Source: a virus (taxonomy: Duplodnaviria; Caudoviricetes). Taken from it: 64,000 bases of DNA. The DNA lies in IMG/VR virus record IMGVR_UViG_3300009031_000221, positions 320,001 through 384,000 of that record. One strand, written 5' to 3'. Positions within the stretch are counted from its first letter, which is position 1, and each line of letters begins with the position of its first letter. The position numbers were made by a program, and so were the translations under genes. The notes below the pieces were generated by a model. That model made no database searches. It was not told the DNA's origin and worked only from the letters and a program-made list of their open reading frames with translations. Of the stretch, positions 1 to 64,000 are shown piece after piece.

Positions 1-230
1 TCCGGCAAGTCATCGAACTCGGGCATGGGCAAACCCTGATAGTTCTTGTTGTCCGTTACTGCCGCATAACGTGCGTATGCCTCCCGTGCGAGTTTCAATT
101 CCAACTCCGCATGCAGGCAATCCTTCAATGAAGGGAATGGGAAAGGCCTATCCGATTGGGCATGCTCGTCTCGTTCTATGATTTCTTTGAGAGTCTCAAA
201 GAAACCTTTATCGATGTCTTTCTGTGTCAT
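1..230 (-). CDS. hypothetical protein, partial (runs off window start)
   Basis: ATG at 230 overlaps stop of 227..565 (ATGA); open frame MTQKDIDKGFFETLKE...MPEFDDLP to base 1. Confidence 0.6.
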   Translation of the reverse strand, partial: MTQKDIDKGFFETLKEIIERDEHAQSDRPFPFPSLKDCLHAELELKLAREAYARYAAVTDNKNYQGLPMPEFDDLP

Positions 231-565
231 TGTGGAGTCCTTTCAGGGCTATTGGGGAGCCATCCCGTGTAATCGCATCCATGAGGGCATGGCTCAGGGT
301 AAATGCCTGCCCAGTGTCCCTCGTGAATGGGGCATTTCTCAGTTCTAGGTTCCTCGTTGGCATAGATCAATCGTGCCAATAGGTTGGATTTGCTGATCAT
401 GTTGCGGAACACCCGCAATTGGCGTTGTCTATCATCCCCTAGATAGTTCCCCACCAAGTTAGCCCATTGTTCCAATTTGCGGCAATAGCGAGATACCGGC
501 ATGACCGGTTCTCCGTAGTGCTTCGCTAGTTGCTTCAGCATGTCCTCGGCTTCAGGGGTCGTCAT
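227..565 (-). CDS. hypothetical protein, Cys/His-rich C-terminus
   Basis: 112 aa, ATGA-coupled; CPIHEGHW...CPHGC. Confidence 0.65.
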   Translation of the reverse strand: MTTPEAEDMLKQLAKHYGEPVMPVSRYCRKLEQWANLVGNYLGDDRQRQLRVFRNMISKSNLLARLIYANEEPRTEKCPIHEGHWAGIYPEPCPHGCDYTGWLPNSPERTPQ

Positions 566-756
566 TGCGGTGTCCTTATAGTGGGATCCTTGATGTTGTG
601 ACGTGCTGCGAATTCCTTTACGTCAGCTTCCAGCTCTGCCATGGCTTGGGCTTCTGAATATCCTTCTTCCCACCCGCTTTCGCATTCCGTATAGATGATG
701 CCATTACGTTCGGATTCATAGTAGAATTTGAGCAATTCTTCGGTATCCTTGATCAT
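562..756 (-). CDS. hypothetical acidic protein
   Basis: 64 aa, ATGA-coupled both ends. Confidence 0.6.
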   Translation of the reverse strand: MIKDTEELLKFYYESERNGIIYTECESGWEEGYSEAQAMAELEADVKEFAARHNIKDPTIRTPQ

Positions 757-1052
757 TTGTGTACCCCATAGTGCTTGGGCTTCTCGACTCCGCTTTCCTT
801 GGCGTACTCCCCGCGTTGTGCAAATACGTTAGCATTCCAACGTCCGCCATAGGGCTTGTATGTTTCCATATTGTTCATCCACTTTACTGCGACCTCGTAT
901 CGTTCCTTCCAGGTAAACGGCATGGGTTCGTGGTACAAGTCCCATCGGACTTTACGCCACATGCCAAAGAACACGTAGTAGGGGACGGCACGCTCCACGA
1001 TAATGGTTTCGCCGATGATCCTTGTGCGATAGGCTTGTTCGATTAGTGTCAT
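753..1052 (-). CDS. hypothetical protein
   Basis: 99 aa, ATGA-coupled both ends. Confidence 0.6.
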   Translation of the reverse strand: MTLIEQAYRTRIIGETIIVERAVPYYVFFGMWRKVRWDLYHEPMPFTWKERYEVAVKWMNNMETYKPYGGRWNANVFAQRGEYAKESGVEKPKHYGVHK

Positions 1053-1657
1053 GCGACTCCTTTATCCCACCAGTCATCATACTTGTAACCGGGCGTGTTC
1101 TTGACGACTTCATCCATACCCCTGGTCTTGAAGATGCCGTCTCGGTCTTTGAGGGTCACCCAACCTTGAGCACAATCGACTTCAGGATGCAATGCGGAGA
1201 GGGCGATGACATTGTCTGCGGTTCGCATCCATTTATCCGGGATGGATTCTCCATAGTACATGACAACATAACGATGTCCTGACTGAAGGCAAACCCACTT
1301 CAACAAGTCTGGATCGAGGCAGCAATCCCGAGAACTCCTCGTGTATTCAACTGCCTGATCCCCATGTTGATTGGTTTCGGAAAGCCCAAAGCTAGCCCGA
1401 TAGCGCTTGAATGCCGAAACTGCTAAGTCATGCCATTTCGATCCTATGCAAGGGGCATTGGATACGTGAACAAGCGTCATCGTGCCCAAGGGCTCAATAG
1501 GCACTAGGCGACTCACAATGACCTCAGGGTGCCAGTAATGCCCCATCTGCATATTGGACACGGGCACATGGGCATCCGCCGCCTTGGCTACCCTGGCGCC
1601 AACGAACAACCCACCGAGGGCGAGGAATGACTTGGACAGGAAGTTGCGACGGTTCAT
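1049..1657 (-). CDS. twin-arginine (Tat) signal-bearing hypothetical protein
   Basis: N-term MNRRNFLSKSFLALGGLFVGARVAKA: RRxFL, hydrophobic stretch, AxA site. Confidence 0.7.
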   Translation of the reverse strand: MNRRNFLSKSFLALGGLFVGARVAKAADAHVPVSNMQMGHYWHPEVIVSRLVPIEPLGTMTLVHVSNAPCIGSKWHDLAVSAFKRYRASFGLSETNQHGDQAVEYTRSSRDCCLDPDLLKWVCLQSGHRYVVMYYGESIPDKWMRTADNVIALSALHPEVDCAQGWVTLKDRDGIFKTRGMDEVVKNTPGYKYDDWWDKGVA

Positions 1658-2385
1658 GATGAGGCTCCTGGCATGTATTGTGCGATCTTCTTCTCAAGGG
1701 TCGGGTGTATGGGCCACTTTGGGTCTCTCAGGACGTATGCCATGAACCCCTCCGCGAAGACCTCCCATGCCATAGGATACCCAATTTCATAGTAAGGCAA
1801 ATTGTGGTGCGATACCGGATGCCGGAATGTCCGAATATCAGGCTTGAATGCCGCTTCCAGGAAGTCATTTAGTGGAATATCCTTAGGGATATGTTTCTTG
1901 ATGCTGTCTAATGGGGGTGTATTCATGTGCTTGTGTGCCATATAGCGGCAACGATACCATAGAGTTGGGTAATGCTTGAGGAGTGCCCTTTGCAAGTCAT
2001 CCCAGGTACGGGCATTGTACTTCTCAACGGCATGCAGAATCTCCTTGCGAGGAGTCAGTGCCGTGTGTTGATTGACCCATGCAGTGAACTCAACCGATTG
2101 TGCGTCAGTCAGGCAATTGAAGAAGTAGGCATGCCCGAGTTCATGAATAACAACATGAACCAATTCATCCGTTTTACATGCGACCTGGACGAAACCCCGA
2201 TATCGGTAAATGCCCTGCAACTTAAGACCCGCGCATGTGATTTTGTAGGAGTTGTAGAGCTTTATCGGGATGGGGCTTAGGTCTTTGATACCTAGGGCCT
2301 CCATCTTGGATATGCCTTCATTGATGGCCAATTCGGCTTTCGCCTTCTCGTCCTCAGGCCATTTGCCTTTCCATATGAGGCTCAT
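1654..2385 (-). CDS. zincin-like metallopeptidase
   Basis: VVIHELGHAYF (HExxH) and downstream EVFAEGF. Confidence 0.6.
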   Translation of the reverse strand: MSLIWKGKWPEDEKAKAELAINEGISKMEALGIKDLSPIPIKLYNSYKITCAGLKLQGIYRYRGFVQVACKTDELVHVVIHELGHAYFFNCLTDAQSVEFTAWVNQHTALTPRKEILHAVEKYNARTWDDLQRALLKHYPTLWYRCRYMAHKHMNTPPLDSIKKHIPKDIPLNDFLEAAFKPDIRTFRHPVSHHNLPYYEIGYPMAWEVFAEGFMAYVLRDPKWPIHPTLEKKIAQYMPGASS

Positions 2386-2664
2386 TCAGTACTCCAACTC
2401 ATATCGGGAATGCCCTGGTTTGGGATACATAACTTCGATGAGCGTGCAATGATTGCCGTCTGCATCTATGCCACAGCCCTTGCCGTCCGAATTCACCAAG
2501 TCAAATGGGAGGATGTATTCGCATGGGAATTGATGAGATGATTTGCCCCATTCCTTCCAAAGGGCTCCTGCACGCTTGTTGTCCCACTTGTATGCCCCAA
2601 AGCGAGGCAACATGTAGGCCACATGCCGTTGAAAGTCTGCCGCTGCCGGGGATACGTAGATCAT
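2386..2664 (-). CDS. hypothetical protein
   Basis: 92 aa in coupled run. Confidence 0.6.
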   Translation of the reverse strand: MIYVSPAAADFQRHVAYMLPRFGAYKWDNKRAGALWKEWGKSSHQFPCEYILPFDLVNSDGKGCGIDADGNHCTLIEVMYPKPGHSRYELEY

Positions 2665-2993
2665 GACCTTCTCTTTAGGGATTCAAACGCCGAGTTGAAG
2701 GCTTCTTCGATAGCTGCAGGCAATTCCTTGATGGAGATACCCGTATGATCGGATACTTCTACCGTGATGGGGAACATGAGATCCCCCCAGGACTTATTCA
2801 TTATAACGGGTTGAACGGTGAATAGGCATCCAGGGAATTGCTTCGCCGCTTCCATCAATTGTGCTGCCCCAAGGGTGGTCACTCGAGGAAGAAGATCAAG
2901 CCTATTAGGAGGGATGCAAGGCTCTGCCGCAAGGTATACCTTGTCATCCTTCATGAATGCGCTGTAGGGAAGGTCACCCATGGCTATTACCAA
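2661..2993 (-). CDS. hypothetical protein
   Basis: 110 aa in coupled run. Confidence 0.6.
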   Translation of the reverse strand: MVIAMGDLPYSAFMKDDKVYLAAEPCIPPNRLDLLPRVTTLGAAQLMEAAKQFPGCLFTVQPVIMNKSWGDLMFPITVEVSDHTGISIKELPAAIEEAFNSAFESLKRRS

Positions 2994-3631
2994 TCACTGC
3001 TATCGGTTGCGTTCAATACTTCCTTGGTTACCAAGTCCGTCACGTATACGGCGGTTCCTACACGGCAATCCAAGAACTTGAATTTGAACCGGGAACCTGA
3101 CATGGGCGGGGAAGGATGTGCCGCCAAGGCCTTGGTTGTCCATTCAATGATCCGTTGCATCTCCACACCGCCGACGTGGCAAATGTCAGGGTGACAATCG
3201 GGCAGAGTGCCATAACGATCACGATCAGGTGCCTCAAGGGGTTCCAAACATTCCTCGAGCTTGACTGATAGCTCAATCCCGAACTCTATGTCGGACATGA
3301 GAACCCATACATCCTGTGGCATGTCATGATCCGTTACGATCATTGCCCCGTGCATATAAGCCCTGATGCCTTGATCTATCAGCACCTTTTGGTTTTCAGG
3401 GTCAAAATTATCACGCCAGAACTTCCGCACTTCCGGATAGTTGAACGGGTGCATGACGATATATGCAACTTTGCCATCGCGTCTTTCAATCTCATCCCAT
3501 GCAGGATGAATCTTTTCAGGCCCTAGATGGCGTGAGTCGGCTTTGAAGTCCGGTGCCTGAAGGGCCTTCGCTCGAGCCTTGGTTTTCACAGTATCCATGA
3601 AACTAGAAAATGTGACAGGTTCCGTTACCAT
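2987..3631 (-). CDS. hypothetical protein
   Basis: 214 aa in coupled run. Confidence 0.65.
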   Translation of the reverse strand: MVTEPVTFSSFMDTVKTKARAKALQAPDFKADSRHLGPEKIHPAWDEIERRDGKVAYIVMHPFNYPEVRKFWRDNFDPENQKVLIDQGIRAYMHGAMIVTDHDMPQDVWVLMSDIEFGIELSVKLEECLEPLEAPDRDRYGTLPDCHPDICHVGGVEMQRIIEWTTKALAAHPSPPMSGSRFKFKFLDCRVGTAVYVTDLVTKEVLNATDSSDW

Positions 3632-3807
3632 TCGTCCTCCTCGTCATCCTCTAGCAGGTCTATTTCACCGGTTCTCAGGTCTATGTACCCTAAATAGGCG
3701 TGTGTTGTAGGGTCTACAAGCATGATGTTGCCGACAGCATTGCGTTCAAGGCCTATGACCGGGGACAATTGCTTCAGGGTGCTACTGAGTTGCTCAACAG
3801 TTATCAT
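3625..3807 (-). CDS. hypothetical protein
   Basis: start refined to MITVEQ (ATGA overlap with 3804 stop). Confidence 0.55.
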   Translation of the reverse strand: MITVEQLSSTLKQLSPVIGLERNAVGNIMLVDPTTHAYLGYIDLRTGEIDLLEDDEEDEW

Positions 3808-4250
3808 ACCTTCTTCCTTGCCAAGGGGTGCGGATGGCAACCAACGTGGCTTACGCAGTTCTCGATGTTCATCAGGAAGTCAAGGGCCTCGGCCTGACCG
3901 ATACCCTTTTCTTCGGCAGTCTTTGCGACCATTTCCCACATTTCCGCTTCGGGAATCATCTCGTATTCGGATGGTTCGAATGCCTTGAACATCAACCCTG
4001 CATTCGCAGCGTCTTCACATGTTGGATTCCCTGACCCAAGGATATGCCTTGGTAAAGGGTTATCCTTCTGCCATTGTCGGTTGAATTTCAAGATCTCAGC
4101 CTTGTCAACAAGGTATCCGTAGGTTTTCCACTGCAACCGCTCTTCCCGGGCACGACGGACACCATTGTAGAGCTGGGTTCTTCCTTCAGGTGTCTTGAGG
4201 GCATCCCGAATCATCTTCATGCGGACTTCCGCATTGATTGTATTTGTCAT
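3804..4250 (-). CDS. hypothetical protein, paralog of 4247..4750
   Basis: start refined to MTNTIN; C-term AFEPSEYEMIPEAEMWEMVA...GCHPHPLARKK. Confidence 0.7.
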   Translation of the reverse strand: MTNTINAEVRMKMIRDALKTPEGRTQLYNGVRRAREERLQWKTYGYLVDKAEILKFNRQWQKDNPLPRHILGSGNPTCEDAANAGLMFKAFEPSEYEMIPEAEMWEMVAKTAEEKGIGQAEALDFLMNIENCVSHVGCHPHPLARKKV

Positions 4251-4750
4251 ACGGTAGCCTTCTTCCTTACTAGCGGGTGTGGGTGGCACCCTGGGGCGTT
4301 GTTATTCCATGGAAACTTCATGATGGCACGAACGGCAAGGACTTCGGTTAGGGCGTGTTCTTGTGCGTGCTGGGCTACCTTTTCCCAGAACTCGGACTCA
4401 GGCACTGCCTCGTAGTCCTCAGGTTCATACGCTACCCACCATACGCCGGCGGCAAACAACTCATCTCGCGGCACGTCATGAAAGTGTATGGGAAGAGGGC
4501 AACTCAGCCCTTCATCTGTGTGCAGGAATTGTTCAGGGTGTTCCTTGACGTACTTGAAGTACGCTTTGTCGTCAAAGCCCCAATGGTGCAAATACATGCG
4601 GCTGTCTATGGTATTGACAAAGGATTGGTAGATACGGTGCCGTCCCGTTGGGTAATTAAGGCATCGTGTCAAGGCCTTCAGGTAATCCTGTTCGATCTTG
4701 CTGTCCTTGAGGGGAGGAGTTTCCGTGAGGTCATGGATAGCGCCCATCAC
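4247..4750 (-). CDS. hypothetical protein, paralog of 3804..4250
   Basis: C-term AYEPEDYEAVPESEFWEKVA...GCHPHPLVRKK. Confidence 0.7.
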   Translation of the reverse strand: MMGAIHDLTETPPLKDSKIEQDYLKALTRCLNYPTGRHRIYQSFVNTIDSRMYLHHWGFDDKAYFKYVKEHPEQFLHTDEGLSCPLPIHFHDVPRDELFAAGVWWVAYEPEDYEAVPESEFWEKVAQHAQEHALTEVLAVRAIMKFPWNNNAPGCHPHPLVRKKATV

Positions 4751-5019
4751 TTCTCCTCTGGAGGGAATACCGGCATTTCAGTCCATGCCACGGCACGAAT
4801 CATGGCCAAGCAGTGCGAGTCTCGCGTATGCCACGTTCCGCCCTTATGGTGCTTGGCATTACGCCAGAACAGACCCTCGACAACCTTGATCGGTTCAATC
4901 AAGGTAGACATGGGATTGCCGCTATGTGCAATCAGGATAGGTGCCGAGAAGTCTTGGTATTCCGATACAACAGGAGGTGGGTTTGATGGCTTTCGCCAAG
5001 TGATAATGCTGTCCATCAT
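4747..5019 (-). CDS. hypothetical protein
   Basis: 90 aa, ATGA-coupled both ends. Confidence 0.55.
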   Translation of the reverse strand: MMDSIITWRKPSNPPPVVSEYQDFSAPILIAHSGNPMSTLIEPIKVVEGLFWRNAKHHKGGTWHTRDSHCLAMIRAVAWTEMPVFPPEEK

Positions 5020-6182
5020 TTATCCCCTAACTTGCGGTCAATGGATTCGATGCCTGCGAGGGCGAGGGCGGCGATTTGAACCAACAATTTGCGAGTGGTT
5101 TTACTTGTGGGGGAGTAGCCGATTTCCCGAGTCCTGAGGTGAATGAACTCACCCCAGTCCTTGTGGAAATGCAAGTCATCGTGTTCCTTTCCGCCCCACT
5201 TCTCATTCTGACGACACCGTTCAAGGGCGATACCCAGCAATACATCGTAGTCCAATGGCTCAGGGACGACACACAACTTCGGGTCCAACTTCATTGGGGT
5301 GTACTTCTGTGGCTGAGGCTTTGTCATGGATAGTACCTCCTCGATGGCATGCAGATCCCTATTCAAGTCATGGAGGGAGGAAGGGGGCAATTGCTGCGCC
5401 AGGATCGCAATACGATTACACTCCCGATAGTGTTCCCGGCTTTGTGCAAATCCACATGAGCATGTTCCGTTATTCCAAGGGAGGCAGCATTGATTACAAT
5501 GATTTCCCATGAGAGCCGCTACGTAGTGCTGCTTGATTTCCGCCTTTGTTTCTTCTAGATGCGACCTAGGACATGCATCAAGTATTGCAAGGGCGTCAAT
5601 TTCCCCATCCAATTCATGAAGGACATGGGGCGGAAGAATTGCCGCGAGTTTCTCGACTAGACGATATTCATCGTAGCCGCATCCCTCAGCTTGAGGGGCG
5701 TCGTCATCCTCGGGGCACTCGCACTCAATATTCCTCCATGGCAGGCAACATCCATCACACAATTTCGCGGCCCTGGCGGCACGAACATAGGTGTGGATAT
5801 TTTCTTTGATCTTGGCGGCAGCAATGACACCAATGGTCAGGTTCTCCTTAGGCTTATCCCCATCGAAGTATGCCTGATCCTCGACCACTTCCAACTTGGG
5901 TTTATCCGCCCTCAAGTACTTCCGTAGCTGAAGCTCCGCCTGATCCTCAATGTTGTCCAATTCCGAATCCAACTCGCGTTCAGCACCATCAGGAAGGGTT
6001 GCTGCAAGCTCCTTAATGAATTCACACACACGGTCGCGGAAGTCATTGTTGTTCCCGCAGTTGCACAACAAGTCATACCAAGGATGGCAGCATTGGCAGC
6101 ACCAACCTGCTTCCTTGGCAAGGCGGACGTAGTTATGGATTTCCGTCATGGTTTCGCGGGTGCTCATGATATGTCCTTTCAT
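5016..6182 (-). CDS. triple Cys-rich repeat protein with C-terminal MazG-like all-alpha domain
   Basis: three CxxCCxPW-x4-CxC modules; C-term IALERCRQNEKWGGKEHDD...LVQIAALALAGIE resembles phage MazG-like NTP pyrophosphatases (recalled). Confidence 0.55.
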   Translation of the reverse strand: MKGHIMSTRETMTEIHNYVRLAKEAGWCCQCCHPWYDLLCNCGNNNDFRDRVCEFIKELAATLPDGAERELDSELDNIEDQAELQLRKYLRADKPKLEVVEDQAYFDGDKPKENLTIGVIAAAKIKENIHTYVRAARAAKLCDGCCLPWRNIECECPEDDDAPQAEGCGYDEYRLVEKLAAILPPHVLHELDGEIDALAILDACPRSHLEETKAEIKQHYVAALMGNHCNQCCLPWNNGTCSCGFAQSREHYRECNRIAILAQQLPPSSLHDLNRDLHAIEEVLSMTKPQPQKYTPMKLDPKLCVVPEPLDYDVLLGIALERCRQNEKWGGKEHDDLHFHKDWGEFIHLRTREIGYSPTSKTTRKLLVQIAALALAGIESIDRKLGDK

Positions 6183-6194
6183 TTGTGTTTCCTA

Positions 6195-6623
6195 TTAGGC
6201 TTGTGCAGGTTTGGCGATAGGGCCGAATGGCGACGTGAGGTCAAGCATGCCGGCAAGTGCGACGGGGACGAGCATATCGACCTCTGCCTTCATGTCATCG
6301 AGGCTCATTCCGAAGTTATCAGGGATTCCGATAATCTTGGCACGGAGGAGTTGCTGCTCATGGATAACCCTCCAGGCATTCAGAACCATTTGAACGAATC
6401 GCTCATCAGGGATAATCCCATCACCTTGCTTGGCGACCTCGATTTCACTATCCAACGTATGGGATGCATCATCGTAGGCTTTGTGAAGGAATTCCAAGTA
6501 GGGGTCCATGTAATCCTGGGCGAGCCCTAGTTTCATGACCTGAAGGTTCAACTCGAGGTTGTGCACTAGCCCGAATAGGAGCCGTTCGGAGGATTCTTGC
6601 GTGAATGGGATCGAGATCATCAT
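6195..6623 (-). CDS. hypothetical helical protein
   Basis: 142 aa ORF. Confidence 0.6.
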   Translation of the reverse strand: MMISIPFTQESSERLLFGLVHNLELNLQVMKLGLAQDYMDPYLEFLHKAYDDASHTLDSEIEVAKQGDGIIPDERFVQMVLNAWRVIHEQQLLRAKIIGIPDNFGMSLDDMKAEVDMLVPVALAGMLDLTSPFGPIAKPAQA

Positions 6624-6632
6624 TTCCTTCGG

Positions 6633-7025
6633 CTATGGCTTGAAGAATCCAGGGACGGGCTTGCGCTGGAGTGCCGGTGGTTCGCCAATCCACACTTCCA
6701 CCTTGCATATACCCGCAATGGGGCGTGAACAGTCCTGGATGATTTGAGCTACCTGATCAGGCGAGTAGGCGGCATAGCTTTGTTCCGGAAACCCACGCCC
6801 CTGGCCATCCCGCAGGTATACAGAACCTGGGGTGAACACATCTACACGGTAGATGTGCGGGGTATCACGGGGCAAACGGGCATCTACCAGCACGTCATGA
6901 GGGAATTCCTGGGTGTGTGCGTGATTGCCCTCGAACCACATGCACTTGACAATGGAATCCTTGATCTCCATGACGGTCATATTAGGCCCGCCCGAAGTCA
7001 AGCGAACGAGATCCAGTGTATTCAT
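6633..7025 (-). CDS. YodC/DUF2158-like N-terminal domain protein
   Basis: DLVRLTSGGPNMTV...VKCMWFEG matches the recalled DUF2158 pattern. Confidence 0.65.
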   Translation of the reverse strand: MNTLDLVRLTSGGPNMTVMEIKDSIVKCMWFEGNHAHTQEFPHDVLVDARLPRDTPHIYRVDVFTPGSVYLRDGQGRGFPEQSYAAYSPDQVAQIIQDCSRPIAGICKVEVWIGEPPALQRKPVPGFFKP

Positions 7026-7384
7026 CGAGTTTTTGCCTCAGGCACAAGCCGAAATTTTGTCTTGTGGGAACACTTGACCTCAATACCCTCATACATTCCT
7101 GTGGGGAGAAATGGCGTAAGGATTTCGTAGACCTTTGCCTGGAAAGCGGGGAAGTCCATGACTTCTTCCCTAACACCTACGTTTACGATCAGTTCCCAGT
7201 TCTGGCCCTGTACACGCCTATATTCATTCAAGTCGGTTTGAATCCAATGCTTCAGGGTAACTCGTTGATGAGGGAATGCCTCCTTGAAAGCCACGTGGGC
7301 ATCCTGTGCATTACCTCCTTCGTCATTCTTACCCTGGAACCAAATCTCGGCTTCATAGCCATAGTTGTACTTGTCGGGTGTCAT
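7022..7384 (-). CDS. hypothetical protein
   Basis: 120 aa, ATGA overlap. Confidence 0.6.
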   Translation of the reverse strand: MTPDKYNYGYEAEIWFQGKNDEGGNAQDAHVAFKEAFPHQRVTLKHWIQTDLNEYRRVQGQNWELIVNVGVREEVMDFPAFQAKVYEILTPFLPTGMYEGIEVKCSHKTKFRLVPEAKTR

Positions 7385-7393
7385 CGTGGACTC

Positions 7394-7861
7394 CTAGGCG
7401 CAAGGGCCATTGTGGCGGGTAAATGGGTTGGAACACTCGGTGATGGGTTCCGCCATGACGGTACGGATCTCTACCTTGAGCCCTACCTTTTCAAGGAATG
7501 ATACGTCCACAGTATCTTCCTGAGGGATGAGGTCAGTAACGTGCCACGGAAGGTTCTTCAGGCCCTCCCTGATCTTCTCCTGGGTTAGCCCCATGTAATC
7601 GTAGGTGTTGTATTGGCGTTCGTCATAGGAATGATTTCGCACGGACACAACACAGTAGGAGTAGCGAATCTGCTCCTCCAATGTCGTAACGGCACGGTTG
7701 AGCATCAGTAGCCGCGTATCGCATCCCGTAACCCACAGTTCCAAGTGATCAGGCTCGATGATAGGCTTGAAGTTAGTCTGCAAGGACTCTACAACGAGTG
7801 CCTCAATCTCTTGCTGGTTCTGTGTTGCCAGGTAAGCAACAACGTCTTCGCGAGTAATCAT
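7394..7861 (-). CDS. hypothetical protein
   Basis: 155 aa, RBS-like GGAGAAC before ATG. Confidence 0.6.
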   Translation of the reverse strand: MITREDVVAYLATQNQQEIEALVVESLQTNFKPIIEPDHLELWVTGCDTRLLMLNRAVTTLEEQIRYSYCVVSVRNHSYDERQYNTYDYMGLTQEKIREGLKNLPWHVTDLIPQEDTVDVSFLEKVGLKVEIRTVMAEPITECSNPFTRHNGPCA

Positions 7862-7892
7862 GTTCGTTCTCCTGTGGCATTAGTATACCCGG

Positions 7893-8813
7893 CTAGTCCG
7901 GTTCATCATTACCCGAAAGGAAGTATCCTTCAGCCGATGGATCGATCTCGGGCATCTTCGCTTTGGGCGGTTCAGGTTGAGGGCCGTTGGTGTTCTCAAG
8001 GGTCTCTATCAGATCCTCGATATTGCCATTTATGACCGGGGGCGTGTACATGATTCGCACCTTGGAATCATACCGACTGGCGAGTACGGACACGAGGCCC
8101 ACGAAGTCCGAAATACTGGTGGGGTCGATGTTCGTGAACTCCTCATCCGATATGTCCGCATCGAACACTCCACTATCCTTCCATGTGAAGGTAGCGAAGC
8201 GCTTGCGGTTGTAATCAATCGTCATTCGGATGTATTCATCGGAAGTGCCGACGGTCAATGTACAATCCGGCTGAGGGTAGGTATTCTTCGGCAAGTACTT
8301 CATCAATTCCGTCGTGGTCTTGATAATGGAGTGTGCCATCGAGGGAGGGCACCCGTTATTGGACAGGAATGTGAAGGTTAGGTTAACGCCACTATCGGGG
8401 ACATAGGGGCGGAGGGTTTTGATATTGTTGATGGCGGCTTGGATAGGGTTCGGGTCAGGCTTGGGCTTGAACCGTACTTCAGGGATACGCTCTGTCCCTA
8501 GGAGACTAGCATTGAAGTGTGCGTTGCATACGGTGCAACGGATGTTCTGGCTACTGCCACCTTCCGGGCCATACTGCAGGGTGTCCCGTAGGCAATCAGG
8601 GCACTTATGGTAGACCAAGAGCCATAGCGTCATGTTGTCAGAATCTGACACGGGACGCTTACGGGAAAGGATGAACAGCTTCACCTTGGCAACCAACCAA
8701 GGCCAAAGGATCTGCCGAGCTAATTGGAATGTTGCCAATATTCCTACCGATAGGGCGAGTAATATGGCAGCCATGAAGGCCACCCAAAAGATATTCTTCC
8801 ACAGTTCTATCAT
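7893..8813 (-). CDS. NDxAGW-family member 1: N-terminal TM, CxxC...CxxC zinc finger
   Basis: start refined to MIELWK; TM helix; CPDC...CTVC; motif IDPTSISDFVGLVSVL. Confidence 0.6.
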   Translation of the reverse strand: MIELWKNIFWVAFMAAILLALSVGILATFQLARQILWPWLVAKVKLFILSRKRPVSDSDNMTLWLLVYHKCPDCLRDTLQYGPEGGSSQNIRCTVCNAHFNASLLGTERIPEVRFKPKPDPNPIQAAINNIKTLRPYVPDSGVNLTFTFLSNNGCPPSMAHSIIKTTTELMKYLPKNTYPQPDCTLTVGTSDEYIRMTIDYNRKRFATFTWKDSGVFDADISDEEFTNIDPTSISDFVGLVSVLASRYDSKVRIMYTPPVINGNIEDLIETLENTNGPQPEPPKAKMPEIDPSAEGYFLSGNDEPD

Positions 8814-10051
8814 GGTGCATTCCCCAAGTATGGCATTTGTCCTGTATATTTGCAGGTCTCGCACCCAATCAAGGAATCAGGGTCTTGTTTGGGATCCCTT
8901 CCTGTCCCACCGCAAACACGACAGTCAACCATAGGCGGGTACACCCGTCCATTGCCATCACAGGTCTCGCACTCCACGATACGACCCTTGGCAGTAATGA
9001 GCTTGACTCCTGTCCCTTGGCACTTGGTGCATTCGATTTGGGCAGATCCCTTGGCATTGTTTCTTGCCGCCATTGCCTTAGTCGTGTAGGTGTAATTCGG
9101 CCTATTAACAGGGGCAGGAATCGGCGCTTGGCTAGGGTTTTGGAGCGCCGCGATTTCCTCAAACGTCCTGACATAGGAAGGAGGATCGAAGTCCCTCGTC
9201 GGGTATTCATCTACCTCCCCATCATCTTCCTTCTCCGTAACCCCTGTGAGGGCGTAGAGGTAATCCTTAGGCCCCGTGTGCCCATCCAGGATGAAGGGAT
9301 CCAGGATAGCCCTAAGAAGTTGATGTGCTTGCTTATCCTCCGCGGACGGGGCAATACGGGTGATGTCCCCACAACTAAGGGCACGAGGAATGGAAGATGT
9401 CTTGTCATTTGGGTCAATGTGGATTCCATTGGCAGGCACTATCGTATATCCATCCCCCGTAAGGTGCAACATGTCCGATGTCACATCAATGTGATTGCCC
9501 GGGGAGAAGTGATAGGCCTTTCGTGTAGGTTGGTCAAAGAATGCGATCCGCTTATTGACAAAGCAACGGAAAGGCTTCTTGGCGATATTATCCGCGATTT
9601 GCCATACGGTTACGGCGATGGACAGCCACCCAAAGAAGTCCGTTGGATTCTCATTGTCGAGGGATTCCCGAATGATCTCGATGTTATTGGATGCGCCGTC
9701 TTGACGGTATGACAGGATGGCAAGGGTCGCATCCTTATGAAAGTCAAACCGAATCGTCAGCTTCGATGGCGTCGGCAACATGGCGGCAAGGGTGATGGGG
9801 AGGACAGCCCTATCAGGAAGCTCTGGTAGAGCGGGGCTTGGGATTCCCCACTTAGGGGAAGGCTTGGGGGCAATAGGGATCAGGACATTCCAATCGTTTT
9901 CCTTCAAGTCAATGCCATGGTGAGACACTGCCGTATCGATTGCCCCAATGACTTGCTGAGCCAAGATCGCAATGGCACCAATGGCAGTACCGTTCCTAGC
10001 AGGCGGGATAAGGAGTTCTAGTTTGTGGATGTGCGCCATAGGCAAGCTCAT
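8810..10051 (-). CDS. NDxAGW-family member 2 fused to DnaJ-type zinc finger
   Basis: LDNENPTDFFGWLSIAV; C-term CTKCQGTG, CETCDGNG, CRVCGGTG, CETCKYTG (CxxCxGxG x4). Confidence 0.7.
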   Translation of the reverse strand: MSLPMAHIHKLELLIPPARNGTAIGAIAILAQQVIGAIDTAVSHHGIDLKENDWNVLIPIAPKPSPKWGIPSPALPELPDRAVLPITLAAMLPTPSKLTIRFDFHKDATLAILSYRQDGASNNIEIIRESLDNENPTDFFGWLSIAVTVWQIADNIAKKPFRCFVNKRIAFFDQPTRKAYHFSPGNHIDVTSDMLHLTGDGYTIVPANGIHIDPNDKTSSIPRALSCGDITRIAPSAEDKQAHQLLRAILDPFILDGHTGPKDYLYALTGVTEKEDDGEVDEYPTRDFDPPSYVRTFEEIAALQNPSQAPIPAPVNRPNYTYTTKAMAARNNAKGSAQIECTKCQGTGVKLITAKGRIVECETCDGNGRVYPPMVDCRVCGGTGRDPKQDPDSLIGCETCKYTGQMPYLGNAP

Positions 10052-10695
10052 AAGTTCAACCCCGCCATTGCCTTGTCAATGCAGTCTAGCGTGTTCAACC
10101 CCGCTAACGTGTCGTCAATGCGGTCTATCACGCTTCTTTTATCCTTTAGCGCACTTCTCTGATCTTGTTCAGTGAGTTGATCCGATAGCAACTCGATGCC
10201 CTTCCATGTGCTTTCGGACAGATTCATCATGCTATTCGCCAGTTCCTCGATCCGTCCATTATCTGCATAGGCACCAAGGATTTGCTTGGCTATGTCGATA
10301 CAACGGGCTTTCTTATCCCTGATGGCCTTCCTTGCAGGCATTTCATTCAGTGCCGCAATAACGATAGAAGCCCATCCAGCAACATCGTTCTCGTCATAGG
10401 GGCAAAGGTCATCGTAATGGGTTTCCGTTTGCATATCCTTGATGCATCCGTTGAACAACAGCGGGGTATGTGAGTTCATGGTCATGGTGGCGGGACCACA
10501 AACGATTTCGAATACTATGCATCCCTGAGGAACTTGCGGCCCCGCATAGAAAGTACCCCAATCGTATCCATCAGGGAGGAATGTATCCAGGGAACCTGCC
10601 AGCTTTCGGGCAGACTCCTCAAGCACTTCGGATCTTTGGAATCTCGATTCATGGTGCAACTTGATGGCATGATCGACGGCGTCTAGCAGTTTCAT
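10048..10695 (-). CDS. NDxAGW-family member 3
   Basis: LCPYDENDVAGWASIVI. Confidence 0.65.
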   Translation of the reverse strand: MKLLDAVDHAIKLHHESRFQRSEVLEESARKLAGSLDTFLPDGYDWGTFYAGPQVPQGCIVFEIVCGPATMTMNSHTPLLFNGCIKDMQTETHYDDLCPYDENDVAGWASIVIAALNEMPARKAIRDKKARCIDIAKQILGAYADNGRIEELANSMMNLSESTWKGIELLSDQLTEQDQRSALKDKRSVIDRIDDTLAGLNTLDCIDKAMAGLNL

Positions 10696-11171
10696 TATCC
10701 ATCTCCAAACAAGTCCATCAGGCTGAAATCGTCTAAGGTGCTATCTACCCGATCGACTTGTTTCTCGAGTCCTTTGACGGAAATATCAAGCTTATTTAGG
10801 GCTTCCTCCAGTTCCACATAATCGCGTACGTGTGCTATGACGATGGATACCCAACCCGCAAGGTCATTCGGGTCTGAGGGATCTAGATCGGGATATTGCA
10901 CACCGCCAGCATGACCTGTGAATGTGACATTCCCCTTATCCCAATGCATCCGAATTTGATACTCCGATATCAAGTCACATCCCCAACCATTGTAATCATC
11001 ATAGTAGATGCCCATAGTCCATTGAATTTCGGGGGTTTTGGATGCAATGATAGCTTCTACAACGACATTGACGGAATTGGCTAGAACCCCTCGAGGGGTA
11101 TGGGGCTCCGCGAAGGCACCTAATGACTCTGCCCACTTAGGTATTTCCGATGTAGAAATGAGTTGCGTCAT
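10695..11171 (-). CDS. NDxAGW-family member 4
   Basis: LDPSDPNDLAGWVSIVI. Confidence 0.65.
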   Translation of the reverse strand: MTQLISTSEIPKWAESLGAFAEPHTPRGVLANSVNVVVEAIIASKTPEIQWTMGIYYDDYNGWGCDLISEYQIRMHWDKGNVTFTGHAGGVQYPDLDPSDPNDLAGWVSIVIAHVRDYVELEEALNKLDISVKGLEKQVDRVDSTLDDFSLMDLFGDG

Positions 11172-11186
11172 CTATCCTCCACAGGT

Positions 11187-11212
11187 ACTACGCACTTCGA
11201 TCCAAAAGTTAG
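11187..11212 (-). promoter_or_regulatory. repeated bipartite promoter-like motif (variant)
   Basis: plus strand actacgc-N11-aaagttag; 16 nt above start 11171. Confidence 0.6.
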
Positions 11213-11694
11213 TCTCCGTCGTCATCCTCCGGGACAAGAAGATAGCCACCTTTGGCAGCCAGCGGCTTGACATAGGTAGCGATTGTGGTCAGGACAACCG
11301 AAGTGAACCCTGCAATGTCATTCGGATCATTGGTATCGACGTGAAATGCTGTAGATTGTCGCGTTGGCGAAGAAGAGGACTCACACGTATGCAAACATAC
11401 GGTAATGTCCTTTGAGGACAGGGCGATGGGCACGACGATTTCAACAAGTAATTTGTAGGCTGGAATTGGGGTAATCCCATCAGGCATCCATATAAAGGGC
11501 TTGCCGAACCTCCCGAGAATCTTGACACGGGCATGAATCCCGGTGCCATGCGATAGGACTTCCCATTCGTCCCGGTAATTAATGTGCCTTAGAGGGGTTA
11601 GGAGGGCGGATGCGGACGTTGCTGCCTTGGACATAGCCCCGCCTGAGGCGGAGGCTACGGAGGAACACAGGCGAACGTATTCGGGGGCATTCAT
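11209..11694 (-). CDS. NDxAGW-family member 5
   Basis: VDTNDPNDIAGFTSVVL. Confidence 0.65.
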   Translation of the reverse strand: MNAPEYVRLCSSVASASGGAMSKAATSASALLTPLRHINYRDEWEVLSHGTGIHARVKILGRFGKPFIWMPDGITPIPAYKLLVEIVVPIALSSKDITVCLHTCESSSSPTRQSTAFHVDTNDPNDIAGFTSVVLTTIATYVKPLAAKGGYLLVPEDDDGD

Positions 11695-12200
11695 GGCGCA
11701 TTCATCAGGCTTGGATCACGCATGATGTTGAGCGTGTTGATGACAACGGACATGAACCCTGTCATATCCATAGAGTCCTCGGGGTCTAGGTCATTGAGAA
11801 TGATGTTGGGCTTCCTCCAGGCGCTCAACTGGTAGGTATCCATGTTGAGCTTGTCTGGGTGCAGGGGCTTGGCGAGATCCGCCCATATGAGGCAATGGAA
11901 TATGGATCTCCCTGTTGGCCAAATGAGGATCATGTACATTTGCGGGGCAAGGCTGGGGGCATAACAGATGGTGATTTCTGCCGCCAGTGCCTTTACTTGC
12001 CAATCTGCAACATTGTTCATGCAAAGGGGATCCGGCAATCGATCCATGAGATCCGTGAGGACGCGAATGATGTTCTTTCGTGCCGGATGACTTTCTCTGA
12101 ACCCCTCTAGGATCGAATCCAAGGCCTTCCCATTGTGTTCGACACATTGGGTAATGTAATCCATCGTTTCTTTGTCAGGATCCGGCAATTTCCAAGGCAT
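11691..12200 (-). CDS. NDxAGW-family member 6
   Basis: LDPEDSMDMTGFMSVVI. Confidence 0.65.
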   Translation of the reverse strand: MPWKLPDPDKETMDYITQCVEHNGKALDSILEGFRESHPARKNIIRVLTDLMDRLPDPLCMNNVADWQVKALAAEITICYAPSLAPQMYMILIWPTGRSIFHCLIWADLAKPLHPDKLNMDTYQLSAWRKPNIILNDLDPEDSMDMTGFMSVVINTLNIMRDPSLMNAP

Positions 12201-12203
12201 GAT

Positions 12204-12776
12204 TCACCGTACCTTGAATGCGTCTCGCAAACGCCCTTCAATGTCTTTCCACGGTACATTGCCGTCCGCCTTCCAATCGAATAGAGCAACTCGGGCATAT
12301 CCCCATGCCAAGTTGCGATCTCCCTTGGCCAAGTAGACCTGTGCGTGTGTCATACCTCTCAGGGTACGAACCAGATGATCCGGGGTAGGGATGTCGTGTA
12401 GGACATCTGCCATGACATCGCAAAGGATCGGCATGAAGTCTGTACGGCTCAAGTAGGTGCGGCGGTTGGAACAACCCCAGGTCGTGTACATGGATTTGGG
12501 ATCCAGGTCTGTCATGTCCATTTGATTAGGCCCAACCTTGATGATATGTTCGTCATCAAGTTCAACCTCCCAACAGATTGGCCCGCCGACTCCAAACCGA
12601 ATGGCGGCAATGAGATTTTCCGCCCAATGCAACCCGGCGCCGCCAACCTTCAGGTCTCCCACGTAGACATGTGAACCTCCTACGCTAGCAGGCGGTTGCT
12701 TCTTCCCGTCTACGGTCTGCAATGGGCAGTAGGGCAAGGGGAGATTGTTGTCATTGCTGAACCAGTATGCCTTCAT
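12204..12776 (-). CDS. DUF7666-like phage protein (diverged)
   Basis: start refined to MKAYWFS; GLHWAENLIAAIRF...WEVELD; same MKAYWFS start as 13301..13984. Confidence 0.5.
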   Translation of the reverse strand: MKAYWFSNDNNLPLPYCPLQTVDGKKQPPASVGGSHVYVGDLKVGGAGLHWAENLIAAIRFGVGGPICWEVELDDEHIIKVGPNQMDMTDLDPKSMYTTWGCSNRRTYLSRTDFMPILCDVMADVLHDIPTPDHLVRTLRGMTHAQVYLAKGDRNLAWGYARVALFDWKADGNVPWKDIEGRLRDAFKVR

Positions 12777-12985
12777 GTTGCCCTCAAATCCCATGCGGGG
12801 CCATACTCCATGGCCAGTTCCAAATCCAAGATATCCTCGAAAGCCTGTGCCTTTTCCTCAAGCGCTTTCAATTCATCTTGTGTTACCCGAGAATTCCCGT
12901 TAGCAAACTCCCCTTCAGCCTGCTGAAATTGGAGGCGGGCTTTCCGGGCATTCAGTGCCGCACGACAGATCCCAAATTCACTCAT
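12773..12985 (-). CDS. hypothetical coiled-coil protein
   Basis: start refined to MSEFG (TAATG overlap). Confidence 0.55.
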   Translation of the reverse strand: MSEFGICRAALNARKARLQFQQAEGEFANGNSRVTQDELKALEEKAQAFEDILDLELAMEYGPAWDLRAT

Positions 12986-13320
12986 TAGAACTCCCGCTTC
13001 CACCACTTCTTGTTGGCGCATTGCTGCATAGCCTTGGTCAGGGCGTCGATGTGACCCAGGCCAGACAACCCGATGCATCCACGGTAGACACGCCGCAGGG
13101 ACTGCTGGACAAGGACAAGATCTTTGACCGCCTCCCGTCCTAGGAGGCGCTTGGAATTCGGGGCACGTACCCCGATTGCGGACAGGATGTTGTGCGCTTT
13201 CGACAGGTACATGGCAGCATGCTCCCGGTTCCGCAGATTGATCTGCTCCTGGGCACTGGCGAATGCTGCCTTGGCATCCTTGGCACAGATCTTGATGATC
13301 TCATCCGATACGTTCAGCAT
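12985..13320 (-). CDS. hypothetical protein
   Basis: 111 aa in coupled run. Confidence 0.55.
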   Translation of the reverse strand: MLNVSDEIIKICAKDAKAAFASAQEQINLRNREHAAMYLSKAHNILSAIGVRAPNSKRLLGREAVKDLVLVQQSLRRVYRGCIGLSGLGHIDALTKAMQQCANKKWWKREF

Positions 13321-13984
13321 TTTGCACCTCGAAAGCTTTGTCTACAAGCTCTTGGAATTTTACCCTTTGTGCGGCACGGGTATTTTGGAAGGCCAAATGT
13401 GCGTCATTGACGGAGAATGGGTGATCTCGGTACACCGCATCCGCCGCATATGTCGCAGCGCTTACGACTTGCCGCCCCACACTCAAATCGGTTGCGGTGA
13501 AAATGGCCTGGTATGCCGATTTAGCTGCCAGGGAAGGCACCCAATTACCGGCGTCCTCCAATGCCTGCCAAATAATACCTGTAAGGGCCTCCGCAGCATT
13601 GGCAAGCGAATCGTCACCCGTTTCCAGGTACCGTTTGACGATATCCGGGCATTCCCAAAGGTGAATCACCTGAAGGGCGCACCAACGGGCGAACTCCTTC
13701 AACAAGGGCGGAACTGGAATGCGATCCAAGTGCCTACGTTGGCTGGCGGCGTACTTGTTGACCGGCGTTCCATGTCCCACGATGGTCCCATCAAGCTCAA
13801 CGATATCCAGAGTCGACGGATAGAATGAGTATACCAAGGCATCGAAGGGATCAACGGAGGCATGAAGGCCATTCTCGCAAGGAATGATGATTCCGCCCTC
13901 GGTATAGGAATTACCTACCATGTAGATAATGTGCGATCTCCCCTGCATCGGACGACCATCCTTGCTGAACCAGTATGCCTTCAT
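13301..13984 (-). CDS. DUF7666-like phage protein
   Basis: MKAYWFS...VGNSYT...CENGLHASVDPFDALVY...VELDG...KYAAS, recalled phage family pattern. Confidence 0.6.
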   Translation of the reverse strand: MKAYWFSKDGRPMQGRSHIIYMVGNSYTEGGIIIPCENGLHASVDPFDALVYSFYPSTLDIVELDGTIVGHGTPVNKYAASQRRHLDRIPVPPLLKEFARWCALQVIHLWECPDIVKRYLETGDDSLANAAEALTGIIWQALEDAGNWVPSLAAKSAYQAIFTATDLSVGRQVVSAATYAADAVYRDHPFSVNDAHLAFQNTRAAQRVKFQELVDKAFEVQNAERIG

Positions 13985-14202
13985 GCTTGTGCCTCGATGT
14001 TCTTGACCGTTTGATGGAACTCCGCATCCGTAAACCACAAGGACTTCAATGCAAGAATGCCCCGGGCCTTGCAGCACGTCGGGCAATCGCAACACGTCCC
14101 GCCATGAACCTTCTTGGAGGGTACGCCCTTAGCGGCGATCCAGACCTCCCAGTCTTGGGGAGTCCAGTAGAGCGTGGATACAGTTGGAACGGGGAATACC
14201 AT
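13981..14202 (-). CDS. small Cys-rich hypothetical protein
   Basis: TCCDCPTCC; directly below motif copy at 14223. Confidence 0.55.
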   Translation of the reverse strand: MVFPVPTVSTLYWTPQDWEVWIAAKGVPSKKVHGGTCCDCPTCCKARGILALKSLWFTDAEFHQTVKNIEAQA

Positions 14203-14222
14203 GGCAGTTCTCCTACCATGTA

Positions 14223-14248
14223 TCTACGCTCGACGGGACAGAAGTAAG
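14223..14248 (-). promoter_or_regulatory. repeated bipartite promoter-like motif
   Basis: plus strand tctacgc-N11-gaagtaag; 21 nt above start 14202. Confidence 0.75.
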
Positions 14249-14259
14249 CCAAGCCCCGT

Positions 14260-14721
14260 CTACTTCTTCTTCTTCGCCCCATGCAAGGCCATATATCGAG
14301 CAACCTGAGCATAGTAGGGACGTTGCCTATCTGCATGTTTGGCCACGGCAAACTTGAGCGCCGCAAGAGTAGCTACGGGGTCATCATCGGGCGCTCTGCC
14401 TTGCCGCACCTCATCCAACGGATACCTTTGTGAGGTCTCTGGATCTATCAACCCGCCGTCACCCGGCCAGTAGTTGAACGAATCCCGGTTAGGGTCTACA
14501 TCGTCATAAACATAGTAGCCTGATCCCCCAAGGATCTTGTAGGCTTCCCGCAACAGGCCGATGTCATCTGGCAGCATCCCTGCCAATGCGAACTGTACAA
14601 TGGCATCATGCTTTGCCTTTTCGGCTTCACGGATACGCTTTCGCACTCGTTTCAGTTCGATCTTCTCTTCCTCGAGGTGCCCGATGACGCTCAGGAGGTC
14701 ATTCACATTCAATCCACTCAT
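14260..14721 (-). CDS. hypothetical protein
   Basis: start refined to MSGLNV (ATGA). Confidence 0.6.
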   Translation of the reverse strand: MSGLNVNDLLSVIGHLEEEKIELKRVRKRIREAEKAKHDAIVQFALAGMLPDDIGLLREAYKILGGSGYYVYDDVDPNRDSFNYWPGDGGLIDPETSQRYPLDEVRQGRAPDDDPVATLAALKFAVAKHADRQRPYYAQVARYMALHGAKKKK

Positions 14722-15026
14722 TCCAATCCTCCCATTCCACCTTGAATCAACCCGAGGGATACGCAATCGCGAAAGAATATGACCCTAGACGGCAAGTGTT
14801 CCTTCTGCCTCAGGGTACTCATTAATACGGCGTACGCGAGTTCTGGGGGCATCGTGGTTGGATTACGGCTAGCTATGACGGCATCCGCAATCTCCCAAGC
14901 CTCCGCGGAGAACAAAGCGTAGAAACCCACGAACACAATCGTACATGCAGGCTCTTTGAACCCGTCATCCCAAGTGCGTTGAGCGGATGCCATGAACGCG
15001 GGGATATGGTGCCGAAGGTTTCCCAT
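14718..15026 (-). CDS. hypothetical protein
   Basis: start refined to MGNLRH. Confidence 0.5.
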   Translation of the reverse strand: MGNLRHHIPAFMASAQRTWDDGFKEPACTIVFVGFYALFSAEAWEIADAVIASRNPTTMPPELAYAVLMSTLRQKEHLPSRVIFFRDCVSLGLIQGGMGGLE

Positions 15027-15028
15027 AG

Positions 15029-15610
15029 CTATTTGTCCTTCTTCTTGTCCTTCTTGGACCCAAGGGCTGGGGATTCCACATAGTGGAAGGGGCCAGCTAC
15101 GGAAGCGTTGAGGCACGCAGATGCTTCCAAGGCCATTTCCAACCGGCGTTGCGGGGACATGGACATCTGTCCGGTCGTATGCAGGCTTCCTTTCGCAGAC
15201 AAATCTCCGCCACCGATTGCGGCGAAGTTGCAATGGTAGGAACTAACGTGGAAATCCTCATCAATCTCAAATAATTGACCAGCAACGCCAACGAGGATTT
15301 GCCCGCCTTCAGCCCTACCGTTTTCCGTTGTGCCCCATTTGTTCCCGATCAGGCAATTCATCAAGCTATTTACGAACTTGGTACACATGAACCGATGCAG
15401 TTCGCTAGGATCATCGGGTGGATCCATCGGATCAAAGGAGTATTGCAGGATTTGCCCCATGCGGAAGGAACTCGTGAATCCCATCACATAGGAACCGTGG
15501 GTGAATACCTTCGGTTCCCGGATGATGTGCAAGTCATATTCCGCTGTGCCGGCGCTATCTCCGCCCAAGTAGACGGTTTTACCGTCCGTGATACCTACGA
15601 TGCAAGTCAT
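15029..15610 (-). CDS. HslV/proteasome-beta-like Ntn-hydrolase peptidase
   Basis: M-T-CIVG N-terminal Thr nucleophile, GGDS, EPKVF, AIGGGDLSAKGSL. Confidence 0.75.
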   Translation of the reverse strand: MTCIVGITDGKTVYLGGDSAGTAEYDLHIIREPKVFTHGSYVMGFTSSFRMGQILQYSFDPMDPPDDPSELHRFMCTKFVNSLMNCLIGNKWGTTENGRAEGGQILVGVAGQLFEIDEDFHVSSYHCNFAAIGGGDLSAKGSLHTTGQMSMSPQRRLEMALEASACLNASVAGPFHYVESPALGSKKDKKKDK

Positions 15611-15816
15611 TGATTACCTCCTGGTTTCTCTGGCATGATGGACAGGCGGCTGACCTCATCTCGACTGAAACCCAAGTCCTTGAGGCGTTGTGCCGCACGG
15701 TTGTTGAGTTCCGCATATCTACCCGCATCGCTGGCCTTATCAGGCTGCACTATGTCGTTCAACAACCTACGCAGTTCTTCCATCGGGGTTTCGTCATCGT
15801 CCCTGAAGTGTCCCAT
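15607..15816 (-). CDS. hypothetical protein
   Basis: 69 aa, ATGA overlap. Confidence 0.55.
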   Translation of the reverse strand: MGHFRDDDETPMEELRRLLNDIVQPDKASDAGRYAELNNRAAQRLKDLGFSRDEVSRLSIMPEKPGGNQ

Positions 15817-16080
15817 CTATTTGCACCATAGGGTGGTAGGACCACCCTGATAAGAACCTATCCAAACCAAGCGGCATGTGACAGGTTTGCCGTTTTCCGT
15901 TGTGTGGTAATCGAACTCCACAGCAGCGTTTGGCACGCTAGTGCCTCCAGGAATATCGGGGATATGCCGAATCGTGTGATGGAGTTCTACCACGGCTTGA
16001 TCCGGCTCTGCTGGACAAGTGGTGTTGCCCGTACATGCCATCAACAGGCATCCTACTAGGAGGATCTTAGGGGTATACAT
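15817..16080 (-). CDS. putative lipoprotein, paralog of 27675..28025
   Basis: start refined to MYTPKILLVGCLLMAC (lipobox-like); C-term CRLVWIGSYQGGPTTLWC. Confidence 0.55.
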   Translation of the reverse strand: MYTPKILLVGCLLMACTGNTTCPAEPDQAVVELHHTIRHIPDIPGGTSVPNAAVEFDYHTTENGKPVTCRLVWIGSYQGGPTTLWCK

Positions 16081-16273
16081 ACCAACCCTCCTCCGAGACG
16101 TTGAATCCCAGGGCTTCGAGTGCCTTCTCATCCTCGGGGGTCAGGCCTTGAGGGGCATCCTCAGGGCAAATGTGGATGATGTCATGATCCGCCCCGCCGA
16201 GGGATGTATCCAGACCTTCGGGGAGGTACTTGGCCAGGATATCCAGGCCGGCGGCAAAGTTCTTGAAAGTCAT
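16067..16273 (-). CDS. hypothetical protein, paralog of 17122..17352
   Basis: MTFKNFAAGLDILAKYLPEG...LGF...GWY. Confidence 0.65.
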   Translation of the reverse strand: MTFKNFAAGLDILAKYLPEGLDTSLGGADHDIIHICPEDAPQGLTPEDEKALEALGFNVSEEGWYVYP

Positions 16274-16285
16274 GTCATTGCTCCT

Positions 16286-16576
16286 TTAGTGTGCGTCCCA
16301 TTTAGCGGTGAATCCGATTTTCGTCCAAATCTCATGTTCCCTCTTCAAATTGGTGCGGGAATGACGCAGGCATCCCTTGAACCGCTTGTTCACCCAGGCC
16401 AGGTACCGGTCACGGATCACTTCATAGGAGTCCGTTACGGGGGCGTCGAAGCCATCCTTCTCCACGTCAATACCCAAGATTTCGTAGGTAGCCACCGTCG
16501 GCGTTTGGTACAACCGGGTGATTTCGTGCTTGGCGCCCAAGGGGTGCTCGTAGTATAGGTAGACATTCATTGACAT
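16286..16576 (-). CDS. hypothetical protein
   Basis: start refined to MSMNVY (TAATG). Confidence 0.55.
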   Translation of the reverse strand: MSMNVYLYYEHPLGAKHEITRLYQTPTVATYEILGIDVEKDGFDAPVTDSYEVIRDRYLAWVNKRFKGCLRHSRTNLKREHEIWTKIGFTAKWDAH

Positions 16577-16857
16577 TATTCCGCATCCTCCTTCGCGTAC
16601 CATTCCGCCCAAGGCGTCCCGGGTAGGGGCCATTTATCATCCAGGATGTCGAGGCACGTTCGATGGACAGATGGCGCCGGGCAAGTACGTCCAGAGTCTG
16701 TCCAGTCATATGCCAAGCATTTCAGATGTTTGGACTTCGGATGCTCCTTCTGGGCTGCACGAATCACCTCAAGCATCTGATCCGCTGGGCAATGCCCGTC
16801 ATCATCATGCTCAACGGGGAGATCCGCAAGTTGCTTGATCCATTCCTTTTCGGTCAT
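16576..16857 (-). CDS. hypothetical protein
   Basis: 93 aa coupled. Confidence 0.55.
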   Translation of the reverse strand: MTEKEWIKQLADLPVEHDDDGHCPADQMLEVIRAAQKEHPKSKHLKCLAYDWTDSGRTCPAPSVHRTCLDILDDKWPLPGTPWAEWYAKEDAE

Positions 16858-17132
16858 GGTTCACCTTTCCAATCTTTGCGTTCGGCGTGGAACGCACGGC
16901 CGCAGTTGTTACACAAGGGCAATTTGGAGTCGGCGTCCGACCAATTCGCGTAGCGATTCTTGGTGTCAGGCCATTGGACGATGCCACAGAACGAAGAAGC
17001 AAAGCCCGACACGGCTCCATTCGTATATTCGATGAACAAATGTGCGACATTGCCATTCCGCGTCTTGCGGACGGTTACGGCTTCTAACGGGAACGCCCCA
17101 TCAGGCCAATGTGGTTCACGACTAGTCGCCAT
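16854..17132 (-). CDS. hypothetical protein with H/C zinc-ribbon-like residues
   Basis: AHLF...FCG...LCNNCG. Confidence 0.5.
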   Translation of the reverse strand: MATSREPHWPDGAFPLEAVTVRKTRNGNVAHLFIEYTNGAVSGFASSFCGIVQWPDTKNRYANWSDADSKLPLCNNCGRAFHAERKDWKGEP

Positions 17133-17352
17133 TGATGTACCATCCCGTTGTGTTCCAGGAGAAGCCCAAAACATTCAAGAGATTCTTATCCAAATTCGTG
17201 ATCCCGGGGTGTCCTTTCCTGCGTCCAATGTCGGATGGGGCCACGTAGATGACTTTGTCATTGTATGCCAAGCCCATAAACTTGGTCTTCATCCCTTCGG
17301 GGTCGTACTTGGCGAGGATGGCGAGGCCTTTGGTCAGGTTGTCAAATGTCAT
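17122..17352 (-). CDS. hypothetical protein, paralog of 16067..16273
   Basis: start refined to MTFDNLTKGLAILAKYDPEG...LGF...GWY. Confidence 0.65.
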   Translation of the reverse strand: MTFDNLTKGLAILAKYDPEGMKTKFMGLAYNDKVIYVAPSDIGRRKGHPGITNLDKNLLNVLGFSWNTTGWYINGD

Positions 17353-17951
17353 GGCGTAATCTCCTTTCGTTTCCTTTTGTGCCACTGTGCTACGGGGCCG
17401 AACCGTTCCTCGAGATCCGCGATGCACTTCTTGGCACGGGTCACTTGTTCTTCGGTGTCCCAAGCAATGACCATGTACAGGGTTTCCCGAATCCCGGCAA
17501 GCCACTCAGGCCTTACGTTATCCGGCACCGTGCAACACGGCGAATGGTGCGTGCTAATGGCATGGAAATGAAGGATTGGCTCCTTCGGTGGGTACATCTT
17601 GTGGCGTAGGGCATTCTCGCGTTGTTTCGGTGTGCGACTAATGGCACGGGAACGACGATCCTGGAGGATGCGTTCGATTCCCTGGGGCGTCCGCTTCCTG
17701 TCAGGACAGAACCGAAGGGGGTTGAGTTTGTCCTCCCATCGGAAATGGACATATCGTTCCCATTTATTCAGCCTTTTGAACTCTTCTTCGCGTTGTGCTG
17801 TGTTCAGTCCATCCGTTCGTAGCCCGTCTTTCCAATCGAACTCAGTCCCAAACGCAAGGAACAAACGGTCTAGCACGTCCGCCCTGCAGTGATACAGGGT
17901 CGGCCAGTACTTGACCATGTTGATCATGGTGCGTGTGAGGCTATTGGGCAT
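17349..17951 (-). CDS. hypothetical protein
   Basis: 200 aa coupled. Confidence 0.6.
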   Translation of the reverse strand: MPNSLTRTMINMVKYWPTLYHCRADVLDRLFLAFGTEFDWKDGLRTDGLNTAQREEEFKRLNKWERYVHFRWEDKLNPLRFCPDRKRTPQGIERILQDRRSRAISRTPKQRENALRHKMYPPKEPILHFHAISTHHSPCCTVPDNVRPEWLAGIRETLYMVIAWDTEEQVTRAKKCIADLEERFGPVAQWHKRKRKEITP

Positions 17952-18128
17952 TTACTTCCCTACCTTGAATGTCCTGAATCGGTTGGCCTCAACAGCGGCA
18001 TGCGCTTGGGGGTTACGGAAGGCATACCATGTCATCCCTAGCCACGTGTAGAACTCCTTCCGAATGGTGTTCTCCGGGGACGGCTCCTTGTTGATATCCT
18101 GGGCATACCAAAGGTGGTGCTTCTTCAT
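17952..18128 (-). CDS. small hypothetical protein
   Basis: MKKHHLWY..., ATGA overlap with 18125 stop. Confidence 0.5.
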   Translation of the reverse strand: MKKHHLWYAQDINKEPSPENTIRKEFYTWLGMTWYAFRNPQAHAAVEANRFRTFKVGK

Positions 18129-18544
18129 GGATTTTCGCTCCTGGGGAGGGTCTGAAGTGCCCCCAACTCGACACCGCGACCGGCTGCGATGTCCGCAAGG
18201 TTCACAACTGCCGTAGCACAACCATAGCGGAAAGCATCTCCATCTTGGATCTTGACGTACGCCGGCCCCATAGTTGTGGTCACGCCGCCATCTTTCAGGC
18301 GCACTTTGTCCCCCACCAGGACATTGGCATTCCAAGTATTCACATGGGTCTGTGCCGTATCGATCTGCTTGGCAATGTCCGCTGTGGATGGGTGCCGGAA
18401 TCCGGCACGTCGGCATGCGAGTCCCGCCAAGACATCATCCGCATAGCTCATGGCTCCGTAGGCATTACGGTCACCCCGACCAACCAACGCTGCCTCAACC
18501 ATGCGGAGCCAGATGACTTCATCACTTTGGGAGAACCCTGTCAT
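18125..18544 (-). CDS. hypothetical protein
   Basis: start refined to MTGFSQ, below motif at 18581. Confidence 0.6.
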   Translation of the reverse strand: MTGFSQSDEVIWLRMVEAALVGRGDRNAYGAMSYADDVLAGLACRRAGFRHPSTADIAKQIDTAQTHVNTWNANVLVGDKVRLKDGGVTTTMGPAYVKIQDGDAFRYGCATAVVNLADIAAGRGVELGALQTLPRSENP

Positions 18545-18580
18545 AGCCGACCTCAATCACCCTGTCTACGGGCTGGGCTG

Positions 18581-18606
18581 TCTACGCGGATTGGGCTAGA
18601 AGTAAG
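18581..18606 (-). promoter_or_regulatory. repeated bipartite promoter-like motif
   Basis: tctacgc-N11-gaagtaag; overlaps stop of 18582..18953. Confidence 0.75.
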
Positions 18607-18953
18607 TCCTGCTTGAGAACGACTTCCGCCGCATCCGAGGCTGCATCGAATGACGGGAATTCCTTAGGAGCATTGCCTATCGGGTTGCCGTTCATCAAGT
18701 ACTTTCGCGGGCGGGACGGGATGCACATGTATTGCTGATCGAAGCATGATTCAGTCGGGAAACTCACGATGAATGTGTCATCCAACGGTTCCACGAATGC
18801 GGCAGCCCTCTGTGTGTTGTGCGAATACCTGACATAGTAACGATTACCCTCTGTTGATGGCACAGGGATCCATAAAGGTTTGTCCTTATGAGGTCTTTCC
18901 ACATAGGCTACCATCAACAGAAACAGGGCAATGGCTTCTACGTCCGTGTTCAT
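18582..18953 (-). CDS. hypothetical protein
   Basis: 123 aa coupled. Confidence 0.55.
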   Translation of the reverse strand: MNTDVEAIALFLLMVAYVERPHKDKPLWIPVPSTEGNRYYVRYSHNTQRAAAFVEPLDDTFIVSFPTESCFDQQYMCIPSRPRKYLMNGNPIGNAPKEFPSFDAASDAAEVVLKQDLLLAQSA

Positions 18954-19390
18954 ACGGTAAACACTTCCACCGTGCCGTGGTCAACAACAACCACACAGAT
19001 GGCGTCAGGGCCTGCATCCAGCATCTTCTGCTTCGTATCGGGGTCAATGTGACCTACGATGGTCGTCATGCCTTCACGGGCTGCCAAGCCTCGAGCGAAA
19101 GGAACTTGCCCTGCATCTCGCACCGCCTGCCAATCGAATCCAGGCATGAGGGCGTCCGCGATCTCGGCTCCGTAAGGGGCATCGACATGAATCAGGACGA
19201 TGCACACTTCGCTGGGGGAATTGCCCAGATCCTTGATGCGCTGAATGAAGTGCTGCACACGATCGAGTTGGATGTCCATCGTGTTGAAACAGTTGTGCTT
19301 GGCTACTGCCTTGAATAAGGCAAGAGCATCCGGGTCATCCAGATACAGTTCGCCAGTCTCTGGGTGTTTACGTACAACGGCCTGGGTCAT
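18950..19390 (-). CDS. hypothetical protein
   Basis: 146 aa, GGAGG RBS, below motif at 19408. Confidence 0.65.
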   Translation of the reverse strand: MTQAVVRKHPETGELYLDDPDALALFKAVAKHNCFNTMDIQLDRVQHFIQRIKDLGNSPSEVCIVLIHVDAPYGAEIADALMPGFDWQAVRDAGQVPFARGLAAREGMTTIVGHIDPDTKQKMLDAGPDAICVVVVDHGTVEVFTV

Positions 19391-19407
19391 GGTGTCCTCC
19401 AGGTTGT

Positions 19408-19433
19408 TATACGCACTAGGGGCTAGAAGTAAG
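19408..19433 (-). promoter_or_regulatory. repeated bipartite promoter-like motif
   Basis: tatacgc-N11-gaagtaag, immediately after stop of last array gene. Confidence 0.7.
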
Positions 19434-19434
19434 C

Positions 19435-19680
19435 CTATCGTAGCTCATGATCATATTCATAGATCACGCCCGGGTCAGAATACCGCAGGACGCTGAATTC
19501 ATCCCGCATTATCCAGGTGTTCAATGCATCTACCTGGAGTAGAGAATGATCTGTCCACACTTCACCCTCATTGGATGGCAAGTAGATCCCCCGAAGATCC
19601 TTTCGGTTAGGTTCTGACCTGGGTTCCATGGTGCCTGTGGAAGTATCGAAGGACTTGTTGGTGTCATACCATTGCGTCAT
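19435..19680 (-). CDS. WxDxxK array protein 1
   Basis: MTQWYDTNKSF (start refined). Confidence 0.7.
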   Translation of the reverse strand: MTQWYDTNKSFDTSTGTMEPRSEPNRKDLRGIYLPSNEGEVWTDHSLLQVDALNTWIMRDEFSVLRYSDPGVIYEYDHELR

Positions 19681-19684
19681 AGGG

Positions 19685-19903
19685 TCACCATTTAAGTTTG
19701 TCATCCCAAGGAAGCAAATGGCGGATTGAACTGTCCAGATTATGATAGGTATCCCGAATGCGATGAATCTTCTGATCCGATGCTAGTAACGAGAAATCCT
19801 CGAACACACGCCCTTCGCCCTGAGGAATAGGGTCGGGGTCATTGGATTCTATAGGGTAGCCCGCCTCCCCGAATTCCTTGGTGGTGTCATACCAGCATTG
19901 CAT
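19685..19903 (-). CDS. WxDxxK array protein 2
   Basis: MQCWYDTTKEF (start refined). Confidence 0.7.
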   Translation of the reverse strand: MQCWYDTTKEFGEAGYPIESNDPDPIPQGEGRVFEDFSLLASDQKIHRIRDTYHNLDSSIRHLLPWDDKLKW

Positions 19904-19904
19904 G

Positions 19905-20117
19905 CTAATCGCCCTCATACAGGACAATGACATCCTTATCCAAGACTACATAGGGATCTCGAATGGATCTAACGTGTATTTCGGAATTCGTTATGGAGTA
20001 ATCCGGGAATACACGTCCTTCTGCGGTATCGAATCTATTATCTTCTGCCCCGGCATTCACAGGGTCTAGAGGGCTCGTGGATCCGAATCTTTTGAGGGTG
20101 TCATACCAGCTATTCAT
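19905..20117 (-). CDS. WxDxxK array protein 3
   Basis: MNSWYDTLKRF. Confidence 0.7.
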   Translation of the reverse strand: MNSWYDTLKRFGSTSPLDPVNAGAEDNRFDTAEGRVFPDYSITNSEIHVRSIRDPYVVLDKDVIVLYEGD

Positions 20118-20377
20118 CGTTTGTGCCTATAGAGGTAGCCGGTGCCTACTTGTGGTGTTCCGGATTCCAGTTCTGTATGATCGTTCAGAATCCGCATAAT
20201 GATTCCGAGGGGCTCAGGATCCCAACACTCTACAGTCGTCACATCATCCAAATAGCTTGTTTCACCATCTAATAGGCATGCCCCGGTATCGATAGCGGAA
20301 CTGACACTCGACTTGAATTGCTTGTGCTTGTCCGACCAGTTGTGGCTAAATATCCATGTCTTTTCTAGGTCATTCAT
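20114..20377 (-). CDS. WxDxxK array protein 4
   Basis: NWSDKHKQF (start refined to MNDLEK). Confidence 0.7.
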   Translation of the reverse strand: MNDLEKTWIFSHNWSDKHKQFKSSVSSAIDTGACLLDGETSYLDDVTTVECWDPEPLGIIMRILNDHTELESGTPQVGTGYLYRHKR

Positions 20378-20660
20378 GGGGTTCCACGCTGAAATATCGG
20401 TCATTGCCAAAGCCATCATCATCCGGCACGGATGCAACCTCTAACTTTGTGTCATCGTATAGGTACTGCATGATTACTTCAATCGGGCGTGGATCATCGT
20501 AGTAATCGCTAATATCCTCATCCAAACGATCCATATCTCCCACCACCAACTTGGATACAGAATCTTCCCCCTTGATATTGATGTCCCCTTCAAAGTGCTT
20601 GGACTGATCCGACCAGTTACGGCTGAAGGTGATATTTCTAGCCCTGAGGGAAGTATTCAT
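20370..20660 (-). CDS. WxDxxK array protein 5
   Basis: NWSDQSKHF. Confidence 0.7.
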   Translation of the reverse strand: MNTSLRARNITFSRNWSDQSKHFEGDINIKGEDSVSKLVVGDMDRLDEDISDYYDDPRPIEVIMQYLYDDTKLEVASVPDDDGFGNDRYFSVEPHE

Positions 20661-20929
20661 CAGGTACGCTCATACCTGAGGCTGAATGAACCTAAAGGGA
20701 CCTCCGCCATCTCAAGGGTGGATAGGTCTATCAGGTGTTTCTTGTTGACAGGGATCATGCCATGATCATTTAGACGAGCCTTCATGTCATCCCGTACAAA
20801 GGGATTCTCCCAATTAGACAGCCTTGATGCCGTGTCATCCTCGTAATTCGTAAATGATTCGAACTCTTTGCCTGCATCCGACCATTGGTAGAACGTCGTT
20901 GGGTTTAGACGATACTCGAATTTATTCAT
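20660..20929 (-). CDS. WxDxxK array protein 6
   Basis: QWSDAGKEF (start refined to MNKFEY). Confidence 0.7.
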   Translation of the reverse strand: MNKFEYRLNPTTFYQWSDAGKEFESFTNYEDDTASRLSNWENPFVRDDMKARLNDHGMIPVNKKHLIDLSTLEMAEVPLGSFSLRYERT

Positions 20930-21189
20930 CGGGCACCCTTCCAAATATCACCGGGATCCGCAACCTCTAGGAACGTGTTGTCTGGCAAAGGTATCTTATA
21001 GATGGGGATCAGATCGGGATCGGTTATCCAAGTATTTCTATCGCGTACCGCAAGAATATCTTCCCCCCGGTTCAATCTCGACACGGAATCAAGTCCGAAG
21101 TCCACAGTGGAGTAAAAATGCTTATCACAGTCCGACCAGATGGATCTATGTGTCATGTCACGGGGTTGTTCTAGGCTAATACTACTCAT
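20926..21189 (-). CDS. WxDxxK array protein 7
   Basis: IWSDCDKHF (start refined to MSSISL). Confidence 0.7.
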   Translation of the reverse strand: MSSISLEQPRDMTHRSIWSDCDKHFYSTVDFGLDSVSRLNRGEDILAVRDRNTWITDPDLIPIYKIPLPDNTFLEVADPGDIWKGAR

Positions 21190-21403
21190 GTGGGTGTAGC
21201 AACAATCCTGTGTGGCTGTATTCCTTGATGCGTCCCTCAAGGGGGTTGAGGGCGTCCTCTTGATCCTCCACAGCACCTGAATATTCAGGCACGCCACGGG
21301 TCAAGATGAAACCCTCGGTATCGGCCATGGTCATGCCAATCACCGCACCGTAGCGCTTCAGGTCATCCCACCATACGTTTCTATCTGGTTGTTGTCCGTT
21401 CAT
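21182..21403 (-). CDS. WxDxxK array protein 8
   Basis: VWWDDLKRY. Confidence 0.7.
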   Translation of the reverse strand: MNGQQPDRNVWWDDLKRYGAVIGMTMADTEGFILTRGVPEYSGAVEDQEDALNPLEGRIKEYSHTGLLLHPHE

Positions 21404-21615
21404 ATTGCCTCATAGTCGGCCTTGTCTCGAAGCCTCCGGGGATCGTCATCGCTGTCAAGTTTCCTTGCGTCATGTTCATGGGATATATCCGTGGAGAAAT
21501 CTATTACTGACGATTCATAATCAGGTATGAACTTCTGGTAATGAACCACGCTGCAATTGTTATTGTAGTCATAGCCATAGCGTTTCGTTTGGTCGAACCA
21601 ACTCATTGTTGCCAT
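21400..21615 (-). CDS. WxDxxK array protein 9
   Basis: SWFDQTKRY. Confidence 0.7.
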   Translation of the reverse strand: MATMSWFDQTKRYGYDYNNNCSVVHYQKFIPDYESSVIDFSTDISHEHDARKLDSDDDPRRLRDKADYEAI

Positions 21616-21617
21616 GA

Positions 21618-21833
21618 CTAGTATATCACCTCATCCCGGAGTTTACGCCCGTCATCCATGTTGGATAGCCATCGGCCATCACTTTTCCACAAGGAGTTTG
21701 CGCTACCCTTCATGGAGTTATCATTGAGCGTTTGGTTGTCCCGAAAATAGAGATTGGAGGGAAATACTTTCCCTCCCCCGCGGGATTCCAGGTGGAAGCT
21801 CTTCGATTGATCCGACCATGCCCAGTCTACCAT
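21618..21833 (-). CDS. WxDxxK array protein 10
   Basis: AWSDQSKSF. Confidence 0.7.
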   Translation of the reverse strand: MVDWAWSDQSKSFHLESRGGGKVFPSNLYFRDNQTLNDNSMKGSANSLWKSDGRWLSNMDDGRKLRDEVIY

Positions 21834-22036
21834 GATTCCCCCTTGTCCCGAATCCTTCTAGGGTCATGTTCACCCCCGATTGTCTTAGGTTCCGTTTCCC
21901 AATCGATTTCCCCATCCCCAAAGATCTCTATGAACCCCTTCTCCACGAGGTACCTAGGGTATCGCACCCGCCCTTCCCCATAGGAGTCCCCGCTATACCC
22001 CTTCAAGGAATCAAACCAGGACATACCTTGCATCAT
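21827..22036 (-). CDS. WxDxxK array protein 11
   Basis: SWFDSLKGY. Confidence 0.7.
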   Translation of the reverse strand: MMQGMSWFDSLKGYSGDSYGEGRVRYPRYLVEKGFIEIFGDGEIDWETEPKTIGGEHDPRRIRDKGESW

Positions 22037-22038
22037 AG

Positions 22039-22245
22039 CTATATCGCGTCCCGAAGCATTTTAGGGTCATCCCTAAACTCGAGGATGATTCTGGGTTCTG
22101 CCCTCTCATCGATTTCACAATCTTCATATTCAGATAGGGCATGTCGTCGCTCATCTACTAGGTATCTAGGAGGATGCACCCTTCCTTCCATCCATCCCCC
22201 GGTGAATTTCTTGGCCTGATCTGACCATGCCCATGCTCCAATCAT
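22039..22245 (-). CDS. WxDxxK array protein 12
   Basis: AWSDQAKKF. Confidence 0.7.
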   Translation of the reverse strand: MIGAWAWSDQAKKFTGGWMEGRVHPPRYLVDERRHALSEYEDCEIDERAEPRIILEFRDDPKMLRDAI

Positions 22246-22472
22246 CGGTTTTCCTTCTCATAATTGTCATTGATTCTTCGCCCTTCGTCGAAGATCTCGA
22301 GGGCATCACGTTCCCAGTCAAATTCGGGTTCCGTATCTACATCGTACAAGGATTGATCCCCTAATAGGTAGCGCATAGGGTATACCTTCCCTTCCAACAC
22401 ATCGAAACCAAGCTGTCCTTCTGACGGACAGTAGAAGCGTTTCGTTTGGTCATGCCATGACCTTTCTAGCAT
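22242..22472 (-). CDS. WxDxxK array protein 13
   Basis: SWHDQTKRF (start refined). Confidence 0.7.
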   Translation of the reverse strand: MLERSWHDQTKRFYCPSEGQLGFDVLEGKVYPMRYLLGDQSLYDVDTEPEFDWERDALEIFDEGRRINDNYEKENR

Positions 22473-22732
22473 GATTCGCACACTTCCAAGGAATCATAGA
22501 CAGACTCCTTGTAGGTTGTGTCGTTTATTGTCTTCCCGTGTATCTCTCTATAGCAGGGCAGGATCCAGGTTGTCTTGTCAATGACTAGATTCGGATCCCA
22601 AGTGATAGTGCTAGGGGATTCCAGCATCCCAAATACATGCTCCCATGCCTTTCTAGTATCATTCCATGCCGGGGTCATGACGAAGTACAGGCCTCCGTGG
22701 TTCCCCGTGGAATCGAAATTCAGGTTGATCAT
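22466..22732 (-). CDS. WxDxxK array protein 14
   Basis: AWNDTRKAW (start refined to MINLNF). Confidence 0.7.
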   Translation of the reverse strand: MINLNFDSTGNHGGLYFVMTPAWNDTRKAWEHVFGMLESPSTITWDPNLVIDKTTWILPCYREIHGKTINDTTYKESVYDSLEVCESC

Positions 22733-22983
22733 TGGAAATCCCCCGTACATAGTATATCTTGGAAAAGATCATCAGGCTCCCACGTATCATCTACGTCTCC
22801 ACTTTGAACATGCACATAACGGGGAAAAACACCGCCTGATTTGATGTCGGGATTCTTAGGATACCAGAATATACCGCTAGGGTGCTCGTGCTCCTCATCG
22901 GATCGCTGCCAGCACTTTCCATGTTCACTCCAATACCGATACTCAAATGCCCGAATAGGTTTGTCATGGTCAAGATCTGTCAT
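22729..22983 (-). CDS. WxDxxK array protein 15
   Basis: YWSEHGKCW (start refined to MTDLDH). Confidence 0.7.
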   Translation of the reverse strand: MTDLDHDKPIRAFEYRYWSEHGKCWQRSDEEHEHPSGIFWYPKNPDIKSGGVFPRYVHVQSGDVDDTWEPDDLFQDILCTGDFQ

Positions 22984-23240
22984 GATTCCCAGTCCCCATC
23001 GCATAGCTGCTCTTGACAATGATCCCCAGGTTCCCAATGGTCATCTATAAACCCGCCTTGAGGATGAACATAACGAGGAGATATTATGCCCGTAACACCA
23101 TCAGGGCTCATATGATATGAGTATAGACCACTAGGATTGTCATGTTCTTCCTCGGATAGTTCCCACCGCTTTTCACGTTCATTCCAATAGCGATACGGGA
23201 ACGCCTGAATCGGTTTGTCCTGGTCAAGTTCCGCATACAT
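22980..23240 (-). CDS. WxDxxK array protein 16
   Basis: YWNEREKRW (start refined to MYAELD). Confidence 0.7.
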   Translation of the reverse strand: MYAELDQDKPIQAFPYRYWNEREKRWELSEEEHDNPSGLYSYHMSPDGVTGIISPRYVHPQGGFIDDHWEPGDHCQEQLCDGDWES

Positions 23241-23259
23241 CAGACGCCATCTCCGGATA

Positions 23260-23484
23260 TCAGGGCGTGGTTCCCCCACCCTCTTCATCAACAAGCCTTC
23301 CATCAGGAATATGTGCAAATCGCGGATGGAACTTGTAGGTATGTGGCGCATCTACGTTGGATATGCCACAAAGGATTCCTGTAGGGGATTCCGCATCTAC
23401 AAAAAGCTCAACCCATTCATTGAACCCTTCATACCAATAGCGCTGAGCCCGTGTAGCAGGCGTATCATCAAGGTCATATTGCAT
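23260..23484 (-). CDS. WxDxxK array protein 17
   Basis: YWYEGFNEW (K replaced by N). Confidence 0.65.
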   Translation of the reverse strand: MQYDLDDTPATRAQRYWYEGFNEWVELFVDAESPTGILCGISNVDAPHTYKFHPRFAHIPDGRLVDEEGGGTTP

Positions 23485-23765
23485 TATGACCCCGACCGTT
23501 GTGCACTGACATAGTCCCCAACATACAGAATCTGATGTGTGGCATCATAGGGGCTATGCATCTCCTCAATGAGGTTTCCTGGGGCGTATCTGTAATCGGG
23601 CTGAATTGATCGAATGGCGTAATCGAGACGTTCGCCGTCATCATTAAAAATGCTGCTGGGGGTATCCATAGCCTCTGTCCTATAGAACCAAGTGTGGAAT
23701 TCATCGTTCCAATGCCAAAGCGGTGACGTGAAACTGAATCTCGTAGCGTCAAGATCAGATTGCAT
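23484..23765 (-). CDS. WxDxxK array protein 18
   Basis: HWNDEFHTW (K replaced by H; start refined to MQSDLD). Confidence 0.65.
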   Translation of the reverse strand: MQSDLDATRFSFTSPLWHWNDEFHTWFYRTEAMDTPSSIFNDDGERLDYAIRSIQPDYRYAPGNLIEEMHSPYDATHQILYVGDYVSAQRSGS

Positions 23766-24117
23766 TGCACACCGAAGCTGCTTTTTCCCGTGTCTTCTTC
23801 CGTTTTGCCCTCTCCGCCCTTCTCCGGTTGTCCCCCCGTTTCTTGTACTCTGCATGAAGTGCTTTCAGGGGCTCGAGCATGGAATTGATCCAGGCGATGC
23901 GTTCGGCAGGGAACTTGGTATCGAGCTTTGCTGGCGGAATGCTACCCTTGGCATTGTTGCAAGGGGCACATGCGGGCACGATGTTGCCAATATTGCTATA
24001 GCCACCCAAGGAACGTGGAACCCAGTGGTCGATGGTTATAGGTAGATCTGTACGTCCACAGTAGACACATACATGCCCAAAGTGCTGAAGGGTTGCCTGC
24101 CATGATTTAGCGCTCAT
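23755..24117 (-). CDS. HNH endonuclease
   Basis: CVYCG...TIDHWVPRSLGG...NIVPACAPCNNAKG. Confidence 0.9.
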   Translation of the reverse strand: MSAKSWQATLQHFGHVCVYCGRTDLPITIDHWVPRSLGGYSNIGNIVPACAPCNNAKGSIPPAKLDTKFPAERIAWINSMLEPLKALHAEYKKRGDNRRRAERAKRKKTREKAASVCNAI

Positions 24118-24422
24118 GTGTCATGTTTGGTCCGAACGACCCCTGGACGTTTATTGAAGTGCATATAGGACATACCTGATTCGCAGGATCCTGTAAAGTC
24201 CCCCTGCAGTATCATGTCATCCCCAGGATAGTTATATCCACCAAAGCCTCTGCCCGTATCTACTAAGGGGGCGTGATCCTCATAAATGTACATGGGATGT
24301 ATATCATTGTCATCTAGGAATGTTAGATGCCTATCAAGGACGATCCCGCTGACATCTTCATACCCCCAGGCAGAGCACCACCGCTTACCGATGTCATCCC
24401 AGTTGAATATGCCTTCTCTCAT
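24114..24422 (-). CDS. WxDxxK array protein 19
   Basis: NWDDIGKRW (start refined to MREGIF). Confidence 0.7.
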   Translation of the reverse strand: MREGIFNWDDIGKRWCSAWGYEDVSGIVLDRHLTFLDDNDIHPMYIYEDHAPLVDTGRGFGGYNYPGDDMILQGDFTGSCESGMSYMHFNKRPGVVRTKHDT

Positions 24423-24724
24423 CGGGCTTCCCACTCAGGGCTACGGAGTACCCCCGTGCCATTATGAATGACATAGTATTCGTAGCCGGGTCTATTTTCC
24501 TTCATGCCTGGAAAGTCGTCAATCATTAGAAGATCCTGTGATCCTTGTATGTACCCATTGAGATTAGGGGTTGAATCCTGAATGGGTTGTTTTGGCATGT
24601 CATCGTACATGGGAACGACAGCATTTTCAGCCCATACCCGATTTCCAGATATGATCCCACTGGAATCCTCGTAGCCCATTCCCGGGCGCCATTCCTTCTT
24701 GGATTCGTTCCAATTACGTGTCAT
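24419..24724 (-). CDS. WxDxxK array protein 20
   Basis: NWNESKKEW. Confidence 0.7.
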   Translation of the reverse strand: MTRNWNESKKEWRPGMGYEDSSGIISGNRVWAENAVVPMYDDMPKQPIQDSTPNLNGYIQGSQDLLMIDDFPGMKENRPGYEYYVIHNGTGVLRSPEWEAR

Positions 24725-25017
24725 AGCGTTCTCAACAGGATTGTCAATCCGCCATCCTCATCCCGAATTCGAATGTTACCCCGATTTATGTAACCGTTGT
24801 AATTGTAATCCCCAATCATGAGTCGCTCTTCAGGCATTTTGAAATCCCAAAGCATTGGTTCATCAAAGGGTTTATCCCTCAAGGAGGCTACCGGCAACTC
24901 CACATACAAGGGTTTACTTGTGTTGTCCCTATCCAGGTTAGGGACCTCCCAGAACCCGCTTTCAGGCTTCTGCGAGTAGATCCAAGTCTTGTACTGGTCA
25001 CTCCATTGTTGGCTCAT
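24721..25017 (-). CDS. WxDxxK array protein 21
   Basis: QWSDQYKTW. Confidence 0.7.
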   Translation of the reverse strand: MSQQWSDQYKTWIYSQKPESGFWEVPNLDRDNTSKPLYVELPVASLRDKPFDEPMLWDFKMPEERLMIGDYNYNGYINRGNIRIRDEDGGLTILLRTL

Positions 25018-25226
25018 TGGGGCTCATCATAGAGGCCTTCCTCATTTAGGATGCCTTCAGGAAGGAGGTTTTCTTTGGCGTAGATCGTAGATTCCGCATT
25101 CATCATGCGATGGTTTTTAGCGATGTTTTCTAGCACTGGAGGATTGGGCAATAGGGGCGGGAGCTTGCCTGGAATGGTTGATCCAAAGGCTTTCCATGAA
25201 TCTGCCCAGAAGGTAGTATCCGACAT
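25014..25226 (-). CDS. WxDxxK array protein 22
   Basis: FWADSWKAF. Confidence 0.7.
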   Translation of the reverse strand: MSDTTFWADSWKAFGSTIPGKLPPLLPNPPVLENIAKNHRMMNAESTIYAKENLLPEGILNEEGLYDEPQ

Positions 25227-25456
25227 TATTTGGCCTCCCCATAGAGACCGTCCCGCTTACGGATACTACATTGGATGTTCTCAGGGTCATATCCAAGTAT
25301 GAATCGGGCGTATTCATAGTCGTTAATCTCATGGATGCCTTCATCCAAGATCTGGTTATCCGCTACGATGACCGAAATCCCATCGAAACGCTGAGTGGCA
25401 CCCCAGCATTTCCAAGCATCCCACCATGCCCAATCAGATCTGGATGCTAGCGGCAT
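25226..25456 (-). CDS. WxDxxK array protein 23
   Basis: AWWDAWKCW. Confidence 0.7.
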   Translation of the reverse strand: MPLASRSDWAWWDAWKCWGATQRFDGISVIVADNQILDEGIHEINDYEYARFILGYDPENIQCSIRKRDGLYGEAK

Positions 25457-25680
25457 TCAACATCCTCCTCGTAGAGGTCATCCTCTTCCCGGAGATACCC
25501 CTCAGGCAGCCTTCCACCTTCCCACTGGTTTATGGTCTGGGCATCTACATTGGATATGTCAGCGCGGTCATCATCGCTATGCGTGGGTATATCGGAAAGA
25601 AGGCTTCCACCTTCGGATAGGGACCATGAATTGGCCCATCCTTTCCAATGGTCATACCAAACACGCCTATGGGATCTCAC
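25447..25680 (-). CDS. WxDxxK array protein 24
   Basis: VWYDHWKGW; GTG start overlaps the ATPase TGA (GTGA). Confidence 0.7.
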   Translation of the reverse strand: MRSHRRVWYDHWKGWANSWSLSEGGSLLSDIPTHSDDDRADISNVDAQTINQWEGGRLPEGYLREEDDLYEEDVECR

Positions 25681-26999
25681 AGCAACTCTTGCGCCCTGGT
25701 CAGGATGATCTCCTGGCATTGTGCGGGAGTCATGCCCTGGGTCTTGGCAACAATAACATTTGCCTCATCATCAGGCAACATGCGCTTTGCCATCTGCAAC
25801 CGACCCTCATCCGTGATGGTGTCAGGCGTGTGCAACGTGCGGTCTACACGGCCCGGACGCGGACGGGTTTCCCCTACCGTGATAGTCCCATCGGATTCCT
25901 GAACAGCCGGGCCACCCAAGGCCTGATCTACCTGATCCAGGTAGTTCGTGGTGATGATGCTCAGCAAACCGTCATTGCTGCCTACACCCTGCAACTGGTT
26001 GAGGAGGAGGTCAAACGTCGGCGGTGTGCCCTTCTGGATGTTCGGCTGCTTTGCAGTACGGGCATTGTAGACGGAATCCAGGTCTTCCAATAGGACAAGG
26101 CAAGGCACGTTCGAACGTGCCATGTCAAATGCACTGGTCAAGTCGGCGTTGGTCATCGACTGGAGGTCAAGCAGGTAGATCGGAATGTCCAAGTCAATGG
26201 CAATGGCCCGAGCCAAGGAGGTCTTGCCCGTACCCGGCCGGCCGTGAACGAGGTAGCCACGCCGCCAAGGCAAACGGTGCTCCAAGTACCACTCCTGATT
26301 GGTATTCCACTGGCGGGCATCCTCGAGGATGTGCATGACATCTGCCGGGAGCCAGAGGTCATCCGGCGCCCCCGAGTGCTTCGGATCGCCAATGTCATTG
26401 GGATCCTCGGTCAAGTAGTATGCCGTCGCGGGCTTGTCCGTGAATGGGGAAGATCCACCGTGAGTGGCACGGTCATTGCCTTCCTTTCCGCCATTGCCAC
26501 CATTGCCCCCAACGCGAATCAACTTGTAGCGATTGCGCTTGCGGTCGTTGTTGGTCTTCACGATGTCCCGGAGCATCTGTTCGAAGTCCAACGTGCCGCG
26601 GAAGTAGCGGATGGTCATCTGCGTACCATCCTTGCCACGGTCTACCCATACGGGGATCTTGATCCAACGCTTCTTGATCCAGAAGGTCAAGCCGCCGTCC
26701 TTGTCAAGCCAACGCGACAGAATCCACTGTTGCTTGCGCTTTGAACGGACGAACTTGGAAATGACCATGTATCCACGGCTTCCCAACTTCGAGGGCTTGG
26801 CAATCAGGCTGAATGCCGTGATCACTTCAGCGGACAAGTCCGCATCTACCTTGGATACGCAAACGAGGTGCGTACTCATGGTGCTGAAGAACGATTTGAT
26901 CCTGTTCCAGAAAGCGATAACCATACCGATGATGGCAGGGATTGCCCATAGCGGCAACCAATCGGGCATGAAGGACTTGAGCATATCCATGGGGGGCAT
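25677..26999 (-). CDS. BCS1-like membrane-anchored AAA+ ATPase
   Basis: N-term TM PLWAIPAIIGMVIAFW; WYLEHRLPWRRGYLVHGRPGTGKT (Walker A with BCS1-like prefix); Walker B LVLLEDLD; RPGRVD. Confidence 0.8.
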   Translation of the reverse strand: MPPMDMLKSFMPDWLPLWAIPAIIGMVIAFWNRIKSFFSTMSTHLVCVSKVDADLSAEVITAFSLIAKPSKLGSRGYMVISKFVRSKRKQQWILSRWLDKDGGLTFWIKKRWIKIPVWVDRGKDGTQMTIRYFRGTLDFEQMLRDIVKTNNDRKRNRYKLIRVGGNGGNGGKEGNDRATHGGSSPFTDKPATAYYLTEDPNDIGDPKHSGAPDDLWLPADVMHILEDARQWNTNQEWYLEHRLPWRRGYLVHGRPGTGKTSLARAIAIDLDIPIYLLDLQSMTNADLTSAFDMARSNVPCLVLLEDLDSVYNARTAKQPNIQKGTPPTFDLLLNQLQGVGSNDGLLSIITTNYLDQVDQALGGPAVQESDGTITVGETRPRPGRVDRTLHTPDTITDEGRLQMAKRMLPDDEANVIVAKTQGMTPAQCQEIILTRAQELL

Positions 27000-27012
27000 T
27001 GGGGCATTCTCC

Positions 27013-27675
27013 TTAGATGGTCATAGCTTGTTGTGCGGTAGCACATGGGTTGAATTCGACATTGGTACGCAGGAACACTTCACTTCGCAGGTCGGTATGG
27101 CAGGGATGCATGAGTTCTACAATTACATTGGTGGCGGCACACCTCGCATCTACATCTACATCATTGGCATAGTAATACGCGGCATACGCCGCAATATTAC
27201 ATGGATGTGCCCAACCTGAGATGTCCTTTTTCTTTTGACCTTCGGCTGATTCCACTGTCCGATCTTCACCGGAGAGCCACTTGTTCGCCCAATCCTTCCA
27301 ATCAACGTCATCCGCTACTTGCAATGCCGTGAGGATGCCAAATCGGACGAATTGTTCCGTTGTGGGGTAAGCGAAGTCTGTGATTTCCTTTGTGAGAGTC
27401 AATTGGGTTGACCCGCCCTTCAAGGGCTCCCTGATGATAGTGCCGTCCGCTTCTGCCTCAAACATCCGTAGGCTGGATGGATTGAAGTTGCCGTGTACCC
27501 CATTCATGAATAGAGCGAGGGCAGGATCCTCGTACCAGTGTAGGAATGATGCAGAACAAAGCCCCTGGCATATGTTACTGTGCCTATGGGCACTAGTTTC
27601 ATACGTTTCCCCGACAAACCATTGAAACCCTCTGAAGGTTTGCATGTTCTTATCAGTTAGCTTGTAAACCTTCAT
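27013..27675 (-). CDS. DUF7666-like phage protein
   Basis: start refined to MKVYKLTD; FQWFVGETY...FLHWYEDPALAL...FEAEADG. Confidence 0.55.
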   Translation of the reverse strand: MKVYKLTDKNMQTFRGFQWFVGETYETSAHRHSNICQGLCSASFLHWYEDPALALFMNGVHGNFNPSSLRMFEAEADGTIIREPLKGGSTQLTLTKEITDFAYPTTEQFVRFGILTALQVADDVDWKDWANKWLSGEDRTVESAEGQKKKDISGWAHPCNIAAYAAYYYANDVDVDARCAATNVIVELMHPCHTDLRSEVFLRTNVEFNPCATAQQAMTI

Positions 27676-28025
27676 CACTTCTCCGAAAAGTCTCGTTCGC
27701 ACCATAGGGTCGTCAGTCCGCCATCAGAATTGCCACACCATAGCATCCGGCAAAGCTGCTTGAGCCCGTTCCTGGACGTGCGATGGTCAAACTCCATGCA
27801 CTGCGTAGGGCCAGTGTTGTTGAAGATCTGGATGGCAAAATCGTAAGGGTGAATGGAATCCAGGGAGCGGACATCTTTCGGGGGCTCTGGTACTGCTGGG
27901 GCTTGTACGGGAGCTTGTACGGGGGATTGTACGGCAGCCGGAGCAACCCCCTTGTTCCCGAATAGAATCACCATCACGGCAGCCGTGCCTAATATTGCAG
28001 TGCAGAATGCTAGCAAACCTTTCAT
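27675..28025 (-). CDS. membrane-anchored/secreted protein, paralog of 15817..16080
   Basis: N-term hydrophobic helix, Pro/Ala linker, C-term CRMLWCGNSDGGLTTLWC. Confidence 0.6.
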   Translation of the reverse strand: MKGLLAFCTAILGTAAVMVILFGNKGVAPAAVQSPVQAPVQAPAVPEPPKDVRSLDSIHPYDFAIQIFNNTGPTQCMEFDHRTSRNGLKQLCRMLWCGNSDGGLTTLWCERDFSEK

Positions 28026-28285
28026 TTTCCCGCCCTCTTCAAGCATCCAGGGCAGATCCAGCCCTCAGCTTTGTTGTACTTCCAACCACGATTGACGGCA
28101 TCCGCCTTGATCTTTGGCATGGTCACTTTGCCATCGCAGTCCAATCGATCCCAATCCCCGCATTGGCCGCAGAAGACCTCATAGGCAATACGGATAACGC
28201 CCAGGATAGGGCCTGGGGTGTACCCCTCGCACTTGAACGTGGATTCAGGAAGTTTCAACATGTCCGCAACGCTGATCTCTGTCAT
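28022..28285 (-). CDS. zinc-ribbon hypothetical protein
   Basis: FCGQCG...WICPGC. Confidence 0.6.
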   Translation of the reverse strand: MTEISVADMLKLPESTFKCEGYTPGPILGVIRIAYEVFCGQCGDWDRLDCDGKVTMPKIKADAVNRGWKYNKAEGWICPGCLKRAGK

Positions 28286-28305
28286 AGCGGTATCCTCCAG
28301 GTGGA

Positions 28306-28331
28306 TCTACGCATACCAGTCTAGAAGTAAG
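28306..28331 (-). promoter_or_regulatory. repeated bipartite promoter-like motif heading the ATPase-array operon
   Basis: tctacgc-N11-gaagtaag; 21 nt above start 28285. Confidence 0.75.
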
Positions 28332-28335
28332 CCTA

Positions 28336-28641
28336 TCAGGGACGATCACTCACGATAGCGGAAGTCGGATCACAGTTCGGGTATACCTTGTAGAGCGCTA
28401 TTGGAGTGCCCCGCACGCAATACATGTGCTGACATCCACCGATATAGATGAATCGGCATTGAGGCATCCCGATAGAGGAGGTTCCCTCTGACGGTGGGAT
28501 AGGCGCCAGATGAGAATCAGCCTGCCGCGAGTTCCGATAGGCCACTGCGATTACGAATCCAAATAACATGAATAGAATAGCGATTAGGGTGCGAAACCTA
28601 ACAATCCCGTCCCATACAATGTCCAAGAAGCTGAAGTTCAC
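28336..28641 (-). CDS. membrane-anchored hypothetical protein
   Basis: TM TLIAILFMLFGFVIAVAY; Cys-containing C-term. Confidence 0.55.
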   Translation of the reverse strand: MNFSFLDIVWDGIVRFRTLIAILFMLFGFVIAVAYRNSRQADSHLAPIPPSEGTSSIGMPQCRFIYIGGCQHMYCVRGTPIALYKVYPNCDPTSAIVSDRP

Positions 28642-28681
28642 GGCGTATAATCCTCATCCCCAGGTAATCGGGATTGGACTA

Positions 28682-28707
28682 TCTACGCAGTATCCGCCTG
28701 GATTGAG
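28682..28707 (-). promoter_or_regulatory. degenerate copy of the bipartite motif
   Basis: tctacgc-N11-ggattgag (3 mismatches in second box); 41 nt above start 28641. Confidence 0.35.
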
Positions 28708-28708
28708 T

Positions 28709-29044
28709 CTAGGACTCCGCCTTGACCGTTTCCGTGGCAGGTTCCTTCTCAGCCATCCTACGGAGCGCCTTGGCAAACGGCATGCCCATAATCGTGCCTA
28801 CGAACGCCCCAGACACAAGGAAGAAGAACATAGAGGCCAACAGGCCTAGAACCATCCCACCGCCCGTTACAATGCGGACAAGGGTAGTAGGTTCCATCGT
28901 GCTACCGAACAAGGCCCCCGCCATGACCAAACCCATGTAGCCTCCGTACAGGACGCCAGGGACGGCACCGATGGCAATGTAGAGCAAGAAGCTAATGGCC
29001 GCTCCAATGTAGGTAGGAAGCAGGGCGTAGTGATTGCGTTGCAT
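28709..29044 (-). CDS. Gly-rich integral membrane protein
   Basis: 2-3 hydrophobic helices, PGVLYGGYMG. Confidence 0.65.
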   Translation of the reverse strand: MQRNHYALLPTYIGAAISFLLYIAIGAVPGVLYGGYMGLVMAGALFGSTMEPTTLVRIVTGGGMVLGLLASMFFFLVSGAFVGTIMGMPFAKALRRMAEKEPATETVKAES

Positions 29045-29215
29045 GATAGTCTCCTTGAAAGGGATCGAACTTGATCCGCCCTATCCTATAGCAATACCCA
29101 TGCCAACATCAGTGCATATTGTTTCCAAGGGGTTATGATGTGGCATGCCCTCATTTGTCGGGAAAACGGGACAATGTTGTCGGGCATTCGGTAGCTAGCC
29201 TGTACGCAGCCATAG

Positions 29216-29575
29216 GTGGCAATCATGCCATCTATGACCGGGAGACAGAATATGCAATGCCCAACATGTGACGCAGCCCTAGTTTGTGCCGCCTGCCGTA
29301 ATGCCGTTGAAGACGAAGATCCTTGTTCCATGTCTTCGGAAGAGCCTCTCACGGATGAGGACGGCAATTCCCTTTTCGACGATGACGACGATGACGACGA
29401 TGATGAAGGTGATGTATTGAGCGTTGCGGTTGGATTCGATGACGAGACCGGATTGGTCATCGTGAACTTCGCCAAGTCCACTGGATGGTTGGGCATGCCA
29501 GTAGAAGCGGCGGAAGACTTCGCCAATCTGATCCTGGAGAACGCCAAGGCTTCTCGGGAAAGCCGGATGAGCTAA
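29216..29575 (+). CDS. acidic hypothetical protein with CxxC pair and poly-Asp tract
   Basis: CPTC...CAAC; D9 run at 29378-29404; lone plus-strand gene. Confidence 0.6.
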   Translation: MAIMPSMTGRQNMQCPTCDAALVCAACRNAVEDEDPCSMSSEEPLTDEDGNSLFDDDDDDDDDEGDVLSVAVGFDDETGLVIVNFAKSTGWLGMPVEAAEDFANLILENAKASRESRMS

Positions 29576-29883
29576 TCGATCTGGGTGTCGAGTTCCGTGT
29601 ATTTGCACTCATTCAAGTCCACGTCCTCAATGAGCCCATCCTTGACAGTCCAGTTGAAGTCGATAGACGTAGCCTTTGTAGGGCCTCCGAACTGCTTTTG
29701 TGCAGTCGACAACGCCTTTATGGCAACGGCTATCGTCTTTCCTGTAGCCTCCATCCCAATGAACGGCCTCATGGCATCATAGAGGACGGCATACATGACT
29801 TCCTCCATAGCCCTGTTCCTAGGCGTATCGGGGAAGTCAAAGGACTCGTCTGTAGGTTTCAGAACCAGGTTATCAGTCATCAT
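29572..29883 (-). CDS. hypothetical protein
   Basis: start refined to MMTDNL. Confidence 0.55.
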   Translation of the reverse strand: MMTDNLVLKPTDESFDFPDTPRNRAMEEVMYAVLYDAMRPFIGMEATGKTIAVAIKALSTAQKQFGGPTKATSIDFNWTVKDGLIEDVDLNECKYTELDTQID

Positions 29884-30094
29884 TCCCCACAGGCTCATGC
29901 AAGTCGCAGTGGAGTTCCCCATAGGTGCGGGTAGGTCCAAACTGTGTTACCTCAACGATCGTGACAGTAGGGCTATCCGACGTATGCTTCCACTTGACCG
30001 GGATGGGAGGGTTTACCAAGCAGTGGCCCTCGATGCCTGAAGAATTAATCGCACGAAAATGCTTGCAATTGACACACTTCACGTTATACCTCAT
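29873..30094 (-). CDS. small Cys-rich hypothetical protein
   Basis: CVNCKHF...GHC...HCDLH. Confidence 0.55.
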   Translation of the reverse strand: MRYNVKCVNCKHFRAINSSGIEGHCLVNPPIPVKWKHTSDSPTVTIVEVTQFGPTRTYGELHCDLHEPVGNDD

Positions 30095-30954
30095 GAAAAA
30101 TCAAAGCCCTCGAGGGCGTCAATGACGGATGCTGCTGTTTCCTTTGCGTGTCTACGCTCTAATGCCCGGGCCTGCAGTGCAATTTTTATCTTCGCCCGAT
30201 GCTCTGGGGTCTTTGGCACGCCTTTCATGCTAATAGACATTCGAGCTTTTGCTTCATCCGACATCACATACCCTTTTCTTCCTTTATTCGCAGCGGCTAT
30301 TTTGGCTTTATGCTCTGCGGTAAGTACTTTACCCGTATTCGCCTGCCGAATAGCTTCCCGAGTATGCGGGTGCATAGCTTTGCCTTTCTTAGATTCGCTA
30401 ATTTTAGCACATGTTTCGGCGGACTTGGTGTGCCCTTTCATAACCGAAGACATATGGGCTTTGTTTTCCGGGAGGTTCATTCTAGCGGATTGTACTGCAG
30501 ACATCTTGGCTAGTGTTGCGGGAGAATGTGTTCGTCCCGTACCTGCAAGAGCTATTTTCGCTCTTGTTTCAATAGACGGTATCCGGGGAGGGTTGTTTTG
30601 TCGAACTGCTTTCTGTGCGATGCTCATTTTCAATTTTGATTCCGCAGAGTGGCGCTTATTCCCTTTTACCACAATCCCCAGGTTGTATCCTGTGTCACGG
30701 CACAATGCACCTAATCTGTTGATGTGGTGTTCCTCTCTAGAGTCCAATTGATCTTCATCACATAGCTCTATGATATCGAAATCAAATTCACTTTCCCCAT
30801 ACTTGTCCCATGCACGCTGAAGGTATTCGTTGTCGTGTATGCCTTGTTTCAATTCTGAACGGTGATTGTACCATCGTTTAGGTATGTTGGAGGATTGCCC
30901 GACATAAACCTTACCATTAGTCCTGTTCGTGATGATGTAGATCCCGCAATTCAT
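30091..30954 (-). CDS. GIY-YIG homing endonuclease with NUMOD3-like repeats
   Basis: CGIYIITN...KVYVGQS...R; repeated H(S/T)xE(T/S)xxK(M/I)S motifs. Confidence 0.9.
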   Translation of the reverse strand: MNCGIYIITNRTNGKVYVGQSSNIPKRWYNHRSELKQGIHDNEYLQRAWDKYGESEFDFDIIELCDEDQLDSREEHHINRLGALCRDTGYNLGIVVKGNKRHSAESKLKMSIAQKAVRQNNPPRIPSIETRAKIALAGTGRTHSPATLAKMSAVQSARMNLPENKAHMSSVMKGHTKSAETCAKISESKKGKAMHPHTREAIRQANTGKVLTAEHKAKIAAANKGRKGYVMSDEAKARMSISMKGVPKTPEHRAKIKIALQARALERRHAKETAASVIDALEGFDFS

Positions 30955-31141
30955 GGGTAATCCCTTGAGATGGCACGGGTTGGTTGGATGCCGATTGTCT
31001 GCGTTCTATTTCGCTGACGATCAAATCGCGGATGACCTGTGACCAACTGCATCGGCGGCGAAGGGCCTCGGCCTTGAGCCAATCCAGTAGCTCGAAGTCA
31101 ATCCCGATTCGCGTTGCATGTTTGTTCTTCAGCGTCATCAT
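30917..31141 (-). CDS. ribbon-helix-helix (CopG-like) DNA-binding protein
   Basis: TRIGIDFELLDWLKAEALRRRCSWSQVIRDLI. Confidence 0.7.
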   Translation of the reverse strand: MMTLKNKHATRIGIDFELLDWLKAEALRRRCSWSQVIRDLIVSEIERRQSASNQPVPSQGITHELRDLHHHEQD

Positions 31142-31161
31142 TGTCCTTGGTGTGCCTACTC

Positions 31162-31190
31162 AGTGTAGACTATAGATGGATTATCGGCAA
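31162..31190 (-). promoter_or_regulatory. sigma70-type promoter
   Basis: minus strand TTGCCG-N17-TACACT above the RHH gene. Confidence 0.55.
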
Positions 31191-31191
31191 T

Positions 31192-31884
31192 TCAACCGAA
31201 GTCGAAGTCGCCCAATATGTCATTGACGGTTTCTAGCCGTTCGGTTAGCTGTTTTTTGGCGGCAACTGATTCGGGAGTAGGGTCGTATTCTAATCCGGTC
31301 TGAAGCCGTTGAAATAATTTACCATTCACAAAACTGTCCGCATAGGCACCGTGACTATCGTTCAGTTCTTGAATACCCATTCTGGCGCAACATGTGATGA
31401 GCTTATTTCCATCTGGGTGTTTTGGCCACCTTGCCCGTGCCAACTTGAGAGTGTCTACCGGGTTGATGAGCGGCATCGCAATCTGTGCCGCCTCGAAGTG
31501 TGCCCGTAGGATGGGAATGTCATAGGACACGATGTTGTGACCTACCAGGGGGAGGCGTTGTGAGGCATCATTGAATGGAGATGCGTCCCATATGTTCCCA
31601 GGTTCTGATGAGGAGGCTCCGCTAGGAATCGTCCATTCCAAAGCCTTGACAATATCCGCTGCCACGTCATCGAATGATGGCATGTTCTCTACGTCACGGT
31701 CATAGATACCGTGGACTGCTGACGCGGGAGAAGGGATTGGGATGCCAGGATTGATACGCTGCAGGTACTGCTGGACTACGTTGCCTTCCGCATCCCAGGC
31801 TAGAATGCAAATCTCAACCAGCTTGCAAGTCCTTGCCAACCCAGTAGTTTCTGTGTCAATGCTGCAGAATGCAATTTCACTCAT
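31192..31884 (-). CDS. DEDDh 3'-5' exonuclease (DnaQ/epsilon-like)
   Basis: IDTETTG (ExoI), GHNIVSYD (ExoII), HGAYADS (ExoIII). Confidence 0.9.
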   Translation of the reverse strand: MSEIAFCSIDTETTGLARTCKLVEICILAWDAEGNVVQQYLQRINPGIPIPSPASAVHGIYDRDVENMPSFDDVAADIVKALEWTIPSGASSSEPGNIWDASPFNDASQRLPLVGHNIVSYDIPILRAHFEAAQIAMPLINPVDTLKLARARWPKHPDGNKLITCCARMGIQELNDSHGAYADSFVNGKLFQRLQTGLEYDPTPESVAAKKQLTERLETVNDILGDFDFG

Positions 31885-32450
31885 TACTTCACCTTCAGGT
31901 CAGGATATAGGGCACGAATTTCTGGGGGCGTGTTGATGGACAATACTGCCTCATCGAATGTGCCCTCAACTGTCAAACATGTATTCTGGGAATCCCCATT
32001 GAGAAGGGTGTTTCGTACTACCCAACCTGGATAATCTACCACGGGATATTGGTCGATCGAATACGAATAGGATACCATCGCGGGTTCATGTGCGGAGTAT
32101 TCAACACCTAACAGGTCACATGACATATCCCGATCTGCTCGCATCATGGGGCCAAAGGTGATTTTGTGTTTGCCCGTATGCTCTGGATGGCGAACAATTC
32201 TACCTTCACCTTCCCAGGGGCCGTCAAAGAAGTCCATCCATAAAGCGGAACGTCGATACTGCTTTGTGTCTAAGTTCGCCCAGTAAACTACGCCAAGCAT
32301 TTGCCCATTTTTCAACAACCTAATGAACTTGGTATTAGGCGGATTAGCTGTAATGATACGATCCCCCAACGGAGATGCGGAAGCGATACTAGGAATTGTC
32401 AAGGCCAGTGCGCCCAATCCCATATTAGCTAGGAAGTTTCTACGGTTCAT
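31884..32450 (-). CDS. Tat-signal protein, paralog of 32447..32902
   Basis: MNRRNFLANMGLGALALTIPSIASA; GVVYWANLDTK...WMDFFDGPWEG. Confidence 0.7.
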   Translation of the reverse strand: MNRRNFLANMGLGALALTIPSIASASPLGDRIITANPPNTKFIRLLKNGQMLGVVYWANLDTKQYRRSALWMDFFDGPWEGEGRIVRHPEHTGKHKITFGPMMRADRDMSCDLLGVEYSAHEPAMVSYSYSIDQYPVVDYPGWVVRNTLLNGDSQNTCLTVEGTFDEAVLSINTPPEIRALYPDLKVK

Positions 32451-32902
32451 GGATCCACCTTCAGGTCAGGGAACAATGCCTGGATTTCTAGGGATGTATT
32501 CGAGCCTAATACGGCTTCATCGAATACACCTTCAACTGTCAAAGGGGTCGTACGGCAGTTTGCCTTGGGATCCCCGTAGGCGGGATACTGGTTGAGGTAA
32601 TCCACTACGGGGTATTGATCGATCGAGTATTTTCTATTTGCGGGGAGGAGATGTGCCAATCCGGCATCATTTGCGTCCAACTCGTGGAGGGTGCTGTGTG
32701 TCATTTCTGTTACATCAGCCCTGTGACGTACGATTCTGCCGCCACCTTCCCACGGGCCATCAATGAAGTCCATCCACAAAGCGGTGCGGTGGTATTCCTT
32801 GGTGTCTAGGTTGGCCCAGTAGACCACACCTAGTTGCTTCCCGCCTTTCAATAGGCGGATATATCCGGCACCAGGGCTATCGAGGGTGATAATGCGTTCC
32901 AT
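32447..32902 (-). CDS. signal-less paralog of 31884..32450
   Basis: GVVYWANLDTK...WMDFIDGPWEG...YSIDQYPVVDY. Confidence 0.7.
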   Translation of the reverse strand: MERIITLDSPGAGYIRLLKGGKQLGVVYWANLDTKEYHRTALWMDFIDGPWEGGGRIVRHRADVTEMTHSTLHELDANDAGLAHLLPANRKYSIDQYPVVDYLNQYPAYGDPKANCRTTPLTVEGVFDEAVLGSNTSLEIQALFPDLKVDP

Positions 32903-32911
32903 TGAGGCCTC

Positions 32912-33352
32912 TCAGTTGACAGGTTCAGCTATCCAGCTTACGGATTGGATCTCTTTGGCGCCCTTGAATACCTTGACTACCACTCGGGACACGAAGGGAA
33001 CCTTGGAAGCCTTGGCTACAATAGCCTTTGCCCCGTCTGGATCCGTAGCTACCCAACGGCCCACAAACTCATACCCGCCAGGGATGAAGTTTATACCACC
33101 TTCCCGACGATACCCCCAATGGGATGCAATATGCATGAAGTGCTCACGGAATACCGGTTGCATCAGCTTACGGTGCTCTTTGATGGTAGTTTCCGCCGTG
33201 TATTCCATCGGGTAATCAATGTACGTGTAATAGGTATAGGGATAGCAGGAAGACTCGAGGCTATCGATCTGCTTCATCATGTTAGCGTCATTCGGGTCTA
33301 CCTTGACGATCTTGGTACTCACGGGTTCTCCAAAGGATTGTAGGGATTGCAT
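32912..33352 (-). CDS. hypothetical protein
   Basis: start refined to MQSLQS. Confidence 0.55.
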   Translation of the reverse strand: MQSLQSFGEPVSTKIVKVDPNDANMMKQIDSLESSCYPYTYYTYIDYPMEYTAETTIKEHRKLMQPVFREHFMHIASHWGYRREGGINFIPGGYEFVGRWVATDPDGAKAIVAKASKVPFVSRVVVKVFKGAKEIQSVSWIAEPVN

Positions 33353-33353
33353 T

Positions 33354-34163
33354 TCATGCAATCTTAGTGATATTACGAAGTGCTCGGTCAATCGCTAAGA
33401 AGTTTGCTACCGGCATAGCGGAGGCTCCTGTATAGACTGCAATTTGAGCAATGCTGCCTTTCCAGGGTGCCCCTGCACCATTATTGCGGGATCCAATGTT
33501 CAATACGTCTGTGGAAAAACCATCCGTATTGTCGGCGAAAGATGATCCTGTCGTTGGGAATTCTGATCCATTGATATACAACATCAGTTCAGTTCGGTCG
33601 GATACTGATTTGTCATTGACACAAGCATAGCACACCATGTTTGTGTATCCATAGGTACTAATACGGTAATTCGTACCACCAGGGCTGTTGACATAGGTAG
33701 CAATGCCTCCCGTAGCACCCCCGGTTGAGTCATACAGGGCAAAAATTCCGTAAGTTGCGGTATACCCAGCGGTGCCGGATTCGCAAATTATTGATTGTGC
33801 CCCTGCTGGCTGAACCGCGGCTTGTGTGAACACCATGAATACGGTCACACTTTGATTGTCCGCAAAAGCTAGATTGCCCGACACTAAAGCATGTGTAGTA
33901 CCATTGAATGTAACTACCGGGATCGTCGCCAAGGTTCCGGCGATTGGTTGTTTAGCCCCCGTCGCTTGGGCAGCCGATATGCTGTTTTTACGGTCAACCC
34001 ATGAGGATACCGCACCCGCCGCCAATGTCCGGGCGTCCCACCAGGCTAATAGCGTTGTCCCCGCAGGCGGGTATAGCACGACATTATCATCGTTGCCTAC
34101 CCCTTGGGGGCCCCAAGAGGATGCCTGCTTGGTAAATTGACCCTGAATGCGGGATCGGCTCAT
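33354..34163 (-). CDS. LamG/concanavalin-like jelly-roll virion protein (putative)
   Basis: LAWWDA...VSSWVD...QATGAKQP...VTFNG...LYING...WKGSIAQIAVY. Confidence 0.65.
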   Translation of the reverse strand: MSRSRIQGQFTKQASSWGPQGVGNDDNVVLYPPAGTTLLAWWDARTLAAGAVSSWVDRKNSISAAQATGAKQPIAGTLATIPVVTFNGTTHALVSGNLAFADNQSVTVFMVFTQAAVQPAGAQSIICESGTAGYTATYGIFALYDSTGGATGGIATYVNSPGGTNYRISTYGYTNMVCYACVNDKSVSDRTELMLYINGSEFPTTGSSFADNTDGFSTDVLNIGSRNNGAGAPWKGSIAQIAVYTGASAMPVANFLAIDRALRNITKIA

Positions 34164-34522
34164 GGGACATACCTATCTACGGTACCCGAAATCAGAATCT
34201 TATTAGCTGTCCCTGCGTAAGCGTAGACAAACAGGGCGTTGTTCAGCCTCTCTGCATCAATTACAAGCGTTTTTCCGGCTTGTGCAGGTATTGATATTTT
34301 TGTCTCATCCCCTGCGGCAGTGCCCCCCCATTGGATTGTAAGCACAATGGATACTGTATCTATGTTGGTGGCATACAAAGTTATTTTGTCAAATGATGTC
34401 GTGCCTGTAACAGACTTGTGGATTGTGGTTCCCGTAGAAGCCACAGCAGCCACGGTAATCTGTTTCCCGGTACCTGTGAGAGTACCCGCCGGATCCAGGT
34501 GAATGGGGGTTATGGTGGCCAT
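34160..34522 (-). CDS. putative virion structural beta-protein
   Basis: Thr/Gly/Ala-rich; GTTIHK...DKITLYATN...LTIQWGGT...SGTVDR, recalled phage structural pattern. Confidence 0.55.
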   Translation of the reverse strand: MATITPIHLDPAGTLTGTGKQITVAAVASTGTTIHKSVTGTTSFDKITLYATNIDTVSIVLTIQWGGTAAGDETKISIPAQAGKTLVIDAERLNNALFVYAYAGTANKILISGTVDRYVP

Positions 34523-34533
34523 GTTTGTACTCC

Positions 34534-34755
34534 CTACCTACCGAACCATTCGGATACCGCAATAGCATTGTCTACATAGCTCTTGGTGCCTAAGTCATTA
34601 CTGCCTACGGGAGTATCCCCCCGAACGATGACATAGCCCGTATCGGTTGAATTGCGTGTTTCCACAACTCCAGAGTTGTTCTTTATGATCGGCCCGCCTA
34701 ACCCAATCTGGAAAGTGGCTTCTACCGTACCCTTGATTTTCGACCAAAGAGACAT
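34534..34755 (-). CDS. short structural-like protein duplicating the N-terminus of 34767..35588
   Basis: MSLWSKIKGTVEATFQIGLGGP...DLGTKSYVD. Confidence 0.65.
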   Translation of the reverse strand: MSLWSKIKGTVEATFQIGLGGPIIKNNSGVVETRNSTDTGYVIVRGDTPVGSNDLGTKSYVDNAIAVSEWFGR

Positions 34756-34766
34756 CCACCCACCTA

Positions 34767-35588
34767 TTAAGCGTCAGGCATGGTGTACTTGACGATACAG
34801 AATCCTGCACCTGCAGCCGGGATCACACCCCCTACGGTGACCGTAACCTCGATTTCGGTCACTCCCCAGTCCGTATCCTGCATGGATTGGTATATCCCAG
34901 CAACCGTAGCAAGATTGTCGGACGTAGATTGGAGCAAAGCCAATGATAAAGTACGACCTACGGTGATGGTCGTACCTGCGTCGTATGGAGTCACGATGTC
35001 TAAGGTGGCTTCCGTTACCACGGCATTAGCCGGAATCTTGGCCGTGGATGCCTGTGTTGCCGCGAGCGCAATTGGCATACGGAGTTCCCGAATCGCTCCA
35101 GATACCCCACTAGGGCCCGCGGCTATCCAGGACACCCCATCGGTGTCCCACACGTAAGGGGAGTCTGCTTTGAACGTTACCGTGCCTCCCGTCAAAGCCA
35201 CAGTCGTTACGATCATTCGGGCTGCTGCGGGGATGATCGTCAGCGGTAGCCCATCATTCAACCCGTTATCCCAGATCAATTCACCAATGGCTGCGACACC
35301 ACCCGTTGTAGACACTACGTAGTAGCGACGAGTAACTGTGTTGTTGGTCAATGCAACCGCACCATCCCACTCCCCCGTCACGATGGTTGGGGCAGCTACC
35401 GTCCCAACATACATCTTGGTGGTGAGATCATTATCGCCAATCGGTGTCGCACCTCGAACGATAGCATATCCGGAATCCGCTGAATTGCGGGCGTCCACTG
35501 CACCGGAACTGTCTTTCAATAAAGGGCCCCCCAAACCAAGTTGGAAACGATCCTCAATGGTTCCTATAATTTTCGACCATAGCGACAT
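34767..35588 (-). CDS. putative tail/fibre structural protein
   Basis: MSLWSKIIGTIEDRFQLGLGGP...DLTTKMYV; T/G/A/V-rich. Confidence 0.6.
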   Translation of the reverse strand: MSLWSKIIGTIEDRFQLGLGGPLLKDSSGAVDARNSADSGYAIVRGATPIGDNDLTTKMYVGTVAAPTIVTGEWDGAVALTNNTVTRRYYVVSTTGGVAAIGELIWDNGLNDGLPLTIIPAAARMIVTTVALTGGTVTFKADSPYVWDTDGVSWIAAGPSGVSGAIRELRMPIALAATQASTAKIPANAVVTEATLDIVTPYDAGTTITVGRTLSLALLQSTSDNLATVAGIYQSMQDTDWGVTEIEVTVTVGGVIPAAGAGFCIVKYTMPDA

Positions 35589-35590
35589 AA

Positions 35591-36028
35591 TTAACCTCTC
35601 ACACCGTAAAAGATGAATCCTTCACCTTGAGTTGATATCCCGGGCGTAATCAGGAATCGAAGGAACTCCGGTATTGTCACATCTAGGATGTTGCTGTCCG
35701 CGAATTGCCCTACCGTAACTGGGGATAGATCAAGAAACAAACTGGGTGTCGCTGCTGTCCCCAACCTGGTTCGGGCGGCGGGATCGTTAAATGCTGTTGT
35801 GATAACAATCTGTACTCGGTCCACTTGTTGCCCGACAACCAAGGCTTGTAATACCATAGGTGATATAGTCGTATGTGTGAAAGGCACCTTTAGAACCTTA
35901 TAAAAACCACCAGGCGGGAACATGGCCTGCAATGCCGTGATTTCATCTTTGGCGACCTGTAACTGTGCCCGAACATCATTGAAGGCAGACCCGTGAGTGG
36001 GTAGCGTCGTATCGATGTTGGAAGCCAT
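35591..36028 (-). CDS. putative structural protein
   Basis: VDRVQIVITTAFND resembles VTEATLDIVTPYD of the downstream gene. Confidence 0.5.
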   Translation of the reverse strand: MASNIDTTLPTHGSAFNDVRAQLQVAKDEITALQAMFPPGGFYKVLKVPFTHTTISPMVLQALVVGQQVDRVQIVITTAFNDPAARTRLGTAATPSLFLDLSPVTVGQFADSNILDVTIPEFLRFLITPGISTQGEGFIFYGVRG

Positions 36029-36036
36029 ACATTCAC

Positions 36037-36864
36037 CTATGCGGGATCAATTTGGCACCCCATCGTATATTCCCCGACCGGAATAGGCGTACCAATAGCA
36101 TCACCGCATAACAATACCATTGAAGTGAACCTTGCTTCCTCGAGAAGCATCGCTTCATTCGCCTTCAACAAATCAATCAAGTATCTGGAGGAACTTGTCA
36201 ATGTACATGCAGCCTTATCCAGCACGCTCATCTTGAGCCGCTTCCGCTCCTGATTCAGGCACGCCAACACTTCCCGTAGCATGAAGTCATCCCGGAGTTC
36301 CTGATCCAATGCCGTGTCCAACCACACAATCATGTCGGGCTCGATGATAAGCGGCAACCCATCCTTAGGCTTGACCGTGAATACCAAATCCTCCGGCATT
36401 AGCATAACATCATGCAATGTGATAGATCCAACGTTAGCCATTTCCTCACGGTAATGATCAATCTCGGTGCTATTCCACTGCGAAACCGTCTGTTTGATGG
36501 TAGGCAGCGCCTTCCCGGCTTTCCTACCCAACGTGGGGAAGTTCAACTTGACTTCGGAATCTAACAGGTTATGCCATTTATCCTCGACCCAGGCCACACG
36601 GCGAACGTTCAGTTCTTCCGTGATGTAGGACTCATATACGGACGATTCACAGTAGCCCTTGTACGTGCAGGGCACGAAGAAGTTGTGGTCTACATGGTAC
36701 TCATAGTCCTTGAAACAAACGGAGATTTTGTTCAAGCGCTGCCTAGTATGCATTCCGGTCTTGTTCCGTAGGCTATGCCCGATGGCACAAATACGTCGGA
36801 TCAATGCCATCCTACGCATCAAATGATCGGATTCAAACCCACGTACGGAATAGTCTAGATTCAT
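36037..36864 (-). CDS. stand-alone isoleucyl-tRNA synthetase C-terminal (DUF5915-like) protein, no catalytic core
   Basis: GHSLRNK..TRQRL, ITEELNV, KLNFPTLGRKAGK, VWLDTALDQEL..D..LRE...LNQERK; no HIGH/KMSKS. Confidence 0.7.
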   Translation of the reverse strand: MNLDYSVRGFESDHLMRRMALIRRICAIGHSLRNKTGMHTRQRLNKISVCFKDYEYHVDHNFFVPCTYKGYCESSVYESYITEELNVRRVAWVEDKWHNLLDSEVKLNFPTLGRKAGKALPTIKQTVSQWNSTEIDHYREEMANVGSITLHDVMLMPEDLVFTVKPKDGLPLIIEPDMIVWLDTALDQELRDDFMLREVLACLNQERKRLKMSVLDKAACTLTSSSRYLIDLLKANEAMLLEEARFTSMVLLCGDAIGTPIPVGEYTMGCQIDPA

Positions 36865-37427
36865 TTGCGTTTGCCCTCGTGAGGGGGTTGAAGTAGCTTA
36901 GGGTTCCCCACGATATCCTCTGGTTTCCCTGCCAATAGCATCTGTTGTGCCGCAAGAACTGCCCAACAGGACGAAGATGAGTGGATGGTTTGGTAGTAAC
37001 CTAGCAGCACGTCAGGACGGACGACATGCCATCCTTGAGGAGTCTGGATGCTCTCAACGTCCTTCACGAAGAAGTCAATGGTCAGGCGGAAGGCAGGGTT
37101 CCTACCATCATCTTCAGTCTTTTCGTACCGGCGAAAGTCCTCAGGGGAAGGTAGCCGATCGTACTTGGTTGCGACCTTGCTGAATCCATTGGACAGCAGG
37201 AGGCCCATGACGAGGTGAACCTTCTTTGAAGGCACCATCAAGTCCAAATCCTTGTGATCATGTGCGTGTTTGTATTCGGGATGCCCTGGGGGAGACATAA
37301 AGTGCCACGCCCAGCCGCCTGAAAGGACGACATGGTCACGTAGGATATCAAGGACTGGCAGCATAGCGTCGATGCGATACTGCGGCCATAGCTCCCCATA
37401 ACGGGCAGGATTGTGCGGATTACTCAT
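36861..37427 (-). CDS. nucleotidyltransferase-fold protein (putative)
   Basis: start refined to MSNPHN; VVLSGGWAW...KDLDLMV...TIDFF (hGG..DxD + third Asp). Confidence 0.55.
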   Translation of the reverse strand: MSNPHNPARYGELWPQYRIDAMLPVLDILRDHVVLSGGWAWHFMSPPGHPEYKHAHDHKDLDLMVPSKKVHLVMGLLLSNGFSKVATKYDRLPSPEDFRRYEKTEDDGRNPAFRLTIDFFVKDVESIQTPQGWHVVRPDVLLGYYQTIHSSSSCWAVLAAQQMLLAGKPEDIVGNPKLLQPPHEGKRK

Positions 37428-37453
37428 GTGGACACCTGAACGATAGTCTAGGG

Positions 37454-37939
37454 CTATTCTACGCAGTGGCCGCGGTAAGTAAGCTCCTTGGGCCGTTCCC
37501 ACTTGACACGCTTTTTCAATGTGTCATTCCACTGGAACCATCCCCTAGACAAATCTCCCGAACCATTGCATTCGCAGTAGGCGCATCGTTCTACCCACGG
37601 TGTCACGCACGTTCCATCCATGCGGTGGATAAGGTGCAACTCGACTGAATTTGTAGACGTATCCTTGCCAATCTGATGCTCTTTAGCTGTTATGATATTC
37701 CACTCATGGTAGTTATACCAGGGCTGTGTCCCTGCAAGGTTAGGCCGCTCGGTACCTACTATGTCTATCTGCGCTACTACGTCTTGCTGAGGTTCCCCAT
37801 AACGTGCGTAGACCATGATCGGATCCCCTACCTTGAGAGGGCATGGCGGGGCCACGTAGGACTCACAACGCTTTGCATCCTCCGGGTTGTCCCATATATG
37901 ACCGCAGGCTTCACATTGGTAGGTTGTCAGAATCTTCAT
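37454..37939 (-). CDS. zinc-finger hypothetical protein
   Basis: YQCEACG...AKRCE; CAYCEC. Confidence 0.6.
   Translation of the reverse strand: MKILTTYQCEACGHIWDNPEDAKRCESYVAPPCPLKVGDPIMVYARYGEPQQDVVAQIDIVGTERPNLAGTQPWYNYHEWNIITAKEHQIGKDTSTNSVELHLIHRMDGTCVTPWVERCAYCECNGSGDLSRGWFQWNDTLKKRVKWERPKELTYRGHCVE
37458..37483 (-). promoter_or_regulatory. repeated bipartite promoter-like motif
   Basis: tctacgc-N11-taagtaag inside 3' end of 37454..37939; 31 nt above start 37427. Confidence 0.65.
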
Positions 37940-38097
37940 TGATCAAACCTTAGGGGTTCCCGATCTTGTCTAGCCTTGCATCCCTTCCGCCGGCACCAAC
38001 GAGTCCAAGGAGGTTTGCATTCCCTACCCCAAACCCACTCCGTCCATTTGTGAAGCCCAAATCGGCATAAGAAACTAGGGACTTCCTCGTCCATCAT
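37936..38097 (-). CDS. small Cys/Trp-rich protein not in ORF track
   Basis: 53 aa MMDEEVPSFLCRFGLHKW...WCRRKGC; ATGA-coupled both ends. Confidence 0.6.
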   Translation of the reverse strand: MMDEEVPSFLCRFGLHKWTEWVWGRECKPPWTRWCRRKGCKARQDREPLRFDQ

Positions 38098-39770
38098 GAA
38101 CGCCTCTTCGCTAACGGCAACCAGTACGTGCCTTCACACAGGAAGGGCAACCCCGTAGTAGATGACTCCCAGCATGGCGTAGGATACCGCTTATCGGATT
38201 TCAACTGCCCGACGTGGAAGAACGGCGAGGCGTCAATGACGACCTCCACTCCCGGGGCAGGAAGTTCCTGGGTCGAATCCCGCCAACGAAGCCTATCCGC
38301 GACTTCATCCGCAAGATTTTCAACCGTATTGACTCCCGTGAATACATCCCCAGCCTTGCACCCGATCAACTCAGGCTGATCCTTATCGGTCAGGACATAG
38401 CCCAAAGCCCGACCCAGAATCTGATCTACCTCGCGAGATGATTTGAGGCACGCATCCTTCCAATGCTTGACATCGTGCATCAACTCTTGAACCTTCGTCT
38501 GAAGGCGAGAGATCTCAAATTCCGTTGCTGCATGCCCCGTGCTTCCCAATCCCTTGAACTGCTGCTCAACCGGTGGTGCCGGAACCTTCTCCGTAAATAT
38601 GCCCACGGGGTTATCCACTGAGAATGCCTGCTCAATAGCCTTAGTCGGGGATACTTCTTGCAGCCGGATACGGAAACTCGCCATGTCCTTCCAAGGGAAA
38701 TTCTTGGGATCCGTTTCATCCGTGTACGCAATCAGAACAGGCAAGCTATACAGGCTACGACTGTGATACCATGTCATCAAACTATCAAAATCATGGAAGT
38801 TGTATGTCAAACCCAAAGCCTTGAGCTTCCATTCCTTCGGTGCCGTCCAACCAATGGGTTCCGTTTCCGTAGGCTTCGTTTCCTCGGGCTCTTCCTCGAA
38901 CTGGTCCCTTTCCTTCCAGTTCTCATCGAACTCTTTCTGAGCCATTGCCTTGTTGAAAGCATCGGTAGGCGTATGCCAATATCGGAGTTGTTCACGGAAG
39001 GATTCAAAAAGCTTCCACGTCTTCCCCTGCGTATTGGACACAAGCCAATCGGACATGAGCCAAAGTGTATGCTGACTTGAGTCGTATAGCGTCATTGCAA
39101 GATCCACCCATTCCAGCATCTTGTAATGATCGGAGAAAGGCCAAGTCTCCTCATCGGAAATCTTCAGGAGCCACGGGGAGTCTAGTGGAACCGCCACGAG
39201 ATCAAACGTACCCTTCGTGAAGGTGTACGTGTCCGCAACCACATGGAACGGCTGTCCCGTAGCCACCATGACGCTATAGATGGCGTCATAGGACTTCCAA
39301 GTCTTGCCGTCATCCTTGGATACGATCCTGTTCTCCTTGTCCGTGAAAGTTCCCGCCCACGCAAGCAAATCCTTCGTGGACTTGAAGTTTATGCCGATCT
39401 GGCCGTCGTACTTCACCTTCCACTTGACCGGCTTGCCGGGGCATTCATCGGTTTCGCCATCCGGATACTCATGGCAGATCGAACACCTCCCATGAAGGTC
39501 ATCTACATCATGCTGCAACTGTGCTACGTGCTTGACCGATTCCCCAGGGCAATTCTCGTTCTCATTGGCGTCCGTCATATCCACGCCGCAGTTCCCGCAG
39601 TGATCCAGAGGTCGGCAGCATGCGGTAGCTCTATTGTGCTTCATGTTCGTTTTCCTTTCATCGTCGTCTAGGATGACACCAGCATAATCCCAATCACATA
39701 CGGTACACTTGAACTGTGCCAAGTGTATTTCTACCATCTTGGCGCCGCACTCAATGCAAAATTCCATCAT
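38094..39770 (-). CDS. mosaic multi-domain protein with zinc fingers and internal repeats
   Basis: CIECG/CTVC, two CxxC..CPG knuckles, three W-x-K...F...W modules (two ending GKTWK), DUF551-like tail. Confidence 0.65.
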   Translation of the reverse strand: MMEFCIECGAKMVEIHLAQFKCTVCDWDYAGVILDDDERKTNMKHNRATACCRPLDHCGNCGVDMTDANENENCPGESVKHVAQLQHDVDDLHGRCSICHEYPDGETDECPGKPVKWKVKYDGQIGINFKSTKDLLAWAGTFTDKENRIVSKDDGKTWKSYDAIYSVMVATGQPFHVVADTYTFTKGTFDLVAVPLDSPWLLKISDEETWPFSDHYKMLEWVDLAMTLYDSSQHTLWLMSDWLVSNTQGKTWKLFESFREQLRYWHTPTDAFNKAMAQKEFDENWKERDQFEEEPEETKPTETEPIGWTAPKEWKLKALGLTYNFHDFDSLMTWYHSRSLYSLPVLIAYTDETDPKNFPWKDMASFRIRLQEVSPTKAIEQAFSVDNPVGIFTEKVPAPPVEQQFKGLGSTGHAATEFEISRLQTKVQELMHDVKHWKDACLKSSREVDQILGRALGYVLTDKDQPELIGCKAGDVFTGVNTVENLADEVADRLRWRDSTQELPAPGVEVVIDASPFFHVGQLKSDKRYPTPCWESSTTGLPFLCEGTYWLPLAKRRS

Positions 39771-40276
39771 CGATCCTTCACCAAGGTTAGGAGCTTCTTG
39801 GCGAACTTCTTCCGCAACCGAAGGTACAAGGCTTTCCCTTCCGCGATAGCCTCTACAGATTCCTTTTCGAGGGGAGGATTGTCAATCCAGTTGTTGCAAT
39901 ATCGGATTTGGTACTCAAGGCGCTTCCGGTGAATATCCGGGTCTTTCCAACCCATCATTTCATCCGTCACGCCTAGCAGGTACATACAGACGGTACCAAT
40001 ACCAGGGTCATATTGCATGACCAAGGAAGGCATATGGCTTTCACTCAGTTCAACACCCCGATCAGCCAACAACTGCTTCAGCCTATCCGCCTCGGCAAAT
40101 GCGTTGTCCTTCTTGACATCCATGAATACATTCGGAGTCTCGAGGGCGCATTCCATGAAGCATTGAACGTTCGAGATGCCATCACCTGAGTCTGTCGTGA
40201 TGAACCTATGGTCTTGCAACCAAGCCACAAGGTTTACGATTCCCGGTGTGATCTCTTTCTCAAAATCATTCATCAT
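39767..40276 (-). CDS. hypothetical protein
   Basis: start refined to MMNDFE. Confidence 0.55.
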   Translation of the reverse strand: MMNDFEKEITPGIVNLVAWLQDHRFITTDSGDGISNVQCFMECALETPNVFMDVKKDNAFAEADRLKQLLADRGVELSESHMPSLVMQYDPGIGTVCMYLLGVTDEMMGWKDPDIHRKRLEYQIRYCNNWIDNPPLEKESVEAIAEGKALYLRLRKKFAKKLLTLVKDR

Positions 40277-40763
40277 GTCCGCCAAATAGATCCAGGATGG
40301 TGTCAGGAGGAGGGGGCAAGGGTTCCCCATTCCGTACATCCCACGATACCCCATCCAGTATGACTTTCCACCCAGCCTGATCCAACAATTTCGCAGCCCA
40401 CGTTCTATGGCACATACCTGCCGCTGCATCGCCCCTACCGCATGCACAACAAAGGGTGTCCCCATCTTCTATCAGGGCGTCCTGGGGCATTTCTGTGCCC
40501 TCCACGGGTAGCCAAACCATCAGTGTCCCAGGGGATAATACGTCATGGGAAATAGATGCCAGGAAACGCTTCTTGTATTCGGAGAACTTGATCTTCCTAT
40601 CCCGCATCGCTACCAAATCCGCGACCTTGGGTGTCAGGGCAGGTACAAAGCCTTCCCCATGTTCCCAGGAACGAGGGCAAGCCATGATGGAGAACTTACG
40701 TCCGGGGCCATGATGACCAGGAGATGCGTGGCTGGACCAGTTCGATAGGTAGATCGTCGGCAT
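40266..40763 (-). CDS. DUF488/YeaO-like protein (putative)
   Basis: ALTP...Y..RF; TLCCAC...CHRTWAAKLL. Confidence 0.55.
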   Translation of the reverse strand: MPTIYLSNWSSHASPGHHGPGRKFSIMACPRSWEHGEGFVPALTPKVADLVAMRDRKIKFSEYKKRFLASISHDVLSPGTLMVWLPVEGTEMPQDALIEDGDTLCCACGRGDAAAGMCHRTWAAKLLDQAGWKVILDGVSWDVRNGEPLPPPPDTILDLFGGHDE

Positions 40764-40765
40764 GG

Positions 40766-41065
40766 CTATACGGATTCTGTATCCGTCTCCAGTTCCATCT
40801 TGAGGATCATCATGGCATTGGCAACGTCCCTACGAACGCCCAGGCCAATCAGGGCATCGAATACGATGCGTTGCTTTGCCATCCCTTCTACCACAATCTG
40901 GATACAAGGTTCGCAGGCATAGAAGGGTTCGGACAGATCCCCATCTTCTGCCTGTTCCACCAGGATTGGGTTGACATCGAATGCATCAGGGTCAACCGCC
41001 AGGACGTGCTTCTTCCCAGGTTCCCCGCAGCGACCGCATGCGTGAAGTGATACTACATTGCTCAT
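40766..41065 (-). CDS. zinc-ribbon hypothetical protein
   Basis: start refined to MSNVVS; CGRCG...ACEPC. Confidence 0.55.
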   Translation of the reverse strand: MSNVVSLHACGRCGEPGKKHVLAVDPDAFDVNPILVEQAEDGDLSEPFYACEPCIQIVVEGMAKQRIVFDALIGLGVRRDVANAMMILKMELETDTESV

Positions 41066-41067
41066 TA

Positions 41068-41562
41068 TCAGCACCCCTTGAATGCCATCCATGCGGAGGC
41101 AATAGCGTTTTCCCGTGTTGATTCTTCGATAGTGGACATACACCCATTGTACATGGCGCACCATGATTTGATTCGGGGGTGGTCGTCGAACCATACAGAC
41201 CCATTGGGCAAGTCCAGGAACATTGCCCCTGTTGTTGCCTTGTCCAATAAATCTGGCCCGTTGTCTAATGCCCGAAGCAAACTCGAGTCCCCGTCCTCAA
41301 GCCGTTCAAACACAACGCCCCTGCCACAGTCCATTTCATCTTCAGTCGTGAAGTAATGCCACTCCGTATAGAACCGGTGGTGGAACCTCCAAACCGTATC
41401 AATGCCTTGAGGATCAATGAAGACCGTACCCGGCAGAATCGCCTCAGGATGGGCCTTGAGGTATACCGCCAACTGTTGCTGGATGCTAGGCGAATGATAC
41501 ATGCCCAAGGCTTGGCCTTCAGCCGCCATTTCATCCAACAGATCACGGGTATTGGCTGGCAT
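41068..41562 (-). CDS. hypothetical protein
   Basis: 164 aa in run. Confidence 0.55.
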   Translation of the reverse strand: MPANTRDLLDEMAAEGQALGMYHSPSIQQQLAVYLKAHPEAILPGTVFIDPQGIDTVWRFHHRFYTEWHYFTTEDEMDCGRGVVFERLEDGDSSLLRALDNGPDLLDKATTGAMFLDLPNGSVWFDDHPRIKSWCAMYNGCMSTIEESTRENAIASAWMAFKGC

Positions 41563-41566
41563 TGTA

Positions 41567-41896
41567 CTAATTCTCCGCTAGCTCAGGGAAGATCAGGGCG
41601 TTGGCCCGTTGCCATATACCCGGTTCAAGGCAAAGCCGCCTCCCCTCAGGAGTTATGAGCCAAGCTTTTGCTGCCTTGAGGGCGACTTCCGTAGGGACAC
41701 CGGCCGGCCGACGGAACGTTGCATCTAGAATGTCATCCCGTTGGATGACTCTACGGAAGGAACGGTCAATGTGCCCGAGCAACAGAATATGCCTATGAGC
41801 GATCTCCCACATGAAGGGGTAATCCTCCAGGTACTCGATGAGTTCCCCGTCGTGATCCAACAGCGTTCGGATAAACCAGTCAGGAAGTTCCGCCAT
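41567..41896 (-). CDS. hypothetical protein
   Basis: 109 aa in run. Confidence 0.55.
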   Translation of the reverse strand: MAELPDWFIRTLLDHDGELIEYLEDYPFMWEIAHRHILLLGHIDRSFRRVIQRDDILDATFRRPAGVPTEVALKAAKAWLITPEGRRLCLEPGIWQRANALIFPELAEN

Positions 41897-41897
41897 G

Positions 41898-42515
41898 TTA
41901 CGCCAACATCTGGAATAGTTTCTCGTCGCCCTTGCAGTGATCCTTCAGACGTGCTAGCCACGCGAAGGACTTGACCTTGAACATTAGGGGCAGTCCCGTC
42001 TTCCGGTTAGCGGCACCCTTGCATACGACACCCTCGAAGGGCATACCCGGCAAGGTTCCATTACGGATGGCTGCCTCGATGTCCTTGGTGAAGTTCCCGT
42101 AGTACAGAATCTCCTGCACGGGAAGGTGCCCGAATAGCTTTTGGAACGCAGCAGGCTCGAGAAACCCCTGCTTGAACACGCTGACATCGAACAGGCGGAC
42201 TTCCTGCTTCTCGGATTCATCGTGTGTTCCTGCGAAGGACTTCGGCCCGTAGAACTCCGCGAACAAGGTGGCCTGCTGCCAACGTTCCTTCTTGAATATG
42301 ACGGGCAAGGTGTCCCCATAGCGCTCCATGAACAGGTCAGGGAATCGCTTCAGGATGGGGTTGGAATCGTCTAGTAGACCATTCCGGCGCCCCCACTTGG
42401 CGAATCCCTTCTTGGAATCATATTCAACCCGCATGCATGATCCGTCATACTTTCCGAATACATAGACGGGCACGCCGTAGTGGATCTCTGGGGAAATGGA
42501 AGGGTAGGATTTCAT
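41898..42515 (-). CDS. ATP-dependent RNA-ligase-like nucleotidyltransferase
   Basis: motif I GKYDGS, III AEFYG, IIIa LFDV, IV EGVVCK, V FKVKS. Confidence 0.75.
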   Translation of the reverse strand: MKSYPSISPEIHYGVPVYVFGKYDGSCMRVEYDSKKGFAKWGRRNGLLDDSNPILKRFPDLFMERYGDTLPVIFKKERWQQATLFAEFYGPKSFAGTHDESEKQEVRLFDVSVFKQGFLEPAAFQKLFGHLPVQEILYYGNFTKDIEAAIRNGTLPGMPFEGVVCKGAANRKTGLPLMFKVKSFAWLARLKDHCKGDEKLFQMLA

Positions 42516-42949
42516 ATGAGGTCATCAATGGGCAGGGTGTGCGTGCCCGTGGAGATTACTACCGGAGTTGCTGAGGTGAATGGAGGTGGAGCCGCCTTGA
42601 ATGGATGAAGGACGTTGACGTGATTCTTCCATGCCTTCCTTGCATATGAAGAATTGAGCGCGCTTCCCGGCAATGGGAGTTTCTCAAACCTGCCATCGGC
42701 GTCAACGATGGCTTCGATGTTTTTGTAGCAAGTGGGGCATAGATAGGCACGGCGAAGCTTGCTATAGGACAAAGCGGAACGAACAATCCCGATCGAGATC
42801 CCTTCTTTCTTGCGGCACCCGATACCGCACAACTTGCACGTTGCGAGGTTCTTGTTATTCCAAGGTGCCATGTACAGCCTGAAGGTCGTGGCAATGGCAT
42901 AGTTCGCCAGATTTTCACGCCCGATAGGTCCGACTTCCGATTGTGCCAT
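42512..42949 (-). CDS. zinc-finger hypothetical protein
   Basis: start refined to MAQSEV; CKLCG...LCPTC. Confidence 0.55.
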   Translation of the reverse strand: MAQSEVGPIGRENLANYAIATTFRLYMAPWNNKNLATCKLCGIGCRKKEGISIGIVRSALSYSKLRRAYLCPTCYKNIEAIVDADGRFEKLPLPGSALNSSYARKAWKNHVNVLHPFKAAPPPFTSATPVVISTGTHTLPIDDLI

Positions 42950-42973
42950 TTTCCATGTCTCCGTGATAAACGG

Positions 42974-42999
42974 ACTACGCAATGAGAATGGGAAGTAAG
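42974..42999 (-). promoter_or_regulatory. repeated bipartite promoter-like motif
   Basis: actacgc-N11-gaagtaag right after the MTase stop. Confidence 0.7.
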
Positions 43000-43000
43000 C

Positions 43001-45445
43001 CTAGCGCTTCAAGAAACCGAGGTCATAAACACCGGGACGAAGTTTGTCCGCCAGTGCCTTGAGGGCAACCTGAAGTTCCTTCCAACCCTCGGGATCATAC
43101 TCACGGAACAAGTGCTTGAGTTGGTAGATGCCTGCATCATGGGCTGTCAAGTGGAGTTCTGGTCGTGACGTAGCAAAAGATTCCCGATGCGGCAGGGTAC
43201 CAACCAACAACGTATCAAGGATGGTCAAGCACGCCTTGGCTTCGGGTGAAAGATCCAAGGTCGGAAGGATTGTGGCCAAGTAGGAGTCTTCCGTTTCGGA
43301 CTTGGTGTCCTTGAATAGATCCCCACAACCCGGGATGTCGTATAGGGATTTGGATTCCTTCAAGGTCTTCCACCAGAAGTGGTTCTTGATCCTGTATTGC
43401 TTGCCTTTGTAGGCGACGTTTCGCATCGCAGTGCAATTGTTAGAACCGTGCATCATAGCGTAAATCACGGCATCATCGTTCCATTGGAGGTAAGCATCAG
43501 TTGTGTCAATCGGTTGGATGTATTCATCCTTGGCATTTATCCAACCCGATGTGATCAAACGCCTAGCGGCAAACAATGCCACAGGTCGCATGAATCCAGA
43601 TCCTGGTATAACTGAAAGTCCAGATCCAACTGAACTTGTCCCTGAGACAAAGCACACAAACTGTCCATTGTGTTGGACATCGTTAGCATTGTTACCAAAA
43701 TATGCCAACGCTTTCGGCACTAATGTGCCACGGCAACCAGATCCATCTTTCACAACCAACCCGCTGCTGAACTGGGGGGCATCAACACCCTTCAACCCCT
43801 TGGTTGGTTCTCGTACCCACGTGGATGCACTCATGTCGTCGGAGTTGTAGAGTGATTTAGACCCGGTATCCTCGACATTGAACCCATTGACATCTTTCAA
43901 TGTCAATTCAAGTGTTCCGTTGGGTTGTGTCCCGTTAGACCATATCGTGAATATAATGCCCCATGTGTCACTGACATCGGCAAAATGGCTGGCTTGAAAC
44001 AACATGCCTGCCTTATAGGCAAATCTCTTGTACCAGAAATCCCTGAAAGTTCTATAAGAGCCCCCACAAATAAATGTCGGGCTGCTGAATGTAGCCACGG
44101 TAACCTTCGTGAACCCATAGATTTCGGCCAAAGACGCGCATTGAAAGAAGAATTGTGCATAGAGTTCTTGGGATCCGCTGATTCCGTGGTGTCGCATGGA
44201 CGCATTGACCCGGTTTCCTGCAATTCCCGCTTTGTGGCTACCTTTCATGCCCGCGTTGTTGGCAGTCCCATAGGGCGGGTTCATCACGAACACCAACCTT
44301 TTGCCTGATTTAGCCGCCGCCCGCAACTGGTCGTCTACGGCATCGGGAATTAAGTTCTTTTCCACAAAGAATGAGGTGTCACATCCAGGATTCAGGAAGT
44401 CATAGGCGAACACGGCGGCGCCAAGGTTGTACTCTTGCTCCTTAATCACATCCACGTCAGGTTTTTCCGCTGTGCTGATAATCAGGTCTTTGAAACGGTA
44501 GTCACGAGTCAAGTTACCCGTGCCTGCTGCTGGATCCCATACGATGCAATCATCACGCCAGTTGAGCCCGAGTTCCCTGTCCAGCATGGCATGAGCTTCA
44601 TCTACCCATATAGTGGGTGTAAAGAACGCCCCCTGGCGGCGACGAGCATCCTCCTCGACTAAGCGATCCTTGGTGGCATAGAAACTTTCGATTTCTGAAG
44701 GCCTGTAACCACAAACGAAGTTTCCAATGAAACTGTTGTAGGCGTGCCCGTTGACTGGAATTTTCAGCCCTTCTACCACTAGGATGTTTTTGTTGTTTCC
44801 ATGGATTGCCACATCATCAGGTTTGAACAGGCACTTCAAGAACACGTCCACTTGTTCCACGGGAGTTAATCCGCTCCCCTTGACGAAAATATCCTTCTGC
44901 CACCGGATGAACATAGCACCAATGTTCGTCATTGTCGCTTTGACTCGATGGACCCCCCCCTTTGACAAGGTTTCAATCTTGGCTATCACTTCTTTGAAGT
45001 CCGCCGCGTCAAACACCAAGGGGGACACGTCCAGATCTTCGATTAGCGCCTTGATCAAGGCTGGGGAACCCGTTGAGGGTGCTACTGTCCAATCGATAGG
45101 CAAAGTAAGAAACCGTTGTACCGCAGCCGTTTCCAACGCGAAACACTCACTCTTGTCCCCAACGAACATGACGTTGGGCATAGGATGACCGGCAATCTCA
45201 AACTTCTTGAGGTATAGGATCAGCTGCCCTACGACACGGCAAAGGTCCTTCCGCTGCTTCAGCACTACGTCATACTTGAATTCCATCAATGCACGAACAT
45301 CCGCCCACTGAGCGTAGCCGTCCGAACCAAATGGAGATGTGATCCCCGCATCAGGACGGTAATGCATGAACTCGCCCCGATAGGCGTTCTCTACGTCCTT
45401 CTCGTTCCGTGCAGTAGCTAATAGGGATTTAGTCAGGCGGCGCAT
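43001..45445 (-). CDS. N6-adenine DNA methyltransferase with possible N-terminal PD-(D/E)xK domain (type IIG/IIL-like architecture)
   Basis: GAFFTP, WDPAAGTGNL (motif I), MNPPYG (motif IV); N-term SDG...MEFKY...Q...Y; start refined to MRRLTK because a motif copy lies in the track's first 23 codons. Confidence 0.75.
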   Translation of the reverse strand: MRRLTKSLLATARNEKDVENAYRGEFMHYRPDAGITSPFGSDGYAQWADVRALMEFKYDVVLKQRKDLCRVVGQLILYLKKFEIAGHPMPNVMFVGDKSECFALETAAVQRFLTLPIDWTVAPSTGSPALIKALIEDLDVSPLVFDAADFKEVIAKIETLSKGGVHRVKATMTNIGAMFIRWQKDIFVKGSGLTPVEQVDVFLKCLFKPDDVAIHGNNKNILVVEGLKIPVNGHAYNSFIGNFVCGYRPSEIESFYATKDRLVEEDARRRQGAFFTPTIWVDEAHAMLDRELGLNWRDDCIVWDPAAGTGNLTRDYRFKDLIISTAEKPDVDVIKEQEYNLGAAVFAYDFLNPGCDTSFFVEKNLIPDAVDDQLRAAAKSGKRLVFVMNPPYGTANNAGMKGSHKAGIAGNRVNASMRHHGISGSQELYAQFFFQCASLAEIYGFTKVTVATFSSPTFICGGSYRTFRDFWYKRFAYKAGMLFQASHFADVSDTWGIIFTIWSNGTQPNGTLELTLKDVNGFNVEDTGSKSLYNSDDMSASTWVREPTKGLKGVDAPQFSSGLVVKDGSGCRGTLVPKALAYFGNNANDVQHNGQFVCFVSGTSSVGSGLSVIPGSGFMRPVALFAARRLITSGWINAKDEYIQPIDTTDAYLQWNDDAVIYAMMHGSNNCTAMRNVAYKGKQYRIKNHFWWKTLKESKSLYDIPGCGDLFKDTKSETEDSYLATILPTLDLSPEAKACLTILDTLLVGTLPHRESFATSRPELHLTAHDAGIYQLKHLFREYDPEGWKELQVALKALADKLRPGVYDLGFLKR

Positions 45446-45473
45446 GGTGTCCTGTGGGTCATCCGTTGTGTTA

Positions 45474-45499
45474 TCTACGCAGGAATCGGGTGAAATAAG
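45474..45499 (-). promoter_or_regulatory. repeated bipartite promoter-like motif
   Basis: tctacgc-N11-gaaataag; 29 nt above ATG 45445. Confidence 0.65.
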
Positions 45500-45568
45500 T
45501 CCAGTAGCACTCATCGGATACCACCATGCATGACCGGGGAGGTCTATGCAATATAGTACCCGACTTAT

Positions 45569-46348
45569 CTAGACGCAGGCATTCGCAATCGGGCTGGTAT
45601 CCGGCATATTCCATTCGTTCACGAGGGTAGCCAACTTGGCCCAGGAACGGGTGATTTGAGCTTGCCCGCCGCCCTTGGTCATGTTGAGTGCCTTTGCGGC
45701 ATCGCTATTGCTCATGCACTCCCCGGTTCCCATCAGGTGCGAGATGATGTAGTGGAGGCACCGATCCCCATCGTTGTTCAGGAGTGCCAGCACTTCCTTG
45801 CTACCCGCCGGCGTGCGGAGGATTGCCAGGAACATGTCCGTCACAAGGGGTTGATCCAAGCCCTCATCCGAGTAGACATCCGGCACCTTGCGAACGGTAT
45901 CCGTGTGGCGTTCCACCTTGATGTCATCCTTGGCCTTGCGGGTCAGGTACTTGCCAACCCAGGACTCTTCGACGAACGTGGCGGGGGTCATGCCGCACCG
46001 GATCTGTTCCTTGCGGGCGCCGCCAACCTCGTAGAAGGGGCGGGTGACTTCCTTGTCCGCATGGACAGACACGCCCATCAGGGCACGCTGCATGAGGTCA
46101 TCCGCATCCGTATGCCCCAAGGCATGCTTGCGGTAGACCTTGGCCACCGTGCGACGGGAAGCCGTGTAGACACCCTCATCCTGCGAGGAAGTCCAACCCG
46201 CATCGTAACGGGGATGGTTGTCCTGCATGAAGGACTTGGCCTGCATCAACCCCTGGGTGGGGTTAAGGTTGCTCCAGGTGCCCACGGGAACCTTGAAGGC
46301 ACCCTCGAGCACTTGCAATCGGCACATGATGTCTAGTTGGCGTCGCAT
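45569..46348 (-). CDS. ECF-type sigma-factor-like protein (putative)
   Basis: region-2-like DADDLMQRAL and WVGKYLTRKAKDDIK; region-4-like MSNSDAAKALNMTKGGGQAQITRSWAKL. Confidence 0.5.
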   Translation of the reverse strand: MRRQLDIMCRLQVLEGAFKVPVGTWSNLNPTQGLMQAKSFMQDNHPRYDAGWTSSQDEGVYTASRRTVAKVYRKHALGHTDADDLMQRALMGVSVHADKEVTRPFYEVGGARKEQIRCGMTPATFVEESWVGKYLTRKAKDDIKVERHTDTVRKVPDVYSDEGLDQPLVTDMFLAILRTPAGSKEVLALLNNDGDRCLHYIISHLMGTGECMSNSDAAKALNMTKGGGQAQITRSWAKLATLVNEWNMPDTSPIANACV

Positions 46349-46357
46349 GTTGGTCCT

Positions 46358-46942
46358 TTAGCCGTTCTTGGCGGCTTTGCGCTGATTCCGAATGGCACGC
46401 CGAAAGTTCGTGTGCTTGGGAGGGGTGGGAAGGGTCACGGCCTTCTCGAAGCAATCGTCACAATGGCAAGGCGTGGAGTACACACCGGGAGTGAACATGC
46501 CGTGAATCGCCTGCTTCAAGCGTTGCACGTCCTTGCGGCTGAAGCCCCAGTAGGGCTTCACATCGGTGATGCACTTGGGGGTATAGGGCGTCCGCAACGC
46601 CTTATCCTTGAAGTACTTGCTGAAGGGGCTCAAGTCCGCCGGATCCTCGAAGATGGGATAACGGCGCATTTCCTCTCGGTAATGGCGGCGATTCATTTCA
46701 TCCAGCATGTCATCCATCATCTGCTGTTCGGGGGACTTGGGACGATTGCGACGAATCGGCCCCGTGACCTCGCCAACGAAGACCGCATCCGGCCACAGGT
46801 AGCCCGCAGTCGTGGGGTCGGGATCGTCAAGCGCTCCAGTGATCTCGATTTCCCCGCCATCCGGCTTCCGCCAAATGTGCGTGCCGTAGATGGCAGCCGC
46901 CTTCTCACTGAACATCCCAAACCTGCTGAATTCGATGGTCAT
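46358..46942 (-). CDS. hypothetical protein
   Basis: start refined to MTIEFS; CHCDDC. Confidence 0.55.
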   Translation of the reverse strand: MTIEFSRFGMFSEKAAAIYGTHIWRKPDGGEIEITGALDDPDPTTAGYLWPDAVFVGEVTGPIRRNRPKSPEQQMMDDMLDEMNRRHYREEMRRYPIFEDPADLSPFSKYFKDKALRTPYTPKCITDVKPYWGFSRKDVQRLKQAIHGMFTPGVYSTPCHCDDCFEKAVTLPTPPKHTNFRRAIRNQRKAAKNG

Positions 46943-46967
46943 TGCCTTTGCTCCTTCAATGTGTGGG

Positions 46968-47126
46968 TTAGCGGGACTGCAACCAGTACGAGAAGTCCAA
47001 TGCACGCCAGAACACGCCGCACAACAGGACGACCACGGTAGCGCCCAACAGCACCCACACAGCCTTCCAAAATCGCTTCTCGATCTTACGCCACAAGTTC
47101 TTCATCGTTCGTTCCTTCGTGGGCAT
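46968..47126 (-). CDS. small single-TM protein not in ORF track
   Basis: 52 aa MPTKERTMKNLW...AVWVLLGATVVVLLCGVFW; 17 nt below motif at 47143. Confidence 0.5.
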   Translation of the reverse strand: MPTKERTMKNLWRKIEKRFWKAVWVLLGATVVVLLCGVFWRALDFSYWLQSR

Positions 47127-47141
47127 CCTGCCCTACCTTCT

Positions 47142-47180
47142 ATCTACGCTGTCATTCCGAAAAGTAAGCCTTCAAGCTAC
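47142..47180. repeat. 39-bp direct repeat copy A (contains promoter-like motif 47143-47168)
   Basis: atctacgctgtcattccgaaaagtaagccttcaagctac. Confidence 0.8.
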
Positions 47181-47605
47181 ACTTTCACGTTGCCGAATGT
47201 TTGCTTCATCAATGCAAGGACTTCCCTGGCATACCAGGTTGAACCCTTGGCGGAACCGCTATACAGGCGGAGCGCTTCTTTCATGTCCCCGTGTGCCGCC
47301 CTTCGCTTGTCATCCAGGATGCGAGCCGCAGCCCACACTCCGGCGGAACCCTTCAGCATTTTGCAGGTGTTGCCTTCCGCCCACTTCGGATTCACTTGCC
47401 ATGGGCCACAATGACCGGAGGCATTGACCTTTGGGCGGATGTTGGTTTCGCGACGGGCGATTGCCATGAGCAAGGGTGCGGGAAAGCCATAGGCATCCGC
47501 CGCAATGTCCGTGGGCGTGGCCACAGCACAACCACGAAGAACCTCACCGCCGGGGATGGTGGGGTCACTTGCAAGGGCGAGGCAAAGGAGGAATGCGGGT
47601 GTCAT
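47177..47605 (-). CDS. secreted lytic transglycosylase (SLT domain)
   Basis: signal peptide; LLMAIARRET (catalytic Glu), GPWQV, AARIL, ALRLYSG. Confidence 0.75.
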   Translation of the reverse strand: MTPAFLLCLALASDPTIPGGEVLRGCAVATPTDIAADAYGFPAPLLMAIARRETNIRPKVNASGHCGPWQVNPKWAEGNTCKMLKGSAGVWAAARILDDKRRAAHGDMKEALRLYSGSAKGSTWYAREVLALMKQTFGNVKV

Positions 47606-47644
47606 CGTAGGTTCCAACGGTGGCGTTCATGCCGTCCGTAATAC

Positions 47645-47683
47645 ATCTACGCTGTCATCATGGAAAGTAAGCCTTCAAGCTAC
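47645..47683. repeat. 39-bp direct repeat copy B (contains promoter-like motif 47646-47671)
   Basis: atctacgctgtcatcatggaaagtaagccttcaagctac. Confidence 0.8.
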
Positions 47684-48381
47684 GCCAACCTATCGTAATC
47701 AGGAGATTGGAAGTAGGATTCGAACAGTTCCTTCAGCTTACGGAACCGTACCTCATTTCCGCCACGATCCGGGTGGTTCGCATGGATCATAGCGTGGTAG
47801 ACCTTCTTGGCATCCTTCTTAGTAGCTACCTTGCTCAAGTCATAGCCCTGCTTGGCAAGGGTCGCAACATCAAGACGAACCTTTGGTTTGAATTCAGGGG
47901 ACTTAGGAGTGCTATCGTAGGATCGATGAGCATTGTTGGGATGATTCGCGTAGTAATCATGGAGTTTTTCAGCGGCAGCTCTTGTTCCCGCCGCCCCATA
48001 GTCAGCATACGCCTTTCTCCCTGAAGCGGCAGCAAATGCATCGGCGGCAGCTTTTCTCTCCGCCGCAGACCTTGCTACAGCATTTGACGCAGCCCGTTGT
48101 CTACGCAGCAATTCTTCAAAATACGCATGTTGCCGGCGCAGTTGTTCAATTCGGGCATCCCGTGCCTCGGATCGGGCATTCGATTGACGACGTGCATCAT
48201 GTTCAAGGAGCATGAACAGGAGCCAAATAGCAATGCCGATTCCCGCTCCAATGATCGGCCACTTGGCGATAGGCCAATCGATCTCGTAGCCTGTGAGGTC
48301 GAGGAAAACAGGGATGCAAACAATCGCAGCCGCAAGGGCGCATGCTAGGATGGTTATCAGGCTTTGACTGTCATTCTTCAT
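47680..48381 (-). CDS. membrane-anchored J-domain (DnaJ class III) protein
   Basis: two N-term TM helices; KKVYHAMIHANHPDRGGNEVRFRKL (HPD). Confidence 0.8.
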   Translation of the reverse strand: MKNDSQSLITILACALAAAIVCIPVFLDLTGYEIDWPIAKWPIIGAGIGIAIWLLFMLLEHDARRQSNARSEARDARIEQLRRQHAYFEELLRRQRAASNAVARSAAERKAAADAFAAASGRKAYADYGAAGTRAAAEKLHDYYANHPNNAHRSYDSTPKSPEFKPKVRLDVATLAKQGYDLSKVATKKDAKKVYHAMIHANHPDRGGNEVRFRKLKELFESYFQSPDYDRLA

Positions 48382-48418
48382 CGATCTTCCCTATGGGGGG
48401 CTCCTATCCCACAGGTCG

Positions 48419-48444
48419 TCTACGCTGCTGCATCGAAAAGTAAG
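48419..48444 (-). promoter_or_regulatory. repeated bipartite promoter-like motif
   Basis: tctacgc-N11-aaagtaag; 38 nt above start 48381. Confidence 0.7.
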
Positions 48445-48451
48445 TTCAACC

Positions 48452-48796
48452 CTACTTCGTAGGCGTCGATTCCTTTGGAAGCTCTTCAGGGATGTCATAA
48501 TCCGTAGGGCAATTCCATTCGATGGGTTGAGCTTGCCTTGGCGTCAACAAGTACAATGCATCCCCAACACGGACAACTGCTCCATCAGCATTGCGGGATT
48601 CCAAGGTGCCTAACAGGAGGCCTTCTTCGCATGGATCCTTGAATGATGCCCGGGGTTCGGCAATGGGTGTGGGATGACGTACGGGAAAAGGCCCCGTCCA
48701 GCGTCCCACTACAAACACGAGGAGGAGAAGGCTTATGATGTACAAGTGGTCTCGCACATATAGGAATGCGCTTTTGACTTTGGATTGCTCTTCCAT
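48452..48796 (-). CDS. single-TM hypothetical protein
   Basis: LYIISLLLLVFVVG. Confidence 0.6.
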   Translation of the reverse strand: MEEQSKVKSAFLYVRDHLYIISLLLLVFVVGRWTGPFPVRHPTPIAEPRASFKDPCEEGLLLGTLESRNADGAVVRVGDALYLLTPRQAQPIEWNCPTDYDIPEELPKESTPTK

Positions 48797-48805
48797 GGGT
48801 CATCC

Positions 48806-49006
48806 TCAAAATGGGTAGGCGTCATCGAACATGATGGTGCCATGAATATCCGGCGCCGCGGTGCCAATCAACTTGGCATAGGTGTAGACCTTTTCATCTT
48901 TATCCTGAAGGATACGTTTATTACCCACTGCATTCTTGGCATCATCCTCGGATGATGCGACCAGGACTGCTCGATAGCCATTGGTCGTAACGTAGTACAG
49001 GTTCAT
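48806..49006 (-). CDS. hypothetical protein
   Basis: 66 aa with GGGGG RBS-like run. Confidence 0.55.
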   Translation of the reverse strand: MNLYYVTTNGYRAVLVASSEDDAKNAVGNKRILQDKDEKVYTYAKLIGTAAPDIHGTIMFDDAYPF

Positions 49007-49014
49007 CGTCCCCC

Positions 49015-49245
49015 CTACAGAGAAATGGGCATGCCCGTAGAACTGAACACCATCGGGGAAGGCACAAGCATGTATGCGTCGGGATGGAAGTCCTTATCGA
49101 ATCCATCCAAACGGGATCCCCGTTTGGTGTCCAACCAAGCAGCCGCATCCTGAATCGTAGCGAAGTCGGGCTGGAGTTCCATCTCGTACCAGGCATAGCC
49201 ATGCCCTGTCGATTTTCCTGCGAACCAAGAGTACTTTCGTGCCAT
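49015..49245 (-). CDS. hypothetical protein
   Basis: 76 aa below motif at 49272. Confidence 0.55.
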   Translation of the reverse strand: MARKYSWFAGKSTGHGYAWYEMELQPDFATIQDAAAWLDTKRGSRLDGFDKDFHPDAYMLVPSPMVFSSTGMPISL

Positions 49246-49271
49246 AGGGATTCTCCTCGTTATACGGGGAA

Positions 49272-49297
49272 TCTACGCGATAGGCAATAGAAGTAAG
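49272..49297 (-). promoter_or_regulatory. repeated bipartite promoter-like motif
   Basis: tctacgc-N11-gaagtaag; 27 nt above start 49245. Confidence 0.75.
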
Positions 49298-49299
49298 TC

Positions 49300-49749
49300 C
49301 TACTTGAACGGGAAGCGTATCACAAGGGCACCCTGAAATTCAGGCCTGCATACAGAATCTGGGATATCCCTTGAGCATACCGTACCGAGTTCAAGCCCCA
49401 CGATTGAGTAACCGATTACCCCTGACACTGCGACGGGGGCAAGGGGTCCGTAACAAGCATTCATTTCTACCCATGTGCGATTAGCATTCATATGCCCTAT
49501 AGCGGCTCCGAATGCCCAATCGTATGGGGTGCCATAATCTACAAACCCTCGAGAAAGAGGATATCTATTGTTAGGTATGCCAAATCCTGCCTTCCCCTGA
49601 ATATACGTGCTTGAAGATATCCCTGTCCACAGGTCAAAACCTATAACAGCATCCACGCCCATGAACGTTGTTGGTTCATGGTCCAAGGCCCCCGCATAAC
49701 CTGAAACCAGGAACATACATGTCATGCCTAGTAGGATTATGCGTTTCAT
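49300..49749 (-). CDS. secreted/outer-membrane-like protein
   Basis: signal peptide MKRIILLGMTCMFLVSGYAGA; Gly/aromatic beta-like segments. Confidence 0.55.
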   Translation of the reverse strand: MKRIILLGMTCMFLVSGYAGALDHEPTTFMGVDAVIGFDLWTGISSSTYIQGKAGFGIPNNRYPLSRGFVDYGTPYDWAFGAAIGHMNANRTWVEMNACYGPLAPVAVSGVIGYSIVGLELGTVCSRDIPDSVCRPEFQGALVIRFPFK

Positions 49750-50636
49750 TTTGGTTCCTTCATTGCAAGTTCTTCTTCCTCAAACTGCAAGTCGATTGTT
49801 ACGGGTTCCCTCACGGTAGCAATGCCCTGTAGGAGGTCAGCAATAGGCGTAGGAACCTCGTAGGGCAATCCCGCGACATCTACTGGAGTGGTTGCAATCT
49901 GTGCCGTAGCGCTCAATGCAGTCATTGACGAAAGCCAATTGACAAACCCTGTAACATCAAGCTGAATCTTGGCATCCAACTGAGCCTGGAGTTGCATATT
50001 CTGTTGCTCCAAGGCCTCCATGCGGTAATGAACCTGCTCCATCTGCGTATCGAGGTTCCTGATACGCCCTTTTGCCTCAGCGACAGCCCCCGGAACATCG
50101 CCCAGGAAAGTAGGACAATTCAATGGCACAAGGCTCGTTATAGCTATCCCGTAAGCATCGACGTAGTGATAGTTCATCCCTTTGCGATCTACCCGGATCA
50201 AATCCCTTCGTTCCGTCACCCCACAAACCCGGCACGTCTTTTGTTGGCCTCCATTGTCATTGAGCCAATCGGGGAAATTCTTGTTTCGGGGATCCTGAGG
50301 GTCGTTTCCCCAATCATGTTGCGTCTCTGGGTGAGGTTTGACACCGGTAGCCTGAGGCACCTTTTCCAAATCAATTGTGCCCTGGTCATTTACGAAATAC
50401 TTAGGGCGTGCGAGTTTTTTGGGTCGTTCCGGGAACGTTTGTTGCGAAGTATGGGCAATAGGTGTCGCTGATGCTACGGGTGCTAAATTAGCCCTAGAAG
50501 CCGGAATAATTGCCTGTTCTGAGGCAGGAGGCGCTGCAGCCGCAAGGATTCGTGCCCGTTCCGCCTCCAAAGCGATTGCCTTGGGACTTCCTGGGACAGG
50601 TTCAGGTTTGCGGGGTCGTGCGGGTAGCTGTGACAT
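49746..50636 (-). CDS. hypothetical protein with zinc ribbon and coiled coil
   Basis: start refined to MSQLPA; TCRVCG...NCP. Confidence 0.6.
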   Translation of the reverse strand: MSQLPARPRKPEPVPGSPKAIALEAERARILAAAAPPASEQAIIPASRANLAPVASATPIAHTSQQTFPERPKKLARPKYFVNDQGTIDLEKVPQATGVKPHPETQHDWGNDPQDPRNKNFPDWLNDNGGQQKTCRVCGVTERRDLIRVDRKGMNYHYVDAYGIAITSLVPLNCPTFLGDVPGAVAEAKGRIRNLDTQMEQVHYRMEALEQQNMQLQAQLDAKIQLDVTGFVNWLSSMTALSATAQIATTPVDVAGLPYEVPTPIADLLQGIATVREPVTIDLQFEEEELAMKEPK

Positions 50637-50725
50637 AGTGCCCTCATGAAAACTCGTCCCAATAATACAGCGGATCGATGCAAATAAGATCAATCCTCGG
50701 TAGAATACCCCTCGAGGTATTTCAC

Positions 50726-51313
50726 ATGATTAGCCCTGCGTCACAACACCACGATCTTGCTATGATGATTCTAGTAGGGCGTAGTCTACCGAACGGTATT
50801 CCTTGGACTTTAGAAGAGGACAAGGAACTCATCATTCGGGAACGCCTTCTGTGGGCACAAATGACCACGGAAGAGCAAACGGAATCACAAGAATATTTGG
50901 CGGAGTTGTGGAATAAACGTGGTGCCGTCAGAAATGTCACGGTTGAATCTTCATGGGGGAAGTGGGCGATGAAGCTCCCCTCCGAAATCGTAGTGCCAGA
51001 TTCTGCGTTCGGTATGGCCTCCGCTGGATTCCGGCCTTGGGTTCGAGGGCCTTGGGATGCGACTGAACCCATGCAATGGCTATGGCTACGAGGATTCCAG
51101 GTTGTAGACGTGTCCATCAACAGTATAACCATGGTTATACCGCCGCATCGAACCGTGCAAGAATCGGAACGCCTCATGAGGATGTTGGTACTCCGTGGGG
51201 TGGAGCTAGGGCCGAATGGCAGGGAATCAAATAAAACTTCAATCAAGTCCAGCTACGATCCGTTGACGGGCGTGGCGACACTGGAATTGCTTCACCCTCT
51301 ATGGGGGATTTGA
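50726..51313 (+). CDS. hypothetical protein
   Basis: start refined to MISPAS; ATGCAA-N17-TAGAAT upstream. Confidence 0.55.
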   Translation: MISPASQHHDLAMMILVGRSLPNGIPWTLEEDKELIIRERLLWAQMTTEEQTESQEYLAELWNKRGAVRNVTVESSWGKWAMKLPSEIVVPDSAFGMASAGFRPWVRGPWDATEPMQWLWLRGFQVVDVSINSITMVIPPHRTVQESERLMRMLVLRGVELGPNGRESNKTSIKSSYDPLTGVATLELLHPLWGI

Positions 51314-51565
51314 ATGGACAAGTGTTCTAAGTGCGAAGGCGACCTTGCTATTGGCATGAAACGGGTAGTCACTCAGGGTGAGGACATCCGTATCGTGGAA
51401 GGAGTACCTTGCTTCAAGTGCACACAATGCGGGCATACCTCATTGACGCCTGAAGTCATTGCACAGATTTCCGAAATAGCTAAAGAGGATCCACCGTTAG
51501 GCCTAACGGCAGTTCGGGTCATTCCATATCATGTGACGAGCATCGCTGCTCCTCAAGGGGAATAA
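51314..51565 (+). CDS. YgiT-type zinc finger protein
   Basis: KCSKCEG...IVEGVPCFKCTQCG...PEV. Confidence 0.75.
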   Translation: MDKCSKCEGDLAIGMKRVVTQGEDIRIVEGVPCFKCTQCGHTSLTPEVIAQISEIAKEDPPLGLTAVRVIPYHVTSIAAPQGE

Positions 51566-51568
51566 TCA

Positions 51569-52183
51569 ATGCCATTGCTAGTTGACGTAGTACATCCTTC
51601 TCCCGAGTGGAAGGGCTGGATCCTGGATGATAAGGTAGGCACTGTATTCTATTATCATCCATTTGGGGATGAAATCATTTCGCAATCGGCGGCATCGAAG
51701 GTGCTTATCCAGGAATTCGATATTATGGCAGTAGTTCACTGCTGGGAGGGGCCTACCAAAGCAGCTGCAAAGGCAGCGTGGTCTCTTCAAGACAATATTG
51801 CCAATCGTATCACAGCATTGATGGAATCCACATACGGGAATAACATCAATACGTCTCCTCAAGAGGTCAATCAGGTTCTGATCACCTTGCGGCATAACGT
51901 ACGAGTCACTCCGGTAGCTAATCCTGCGGGGCACTGGATGTTTAGCCTGAAGATTGGGTTGGCGCTCTACCTACGAGACAATCCATGCGGGGTTGCATTG
52001 CAGACAATGAAGAAACCATTTGATCGGTATTGGCTTGACAAATTCAATTATGTCATCCCGGAGGCCCCGGATATGGAATACGCAGAAGTCGGGCCGTGGA
52101 TGGAACGCCAAGTGCGAAAGGCCTTGGGGTTCGGGGATCTTGTACGGGTCACAAGGCAACCCCGCATTGAGGTGCTCGCATGA
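51569..52183 (+). CDS. hypothetical protein
   Basis: 204 aa, ATGA-coupled to next. Confidence 0.6.
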   Translation: MPLLVDVVHPSPEWKGWILDDKVGTVFYYHPFGDEIISQSAASKVLIQEFDIMAVVHCWEGPTKAAAKAAWSLQDNIANRITALMESTYGNNINTSPQEVNQVLITLRHNVRVTPVANPAGHWMFSLKIGLALYLRDNPCGVALQTMKKPFDRYWLDKFNYVIPEAPDMEYAEVGPWMERQVRKALGFGDLVRVTRQPRIEVLA

Positions 52184-52542
52184 TCGAGGTCGTTCACAAG
52201 TCTTTAGGGTCGTTGCTTGTCGCCCTTGCGGATTGCAAGGAGGCGGGAAGCGACACACATGCTAGGGTAAATGGACAAAGGGTAATTGGGTTTCTCGATA
52301 CCAAGACCCAAACATGGCACTATGCCGCTATCAATCACGTAATTACAAAGCGATGTTGGTTTGGCGGGTGTGTGGGTTCGGATCTCAATTGCATATGTGG
52401 TGCGGAGCGTAGCCCGCAGCCACAGGAACAAGTTCTTGCCCGATTGGGTTTGACCTTGGAATCCCTACGGGAAACACTCAAGACACCATTCACTCGCGGT
52501 GTCCTATTTGGAAAGGCAGGGAAAACACAACATGAAGCGTAA
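52180..52542 (+). CDS. hypothetical protein
   Basis: 120 aa; CWFGGC...CICG. Confidence 0.55.
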   Translation: MIEVVHKSLGSLLVALADCKEAGSDTHARVNGQRVIGFLDTKTQTWHYAAINHVITKRCWFGGCVGSDLNCICGAERSPQPQEQVLARLGLTLESLRETLKTPFTRGVLFGKAGKTQHEA

Positions 52543-52897
52543 AGAAATCGTATCTATGTTGAACGATATGTTTCCACATGAGACAAAGGCGTACCAAAAA
52601 ATCGTTGTCTATGTCGATATCGGCAAGAACAAACATGGGTTCTCACAGACTTACAGGCTGTGCTCTATCCAGGAGATGGGGGATAACTGTGTGCCTAGTG
52701 CGGAGAAGATCTGTGAATTCGATAAGGGCAGCTTTATGGTCTCCCATTCGTGGAAAGGAAGCGGCGGGCAATCGAAGGCAAAGACTCTTGGGGAAGTCGG
52801 AAGGATCGTAAAGGAACTCCGTGAACACTTTATGGCAGAGGTTAAAGCTGAGCCGGAGAAGTACGATGTAGTGAGGAATGGCGATGCAAACTCCTAA
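52532..52897 (+). CDS. hypothetical protein
   Basis: start refined to MKRKEI. Confidence 0.55.
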   Translation: MKRKEIVSMLNDMFPHETKAYQKIVVYVDIGKNKHGFSQTYRLCSIQEMGDNCVPSAEKICEFDKGSFMVSHSWKGSGGQSKAKTLGEVGRIVKELREHFMAEVKAEPEKYDVVRNGDANS

Positions 52898-53276
52898 TCG
52901 TATGTATGAATGGACTTCGATTGCCACACCTCCGAATACTGCTCGAGAGGTGTTGGCTTGGTATCTCGATAACAGGACTGATAATCAGGTGGGCTTTGTT
53001 CACATGATGCTTTACGCCAGTGGCAAGTGGTATCGGGACGGCAACATGTACATTGGTACAGAATGGCCCGAGCCTTCACATTGGCGTGACATCCCTGCCG
53101 GCCCCGGTGAAGAAACCCAGGACGAGATTGACCGTCGTGCGGTTATGGCGTGGCTGGATGGAGGGTGTGTAGGGGATCCACCTAGCCGGTGGCGCTATCT
53201 ATGTGCTACATGTGCGTGTGTTTCGAGGAAGAAGCAAGAATACAAGCCCGAACCCAGCCCCAAGTGGCGGCGCTAG
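52878..53276 (+). CDS. DUF551-like phage protein
   Basis: EWTSIATPP..REVLAW...PSHWRDIP. Confidence 0.55.
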   Translation: MAMQTPNRMYEWTSIATPPNTAREVLAWYLDNRTDNQVGFVHMMLYASGKWYRDGNMYIGTEWPEPSHWRDIPAGPGEETQDEIDRRAVMAWLDGGCVGDPPSRWRYLCATCACVSRKKQEYKPEPSPKWRR

Positions 53277-53689
53277 AACCAAAGGTTATAGAAATATTTG
53301 TGAAATAGGTCCATGCCCGCGTCTAGCGTCTTTCCCTTTTCACTATCATACTTGTCATGCCAGTAGTCATCGGAAGCGATGATTTGGAATGCTGCAATCA
53401 TTCCGTCTACGGCATCCGTAGTCCTTTTCTTCCCGTCTTCGAATTCAGAGAAGCATCCCCAAGTCAACCCACAGCTAATTTCCACACGGTAACGCTTCAA
53501 CCGGGGCAGGATGAACCGTGCGATGGTGGAATCCAGGCTATAGGTTTCATGGTCATGGATAGGCACGGTCTCGAACGGGTAGACGCCTCGATCCCCTACA
53601 GGTTCGCGACAGGGGACAATGTATTCGGGGAGGGCCTTGATCTTATTTCGAGACTTCACGGGCTTCTTCGGCGGGTCTTGGGACTTCAA
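53273..53689 (-). CDS. phage hypothetical protein
   Basis: YSLDSTIARFILPRLKRY...GMDLFHKYFYNLW. Confidence 0.6.
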   Translation of the reverse strand: MKSQDPPKKPVKSRNKIKALPEYIVPCREPVGDRGVYPFETVPIHDHETYSLDSTIARFILPRLKRYRVEISCGLTWGCFSEFEDGKKRTTDAVDGMIAAFQIIASDDYWHDKYDSEKGKTLDAGMDLFHKYFYNLWF

Positions 53690-53882
53690 CGAGTTTTCCT
53701 TTACGGTCTACGACCATGATGGTGGGGAGTCCTTCGGAGTTGTGCTTTGCAATCCGGCATGACCGACAGAAGTTGGGGGAACGAAACTTGGTCGCCGTAA
53801 ACAACCGGATGCCCTTATGGCAAATCGATTCCCGCTCCTCCGGAGGAAAGAAGTGCATTGTCTGATGAACACGAAGCCACAT
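53643..53882 (-). CDS. small Cys-containing hypothetical protein
   Basis: GAGGT RBS before MWLRVH; IC...FCRSC. Confidence 0.5.
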   Translation of the reverse strand: MWLRVHQTMHFFPPEERESICHKGIRLFTATKFRSPNFCRSCRIAKHNSEGLPTIMVVDRKGKLVEVPRPAEEAREVSK

Positions 53883-53889
53883 AGATACC

Positions 53890-54099
53890 TCACCAATGCG
53901 CTGGGGAATCATCATCGATGGCTGCCCGGATAGTACTCGTGATTACCTTGGTTTCCGCGGCATCCCCAATAGCACGGGCCATTGCCAAACGGGAATAGAT
54001 CTCCGCCATCTTGAGGTCATCGGGCCTGCTGTATCGGTCGTAACGCTGCAAGAGGTCACGTGCCCGGTCATTATCATTGATAATTGCAGTACATGCCAT
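53890..54099 (-). CDS. hypothetical protein
   Basis: 69 aa TAATG-coupled. Confidence 0.5.
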   Translation of the reverse strand: MACTAIINDNDRARDLLQRYDRYSRPDDLKMAEIYSRLAMARAIGDAAETKVITSTIRAAIDDDSPAHW

Positions 54100-54389
54100 T
54101 AGCTTTTCTCCTCTTCCGCCAATAGTTCACTCAACAACTTGGGAATGGCACCGTCCGCACAACGCCCGCACAGTTTCTTTGCGTTGGCCTTGATTTGTAC
54201 GTACAGGTCTTTCACAGCTTCCTCAGGGGTAGCCCCTGAGCCGTGAAGCCAAACGCCGTAAGGGTCACTCCTGGGAGAATTCACCTGAGGGCCATTAAGC
54301 TCCCATAGACCAGGGCGGCTCATATGAATCCGTGCCCCGTAGAGTTGCCTCAGTACTTCTAGTTGGAACTCCCACAATGCCGGCCTCAT
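54099..54389 (-). CDS. hypothetical protein
   Basis: 96 aa coupled. Confidence 0.55.
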   Translation of the reverse strand: MRPALWEFQLEVLRQLYGARIHMSRPGLWELNGPQVNSPRSDPYGVWLHGSGATPEEAVKDLYVQIKANAKKLCGRCADGAIPKLLSELLAEEEKS

Positions 54390-54871
54390 TGTTCATTATC
54401 CGGGATAGATGAATCATAGAAGGGATCGAGAGCGGAATTTCGGGGTGGGTTTGTACCCTTCTGTGTAGATGAATTCTTCTGTGTAGAAGAAGCGATAGTC
54501 GCACTGTACATCGTGATGGTATGCATGATGGGGCTGCTATCGCTGTAGTCCAGTTTCCCCAATTGAAGGGCACATATAGGCCCTTTCAATTCCCAGGTAA
54601 ACCCAACGATCATGGTAGGATCCAGGAACTTGATAGTCAGGTCGACGAAAGTCCCCCGATTCCGCAGGGACAGCAACTGTCCGATGAAGTCGTGATCGAC
54701 AGGCTGATAGACCTTCAGAACTGCCTTGATGCCGTTCGGGTCAGTGTGATCGAAATCGACCTCACGGACTAGGAATTGATCAATGCAAATCCTACCTTCT
54801 GCCTTCATTTCTGCCGTGAAACGATGTGCATTTGCGGGATTAAACAACAATGGGTTAACTTCTTCAGTCAT
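54386..54871 (-). CDS. T4 gp19-like tail tube-like protein (diverged)
   Basis: DLTIKFLDPT..VGFTWELKG...LGKLDYSDS.PIMHTIT matches recalled gp19 C-terminal pattern. Confidence 0.55.
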   Translation of the reverse strand: MTEEVNPLLFNPANAHRFTAEMKAEGRICIDQFLVREVDFDHTDPNGIKAVLKVYQPVDHDFIGQLLSLRNRGTFVDLTIKFLDPTMIVGFTWELKGPICALQLGKLDYSDSSPIMHTITMYSATIASSTQKNSSTQKGTNPPRNSALDPFYDSSIPDNEQ

Positions 54872-55181
54872 CTTGGGACTCCAGTGGATATACTCGTTCG
54901 TTGCCTCGCCACAAACCTAATGGCGGGTCAATCAGGGAAAAAACCTCACGTCCAGTCAATGCAATCGCGATCTCCTGAACAATACCCTGAATAACCTTGT
55001 TTGCGACCTCGACTTCAGCCTTCTCTTTCACGAGTTCTTCCGGCGTGAATGGATATGTTTGATGAAAGGGTTGTTGCAACCAGTTCAAGGTTGCAAGCGC
55101 AACACTCAATTGTTGGTGCAATGCTTGAACAGCAACAATAGTTTCTTCGCCTGCAATCATGTTCAGAGGCTTCTTTTCCAT
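54864..55181 (-). CDS. hypothetical protein
   Basis: 105 aa. Confidence 0.5.
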   Translation of the reverse strand: MEKKPLNMIAGEETIVAVQALHQQLSVALATLNWLQQPFHQTYPFTPEELVKEKAEVEVANKVIQGIVQEIAIALTGREVFSLIDPPLGLWRGNERVYPLESQDD

Positions 55182-55189
55182 GAATTCCC

Positions 55190-55528
55190 CTAGCCTGTAG
55201 GCATGTCCTTGCGTAATGACACTTCATGGTACGTCACACCGAGAAACTGCCGAATCTTGTCCCGTAGGATGCTTGCTATCATATCATCCATGTCCTCGAG
55301 ATTGGAACCTGGAGGCATGGTTACGGGGTGCGTATTGCAGTAATTCAATGCAAATTTCATCACGGTCATCGCCAAATCTGCCCCCGTGACGATTTCTTCC
55401 CATATGATGATCAGGTCTTTCGGGGAATCCGCAGCCTCCAATGTCATCTTGGCGGATGCAATCTCCTCCCGATAGATGGCAGTGACGCTAAATGGTTTGC
55501 CCTCGTGTAGATCATCCTCGGGATTCAT
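55190..55528 (-). CDS. hypothetical protein
   Basis: start refined to MNPEDD (ATGA). Confidence 0.55.
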   Translation of the reverse strand: MNPEDDLHEGKPFSVTAIYREEIASAKMTLEAADSPKDLIIIWEEIVTGADLAMTVMKFALNYCNTHPVTMPPGSNLEDMDDMIASILRDKIRQFLGVTYHEVSLRKDMPTG

Positions 55529-55851
55529 CCGGGTTCCTTTTCCTTGGTTTCCATGACGCTCCCAAGGGAGCAAGAAGCGCTACAGAATCCCGAACCCTTG
55601 AATGCCTGAATATCACACGCCTTCAGTTGGTACTCCGGGAGTATTTCTGTCGTCGATTGGAACGAATCTAGGACTCGGCGGGAACCGATACTAGGGTCAT
55701 TCCTCAGGGCACGTTCTGCGGCACTGGATGCCTGCAAGCACATGATCTTGCGGGTGAGATCGTCATCATTGTCCCCTGGGCTTTCCACATGAACCCGGAT
55801 TTCAATCTCGGTGGTCTGGCGGAGAATAACCTTGACAACGTGCGAAGTCAT
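55525..55851 (-). CDS. hypothetical protein
   Basis: start refined to MTSHVV. Confidence 0.5.
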   Translation of the reverse strand: MTSHVVKVILRQTTEIEIRVHVESPGDNDDDLTRKIMCLQASSAAERALRNDPSIGSRRVLDSFQSTTEILPEYQLKACDIQAFKGSGFCSASCSLGSVMETKEKEPG

Positions 55852-55870
55852 GCCGTTTCCTTGATTCACA

Positions 55871-55907
55871 AAGGGTATGGGCTAGCAGGCAACTAGCCCA
55901 TACCCTT
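55871..55907 (-). terminator. perfect 15-bp hairpin, likely terminator or RNA processing site
   Basis: aagggtatgggctag-caggcaa-ctagcccataccctt, 14 nt below stop of 55921..56448; short U-tract. Confidence 0.6.
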
Positions 55908-55920
55908 CGGCTGGATGGGA

Positions 55921-56448
55921 CTACGAAGCAGCCTTTGCTGCGTCAAGCAATCCACGCATGTACTTCGCGGCAGAAATGCCCTTGGCCTTTGCCGTGGCCT
56001 GCAGCCACTCATGAACGTCATCGGGCACGCTCAGCCACACGGGCTTACCCGGATCCTTGGGCGTACGGGGTGCCTTGGCAACCTTGGGTTCTTTCACTGC
56101 CTTGACCTTCACTGCCTTGGGTTCTTTCACGGGCTTGGCCACAACAGGATCTGCCTCAATCGTTTCCGTGACAGCCGCAAGCGTTTCGTGGCTATCCGCC
56201 AACTCGGGGTTCAACTCGGGGGTAATGACTTCAGGCAATGCCTGGACAGTGATCTCCGCGACCCTTTCAGCCGTGAAGTCCTTGGGCGTAATACCGTGAT
56301 TGCGAAGATGATCATTCAGGCGAGTGATCGCGATATCCTGGGCAAACCCACGGGATACCAACTTCTGGACGGCCTGTTCAAAGCCCTCCTGAGTTTGAAG
56401 TGCCTGGAGGCGTTCGGGATTAGCAGTGGTAGGGGTAGCGGTAGTCAT
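55921..56448 (-). CDS. DNA-binding protein: Lys/Ala/Pro repeats plus C-terminal RHH
   Basis: KPVKEPKAVKVKAVKEPKVAKAP; VWLSVPDDVHEWLQATAKAKGISAAKYMRGLL. Confidence 0.65.
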   Translation of the reverse strand: MTTATPTTANPERLQALQTQEGFEQAVQKLVSRGFAQDIAITRLNDHLRNHGITPKDFTAERVAEITVQALPEVITPELNPELADSHETLAAVTETIEADPVVAKPVKEPKAVKVKAVKEPKVAKAPRTPKDPGKPVWLSVPDDVHEWLQATAKAKGISAAKYMRGLLDAAKAAS

Positions 56449-56463
56449 GGTGGGTTCTCCGTA

Positions 56464-57024
56464 TTATTTGGTGTTCTTTTTCTTGGGCTTCTTGACGAGG
56501 GGCGGCGGTGGAGGTACTTCAGCGTCCTCCCACTTGAACGTCATGATGGCGTTCAATGCTTCCCCTGCCTTGTTGACGAGATCCCATGAGCCTTTCATGG
56601 ATTCCTTCTTGACTTGTTTGTCCTGTACATCTACCCAACCCAGGGCATTATTAGCTGACCAAAATGCTTCAGCCATCTCCCGCCACCGGGCACTCAGGAC
56701 TTTCAACCCCATCTTGTCACAATCCAAGATGTTATCGAGTGCTGCATTGAATGACGCCATCAAGTGGTAGTGGATGATTTCCTTGCGGAGAGGCTCTACT
56801 GCATCCCAACAGATTTTCGCATATAAAGTGGTATCATCATTGAGGAAATCGACTGCGACATCGATCGCTTCCATCATTCCCTGTGAACGTTCGACATGGA
56901 TCGGGCAAGGATACTTCTCACTCATAGCATCCTTGCGTTCCTGGTCATATCCCGTCCACAACCCTCGCAAGGTGTGGTATGCCGTTTCCTTGAACTGAGG
57001 GTCAATCTGATTCCAAGACCTCAT
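56464..57024 (-). CDS. hypothetical helical protein
   Basis: 186 aa; poly-Pro/Lys tail. Confidence 0.6.
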   Translation of the reverse strand: MRSWNQIDPQFKETAYHTLRGLWTGYDQERKDAMSEKYPCPIHVERSQGMMEAIDVAVDFLNDDTTLYAKICWDAVEPLRKEIIHYHLMASFNAALDNILDCDKMGLKVLSARWREMAEAFWSANNALGWVDVQDKQVKKESMKGSWDLVNKAGEALNAIMTFKWEDAEVPPPPPLVKKPKKKNTK

Positions 57025-58250
57025 TTTGTATCCTTTCCAAATCCGATGGAGTGTGCGTCATCGTTGTCAGAATCCAGGCAAGGGGCAACTCCCCGCTTGT
57101 CATCCTTGGCAGCCCGATAAACCTCTGCCAACGTCATGCCATAGGTAAATTCGCGACGATTCACAGGCTTTACATCCCCCAGTTCACGATCGTAGACCCG
57201 CTGGGCCTGCGCGGTAGGCAGATGCTTGAAGTCATATGCCCGGCAAAGGCGCCCGTCCCGTAGCAATGCCTTGTCGATGTCCTGCTTCTTCGCGTTAGAG
57301 GTCGTCAGCAACCGAATGTCAAGTGCCCGACCCTGAATACCATCCGCCAGATTGAGAATGGCGGAAATGGCAGGCAGGTTGTCCAGTTGGCGACTCACAA
57401 GGCACTGATCTGCATCCTCTACGATCAGAACCGTCGGGATGCGTTTACGGGAAGTTTTGGAACGGCTTGTTACGTCATCCTCATCGGGGAGAAGGACAGT
57501 CAACAAATCCGGTGCCGCTACTGCCGTGATGACAGCAGGGGGCAACAGAATATAACGGCAGTTGGGTTGTGCCGCGATGATGCCCTCGAGGAAGTACGTC
57601 TTTCCTGTCCCAGGCAATCCAGTCAGGATGGACAACCGTCCACAAGGATTCGGGGCGGCAAGATCTTCTACCAGGTGATCGAAGATATCCTGTGCCTCAG
57701 GGTGATAGTTGTCTGGAATCAGGGCAGTTCCGCCTTCCCCAATGTTCATCAGGCGAGGGCCGTGCGACCCATTGACAATGACGGAGATCTTTGCACTGCC
57801 CGTGTCCCCGTCAATGAGAGGATCCAGGACTTCAATGACCTTCTCGATAGCTCCCAAATCAATGGAACCAATGCGAACACAGATGGATCCATCGCTGTAG
57901 GTATCGTAGTGGATGTACCCTTTGTCCCATACACGAATGGAATCGCCTTCGGGCTCATCGTTGAATGAACTCGAATAGGTGCCCATGTTCGTGTAGGACT
58001 TACGAATGAGGGGGTGTTCCTGAACGATGGATTGCAAATGCGGGATAATGGTGCCAATAGCCGCCCACAGTTCCTCTGTGGTTACGTTCAGGAACCCTTC
58101 AATCCCATGCGTGTGATAGACCTCATGGTGCTGCAATGCCCAAGTGGACATGACGGTGCGGAAGAAGTTCGGCCCCAGGCCTTCCCCGTGCTGGAGGTCG
58201 GCGGAGAAACTCACACGGCTAACTGCTTCATGGAACGGCATATCAGGCAT
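57021..58250 (-). CDS. AAA+ ATPase
   Basis: Walker A GLPGTGKT, Walker B LIVEDAD, LNLADG, DKALLRDGR. Confidence 0.85.
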   Translation of the reverse strand: MPDMPFHEAVSRVSFSADLQHGEGLGPNFFRTVMSTWALQHHEVYHTHGIEGFLNVTTEELWAAIGTIIPHLQSIVQEHPLIRKSYTNMGTYSSSFNDEPEGDSIRVWDKGYIHYDTYSDGSICVRIGSIDLGAIEKVIEVLDPLIDGDTGSAKISVIVNGSHGPRLMNIGEGGTALIPDNYHPEAQDIFDHLVEDLAAPNPCGRLSILTGLPGTGKTYFLEGIIAAQPNCRYILLPPAVITAVAAPDLLTVLLPDEDDVTSRSKTSRKRIPTVLIVEDADQCLVSRQLDNLPAISAILNLADGIQGRALDIRLLTTSNAKKQDIDKALLRDGRLCRAYDFKHLPTAQAQRVYDRELGDVKPVNRREFTYGMTLAEVYRAAKDDKRGVAPCLDSDNDDAHSIGFGKDTK

Positions 58251-58253
58251 TCG

Positions 58254-59003
58254 TTACTTCCAATTTGGTGGGAACTGATGTACGTCTCGACGATGTAGAT
58301 ACCCCAATACCTCTTGAACCATACTGGTCAACAGGAATCTTTCCGGGTTAGCCTGCGGAGGCGCTGTCCGCCTGACATCAATATCCTGCCCTGCCATGAC
58401 GGGAAGGCTGAATCGCCACTTGAGGTCCCCGTCATATTCCCTCCGGCCTACCAGGAAGCCTTCCCCGGCGCATTGTAGGGGCAGGATCAAGTTATTGTTG
58501 CCGTGCCGCCACTCCGGGGCTACCCGAGGCTCAAGGATATCGACCACGGCATCCGCAATTTCATTGATGCCCATGCCACAAGGGAATAGAACCTTGGCAC
58601 CCTGGACTGCTAGCTCCATGGCGACCTTGAGCCCTCCCGGCATGATGTCCCGGTCATTGAAGATCGCCAGGAATACGTTGAGCCCTGTCTGGATCATCTC
58701 CATCTTGGTTGCTGCGACCCACCCTGCGATATCATTGGGGGACTCAATGAGGTACTCATCCAGGACTGCTGCCGTCGAAGCATCCTTCCAAGGGTTTTCC
58801 GTAACGGTAGACACCCACTTGACTGCAACAACCCCTTGAGCATTCTTGCTCACGATGATGCGGTTAGGAAAGAAGTCCAGGGCATTGACGGGGTACCCTG
58901 ACGCCGTAATGAATTTCCCCTCGGCGTTCAGGTGCCCCTTACTTGCATAGGGGAATGCTTGTACAAGGCTCTGAATGGTTTCGTCTTCTAGGTTGTAGAA
59001 CAT
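58254..59003 (-). CDS. hypothetical protein, possible distant NDxAGW-family member
   Basis: LIESPNDIAGWVAA. Confidence 0.6.
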   Translation of the reverse strand: MFYNLEDETIQSLVQAFPYASKGHLNAEGKFITASGYPVNALDFFPNRIIVSKNAQGVVAVKWVSTVTENPWKDASTAAVLDEYLIESPNDIAGWVAATKMEMIQTGLNVFLAIFNDRDIMPGGLKVAMELAVQGAKVLFPCGMGINEIADAVVDILEPRVAPEWRHGNNNLILPLQCAGEGFLVGRREYDGDLKWRFSLPVMAGQDIDVRRTAPPQANPERFLLTSMVQEVLGYLHRRDVHQFPPNWK

Positions 59004-59669
59004 CTAGCGTGCCTTCCACGCCTCATCAAGGCGTACAATTTCTTCTCTTACGATTTGAGCCAACATCTGGTCAAAGGCAATCATGTCCTTGTAGGGTTCC
59101 CATCGAGGGTCATCTTCAGGCCAAGGAGCCATTGCAAGGATGGGGCATACCCGCCAACCTAAGTCATCTACCAGGAACCGCTGAAGGTATTTCCAGTCTA
59201 CAGACCAATCAGGGATACCTTCAAGGTCTGAAGGTATCAGGATCGGATTTGGTTCGTGGTCATAGAGGTAGTATGGCACGGCTTTCATATAGCCCACAGG
59301 GTTGGATAACGCATTGAGTTGTTTACGCTTCCCTCCACGCAAGGCTAGCCATCGGCATATGCAATACATATAGCCGCGTTCCATAAAACATGTGGAGTAA
59401 TTGAATCCGATACGGAGATCCCCGTTCCCATAGCTCAGTTCCGCGTCCCCTACACGGAGGTAACTTGTAGGGTCATTCACTGTTGGATAGATCCAATTCT
59501 TCAAATTATCCCAGGGGCCACCCACGGGAATATCGTCCAATGCTTGGAAATGCTTGGACTTTAGCACGAATTGATGAAAAGGGCGCAAACCATTTGCGCC
59601 GCGAAGGAATTCGACGAACTCATCCCGGGCTTTGCGGGACTTCATAGGTGTAGATAGCGTGTAACCCAT
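59004..59669 (-). CDS. hypothetical protein
   Basis: 221 aa. Confidence 0.6.
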   Translation of the reverse strand: MGYTLSTPMKSRKARDEFVEFLRGANGLRPFHQFVLKSKHFQALDDIPVGGPWDNLKNWIYPTVNDPTSYLRVGDAELSYGNGDLRIGFNYSTCFMERGYMYCICRWLALRGGKRKQLNALSNPVGYMKAVPYYLYDHEPNPILIPSDLEGIPDWSVDWKYLQRFLVDDLGWRVCPILAMAPWPEDDPRWEPYKDMIAFDQMLAQIVREEIVRLDEAWKAR

Positions 59670-59670
59670 T

Positions 59671-60063
59671 CTAGACCCCAGGGTTTTCCCGAAGTGCCTT
59701 ATCCAGCCACGCGGATAACGACAAGGGGATCGTGATAGATGGGGATGCGGTATACCTATTAGGGAAGTCCTTCAGGTTATTGCACAACTCCTGAAGGTTG
59801 TAATAGGGGCGTGTCTCCCGATCCAGACTGATTTCCAACGTCCAATTCAATTCTTTGTGAACGGGTGATTCCCACATGCGCTTCAACAGGGGCAAGGCCT
59901 TGTGCTCCCGCTGTGCTTGGTTCCAAGCGGCATCCTTCTTTGCCCTGAGGGCATCGATGCTTTGTTCACACCAATCGTGAATGCGTTCCAAGGAGGGCTT
60001 GGTAGGAAGGCCTCGAGTGATCATAGGTTCCTGTGTAGGATGCGTAGACGGGGGGAACAACAT
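59671..60063 (-). CDS. hypothetical protein
   Basis: 130 aa. Confidence 0.5.
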   Translation of the reverse strand: MLFPPSTHPTQEPMITRGLPTKPSLERIHDWCEQSIDALRAKKDAAWNQAQREHKALPLLKRMWESPVHKELNWTLEISLDRETRPYYNLQELCNNLKDFPNRYTASPSITIPLSLSAWLDKALRENPGV

Positions 60064-60066
60064 GAA

Positions 60067-60384
60067 TTAGACCTCTACGGGGATGGTGTCAGTAGGCCCG
60101 CCGCACTTCGGGCATGTAAGATCTGCCTTGGGGTGTACAGCGGGATCGAGATTGTCATTCCAAGAGCAACGGGCATTCGAGTTGACGGCAACGGTGATAT
60201 GAACACATGCCCCACGCTGCTTGAAGTAGCGGCATGCACATGTCCATCCGTATTGAACACGCTGCCGGTTGAGTTCCGCACCGGACAAGTGTCCATACTG
60301 GACGGTATACTTCTCCCCGTCCTCATCTGGAATGATGGTTTGCCAATGGATGTTGGCATGGCATGTCCTAGCAATCTCAGCCAT
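60067..60384 (-). CDS. SWIM zinc finger protein
   Basis: start refined to MAEIAR; WTCACRYFKQRGACVH (CxC-xn-CxH); CPKCG. Confidence 0.7.
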   Translation of the reverse strand: MAEIARTCHANIHWQTIIPDEDGEKYTVQYGHLSGAELNRQRVQYGWTCACRYFKQRGACVHITVAVNSNARCSWNDNLDPAVHPKADLTCPKCGGPTDTIPVEV

Positions 60385-60607
60385 GTGGGGGTTCCTTGGG
60401 GAATACGCATCCGACTTGCTTGTAGATCCGCAGGCGCCGCAATGCGAACAGTGTCGCGGATAGCCCGATGATGACATATGCCATGTAGTTCGGGATGCCT
60501 AAGTTATGGGCCAGATCTGCACTGACCTGAAGGGCGAATCCCGTACCGAAACCTAGCAATGCTACGAACTTGAGATCCAGTGCCTGGATGATAGGTTTGA
60601 TGTTCAT
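60377..60607 (-). CDS. two-TM small membrane protein
   Basis: two hydrophobic helices, basic C-term. Confidence 0.55.
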   Translation of the reverse strand: MNIKPIIQALDLKFVALLGFGTGFALQVSADLAHNLGIPNYMAYVIIGLSATLFALRRLRIYKQVGCVFPKEPPHG

Positions 60608-60624
60608 GGCGCCCTCCATCTTGA

Positions 60625-60650
60625 TCTACGCGATCCAAGATAGAAGTAAG
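60625..60650 (-). promoter_or_regulatory. repeated bipartite promoter-like motif
   Basis: tctacgc-N11-gaagtaag; 18 nt above start 60607. Confidence 0.75.
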
Positions 60651-60655
60651 CCGTG

Positions 60656-61804
60656 TCAACCTAGCCTGCCCTTGAAATCTTCGTACCCGAACGTCCGTCT
60701 GAGGATGACTTCACCATCAGACGTGTAGCTCGCGATGGCAGGGTGCTTGACGCCGTTGAAGAACGTCGTCTTGACCATCGTGTACTGCATCATGTCATCG
60801 AACATGAGTCGATCCCCTATTTGAAGGGGTTGATCGAAGGAATAGTCCCCCACAATGTCCCCTGACAAACAAGTTGTGCCCCCCAAACGATACGTGTGAG
60901 GCTTCTCAAAAGCTATACCTGCATTGAGAAGGACGGGGCGATAGGGCATCTCCAGGCAATCCGGCATATGAGCAGCAGCAGATACATCCAGGATAGCGAG
61001 ATCCATACCGTTACGGGTGATGTCCAATACGGTAGTGATCAACCATCCCGAATTTAGCACCACAGCCTCCCCAGGCTCAAGGATGACCTCAACCCCCCAA
61101 CGTTCCTTGAACGCCCGCAGGGTGCGAATCAACCCTTCTACATCATAGCCATCCTTGGTGATATGCTGACCCCCTCCCAGGTTGATCCACTTCATCCTGG
61201 GAAGAATATCCCCGAAGCGATCTTCCAGAGCCCGAATCACGTTTGCTACGGCTTCCGCATCGGGGGATTCGCATAGCACATGGACATGCAGGCCGTCAAT
61301 GCCCTCTAGAAGGTCTTCCCGGAATTCTGAACGAACCACGCCCATCCTACTGTACTTCTGACACGGGTCATAGATTTCCGCGACCGCATTGGACCATTCA
61401 GGGTTAACCCGAATTCCAATAGATGGAGGGTTGCGGCGGGATTGAACCTGATCGCGATACCGCTGCCATTGGGAAAACGAATTGAAGGTCAGGTGCGAAA
61501 CCCGTGGCAAGATTCTGTTGATGTCCGAATCGGAGTAGGCAGGGGCGTAGGCATGAATTTCCCCGCCAAATGTGTCACGGGCAAGGTCTACTTCATTGGG
61601 ACTCGAGGCTGCCGTGCCCCGAAGATGTGGGCGGAGAAGCGGGAATGCATGCCACATGGCAAAGGCCTTGAGGGCGGCAATGATGGTGCATCCAGACTGT
61701 TCTTGGACATACGCGAGGATCTCGACATTGTGTTTCAACCTGGATTCGTCAAGCAAAAAGCAAGGCGAAGGCAAAGGTGCAATGTCGCGATCCAGAATGT
61801 CCAT
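60656..61804 (-). CDS. nspC: carboxynorspermidine/carboxyspermidine decarboxylase
   Basis: PSPCFLLDE, ALKAFA (PLP Lys), IRVNP, SRMG, GLHVH.LCE, NLGGGQHIT, EPGEA, HMPDCLEMPYRP, CLSGD, YTMVKTTFFNG. Confidence 0.92.
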   Translation of the reverse strand: MDILDRDIAPLPSPCFLLDESRLKHNVEILAYVQEQSGCTIIAALKAFAMWHAFPLLRPHLRGTAASSPNEVDLARDTFGGEIHAYAPAYSDSDINRILPRVSHLTFNSFSQWQRYRDQVQSRRNPPSIGIRVNPEWSNAVAEIYDPCQKYSRMGVVRSEFREDLLEGIDGLHVHVLCESPDAEAVANVIRALEDRFGDILPRMKWINLGGGQHITKDGYDVEGLIRTLRAFKERWGVEVILEPGEAVVLNSGWLITTVLDITRNGMDLAILDVSAAAHMPDCLEMPYRPVLLNAGIAFEKPHTYRLGGTTCLSGDIVGDYSFDQPLQIGDRLMFDDMMQYTMVKTTFFNGVKHPAIASYTSDGEVILRRTFGYEDFKGRLG

Positions 61805-61944
61805 TCATTTTCCTCCCAAACGATAGATACTTTGTAGTGGTTCTAATCACAGATAGCTTGGGCCTATCAAGGTTTTACCGGGTTTCGGTAGATTGATTAT
61901 GACTAGCCTAGTCTAGCCACTATCGGCATATAGGATTTCTACAC

Positions 61945-62880
61945 ATGCGTACACTAAAGAAGGGTTGCCGCGGAGCGGATGTCCAGAATTTTCAGCAGTT
62001 CCTTCGTGGATTCCAATGCGATGAAATGGGTGAATGCACTGTAGCGGCTGCTTCGGATGCGGTTGTTGCGGATGGCATCTTCGGGCCGGCAACAGAAAAG
62101 GCCGTCAAGGCATGGCAAACGGCACGCCAGTTGACCGCAGATGGAGTTATCGGCCCAAATACGTGGAAGGCTGCAGTCAAGGACGGGTTCCCTACTGAAG
62201 CCGTGCCTGTAGTGGACAACGGAGATCAGAACGTTCCGCCTGATCCAACAGACGTGACGGCTGATATACCCACTTTGGACAAGGTTTCACCTGGGTGGCC
62301 TGCACGTCCTGCGGGGGCGTCCCCATTGGTCTCGAATGAATCCCGTTGTGCCGTGTTCGGCAAGTTTGCCTACAAGGATGATCCGACGCCAAAGAACCCT
62401 GAGCACATTCAAATCACAGATAACTGGGCTGCAACGAACATCGCAACGTTCCTCATCCCTCAGTTGGCGGGGCTACCTGGCGCCCCTATGGGCGGCAAGG
62501 TTTCCATGCACCGTTTGGCAGGGCCTCAGTTCGTTGCTTGGTTCCGTGCCATTGAAGCAAAGGGACTAGCCAATCGCCTGATCAGCTTCGGCGGATGCTG
62601 GGTACCTCGTTACGTTCGTGGGTCAAAGACACGTTTATCAAACCATGCTTGGGGTACCGCTATTGACATCAATGTCCCATGGAATGCTCGTGGACATCAA
62701 TCGGCATTGTTTGGCATGAAGGGGTGCGTCCGGGAACTAGCAGAGATCTGCTACGACTTTGGAATATTCTGGGGCGGATGGTACTTAAATGCTCCTTGCG
62801 ACGGCATGCATTTTGAGCAATTCCGGGTACTTACACAGGATGAATTGAAAGCGGCTAAGGTCAAGCATGGGATTGTGTAA
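61945..62880 (+). CDS. modular endolysin: peptidoglycan-binding domain + M15 peptidase
   Basis: DGIFGPATEKAVKAWQ...LTADGVIGPNTW; SNHAWGTAIDIN (SxHxxGxAxD), DGMHFE. Confidence 0.88.
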   Translation: MRTLKKGCRGADVQNFQQFLRGFQCDEMGECTVAAASDAVVADGIFGPATEKAVKAWQTARQLTADGVIGPNTWKAAVKDGFPTEAVPVVDNGDQNVPPDPTDVTADIPTLDKVSPGWPARPAGASPLVSNESRCAVFGKFAYKDDPTPKNPEHIQITDNWAATNIATFLIPQLAGLPGAPMGGKVSMHRLAGPQFVAWFRAIEAKGLANRLISFGGCWVPRYVRGSKTRLSNHAWGTAIDINVPWNARGHQSALFGMKGCVRELAEICYDFGIFWGGWYLNAPCDGMHFEQFRVLTQDELKAAKVKHGIV

Positions 62881-63625
62881 CATGACTGTCGGGATCTACA
62901 AAATTACCAATAACATAAATGGCAAATGCTATGTGGGCCAGAGCTGGAACATTGAAAAGCGATGGAGGGACTACCATTCTTCATATGTGAATTTGCAACA
63001 GCCTAAACTTTACAATGCTTTCCAGAAGTACGGCAAAGACAAGTTTGTTTTTGAAGTATTGGTGCAACTCACAGCTGGATCCACACAGGATCAATTGGAT
63101 GTTTTGGAGATCCAATTGATGGATCAACTAGACAGTATTCGTTCAGGGTACAACATCCGAGGGGGTGGTAGCCGAGGACGACACTCCCCCGAAACAATCG
63201 CCAAAATGCAATATGCACATACTGGAAAGACACACACAGACGCAACCAAAACCAAAATTAGGGATCTTCGCACAGGTCAATGTTTGACCCCGGAAACATG
63301 TGCTAAGATGAGTGATGCCAATCGGTTCAAACCAATGTCGGATGAAACCCTGGCACGCCGTTTGGACCCCACATATCGGGCAGATGTGAAACTAGCCCGA
63401 AGGCTAGAATACAATCGGAATAAGGTAAAGTCTCATCGAGGGGTAGGAAAACCTAAAGACCCGATTTCGCAGCAAACTTTGGATCATATGGTGATTATGT
63501 TCAAGGCAGGGCATTCCCTCGGGTCTATCGCACGCACAGTAGGATACAGCCACCCTACTGTTCGAACCTATCTGAAACGAATGCTAACACCAGCAGAATT
63601 GGTGGCAAAATCCAAGGACAAATAA
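62867..63625 (+). CDS. GIY-YIG endonuclease with NUMOD3-like repeats and C-terminal HTH
   Basis: VGIYKITN...CYVGQS...R; HSPETIAKM, HTDATKTKI; SLGSIARTVGYSHPTVRTYL. Confidence 0.88.
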   Translation: MGLCNMTVGIYKITNNINGKCYVGQSWNIEKRWRDYHSSYVNLQQPKLYNAFQKYGKDKFVFEVLVQLTAGSTQDQLDVLEIQLMDQLDSIRSGYNIRGGGSRGRHSPETIAKMQYAHTGKTHTDATKTKIRDLRTGQCLTPETCAKMSDANRFKPMSDETLARRLDPTYRADVKLARRLEYNRNKVKSHRGVGKPKDPISQQTLDHMVIMFKAGHSLGSIARTVGYSHPTVRTYLKRMLTPAELVAKSKDK

Positions 63626-64000
63626 TGGCACAAACCAACGTCATTCGCATCCCGTTTGATCCGCCGGCGGCAATATGGTCGATCATCCGGAAGTGGGCTC
63701 CTGATAGAGGCCCTGCGAAAACAATGATCCTCCACAAGAATGATGAAGGCGGTGTCCCTGCTACCCTCATCATCGCTTCTTCGCAATGGATGCAGGATAT
63801 GTCACGGTCATTCCTGAATGACTGGGATGGGCGTTCAGATCTCGCGACATGGAAGCAGTGGGACAAGTCCATCAAGCAAGCGGTTCGTTGGCTAGTAGGG
63901 CAAGAGAGAATAGCCCGAAAGGCACTACAGGTGGTGAAAATGGGGGGTGCTCAACGGGTAGCTAATCGGTATATGAAGACCGCAGGGAATCTAAATGATA
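63625..64000 (+). CDS. hypothetical protein, partial
   Basis: TAATG overlap; open frame MAQTNVIRIPFD... to window end. Confidence 0.6.
   Translation, partial: MAQTNVIRIPFDPPAAIWSIIRKWAPDRGPAKTMILHKNDEGGVPATLIIASSQWMQDMSRSFLNDWDGRSDLATWKQWDKSIKQAVRWLVGQERIARKALQVVKMGGAQRVANRYMKTAGNLND

What the first reader, a model, noticed from the sequence alone, without database searches (positions are those of the whole stretch)
7893..12200. Second tandem family: six diverged genes sharing a D-x-x-D-x-N-D-x-A-G-[WF]-x-S-x-V motif
Seen: IDPTSISDFVGLVSVL, LDNENPTDFFGWLSIAV, LCPYDENDVAGWASIVI, LDPSDPNDLAGWVSIVI, VDTNDPNDIAGFTSVVL and LDPEDSMDMTGFMSVVI in six consecutive genes. Each motif follows a beta-rich-looking segment. 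Members carry different add-ons: TM plus Zn finger, DnaJ-type Zn finger, or a coiled tail (members 3 and 4 share VxDRxDxTL). A possible seventh copy (IESPNDIAGWV) sits at 58254..59003 next to the other AAA ATPase. Family not recognised. Inference: a shared interaction domain with a conserved acidic loop and helix, deployed with different accessory domains.
Basis: partly seen in the sequence, partly recalled or inferred. Interest (0 to 1): 0.7.

Follow-up and report, generated by a model that had tools for sequence, protein, structure and literature searches.

The report
Orphan six-gene family in a megaphage
Six neighbouring genes of a 536-kb groundwater phage form a real, previously undescribed family that shares only a short acidic-turn-plus-hydrophobic-helix segment, while the rest of each protein has diverged beyond recognition; its function is unknown and the proposed seventh copy is not supported.

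Summary
Observation confirmed. All six quoted motifs lie in six consecutive, tightly packed minus-strand genes (7893-12200) of a 536,053-bp virus record.

Membership:
- m3-m6 are firmly related. Leave-one-out profiles recover each at rank 1 of 3,436 genome ORFs. The only outside homolog found (P0004) also picks them out.
- m2 and m1 are probable members. With a profile built without them they rank 1st and 3rd of 682 long ORFs, and they flank the array.
- The "seventh copy" (58254-59003) matches over about 10 residues only and is unsupported.

The demonstrable shared unit is about 25-40 residues, not a 100-aa domain.

The add-ons are real: a membrane anchor plus CxxC pair (m1), four DnaJ-type CxxCxGxG repeats (m2), and helical tails with a shared VDRxDxTL segment (m3, m4).

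No match in Pfam, PHROGs, NCBIfam, PADLOC or PDB sequences, and no relative in billions of proteins apart from one 1.26-kb contig. Structure models have low confidence.

Best reading: old tandem paralogs with a constrained C-terminal keystone or handle and fast-evolving heads, probably partner-specific adaptors. Function is inferred, not shown. This scan had already noted the same stretch in another reading (e1-5362133).

The parts
11691..12200 (-). m6, 169 aa, first gene of the array; bare member; motif at aa 138-154 (DNA 11739-11789)
   Evidence: leave-one-out E 2e-5, rank 1; called as a gene in independent assemblies
11209..11694 (-). m5, 161 aa; bare member with an acidic C-terminus; motif at aa 119-135 (DNA 11290-11340); its start overlaps the m6 stop
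   Evidence: E 1e-3, rank 1; m4-m5 E 0.007; DNA repeat D3 at the motif, shared with m4
10695..11171 (-). m4, 158 aa; motif at aa 96-112 (DNA 10836-10886); helical tail at aa 113-158 with VDRVDSTL; GGAGG ribosome-binding site upstream
   Evidence: E 3e-7; external homolog P0004, 5e-9; AF2: strands 34-96, helix 101-126, pLDDT 51
10048..10695 (-). m3, 215 aa; motif at aa 97-113 (DNA 10357-10407); all-helical tail at aa 120-215 (DNA 10051-10338) with IDRIDDTL and an internal 13-aa repeat
   Evidence: E 1e-4; m3-m4 E 5e-5, two segments; AF2: helix 102-118, tail pLDDT 70-80; D1
8810..10051 (-). m2, 413 aa (409 by the Logan gene call); motif at aa 131-147 (DNA 9611-9661); C-terminal DnaJ-type zinc finger with four CxxCxGxG-type repeats (DNA about 8840-9031)
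   Evidence: PF00684 E 2.4e-4, 21.7 bits, below the cut-off of 32.7; rank 1 non-member, E 0.074; rank 1 of 682; 3 of 3 listed strain differences synonymous
7893..8864 (-). m1, 323-aa ORF, probably 306 aa from the ATG at 8813; N-terminal membrane anchor (DNA about 8706-8813); CPDC and CTVC zinc-ribbon-like pair (about 8526-8603); motif-like segment (DNA 8082-8129); Pro/acidic tail
   Evidence: 306-aa gene call; ECs_2282 CxxC E 0.04, weak; rank 3 of 682, 33 aa aligned; 8 synonymous vs 4 non-synonymous codons between strains
58254..59003 (-). m7, the proposed seventh copy (249 aa) upstream of an AAA ATPase gene; NOT supported as a member
   Evidence: E 0.27 to 9; 10 aligned residues only; no informative Atlas neighbour

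Best explanation
The six genes are old tandem duplicates forming a lineage-restricted family of small acidic proteins in a 536-kb groundwater megaphage.

The only part under strong constraint is a segment of about 25-40 residues: a short strand, an acidic Asp/Pro-rich turn that caps a helix, then a hydrophobic helix. This helix carries an invariant Asp, Gly and Ser spaced three residues apart, which puts them on one face.

The roughly 100 residues in front of it evolve so fast that even the orthologous pair m4/P0004 keeps almost no similarity there.

Inferred mechanism: the conserved helix is the keystone of a small sheet-plus-helix fold, or a common handle for a shared partner or for self-assembly. 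The variable heads and the appended modules give each paralog its own target or location. These modules are a membrane anchor with a zinc ribbon in m1, a DnaJ-type zinc finger in m2, and helical tails in m3 and m4. The most likely role is in phage-host interaction.

Shown: the family, the motif, the add-ons, the restriction to this lineage, and purifying selection on m1 and m2. Inferred: the fold, the handle role, and the host-interaction function.
For: - Family membership is supported by leave-one-out HMMs, the external query P0004 and hhalign ranks 1 and 3 of 682 for the flanking genes m2 and m1.
- The genes share one strand and have overlapping or near-abutting stop and start codons.
- DNA similarity survives only at the motif (D3), so the duplications are old.
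- Lengths before the motif are similar: 95-137 aa in m2-m6 and P0004.
- m4 and P0004 are 47% identical around the motif. Upstream they are barely alike (z 3.7, just before the motif only) despite equal size and matching gene order.
- AF2 starts a helix at the motif in both m4 and m3.
- A sister strain in an unrelated sediment run keeps pieces of m1, m2, m4 and m6 at 83-98% identity. Listed changes are mostly synonymous in m1 (8 of 12 codons) and m2 (3 of 3), but all non-synonymous in m4 (5 of 5).
- All members are acidic, pI 4.3-5.9.
- No relatives elsewhere.
Against: - With the motif masked, no two members detect each other. Common descent of the whole proteins is therefore inferred from position and size, not shown.
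- On contig L004 the same motif ends a mini ABC-type ATPase whose upstream part is unrelated. This favours a portable module.
- Structure models are poor (pLDDT 51 and 54) and the best PDB match is at background level (Z 6.6).
- There is no expression or interaction evidence.
- The strain substitution counts are small, come from contigs at 2-3x depth, and only 40 of 75 differences were listed.
Confidence: 0.5

Rival explanations
1. The motif is a portable module of about 30 residues (a docking helix or mini-domain). Recombination has placed it on proteins that are otherwise unrelated. The six genes would then share a common partner, for example an ATPase, rather than a common fold.
For: - All detectable similarity is confined to the motif segment.
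- The L004 mini ABC-type ATPase ends with the same motif, beyond the end of the AAA_21 profile.
- The weak candidate m7 sits directly upstream of an AAA ATPase gene.
Against: - Six consecutive same-strand genes with similar lengths before the motif are what tandem duplication predicts.
- The m1-m4 and m4-P0004 alignments extend 15-30 residues upstream of the motif.
- The helix is largely hydrophobic, more like a buried core than an exposed linear motif.
- In m1, m2 and m3 the motif is internal, not terminal.
- The L004 ATPase gene is frameshifted on a single low-coverage contig.
- m7 is not a significant match.
Confidence: 0.22
2. The genes encode paralogous virion-internal or ejected proteins, or assembly chaperones, like the paralog families of inner-body and ejection proteins in phiKZ-like giant phages. 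The conserved segment would then be a capsid-targeting or assembly element.
For: - Giant phages carry paralogous families of head-internal proteins (own knowledge of phiKZ and SPN3US; PMC5694885 was listed but not read).
- m2 carries a chaperone-type zinc finger.
Against: - No similarity to any PHROG or structural family.
- m1 has a membrane anchor, which is unusual for packaged proteins.
- The neighbouring genes are accessory types (MazG-like, DUF7666, DUF2158), not morphogenetic.
- No protease-site or proteomic evidence was available.
Confidence: 0.12
3. The resemblance is chance or compositional, and some of the ORFs are not genes.
For: Pairwise E-values involving m1, m2 and m7 are not significant on their own.
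Against: - Leave-one-out and external-query tests are significant for m3-m6.
- Shuffles give 0.1-0.6 motif hits against 5-6 observed, all adjacent.
- Third-position bias of strain differences in m1 and m2.
- All six are called as genes in independent assemblies.
Confidence: 0.03

Closest known systems
Lineage-specific expansions of small proteins in jumbo phages, e.g. the ~35-copy zinc-ribbon expansion of Bacillus phage G (Iyer et al. 2021, PMC7824862, read)
   Same: A giant phage carries many diverged paralogs of a small protein confined to its own lineage, with function only guessed.
   Different: The conserved element here is an acidic turn plus hydrophobic helix, not a zinc ribbon. There are only six copies, and they carry heterogeneous add-ons.
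The 24-copy microprotein array of the same genome (window 19435-25719; earlier finding e1-5362134)
   Same: Same genome and same evolutionary style: a tandem array, a short conserved motif and the rest hyper-diverged. It was proposed to be a set of diversified partners of one machine.
   Different: The motif is different (W-x-[DE]-x-x-K-x-aromatic), the proteins are much smaller, and the array lies directly beside a Bcs1-like ATPase. The present array has no ATPase neighbour in this phage.
DnaJ central cysteine-rich domain (Pfam PF00684), for the m2 add-on only
   Same: Four CxxCxGxG-type repeats with spacing that matches the profile over positions 11-65 of 65.
   Different: The score of 21.7 bits is below the gathering score of 32.7. 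No J domain or DnaJ C-terminal domain is present. The fourth repeat reads CxxCxYxG.
Small sheet-plus-helix interaction folds (actin-capping protein, RWD/kinetochore domains, LptE, PepSY-like, TriTu immunity)
   Same: A generic arrangement of an antiparallel sheet backed by a C-terminal helix, in low-confidence models.
   Different: Z is 6.6 or lower and TM 0.5 or lower, which is background for these tools. There is no sequence relation, so no membership is claimed.

Membership tests
New family defined here (acidic turn + A-G-[WF]-x-S-[IV]-V helix module) | Profile match to the ~40-aa segment, using a profile built without the candidate | tested here: met
   m3-m6: E 1e-3 to 3e-7 at rank 1. m2: rank 1, E 0.07-0.25. 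m1: rank 3 of 682 by hhalign but HMM E of 3.8 or worse. m7: about 10 residues only, E 0.27 or worse, which counts as not met.
New family defined here | Homology across the whole ~100-aa region upstream of the motif | tested here: not met
   With the motif masked, members rank in the hundreds to thousands against each other (E above 90). Only m4-P0004 shows z 3.7, just before the motif.
DnaJ_CXXCXGXG (PF00684), m2 C-terminus | Four CxxCxGxG repeats forming two zinc centres | tested here: met
   CTKCQGTG, CETCDGNG, CRVCGGTG and CETCKYTG at aa 337-400 of the 409-aa form. The last repeat deviates at one Gly.
DnaJ_CXXCXGXG (PF00684), m2 C-terminus | Score at or above Pfam's gathering threshold | tested here: not met
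   21.7 bits against 32.7. TIGR02349 DnaJ scores 17 bits against 377.
ABC/AAA_21-type P-loop ATPase (considered because of the L004 neighbour) | Walker A, Walker B or H-loop, or significant similarity to the L004 ATPase outside the motif | tested here: not met
   Smith-Waterman z is 2.9 or lower in 14 comparisons. No Pfam P-loop hit for any member. The AF2 model of m4 shows a strand meander without the intervening helices (low confidence).
EF-hand / DxDxDG calcium-binding loop | Canonical D-x-[DNS]-x-[DNS]-G spacing with a Glu or Asp at position 12 | tested here: not met
   Direct reading of alignment A4. The conserved positions are D, D, G and S at spacing 3, with no Gly at loop position 6. 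No EF-hand family was hit in Pfam.
Any family in Pfam, PHROGs, NCBIfam, PADLOC or PDB sequences (core segment) | Significant profile hit covering the motif region | tested here: not met
   There is nothing over the core. Only the weak zinc-finger hits in m1 and m2 appear.

The most novel reading that the evidence does not exclude
The array may be a 'conserved handle, hypervariable head' adaptor system. Each paralog would use the same acidic-turn/helix module to plug into one phage or host machine, possibly a P-loop ATPase as hinted by the motif-bearing mini-ATPase on L004. Its fast-evolving head would capture a different host target. This would be a phage counterpart of diversified substrate-adaptor families, and the second such array in this one genome.
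Probability: 0.15. Interest if true: 0.7.

Novelty: new variant of a known kind. Interest (0 to 1): 0.4.

Why it matters
Megaphages are full of genes without relatives, and tandem diverged families are among the few handles for studying them. This array shows, in one place, a strongly constrained 25-40-residue element next to heads that diverge almost beyond recognition between orthologues, together with domain accretion (membrane anchor, zinc fingers, helical tails).

If the element is a common docking handle, the array would be a compact system for studying how a giant phage diversifies specificity. If it is only a fold keystone, it is an ordinary lineage-specific expansion.

Either way it defines a new family with a testable motif and corrects two over-readings: the 100-aa shared domain and the seventh copy.

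Tried and rejected
- Homolog searches:
  - m4, the family profile and m2(1-325) against 5.8e9 clusters gave only self hits.
  - phmmer of m4 against 1.84e9 representatives gave one real hit, P0004. P0002, P0003 and P0005 are long repetitive proteins and are spurious.
  - GenBank phages by blastn and tblastn gave nothing.
- Contig collections:
  - Protein scans of viral contigs with m4, P0004, the upstream neighbour and the AAA ATPase found nothing.
  - Degenerate motif patterns gave 3 and 6 hits in viral contigs and 45 in metagenome contigs. All were unrelated proteins matching only the pattern.
- Structure:
  - AF2 of the m4 core and of full m3 reached pLDDT 51 and 54.
  - The VIA-align search of PDB peaked at Z 6.6, which is background.
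  - ESM Atlas gave no feature hits and structural neighbours at TM 0.5 or lower.
- Complex prediction of m3 with m4 gave no verdict (score 0.00, controls not run) and is not evidence either way.
- No RNA holder was listed among the sequencing runs, so expression is untested.
- Independent assemblies of the phage are 100% identical over the region, so they give no polymorphism.
- The idea that members are degenerate mini P-loop ATPases is rejected. It arose from 'ILCGP' in the L004 ATPase against 'IVCGP' in m3, but z is 2.9 or lower.
- An EF-hand-like calcium loop is rejected by its spacing.
- Promoter and terminator scans were below shuffle expectation.
- A broad literature search for phage multigene families found nothing specific.
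Full report
**Where it lies**

The window is bases 320,001-384,000 of a single 536,053-bp virus record with 52% G+C. Exactly the same DNA is found in at least 11 Logan contigs from groundwater runs of one study, which may be the source. The neighbourhood is a long block of minus-strand genes, most without any family. Nearby are a MazG-like protein, two DUF7666 paralogs, a weak DUF2158 hit, two AAA ATPases and an M15 peptidase with a peptidoglycan-binding domain.

**The observation**

The six quoted strings are present in six consecutive minus-strand ORFs, transcribed in the order m6, m5, m4, m3, m2, m1:

| Gene | Window coordinates | Length |
|---|---|---|
| m6 | 11691-12200 | 169 aa |
| m5 | 11209-11694 | 161 aa |
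| m4 | 10695-11171 | 158 aa |
| m3 | 10048-10695 | 215 aa |
| m2 | 8810-10051 | 413 aa (409 by the Logan call) |
| m1 | 7893-8864 | 323-aa ORF, 306 aa from the ATG at 8813 by the Logan call |

Stops and starts overlap or nearly abut. The only gap inside the array is 37 bp, before m4, which has a GGAGG site. All six proteins are acidic, with pI 4.3-5.9.

**Is it more than chance?**

Loose regular expressions of the motif hit 5-6 times among all 3,436 ORFs of the genome, only in these genes, against 0.1-0.6 in shuffles. These patterns were derived from the data, so independent tests were run.
- **Leave-one-out HMMs:** m3, m4, m5 and m6 were each recovered at rank 1 with E 1e-4, 3e-7, 1e-3 and 2e-5. 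m2 came at rank 1 with E 0.25. m1 was not recovered.
- **External query:** phmmer of m4 against 1.84 billion representative proteins gave one genuine relative, P0004 (146 aa, E 6e-4). Used as a query against the genome's ORFs, P0004 hits m4 (5e-9), m3 (2e-3), m5 (0.04) and m6 (0.19).
- **hhalign:** a profile of m3-m6 plus P0004 was compared with all 682 ORFs of 140 aa or more. It ranks m2 first (28.5), m7 second (25.7, 10 residues aligned) and m1 third (24.4, 33 residues aligned). The best unrelated ORF scores 24.3.

For m2 and m1, adjacency to the array is a criterion independent of the score, so two of the top three being the flanking genes is strong support. m7 has no such independent support, because it was selected by the very feature that ranks it. 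Its HMM E-values are 0.27 to 9. I count m3-m6 as certain members, m2 and m1 as probable, and m7 as unsupported.

**What is actually shared**

I masked the motif and the 12 residues after it, then searched with upstream-only profiles and single sequences. No member finds any other: ranks are in the hundreds to thousands and E is above 90. Smith-Waterman z-scores between upstream parts exceed 3 only for m4-P0004, in the 14 residues just before the motif. DNA-level repeats survive only at the motif, between m4 and m5 (D3).

It runs Y-x-D-L-D-P-x-D-x-N-D-x-A-G-[WF]-x-S-[IV]-V plus about ten more helical positions (alignment A4). Asp, Gly and Ser at spacing three are invariant in all six window proteins.

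Both AF2 models, though poor (pLDDT 51 and 54), start a helix exactly at N-D-x-A-G: residues 101-126 in m4 and 102-118 in m3. The m4 model puts five strands before it. Spacing of three places Asp, Gly and Ser on one helix face, behind a Pro/Asp turn. This pattern is what one expects of a helix cap and a tight packing face.

**Add-ons**

- **m1:** a hydrophobic N-terminus followed by basic residues, then CPDC and CTVC 22 residues apart. After a Pro-rich linker comes the motif region, then a Pro/acidic tail. Its only library hit is a weak CxxC family (E 0.04).
- **m2:** four CxxCxGxG-type repeats at its C-terminus. They match Pfam DnaJ_CXXCXGXG over profile positions 11-65 at 21.7 bits, below the cut-off of 32.7, and there is no J domain.
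- **m3 and m4:** helical tails that align over 23 residues around [IV]DR[IV]D-x-TL. The m3 tail is the best-modelled part of that protein, at pLDDT 70-80.

**Relatives and evolution**

Nothing matches the core in Pfam, PHROGs, NCBIfam, PADLOC or PDB sequences. Searches of 5.8 billion clusters returned only this phage's own proteins. GenBank phages, IMG/VR and JGI metagenome contigs gave no true relative.

P0004 lies on a 1,263-bp contig, L004, at 57% G+C.
- **Downstream gene:** a partial gene follows P0004, and its best match in this genome is the N-terminus of m2 (E 0.095, rank 1). This suggests an m4-like then m2-like order without m3. That fits m3/m4 being the most recent duplication here, since they are the closest pair and share the tail.
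- **Upstream gene:** a frameshifted mini ABC-type ATPase precedes P0004, with AAA_23/AAA_21 hits. It ends, beyond the end of the AAA_21 profile, in I-D-M-A-G-F-V-S-V-M-V, which is the family motif. This is the main evidence for a portable module. However, it rests on a single low-coverage contig with a broken reading frame.

A sediment run from another study holds 151-230-bp contigs of a sister strain at 83-98% identity, covering parts of m1, m2, m4, m6 and both flanks. Among the listed differences:

| Gene | Synonymous codons | Non-synonymous codons |
|---|---|---|
| m1 | 8 | 4 |
| m2 | 3 | 0 |
| m4 | 0 | 5 |

They are small, from contigs at 2-3x depth, and only 40 of 75 differences were listed. 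They suggest that m1 and m2 are constrained genes, while the head of m4 changes fast.

**Explanation**

I favour old tandem duplication, with the motif segment as the only strongly constrained element and fast-evolving heads. The reasons are:
- The array is contiguous and on one strand.
- The lengths before the motif are similar (95-137 aa).
- The orthologous pair m4/P0004 shows that upstream regions lose recognisable similarity even between orthologues.

Whether the helix is a buried keystone or a handle for a shared partner cannot be decided with these models. The function (partner-specific adaptors in phage-host interaction) is inference from three things: the acidity of the proteins, the lineage restriction with rapid divergence, and the accessory-gene context.

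Three rivals remain: a portable docking module, virion-internal or assembly paralogs, and chance. The last is essentially excluded for m2-m6.

**Comparison with known systems**

The phenomenon is known: jumbo phages carry lineage-specific expansions of small proteins, for example the ~35 zinc ribbons of phage G (PMC7824862). The family itself, its motif and its combination of add-ons are undescribed. The same stretch had already been flagged once in this scan in another reading (e1-5362133).

**Verdict**

This is a real, new, lineage-restricted family. Interest is moderate.

Noticed in passing
L004:137-558 (Logan contig of SRR18682721): A frameshifted mini ABC-type ATPase of about 135 aa in total, directly upstream of the m4 homolog P0004. 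It has Walker A GPNGSGKST, Walker B LLFVLDEPE and H-loop GTHSP. It ends with the family motif (IDMAGFVSVMV), beyond the end of the AAA_21 profile. No orthologue of this ATPase was found in the 536-kb genome.
   Followed up: partly
window 12204-12794 and 13301-14095 (minus strand): The gene just upstream of the array and a DUF7666 protein 0.5 kb further on are paralogs. BLASTP gives E 4e-5, both share an MKAYWFS start, and the second hits PF24703 at E 1.4e-7. This is a separate small family flanking the array.
   Followed up: partly
window 10054-10127 (m3 C-terminal tail): An internal direct repeat of 35 nt at 80% identity, spaced 39 nt apart, encodes two 13-aa units (IDDTLAGLN / IDKAMAGLN). 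Their D-x-x-L/M-A-G-L core faintly echoes the main D-x-A-G-W motif.
   Followed up: no
window 7724-12337 versus run X5: A sister strain in a sediment metagenome differs very unevenly along the array: about 98% identity in the m2 head (9671-9900) but about 83% in the m6 head (11987-12135) and about 82% in mid-m4. This suggests different selective regimes in neighbouring paralogs.
   Followed up: partly
window 8837-9712 (plus strand): A 291-aa ORF runs antisense to m2. It is probably spurious. The zinc-finger repeats, the gene calls in independent assemblies and the third-position strain differences all favour the minus-strand gene.
   Followed up: partly
L008:5713-6204 and L013:6566-7057 (viral contig of about 226 kb): A 164-aa protein ends in D-K-I-D-L-A-G-W-W-S-V-V-K-I-I. 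Its upstream part looks helical and unrelated, and its HMM score comes from the pattern only. I treated it as a chance match, and its neighbours were not examined.
   Followed up: no
P0002: A 1,605-aa database protein consists of about 28 near-perfect 53-aa tandem repeats. It scored E 9e-33 against m4 purely by summing weak repeat matches. This is a warning for repeat-driven false positives.
   Followed up: no

Follow-up and report, generated by a model that had tools for sequence, protein, structure and literature searches.

The internal proteins IPI–IPIII of phage T4 carry a capsid targeting sequence, and T4-like phages have a variable IP locus. The WXG100/Esx substrates of type VII systems, each a helical hairpin that has W-x-G at its center, are encoded beside the FtsK-like ATPase EccC/EssC. 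The small-ORFan expansions of giant phages include a zinc-ribbon expansion of about 35 copies in Bacillus phage G (Iyer et al., 2021, PMC7824862), a study that also noted phage orthologs of BCS1, for which a role in the movement of folded proteins has been proposed. The array described here, 24 small genes downstream of a putative Bcs1-type ATPase gene in the 536,053-bp genome of a groundwater phage, has points in common with each of these. As in the phage G-type expansions, dozens of small, fast-diverging, clade-restricted paralogs are collected in one huge phage genome. However, the array is an unrelated sequence family without a zinc ribbon, its only strong common element is a predicted 8-residue hairpin, and its genes stand in strict tandem in one operon with a conserved link to the ATPase. 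The T4 internal proteins likewise are small proteins from adjacent genes that differ from one another except for a short common element, but they have no sequence similarity to the array proteins, their element is an extreme N-terminal peptide whereas that of the array is a predicted hairpin that is internal in related phages, and the array lies far from the head genes under another promoter class. The resemblance to WXG100/Esx proteins lies in small acidic paralogs of about 100 aa that have one short conserved motif and genes beside a membrane-anchored ATPase; the array differs in its predicted beta-hairpin and putative Bcs1-like ATPase.

The array lies in the 64,000-nucleotide stretch analyzed here (the window), and all features below are given in window positions and are on the minus strand. 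Of the 24 consecutive ORFs described in the initial annotation, all were recovered, with lengths of 68–102 aa and an extent of 19435–25719 at the widest, but the run is broken between members 6 and 7 by an HNH endonuclease gene (23755–24117; Pfam HNH, 1.8e-11, and HNH_5, 2.3e-10; PHROG HNH families) that has an ATGA overlap with member 6. The motif W-x-[DE]-x-x-[KNH]-x-[FWY] was found in 24/24 ORFs, its sixth position being K in 22, N in member 8 and H in member 7. Our numbering starts at the ATPase end, and members 8 and 7 are thus 17 and 18 of the initial annotation, which counted from the opposite end. Internal ATG starts were assigned to several members, which gives the above lengths and places the motif onset at residues 4–23. 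A public gene caller predicted 23 of the 24.

For member 1 (25447–25680, WYDHWKGW), identified by motif and gene caller, the GTG at position 25680 is the probable start codon; with it the gene overlaps the ATPase stop codon by 4 nt and encodes 77 aa (90 aa from the ATG at 25719). Motif, gene caller and HMM concur on members 2 (25226–25456, 76 aa, WWDAWKCW), 3 (25014–25226, 70 aa, WADSWKAF) and 4 (24721–25017, 98 aa, WSDQYKTW). Member 5 (24419–24724, 101 aa, WNESKKEW; motif, gene caller) pairs in its body with member 6 (E 5e-09), and member 6 (24114–24422, 102 aa, WDDIGKRW) was assigned by motif, start choice and body comparison. The start of member 7 (23484–23765, 93 aa, WNDEFHTW) was set by N-terminal homology to members 8–10, as that of the gene caller falls 3' of the motif. 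Motif and gene caller support member 8 (23260–23484, 74 aa, WYEGFNEW), and member 9 (P0001; 22980–23240, 86 aa, WNEREKRW; dN/dS 0.21) pairs in its body with member 10 (E 1e-19). Motif and body comparison identify members 10 (22729–22983, 84 aa, WSEHGKCW), 11 (22466–22732, 88 aa, WNDTRKAW), 12 (22242–22472, 76 aa, WHDQTKRF), 13 (22039–22245, 68 aa, WSDQAKKF), 15 (21618–21833, 71 aa, WSDQSKSF), 16 (21400–21615, 71 aa, WFDQTKRY), 18 (20926–21189, 87 aa, WSDCDKHF; also start choice), 19 (20660–20929, 89 aa, WSDAGKEF), 20 (20370–20660, 96 aa, WSDQSKHF), 21 (20114–20377, 87 aa, WSDKHKQF), 22 (19905–20117, 70 aa, WYDTLKRF) and 23 (19685–19903, 72 aa, WYDTTKEF), with dN/dS in addition for members 10, 13, 22, and 23. 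Member 14 (21827–22036, 69 aa, WFDSLKGY; motif) was used for structure modeling, member 17 (21182–21403, 73 aa, WWDDLKRY) is supported by motif and left-out HMM, and member 24 (19435–19680, 81 aa, WYDTNKSF), the one missed by the gene caller, by its HMM match and body pairings with members 22 and 23.

In a six-frame scan of all 536,053 bp the array genes account for 24 of 34 motif matches, and an HMM of the 24 proteins found no further family member at E<1 among 7,173 genome ORFs. HMMs from which a whole subfamily had been withheld still placed 18 of the 24 withheld genes at ranks 1–5 among the remaining genome ORFs; other withheld genes ranked 7, 9, 19, and 88, and one was missing from the hit list. 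The bodies also align beyond chance, as post-motif sequence gave 38 phmmer pairs at E<0.01 against 0–3 in 20 shuffles, every one joining members at most three positions apart. The highly diverged bodies are not unrelated and have in common weak P-x-[YF] (15/24) and [ILMV]-R-D (10/24) elements, both above all 1000 shuffles. A repertoire with one fixed element and fast-diverging bodies, as initially proposed, is thus borne out as a real homologous family by the motif and the body alignments. The acidic, aromatic-rich composition was likewise upheld: the pI is 4.3–5.1 in 23 of 24 members, D, E, W, and Y are enriched, A, V, and L are depleted, GRAVY is negative in all and Cys makes up only 1% of the bodies.

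Comparisons between members gave dN/dS values of 0.21–0.59 with dS of 1 or more, and synonymous codons within the motif vary freely (GAC/GAT 10:10, AAG/AAA 15:7). At the level of sequence, these data show the 24 genes to be protein-coding, old paralogs under purifying selection. The label hypervariable is accordingly to be replaced by one of old divergence, rather than ongoing diversification. The same data also make it exceedingly improbable that the ORFs are spurious and the motif the product of a repeated DNA or RNA element, a view to which the low structure confidence would lend itself, because dN/dS stays under 1 at saturating dS and the motif varies synonymously. Further evidence against it is that the 24 ORFs tile 6.2 kb of one strand with start/stop overlaps, that independent gene calls concur and that other phages carry homologs at the same position.

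No known family was found for the array proteins in Pfam, PHROGs or PADLOC, by a word search of 5.8 billion proteins or when 1.84 billion proteins were searched exhaustively with the HMM, in agreement with the first reading, which recognized none. On these searches the array proteins, which are small, acidic and rich in aromatic residues, make up a phage family that is so far undescribed. The sole outside HMM match was P0130, a 678-aa Reg_prop beta-propeller protein with AWNDxTKxY, which fits the array motif, in each of its seven repeats. We rejected P0130 as a family member since the match spans profile positions 7–39 only and it is a repeat protein; the likeness is one of local structural motif, and as such counts in favor of the predicted hairpin described below. 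The fixed N-terminal element, variable remainder and many tandem small genes would also suit RiPP-like precursors, in which, as in prochlorosins, a conserved leader serves one modifying enzyme and the cores are hypervariable. We consider this very unlikely given that no recognizable RiPP-modifying enzyme was found within the operon (Pfam, PHROGs, NCBIfam), that D, E, W, and Y abound in the bodies, which have only 1% Cys, that members are 68–102 aa long and that the motif is internal in relatives.

The AF2 model of member 14 has a beta-hairpin (strands 6–8 and 13–15) exactly on the motif, with pLDDT of about 75 over residues 1–20; this part of the model, built on a 39-sequence alignment, is of moderate confidence. 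The remainder is low-confidence coil (overall pLDDT 63), and the ESM Atlas models scored 0.25 and 0.32. As to whether the motif is a shared beta-hairpin in a common fold, a check proposed in the first reading, the hairpin is predicted and a common globular fold is not. The only strongly conserved element, the 8-residue pattern, is predicted to be a self-contained beta-hairpin in which W forms a cross-strand pair with F/W/Y and the turn is closed by D and K, and the rest of the members is predicted to be largely unstructured. The hairpin could also be merely the one foldable core of the family and not a docking element.

Directly upstream of member 1 is the gene for a putative membrane-anchored Bcs1-type AAA+ ATPase of 440 aa (25677–26999; Pfam AAA, 6e-18). 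Among PDB sequences it is closest to Bcs1 and Cdc48. Its AF2 model (pLDDT 90.3) includes a long helix near the N-terminus (residues 19–45) and has full-length Bcs1 as its top 11 fold matches (410–481 aligned columns); Pfam BCS1_N was undetected by sequence. The predicted architecture, an N-terminal helix, beta-rich middle domain and single AAA module, is that of mitochondrial Bcs1 and the phage BCS1 orthologs, but the mitochondrial client, the Rieske protein, has no counterpart at the array locus. An array of tagged small proteins beside a Bcs1-type ATPase is unreported in the one paper on phage BCS1 that full-text search found. A single co-fold of the ATPase with one member (n = 1) scored 0.00, which speaks neither for nor against binding.

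At the head of the unit stands a promoter-like motif specific to this phage, CTTACTTC-N12-GCGTAG (28307–28331, exact pattern match), followed by an 87-aa Cys-rich, zinc-ribbon-like ORF (28022–28285; predicted by the public gene caller, unmatched in PADLOC and NCBIfam), a protein of 123 aa that combines a hydrophobic helix at its N-terminus with a Pro/Ala-rich linker (27675–28046; no family match in Pfam, PHROGs, PADLOC or NCBIfam and no homolog in related loci) and a DUF7666 protein (27013–27675; PF24703, 2.9e-08) whose gene has no synteny in relatives. No promoter motif was found inside the unit, and the next one, a variant ending GCGTAT (19409–19433), shares 1 nt with the final stop codon of the array and marks the unit's end. 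From the ATPase to member 24, 20 of 25 junctions overlap by 1–11 nt and the largest gap is at most 19 nt. This layout shows the array and ATPase, as read from sequence, to be one tightly coupled polycistron. Of the 125 genome copies of the promoter-like motif, whose spacing is invariant, 113 lie beyond 200 kb; the motif is rare in the 0–200 kb part that is home to the protease, portal, and terminase genes, and absent directly upstream of these three head genes.

Related phages (L004, L006/L007, L011, and L013; ATPases 47–68% identical) retain the association with the ATPase, since one to seven small genes with W-x-[DE]-x-x-[KR]-x-W lie directly downstream of it. The best HMM matches in related loci are these small genes directly behind the ATPase, and the strict motif has 11 matches in 21 k positions near related ATPases vs. 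4 in 178 k elsewhere. Within the window, the first small gene downstream of the L007 ATPase is matched best by member 1 (E 3.3e-06), and so are L013_1780 and L004_4922. In L005 (ATPase 59% identical) small acidic genes without a clean motif lie downstream. In 80 loci with more distant phage Bcs1-like ATPases (≤32% identity) the motif occurs at background frequency only, and no downstream array of small genes was seen in any of the seven full-length loci inspected, so that elsewhere the ATPase functions without proteins of this kind.

In the relatives the motif is placed 25–45 residues from the N-terminus, which argues against the members being virion cargo with the hairpin as a capsid-targeting or loading tag. 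Under this explanation the head would package the members and eject them along with the DNA, and membrane-proximal loading would be aided by the Bcs1-like ATPase, a role that has been speculated for phage BCS1 (Iyer et al., 2021, PMC7824862). A short common element on variable small proteins does resemble the logic of the T4 internal proteins, but about 190 kb separate the array from the head module, whose protease, portal, and terminase genes lie at 140–154 kb of the genome and lack the array's promoter class, and we regard virion cargo as unlikely.

Another possible, if somewhat doubtful, explanation is that members are independent host-takeover or anti-defense effectors, such as protein or DNA mimics that block a host factor, with the hairpin only a structural nucleus and the ATPase adjacency a matter of timing or ancestral position. 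This would be consistent with members being acidic, small and fast-evolving, with copy numbers that differ between relatives, with the non-late promoter class of the operon and with distant Bcs1-like ATPases lacking these neighbors; nor does the single co-fold lend support to the ATPase as a partner. However, the place behind the ATPase, often translationally coupled, is kept down to 47% ATPase identity despite the near-unrecognizable divergence of the small proteins. In addition, they match no PADLOC, Pfam or PHROG family and have no stable predicted fold, unlike known DNA mimics; Ocr and ArdA are folded proteins. Nothing pointed specifically to the anti-defense library that had been suggested (PADLOC negative).

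Our tentative preference is for the hairpin as a shared handle, probably for the ATPase, with variable acidic tails that differ in target. Counting for the handle are the motif specificity, homology beyond the motif, coding signal, coupling, hairpin, ATPase model, conserved linkage and promoter timing. Counting against it, adjacency and joint transcription could reflect shared timing only, distant Bcs1-like ATPases are without the array and L005 is without a clean motif. The array itself would be a lineage-specific expansion, by local tandem duplication, from the one to seven copies kept behind the ATPase in related phages. Through the hairpin every member would engage one shared partner, most likely the ring of the neighboring Bcs1-like ATPase on the cytoplasmic side of the host's inner membrane, either as clients that are translocated, inserted or remodeled, or as adaptors that retarget the ATPase. 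The divergent acidic tails may then give each member a target of its own, in host or phage, outside the late phase of infection.

The motif W-x-[DE]-x-x-[K/N/H]-x-[FWY] is present in each of the 24 minus-strand ORFs at 19435-25719, and these array genes account for 24 of the 34 matches to it in a six-frame translation of the whole genome. We number the members 1-24 from the end nearest the ATPase gene, opposite to the initial annotation. The ORF and motif scan confirmed that annotation's count of 24 ORFs with lysine at motif position 6 in 22 of them, the exceptions being a histidine in member 7 (formerly 18) and an asparagine in member 8 (formerly 17). The 24 ORFs are not the unbroken run that had been described, as an HNH endonuclease gene (23755-24117, minus strand) lies among them. 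An ATGA overlap joins it to member 6, its overlap with member 7 spans 11 nt, and it could have inserted between paralogs as a homing endonuclease. In several members, internal ATG codons of the longest possible ORF restore N-terminal similarity to neighboring members; with these starts, the proteins are 68-102 aa long and the motif begins at residue 4-23. Their acidic, Tyr- and Trp-rich character and their lack of signal peptides were both borne out: the pI is 4.3-5.1 in 23 of 24 members, Asp, Trp, and Tyr make up 10.8, 3.6, and 5.1% of residues (6.4, 1.5, and 2.9% in the genome's long ORFs), and none of the 24 has a hydrophobic N-terminus. Ala, Val, and Leu are depleted. That the members are RiPP-like precursors, as for example the prochlorosins are, is very improbable given that Cys makes up 1.0% of residues and that no recognizable modifying enzyme is encoded in the operon.

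The members are homologous beyond the motif. We removed the motif and everything N-terminal to it and compared the remaining bodies all-against-all by phmmer, with 20 shuffles as the control. The bodies aligned beyond chance in this shuffled-control check, which the initial annotation had proposed, giving 38 directed pairs at E<0.01 versus 0-3 in the shuffles. All 38 pairs join members no more than three positions apart, forming the blocks {1-3}, {4-6}, {7-11}, {12-16}, {17}, {18-21}, and {22-24}, and this confinement to near neighbors is the signature of serial local duplication. Two weak elements cross the blocks, P-x-[YF] (15 of 24 members) and [ILMV]-R-D (10 of 24), both of them above all 1000 shuffles. 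We also built HMMs from which one whole block was withheld; of the 24 genes withheld in this way, 18 ranked 1-5 against the other genome ORFs (7,173 ORFs of at least 40 codons), with single E-values that were weak.

The dN/dS values of the closest member pairs are 0.21-0.59, at a dS of about 1 or higher (for the closest pair of all, 52% identity, dS 1.57, and dN/dS 0.21), which indicates that the copies are old and under purifying selection. What the initial annotation called "hypervariable" is therefore old divergence and not active hypermutation. Recent targeted diversification of the DGR type was rejected based on the divergence of that closest pair and on the 100% DNA identity of two public copies of the locus. 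Synonymous codons vary freely within the motif (GAC/GAT 10:10, AAG/AAA 15:7), showing that it is the protein, rather than a nucleotide element, that is under selection. A public gene caller predicted 23 of the 24 members, missing member 24 and starting member 7 past the motif; the probability that the members are spurious ORFs is negligible.

The parent genome, a 536,053-bp IMG/VR record, is rated complete by CheckV. The protein of member 9 is present on 12 public contigs, and the two that were retrieved, both from one groundwater study, are the copies whose DNA is 100% identical to the window. The locus sequence is held by four DNA runs of a single groundwater study and by no RNA runs, and a nucleotide search of the locus against 50,697 GenBank phage records gave no match. 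Elsewhere in the window are a second AAA-domain protein (57021-58250, minus strand; 409 aa; Pfam AAA 3e-09) and, near the window end, an Orn/DAP/Arg decarboxylase-like gene (60656-61804, minus strand) and a peptidoglycan-binding M15 peptidase that is a likely endolysin (61945-62880, plus strand).

Within the databases searched, the array proteins appear to belong to no known family, in agreement with the initial annotation, whose author recognized none. Across all 24 members, the best E-values were 0.036 with Pfam and 0.033 with PHROGs, each from one member and at chance level, and a PADLOC scan of five members gave one weak, chance-level match and nothing credible. The window's own proteins were all that a word-seeded profile search recovered from 5.8 billion proteins; repeating the search with an array alignment to which proteins of related phages had been added (A2) gained two proteins, both from the related contig L011. 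An exhaustive HMM search of 1.84 billion representatives produced 14 matches, of which 13 have array-member lengths, those retrieved being the window's own. The HMM search suggested by the initial annotation thus mapped the array to no characterized family, and similar small genes were found in related phages. The 14th match is a 678-aa protein with seven Reg_prop propeller repeats, each carrying AWNDxTKxY; we rejected kinship with this protein and consider the likeness a local structural resemblance. Members 5 and 14, searched for look-alikes in the ESM Atlas, matched unnamed viral clusters at most. Outside the window, the sequence WESAPDVSK[VI]FNG ends a 615-codon, highly acidic, scaffold-like frame (genome 139,063, minus strand) and recurs inside an unrelated 420-codon frame (genome 130,048, minus strand). 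It has D-x-x-K-x-F in common with the array motif with a different spacing of the W, and the likeness is probably a coincidence.

The AlphaFold2 model of member 14 (39-sequence alignment; pLDDT 63, pTM 0.26) has a single regular element, a beta-hairpin with strands at residues 6-8 and 13-15, exactly at the motif; the rest is low-confidence coil with no helices. For members 5 and 14, the models provided by the ESM Atlas reach pLDDT values of 0.25 and 0.32. These models point to a small hairpin as the fixed element, with bodies for which no common globular fold is predicted, so that of the two structural features that the initial annotation had raised the hairpin at the motif is supported and the common fold is not. 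In the hairpin, the Trp and the final aromatic residue of the motif would be cross-strand neighbors, and the Asp and Lys would flank a two-residue turn. WXG100 (type VII) substrates are helical hairpins of ~100 aa with a central W-x-G, whereas the model of member 14 shows a beta-hairpin and coil, without helices; as the members also have no W-x-G and no Pfam WXG100 match, we rejected this assignment.

The gene directly upstream of the array (25677-26999, minus strand) encodes an ATPase with a single, classical AAA module (Pfam AAA 6e-18), in which GxxGxGK and ED are invariant across a 52-sequence alignment. By sequence its top PDB matches are nearly tied, Bcs1 at 3.6e-22 and a Cdc48-like protein at 3.2e-22; the module was assigned as closest to Bcs1. 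In the AlphaFold2 model (pLDDT 90.3), a long N-terminal helix leads into a beta-rich middle domain and then the AAA module. Full-length Bcs1 chains make up its eleven best fold matches, with alignments of 410-481 columns and TM scores up to 0.60/0.66. These are followed by four isolated Bcs1 AAA-domain chains and then by Bacillus subtilis YjoB. A hydrophobic stretch at about residues 15-31, with basic residues after it, falls at the helix modeled at 19-45 and points to a single N-terminal transmembrane helix. The beta-rich residues 46-163 co-align with the full-length Bcs1 chains; since Pfam BCS1_N (PF08740) was not detected in the sequence, the match of the middle domain to Bcs1 rests on the model. 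Phage BCS1 orthologs have been noted before (Iyer et al., 2021, PMC7824862).

Other contigs of metagenomic phages, including one whose phage is at least 511 kb long, carry homologs of the ATPase at 45-68% identity. An IMG/VR related-locus search with the ATPase alone as query found no relative, and the array alignment was nowhere conserved enough to serve as the query. The adjacency of ATPase and small genes is conserved. Wherever flanks were available, the related ATPases are directly followed by small genes with the motif or close variants of it, with seven motif-type genes in L006/L007, six or seven in L011, four or five in L004, and one in L013; L012 is doubtful, and in L005 the small acidic downstream genes have no clean motif. 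In the related loci, the strict motif occurs at 5.2e-4 per position within 2.5 kb downstream on the same strand versus 2.2e-5 elsewhere, and the best matches of the array HMM are the same downstream genes. In L006, the gene immediately preceding that of the ATPase (6137-6346) encodes a 69-aa protein with WDENTKMW, indicating that the family can occur on either side of the ATPase. In the relatives, the motif is found 25-45 residues into the protein and is preceded by an acidic leader in which [FY]-x-D-P recurs (RFLDDP, RFDDPF, YFGDPEDL; L006:7901-9216, L007:2668-3661, L004:4467-5622). This leader is lost in most window copies, with a related M-x-x-[DE]-L-D start kept in members 7-10.

The first gene behind the ATPase in L007 has member 1 as its best match (E 3.3e-06, the strongest cross-phage match), as does, more weakly, the lone small gene of L013 (E 0.005), which suggests that the slot directly behind the ATPase, that of member 1, is the ancestral position. 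Between phages the small proteins score 2-18 bits and the ATPases 430-700 bits. In 80 IMG/VR loci whose ATPase is at most 32% identical, the motif is at background (1.2e-5 per position), the array HMM found nothing better than E 0.42, and none of seven full-length distant ATPases inspected has a small-gene array downstream. By this comparison of loci, the ATPase-array module is specific to one clade and not general to phage Bcs1-like genes. Several ATPase homologs at 32-34% identity (such as database proteins P0032, P0036, and P0043) are on contigs binned into Planctomycetota or Rubripirellula MAGs, possibly a hint to the host range of the ATPase lineage or a result of phage contigs being binned with hosts.

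The array is the distal part of an operon. A bipartite, phage-specific motif, CTTACT[TA]-N13-[CT]GTAG, has 125 copies in the genome with invariant spacing and is promoter-like and not of the sigma70 type. From the copy at 28307-28331 (minus strand), the order is an 87-aa Cys-rich ORF, a 123-aa membrane protein, a DUF7666 protein (27013-27675, minus strand), the ATPase, and the array, and the following copy (19409-19433) shares 1 nt with the stop codon that ends the array. Of the 25 gene junctions between the ATPase and member 24, 20 are overlaps of 1-11 nt, and nowhere is the gap wider than 19 nt. Pattern matching placed further minus-strand copies in the window at 14224-14248, 18582-18606, 37459-37483, 42975-42999, 47144-47168, 47647-47671, 48420-48444, 49273-49297, and 60626-60650. 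The first of these directly precedes a DUF7666 paralog (13301-14095, minus strand), so that a copy stands before one paralog in the window and at the head of the unit that contains the other. DUF7666 is not conserved next to the ATPase in the relatives. As no other gene of the operon, the transmembrane protein included, has homologs in the related loci, we rejected the transmembrane and DUF7666 proteins as conserved partners.

This promoter-like motif is distributed unevenly, 113 of the 125 copies lying beyond 200 kb; the other 12, within the first 200 kb, divide into seven on the strand of the head genes (minus) and five on the opposite strand. The standard Pfam models for tail sheath, terminase, and HK97 capsid had no match in the genome, and it was PHROGs that placed the head maturation protease, portal, and large terminase at 140-154 kb. 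As no copy stands directly before any of these three head genes, the motif probably represents the phage's early or middle promoter class, and we infer that the array is in a non-late expression class. This bears on the possibility that the members are virion cargo, a virion-loading role having been proposed in general terms for phage BCS1 (Iyer et al., 2021, PMC7824862): non-late expression weakens that reading, which we consider improbable. Capsid targeting of the T4 type was rejected because the motif is not at the extreme N-terminus (residue 4-23 here, 25-45 in the relatives) and because the head module is ~190 kb away and lacks the operon's promoter class.

We tentatively favor the view that the array is a lineage-specific expansion of hairpin-tagged proteins. 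The hairpin would serve as a common handle, most likely bound by the neighboring Bcs1-like ATPase, which the members would serve as clients or as adaptors, and the variable acidic tails would direct them to different targets. A co-fold of the full-length ATPase (52-row alignment) with member 14 (39-row) scored 0.00, which speaks neither for nor against binding. Only slightly less probable is that the members are independent effectors whose position behind the ATPase is only historical. A role of the ATPase and hairpin proteins as a phage protein-export or membrane-delivery system is unlikely; in it, the Trp-clamped beta-hairpin would be recognized by a heptameric, Bcs1-like ring seated in the inner membrane of the host, and the 24 small acidic effectors would be moved across or into the membrane to reach the periplasm, the envelope, or the assembling particle.

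Expansions of small ORFans are known in giant phages, such as the ~35 zinc ribbons of phage G (Iyer et al., 2021, PMC7824862). New in this case are the protein family, the Trp-clamped hairpin as its signature, the extent of its expansion, and the coupling to a Bcs1-type ATPase, which is conserved. Many large phages encode Bcs1-like ATPases, and the searchable literature on them holds comparative-genomics inference only, with no client, recognition signal, or role described. This locus, along with its smaller versions in relatives, provides a testable candidate set, in which an ATPase is followed by proteins with a tiny, probably autonomous beta-hairpin. If the link is positional only, the array is another of the little-understood small-ORFan expansions that fill giant phage genomes, and would lend itself as a supply of small acidic proteins to be screened for host interactions. 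If the export reading is true, it would be the first known client set and recognition signal for any non-mitochondrial Bcs1 homolog. If the hairpin is a handle, it would represent a first recognition code for a Bcs1-type machine of the bacterial world, and would show a huge phage multiplying one tagged scaffold into many effectors.

Follow-up and report, generated by a model that had tools for sequence, protein, structure and literature searches.

The gene for a membrane-anchored AAA+ ATPase in the genome of a huge phage is followed directly by 24 tandem small genes, and this arrangement raises the question of whether the ATPase and the small proteins act together. The ATPase gene (440 codons, minus strand, 26999–25677) lies within a 536-kb groundwater phage record, of which the window analyzed here is a 64,000-nucleotide part. 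Mitochondrial Bcs1 is an N-terminally anchored AAA+ that carries the folded Rieske protein across a membrane. Among well-studied AAA+ proteins, it alone is known to transport a protein through a membrane in folded form, and just one client of it is known. Bcs1-like genes in large phages have so far been noted without a client or a tested role. BCS1 orthologs in jumbo phages were reported previously with a proposed role in head assembly and with no clients named (Iyer, Anantharaman, Krishnan, Burroughs, Aravind 2021, Viruses 13:63, PMC7824862), and the new part of the present analysis is the linkage of such an ATPase to an array.

The preliminary description of this locus called the protein a BCS1-like membrane ATPase, and indeed its transmembrane (TM) anchor, the fold of its middle domain, and its closest AAA domain all fit Bcs1. 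A single hydrophobic stretch near residues 16 to 31, modeled as a helix spanning residues 19 to 45, is followed by arginine and lysine residues, and the positive residues that follow the TM helix place the AAA domain on the cytoplasmic side. A Bcs1-type middle domain (approximately residues 46–165) leads to the AAA domain (approximately residues 200–440), wherein Walker A (G253–T260), Walker B (E305/D306), sensor-1 (N352), and the Arg fingers (R381/R384) are invariant among 60 homologs. Profile comparison bears out the AAA assignment (PF00004, E 6e-18), whereas the BCS1_N profile (PF08740) has no match in the protein at E ≤ 0.01 in the Pfam search. Among PHROGs, the ATPase belongs to phrog_7485, a family of unknown function.

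The relationship to Bcs1 is carried by sequence in the AAA domain and by predicted structure over the full length. A profile alignment (hhalign) between the ATPase and true Bcs1 yields an E of 4.9e-54 with 34% identity, and spans only residues 201 to 427; the two share the signature LLEDxD and another that begins with WY, and Bcs1 is among the best PDB sequence matches of the ATPase. The AF2 model of the ATPase (pLDDT 91.7) retrieves full-length Bcs1 as its top 11 Foldseek matches, and a VIA-align superposition of model residues 10 to 440 on yeast Bcs1 residues 49 to 440 gives Z 22.1 and an rmsd of 4.6 over 350 aligned residues. Full-length alignments extend to model residues 1 to 10 against the Bcs1 TM region (8tp1_A, residues 1–440 against 3–408). 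Model residues 10/46 to 200 are covered only by chains of Bcs1 and YjoB (Z 20–22, 326–373 residues aligned); other AAA proteins align only from approximately residue 157 to 210 onward, over about 210 residues. Thus, as modeled, the ATPase is Bcs1-like in architecture, sharing with the mitochondrial proteins of yeast and mouse (PDB 6sh3, 6uko, 8tp1, 9gsn) an N-terminal TM anchor, the middle-domain fold, a single AAA domain, and the lack of an aromatic pore loop. It differs from them in a middle domain without detectable sequence similarity and in a hairpin-forming insertion of about 18 residues that precedes the RPGR motif and the Arg fingers.

The pore loop bears on what the ATPase could do to a client. 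In sequence alignments, aromatic pore-loop-1 is absent from the ATPase as it is from Bcs1, wherein the ATPase segment LQSMTN aligns with LTDSSL of Bcs1 and the W-F residues of Cdc48 D2 fall opposite a gap. The preliminary description had allowed that the ATPase might unfold the array proteins, and this role is unlikely for an enzyme that lacks the aromatic pore loop with which threading unfoldases grip a chain. On the same ground, we rejected an assignment to the threading unfoldases represented by Cdc48/p97, FtsH, and the proteasomal ATPases, whose aromatic-hydrophobic pore loop is missing here; NCBIfam scores for FtsH and PAN also are far below their cut-offs. An anti-phage defense ATPase (IetA/IteA or others in PADLOC) was likewise rejected, as the only matches were partial IetA alignments in the P-loop region (E ~1e-9, 36 bits), and the NCBIfam score for IetA is 35 bits against a cut-off of 510.

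The array that follows occupies positions 25680 to 19435 on the minus strand. Counted from the ATPase, members 1 to 6 (24114–25680; numbered 24 to 19 in the preliminary description) lie at 25680–25447, 25456–25226, 25226–25014, 25017–24721, 24724–24419, and 24422–24114. A gene for an HNH endonuclease (minus strand, 23755–24117; 120 residues; PF01844, E 1.8e-11) is inserted here, with its ATG overlapping the stop codon of member 6 (ATGA). Members 7 to 24 (minus strand, 19435–23765) follow at 23765–23484, 23484–23260, 23240–22980, 22983–22729, 22732–22466, and 22472–22242 (7 to 12); at 22245–22039, 22036–21827, 21833–21618, 21615–21400, 21403–21182, and 21189–20926 (13 to 18); and at 20929–20660, 20660–20370, 20377–20114, 20117–19905, 19903–19685, and 19680–19435 (19 to 24). 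Ten junctions of the array are exact 4-base overlaps, and most of the others range from −9 to +5.

The encoded mini-proteins fall in a narrow size range (68–102 residues) and are acidic, with a pI of 4.3 to 5.1 in 23 of the 24 and net charges from 0 to −13. They contain few cysteines and no features suggesting periplasmic life, and in each a single short element is conserved while the remainder is hypervariable. PHROGs had no match for the array proteins, and a profile of nine members searched against 5.8 billion proteins returned only the phage's own. An exhaustive HMMER search with the profile of an eight-member subfamily returned the members themselves and five long Asp/Gly/Tyr-rich repeat proteins (e.g. 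MopE-type, with 6–11 stretches each), matches that we judged to be driven by composition. Member 14 found no usable look-alike in the ESM Atlas, where its own model has a pLDDT of 0.32.

We defined the conserved element strictly as W-x-[DE]-x-x-K-x-[WFY] and counted it in a six-frame translation of the whole 536-kb record, which gave 22 occurrences in the array and two in the remaining ~530 kb. The array of 24 small genes with a WxDxxK-type motif is thus upheld, wherein all members carry the motif, although in two of them N or H replaces the K. Codons at the D position are divided between GAC (10) and GAT (10), and those at the K position between AAG (15) and AAA (7); because both positions use synonymous codons, the motif is conserved at the protein level. 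Its start varies from residue 4 to residue 23 in this array and lies near residues 30 to 45 in a relative (locus L006). Subfamilies within the array share further positions (PSGI, P-x-Y, and L-x-x-G-D-[FYW]; EGRV-x-P; D-P-R-x-[IL]-R-D). In the AF2 model of member 5, the mean pLDDT is 51 and that of the first ~10 residues is ~78.

The motif is weakly predicted to form a β-hairpin in which tryptophan and the aromatic residue, and likewise D and K, would be cross-strand pairs, and its role could thus lie in the fold and not in addressing. These observations bear on an alternative wherein the ATPase and the array have no direct interplay. The array would then be a fast-evolving accessory family, for example for host takeover or counter-defense, that arose by tandem duplication beside a conserved gene and remained in place; the motif would be the hairpin that forms the folding core of a small domain and would not serve for recognition, and the ATPase would have a separate role such as membrane-proximal assembly. 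Folding alone would explain conservation of the paired residues, and the varying motif position together with the additional subfamily positions suggests a small domain.

The gene order that joins the two is as the preliminary description gave it. The ATPase gene ends in TTG CTG TGA, wherein the TGA (25679–25677) overlaps the GTG (25680–25678) that starts the first array gene (gene 24 of that description), forming a GTGA junction at 25677–25680 on the minus strand. This gene carries the motif WYDHWKGW. The GTG start, preceded by a weak AAGAG, places the tryptophan at residue 8, as in most array members; translation could alternatively begin at the in-frame ATG at 25719. Overlaps of 4 bases are frequent throughout the genome (e.g. 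1654/1657, 11691/11694, 36861/36864, and 39767/39770). Because they are routine, the GTGA junction alone is weak evidence for a tie between the two genes, a point in favor of the reading without interplay.

Three genes precede the ATPase on the same strand, and the content of the unit also agrees with the earlier account. They encode a CxxC...CxxC zinc-ribbon-like protein (28022–28285; 87 residues), which has no Pfam match and a weak match to phrog_9007 (E 3e-4); a protein with one TM helix (27675–28046; 123 residues), comprising this N-terminal helix, an Ala/Pro/Gln linker, and a Cys-containing C-terminal part, for which no family match was found; and a DUF7666 protein (27013–27705; 230 residues; PF24703, E 2.9e-8, 34.5 bits against a cut-off of 27). 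A promoter-like motif at 28306–28331 (minus strand), consisting of CTTACTT-N11-GCGTAGA followed by GGAGG and the ATG at 28285, opens the unit. The next copy, at 19408–19433 (minus strand), heads the gene at 19390–18950, and the last array stop codon (TAG, 19437–19435) lies where this copy begins, inside its upstream part. The two copies have GATAGGCTTACTTCTAG-N9-GCGTA in common.

The core CTTACTT-N(10–13)-GCGTA occurs 119 times in the genome in an orientation that agrees with the local genes, and zero times between 19433 and 28331; on the minus strand, the copies nearest to 28331 are at 37482 and 19433. A terminator scan found none closing the unit, and the scans for sigma-70 sites and terminators returned fewer sites than in shuffled sequence. 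A single 9-kb transcript may span the unit; a search for sequencing runs that contain the region listed none of RNA and four of DNA, all from one groundwater study that may be its source. Its promoter-like class (class A) is the general, non-structural one that is dominant in the 200- to 536-kb part of the genome, an assignment that is partly checked, and the unit contains no copy of TTCGGT-N7-YTAT, the candidate late motif. Pfam searches of the genome for Phage_capsid and Sigma70_r2 were uninformative on the timing of the class.

A megablast search with 19400–28700 gave no match among GenBank phages, and a single-protein scan of IMG/VR found no relatives; alignment scans of IMG/VR and JGI metagenomes added only distant relatives and L089, a contig identical with L008. 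Array-bearing ATPases all fall in one 16-member clade (47–67% identity, support 97/91), wherein seven of eight loci (L147, L144, L146, L006, L008, L145, and L003) have one to seven motif genes directly downstream of the ATPase gene. In these loci, 18 motif matches were seen where 1.4 would be expected (Poisson P 2e-14), and a set of ten distant relatives contains one match in 14.9 thousand residues. By blastp, no other neighbor of the ATPase recurs among the relatives, and the upstream neighbors have wholly changed; the zinc-ribbon, TM, and DUF7666 genes are not conserved beside the ATPase. We therefore rejected a conserved five-part operon that includes the zinc-ribbon, TM, and DUF7666 genes. 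Within this clade of huge phages, motif genes thus stay paired with the ATPase although all its other neighbors change.

The co-occurrence anticipated by the preliminary description thus holds within the clade of 47 to 67% identity and not beyond it, as full-length ATPase homologs at 30 to 37% identity have no such array genes. One locus nested in the clade, L002 (59% ATPase identity), has four small downstream genes with no clear motif. The ATPase therefore does not depend on the motif family, and the family to which it belongs must have another job or other clients. These exceptions favor the reading without interplay, and tandem families tend to remain where they arose. Adjacency nonetheless was retained in seven of eight clade loci despite full upstream turnover, which argues against that reading, as does the narrow size range of the mini-proteins.

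A further argument against it is that charge complementarity arose in the same clade. The middle domain of the ATPase has a net charge of +17 here, and its mean is +11.8 in the array clade versus +5.8 in other homologs; the charge of the AAA part does not differ between the two groups. Since all clade members belong to one lineage, the synteny counts as about one evolutionary event, and so does the charge difference. A complex prediction for ATPase residues 40 to 440 with array member 1, both supplied as alignments, scored 0.00 and carries no weight for or against binding. Weighing these points, we find it somewhat doubtful, but entirely conceivable, that the two have no direct interplay, and we lean toward some kind of joint function of the ATPase and the array.

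The form of cooperation that we prefer, and put forward tentatively as a good possibility, is that the mini-proteins are folded cargo of the ATPase, candidates for which linkage, fold, and charge all speak. The ATPase ring would take folded mini-proteins into its basic chamber and might deliver them to the inner membrane of the host or through it, in the way that Bcs1 handles the folded Rieske domain. W-x-[DE]-x-x-K-x-[WFY] would be the part recognized by the machine or its chamber, and the variable remainder of each mini-protein could provide a different activity against the host or competitors. The scarcity of cysteines in the mini-proteins and their lack of features suggesting periplasmic life speak against this reading. 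Unlike mitochondrial Bcs1, this ATPase is phage-encoded and its client cannot be the Rieske protein; a candidate-client array follows the phage gene, whereas Bcs1 genes have none. In its fullest form, wherein a Bcs1-type translocase exports diversifying folded mini-proteins over the host inner membrane with the W/D/K/aromatic hairpin as the ticket, the proposal is rather unlikely. If true, it would constitute a phage-borne route of protein export that bypasses Sec and Tat and brings its own fast-evolving effector array, with one to 24 copies in each phage.

The evidence from linkage and charge would also suit mini-proteins that are adaptors or regulators, in which case the array would be a set of interchangeable substrate receptors like the adaptor families that serve other AAA+ machines. 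The hairpin would dock on the ATPase, and the remainder would bind varied host or phage targets or tune the ATPase, a design of docking motif plus variable binder that fits one short conserved element with a hypervariable remainder. However, proteins of 68 to 102 residues with no confident fold leave scant room for both docking and target binding, and the uniformity of size is better explained by the limit of a chamber. We know of no adaptors for Bcs1 or for YjoB, and overall we consider adaptors improbable. A related system is YjoB of Bacillus subtilis (PDB 7w42, 7w46), a bacterial AAA+ with a Bcs1-like N-domain fold that aligns to the ATPase model with Z 20.3 over 344 residues. The published account (PMC9565160) describes a direct protection of specific folded substrates for which its chamber is needed. 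Unlike the phage protein, YjoB is a chaperone of the cell and forms a hexamer, and its gene has no client genes beside it.

In a narrower form of the cargo hypothesis, the phage Bcs1 would act at the membrane in head assembly, and the mini-proteins would be loaded into the capsid and injected. T4 internal proteins are small and hypervariable, and have in common only a short conserved terminal element that serves as an address, the capsid targeting sequence. This tag is strictly N-terminal, the prohead protease cuts it, and the loci are expressed late. Loci of both kinds hold small hypervariable phage proteins that share a short conserved element, but in the array the motif position varies, no shared cleavage or protease-site pattern was seen after the motif, and the promoter class is non-structural. 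Although head assembly is the general proposal for jumbo-phage BCS1 (PMC7824862), the present locus departs from it in having a specific linked candidate client family in a unit with the non-structural promoter class. Given that class, which is partly checked, and the absence of the candidate late motif, we regard virion cargo as very unlikely.

For cargo of the more general kind, the conserved pairing, suitable size, and opposite charge make the mini-proteins concrete, clonable client candidates for a phage Bcs1. If the pairing is functional, it would represent a new viral way of placing proteins in the host envelope and would supply 24 naturally diverged clients with which to study folded-cargo recognition. 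If it is not, the array would still be a clean case of birth-and-death evolution in an orphan mini-protein family of a huge phage. A repeat search revealed neither long nucleotide repeats nor a template/variable pair as from a diversity-generating retroelement, but only stretches of 23 to 42 nucleotides, at 60 to 78% identity, across the motif region.

The preliminary description had the stop codon of the ATPase gene overlapping the start of the array, and this is borne out by the sequence. The gene for the 440-aa ATPase, at 26999-25677 on the minus strand, ends in CTG TGA, and the GTG at 25680-25678, whose initial G directly precedes the TGA, is the start of a 77-aa ORF in which WYDHWKGW begins at residue 8. 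From here, 24 small ORFs run head to tail to position 19435, on the strand that holds nearly all genes surrounding them in this 536,053-bp record (rated complete by CheckV). The window covers bases 320001-384000 of that record; its sequence turns up in four groundwater DNA runs of a single study, a possible source, and the runs listed for it include no RNA. At ten of the junctions the overlap is exactly ATGA or GTGA, and at most of the remaining ones stop and start are only a few bases apart. Between members 6 and 7, counted from the ATPase, stands a gene for an HNH endonuclease (24117-23755, minus strand; PF01844, E 1.8e-11), with an ATGA overlap on the first side and a 10-base overlap on the second. 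This gene is probably a homing-type insertion taken into the translationally coupled chain.

Across six frames of the whole genome, the strict motif W-x-[DE]-x-x-K-x-[WFY] has 24 matches, of which 22 belong to the array and the other two lie outside it; the two array members without a match carry N or H at the K position. When ~8,400 genomic ORFs were ranked with a 17-column HMM built on the motif region, the 24 array members came out on top, with all other matches at E > 0.6. The motif Asp is encoded by GAC and GAT ten times each, and the Lys by AAG 15 times and by AAA seven times. Given this synonymous codon use, selection acts at the level of the peptide and not on a repeat in the DNA. Nucleotide repeats in the array are limited to stretches of 23-42 nt with 60-78% identity. 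At motif position 8, the 11 members nearest the ATPase have Trp (10 of 11) or Phe (member 3), and the remaining 13 have Phe or Tyr. This split, together with the fact that the members most alike are neighbors, suggests that two founder types gave rise to the array by stepwise local duplication. Neighbors also have positions beyond the motif in common, as expected from local duplication; one subfamily carries PSGI, P-x-Y, and L-x-x-G-D-[FYW], and another carries EG[RK]V-x-P and D-P-R-x-[IL]-R-D.

The promoter-like motifs at 28306-28331 and 19408-19433 have GATAGGCTTACTTCTAG-N9-GCGTA in common. Genome-wide there are 119 copies of the core, CTTACTT-N10-13-GCGTA, which follow the orientation of the local genes and are dense at 200-536 kb and rare before 200 kb. 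Minus-strand copies in the window fall at 14247, 18605, 19432, 28330, 37482, and further on, with none inside the unit. This 8.9-kb gap is long for the genome, where gaps have a median of 2.6 kb and 10 of 87 reach or exceed this length. A candidate late motif, TTCGGT-N7-YTAT, has 10 genomic copies and none in the unit. Because no terminator-like site stands out and the next motif copy contains the last array stop codon, the unit is bounded by promoters only; transcripts may run in from upstream or continue into the genes downstream. Motif copies stand at both ends of the proposed promoter-opened operon with none between, and no terminator closes it; its single transcript is an inference. The 119 genomic copies, written as CTTACTT-N11-GCGTAGAT (for example at window positions 47167, 47670, and 48443), come in two flavors, GACTTACTTT...CAGCGTAGAT and GGCTTACTTCTAG...TGCGTAGAT. 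After many of them come a GGGCA...TGCCC hairpin and an AGGAAC ribosome site; the two copies that flank the unit are of the second flavor and lack the hairpin.

Since such overlaps and promoter spacing are general in this phage genome, the shared bases and the "operon" are weak evidence. That the ATPase and the array have no direct link is the second-ranked reading, a serious possibility that we nonetheless regard as somewhat doubtful. A protein search with the ATPase returned 2,237 relatives, of which some 80 are full length, reaching down to 27% identity, and the closest group was sampled by the DNA around eight members. One motif gene with a GTGA overlap with the ATPase is present in locus L147 (67% ATPase identity), one strict and one off-register in L144 (66%), two strict and one off-register in L146 (66%), seven in L008 (64%), one in L145 (55%), and two or three in L003 (47%), whose phage genome is ~0.5 Mb. 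L006 (64%) has seven consecutive small W-x-D genes, one of which, unannotated, starts right after the ATPase. L002 (59%) has four small genes and no clear motif; its lineage is nested beside L006 in the tree, and therefore its motif was lost or eroded. In plus-strand ORFs ≤2.5 kb downstream of the ATPase, a count that L147's motif gene falls outside, W-x-[DE]-x4-[WFY] was observed 18 times versus 1.41 expected from genome background (P 2e-14). Ten relatives at 30-37% identity gave one match in 14,913 residues, and on visual inspection the genes downstream of their ATPase are unrelated ones. In a maximum-likelihood tree, every array-bearing ATPase falls within one clade of 16 (support 97/91), whose sister group (homologs P0020-22) is without the motif. 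Thus, the suggested co-occurrence of ATPase homologs with motif arrays holds within one clade but not outside it, with a motif-gene copy number of 1 to 24.

Comparison by blastp of the window genes with the relatives' loci revealed no other recurring neighbor, with the partial exception of a TM-plus-Cys mini-protein (28641-28336, minus strand), three paralogs of which precede the ATPase in L006. DUF7666 was not found among genes upstream of the relatives' ATPase. The ATPase and its motif gene or genes are therefore the only conserved adjacency. Joint action of the ATPase and the mini-proteins is in our view probable, and their conserved pairing is open to direct test.

Several smaller features of these loci were also observed. 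The TM-plus-Cys protein, encoded just upstream of the unit's promoter motif, carries a C-x6-GGC-x4-C element; its L006 paralogs are in tandem (L006 4053-5865; blastp E 1e-6 to 8e-6), and envelope-type genes also precede the ATPase in L146 (lipoprotein-like) and L008 (TM protein). In L147, what comes after the single motif gene is not further array members but a 217-aa P-loop protein (2975-3628; GPAGGGKT, faint NACHT match). In L004 (11368-11550) and L002 (11332-11547), where the ATPase is without motif genes, a small gene nevertheless overlaps its stop by four bases. A tightly coupled small gene 3′ of the ATPase may be older than the W motif.

The description of the ATPase as BCS1-like is well supported in its modeled architecture, although the proposed HMM comparison succeeded for AAA (E 6e-18, the only Pfam domain) and gave no match to BCS1_N. 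In a PDB sequence search, Bcs1 chains were among the best matches (E about 4e-22), level with Cdc48, with the Bcs1 alignment starting 25-40 residues before the P-loop. A profile of 60 full-length homologs matched a profile of 20 true Bcs1 sequences at E 4.9e-54 over residues 201-427, including Bcs1 signatures around Walker A and B, with no alignment for residues 1-200. AF2, run on the 60-sequence alignment, gave a confident model (pLDDT 91.7, pTM 0.84), whose first eleven Foldseek matches are full-length Bcs1 structures, followed by Bacillus subtilis YjoB. By VIA-align, model residues 10-440 match yeast Bcs1 49-440 with Z 22.1 and rmsd 4.6 over 350 residues, and YjoB with Z 20.3; all other AAA proteins align over ~210 residues, the AAA domain only. 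The layout is that of Bcs1, with a TM helix, then a middle domain rich in beta structure, then a single AAA domain. The hydrophobic stretch (residues 16-31) is followed by basic residues, and therefore the AAA side faces the cytoplasm. Catalytic residues are invariant among the 60 homologs. Unlike mitochondrial Bcs1, the phage family has an ~18-residue insertion before the Arg fingers, here at residues about 362-380 between a D-x-A-L helix end and the RPGR Arg-finger motif, modeled as a beta-hairpin. Jumbo-phage Bcs1 orthologs have already been reported and were proposed to translocate folded proteins in membrane-proximal head assembly (Iyer et al. 2021, PMC7824862), and YjoB is described as a substrate-specific, chamber-dependent chaperone (PMC9565160). 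The ATPase itself is of a known Bcs1 kind; what appears to be new is its conserved pairing with a family of candidate clients.

The mini-proteins (68-102 aa, 8-12 kDa) are hydrophilic and rich in Asp, Trp, and Tyr, lack a TM segment or signal peptide, and have a pI of 4.3-5.1 in 23 of 24 cases. They are similar in size to the folded Rieske domain carried by Bcs1. None of the searches run detected relatives of them beyond this phage group. In PDB sequence alignments the ATPase, like Bcs1, lacks the aromatic pore-loop residues of threading unfoldases, which makes the suggested unfolding of array proteins unlikely. The best single reading, held tentatively, is that the mini-proteins would be folded cargo handled at the inner membrane. 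A version in which they are head cargo is disfavored, since the promoter class of the unit counts against it. The third-ranked reading, that they are adaptors or regulators, seems unlikely. An AF2 model of a mini-protein is poor overall (mean pLDDT 51), and its first ten residues form a hairpin at pLDDT about 78, wherein W1 and the aromatic at position 8, as well as D3 and K6, would be cross-strand neighbors. Such pairing is a plausible structural reason for motif conservation, so the motif may be a fold element and not an address.

Charge is a possible link between the ATPase and the mini-proteins. Across the 16 clade members, the net charge of the Bcs1-type middle domain (residues 46-165) ranges from +8 to +17 (mean +11.8), with the ATPase studied here highest at +17, versus a mean of +5.8 in the other 44 homologs; the AAA parts are alike (-10.6 versus -9.0). 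The nominal P of 5e-8 for the middle domain ignores shared ancestry, owing to which the difference amounts to about one event. Still, the clade that has the acidic mini-proteins is also the one with the more basic chamber domain.
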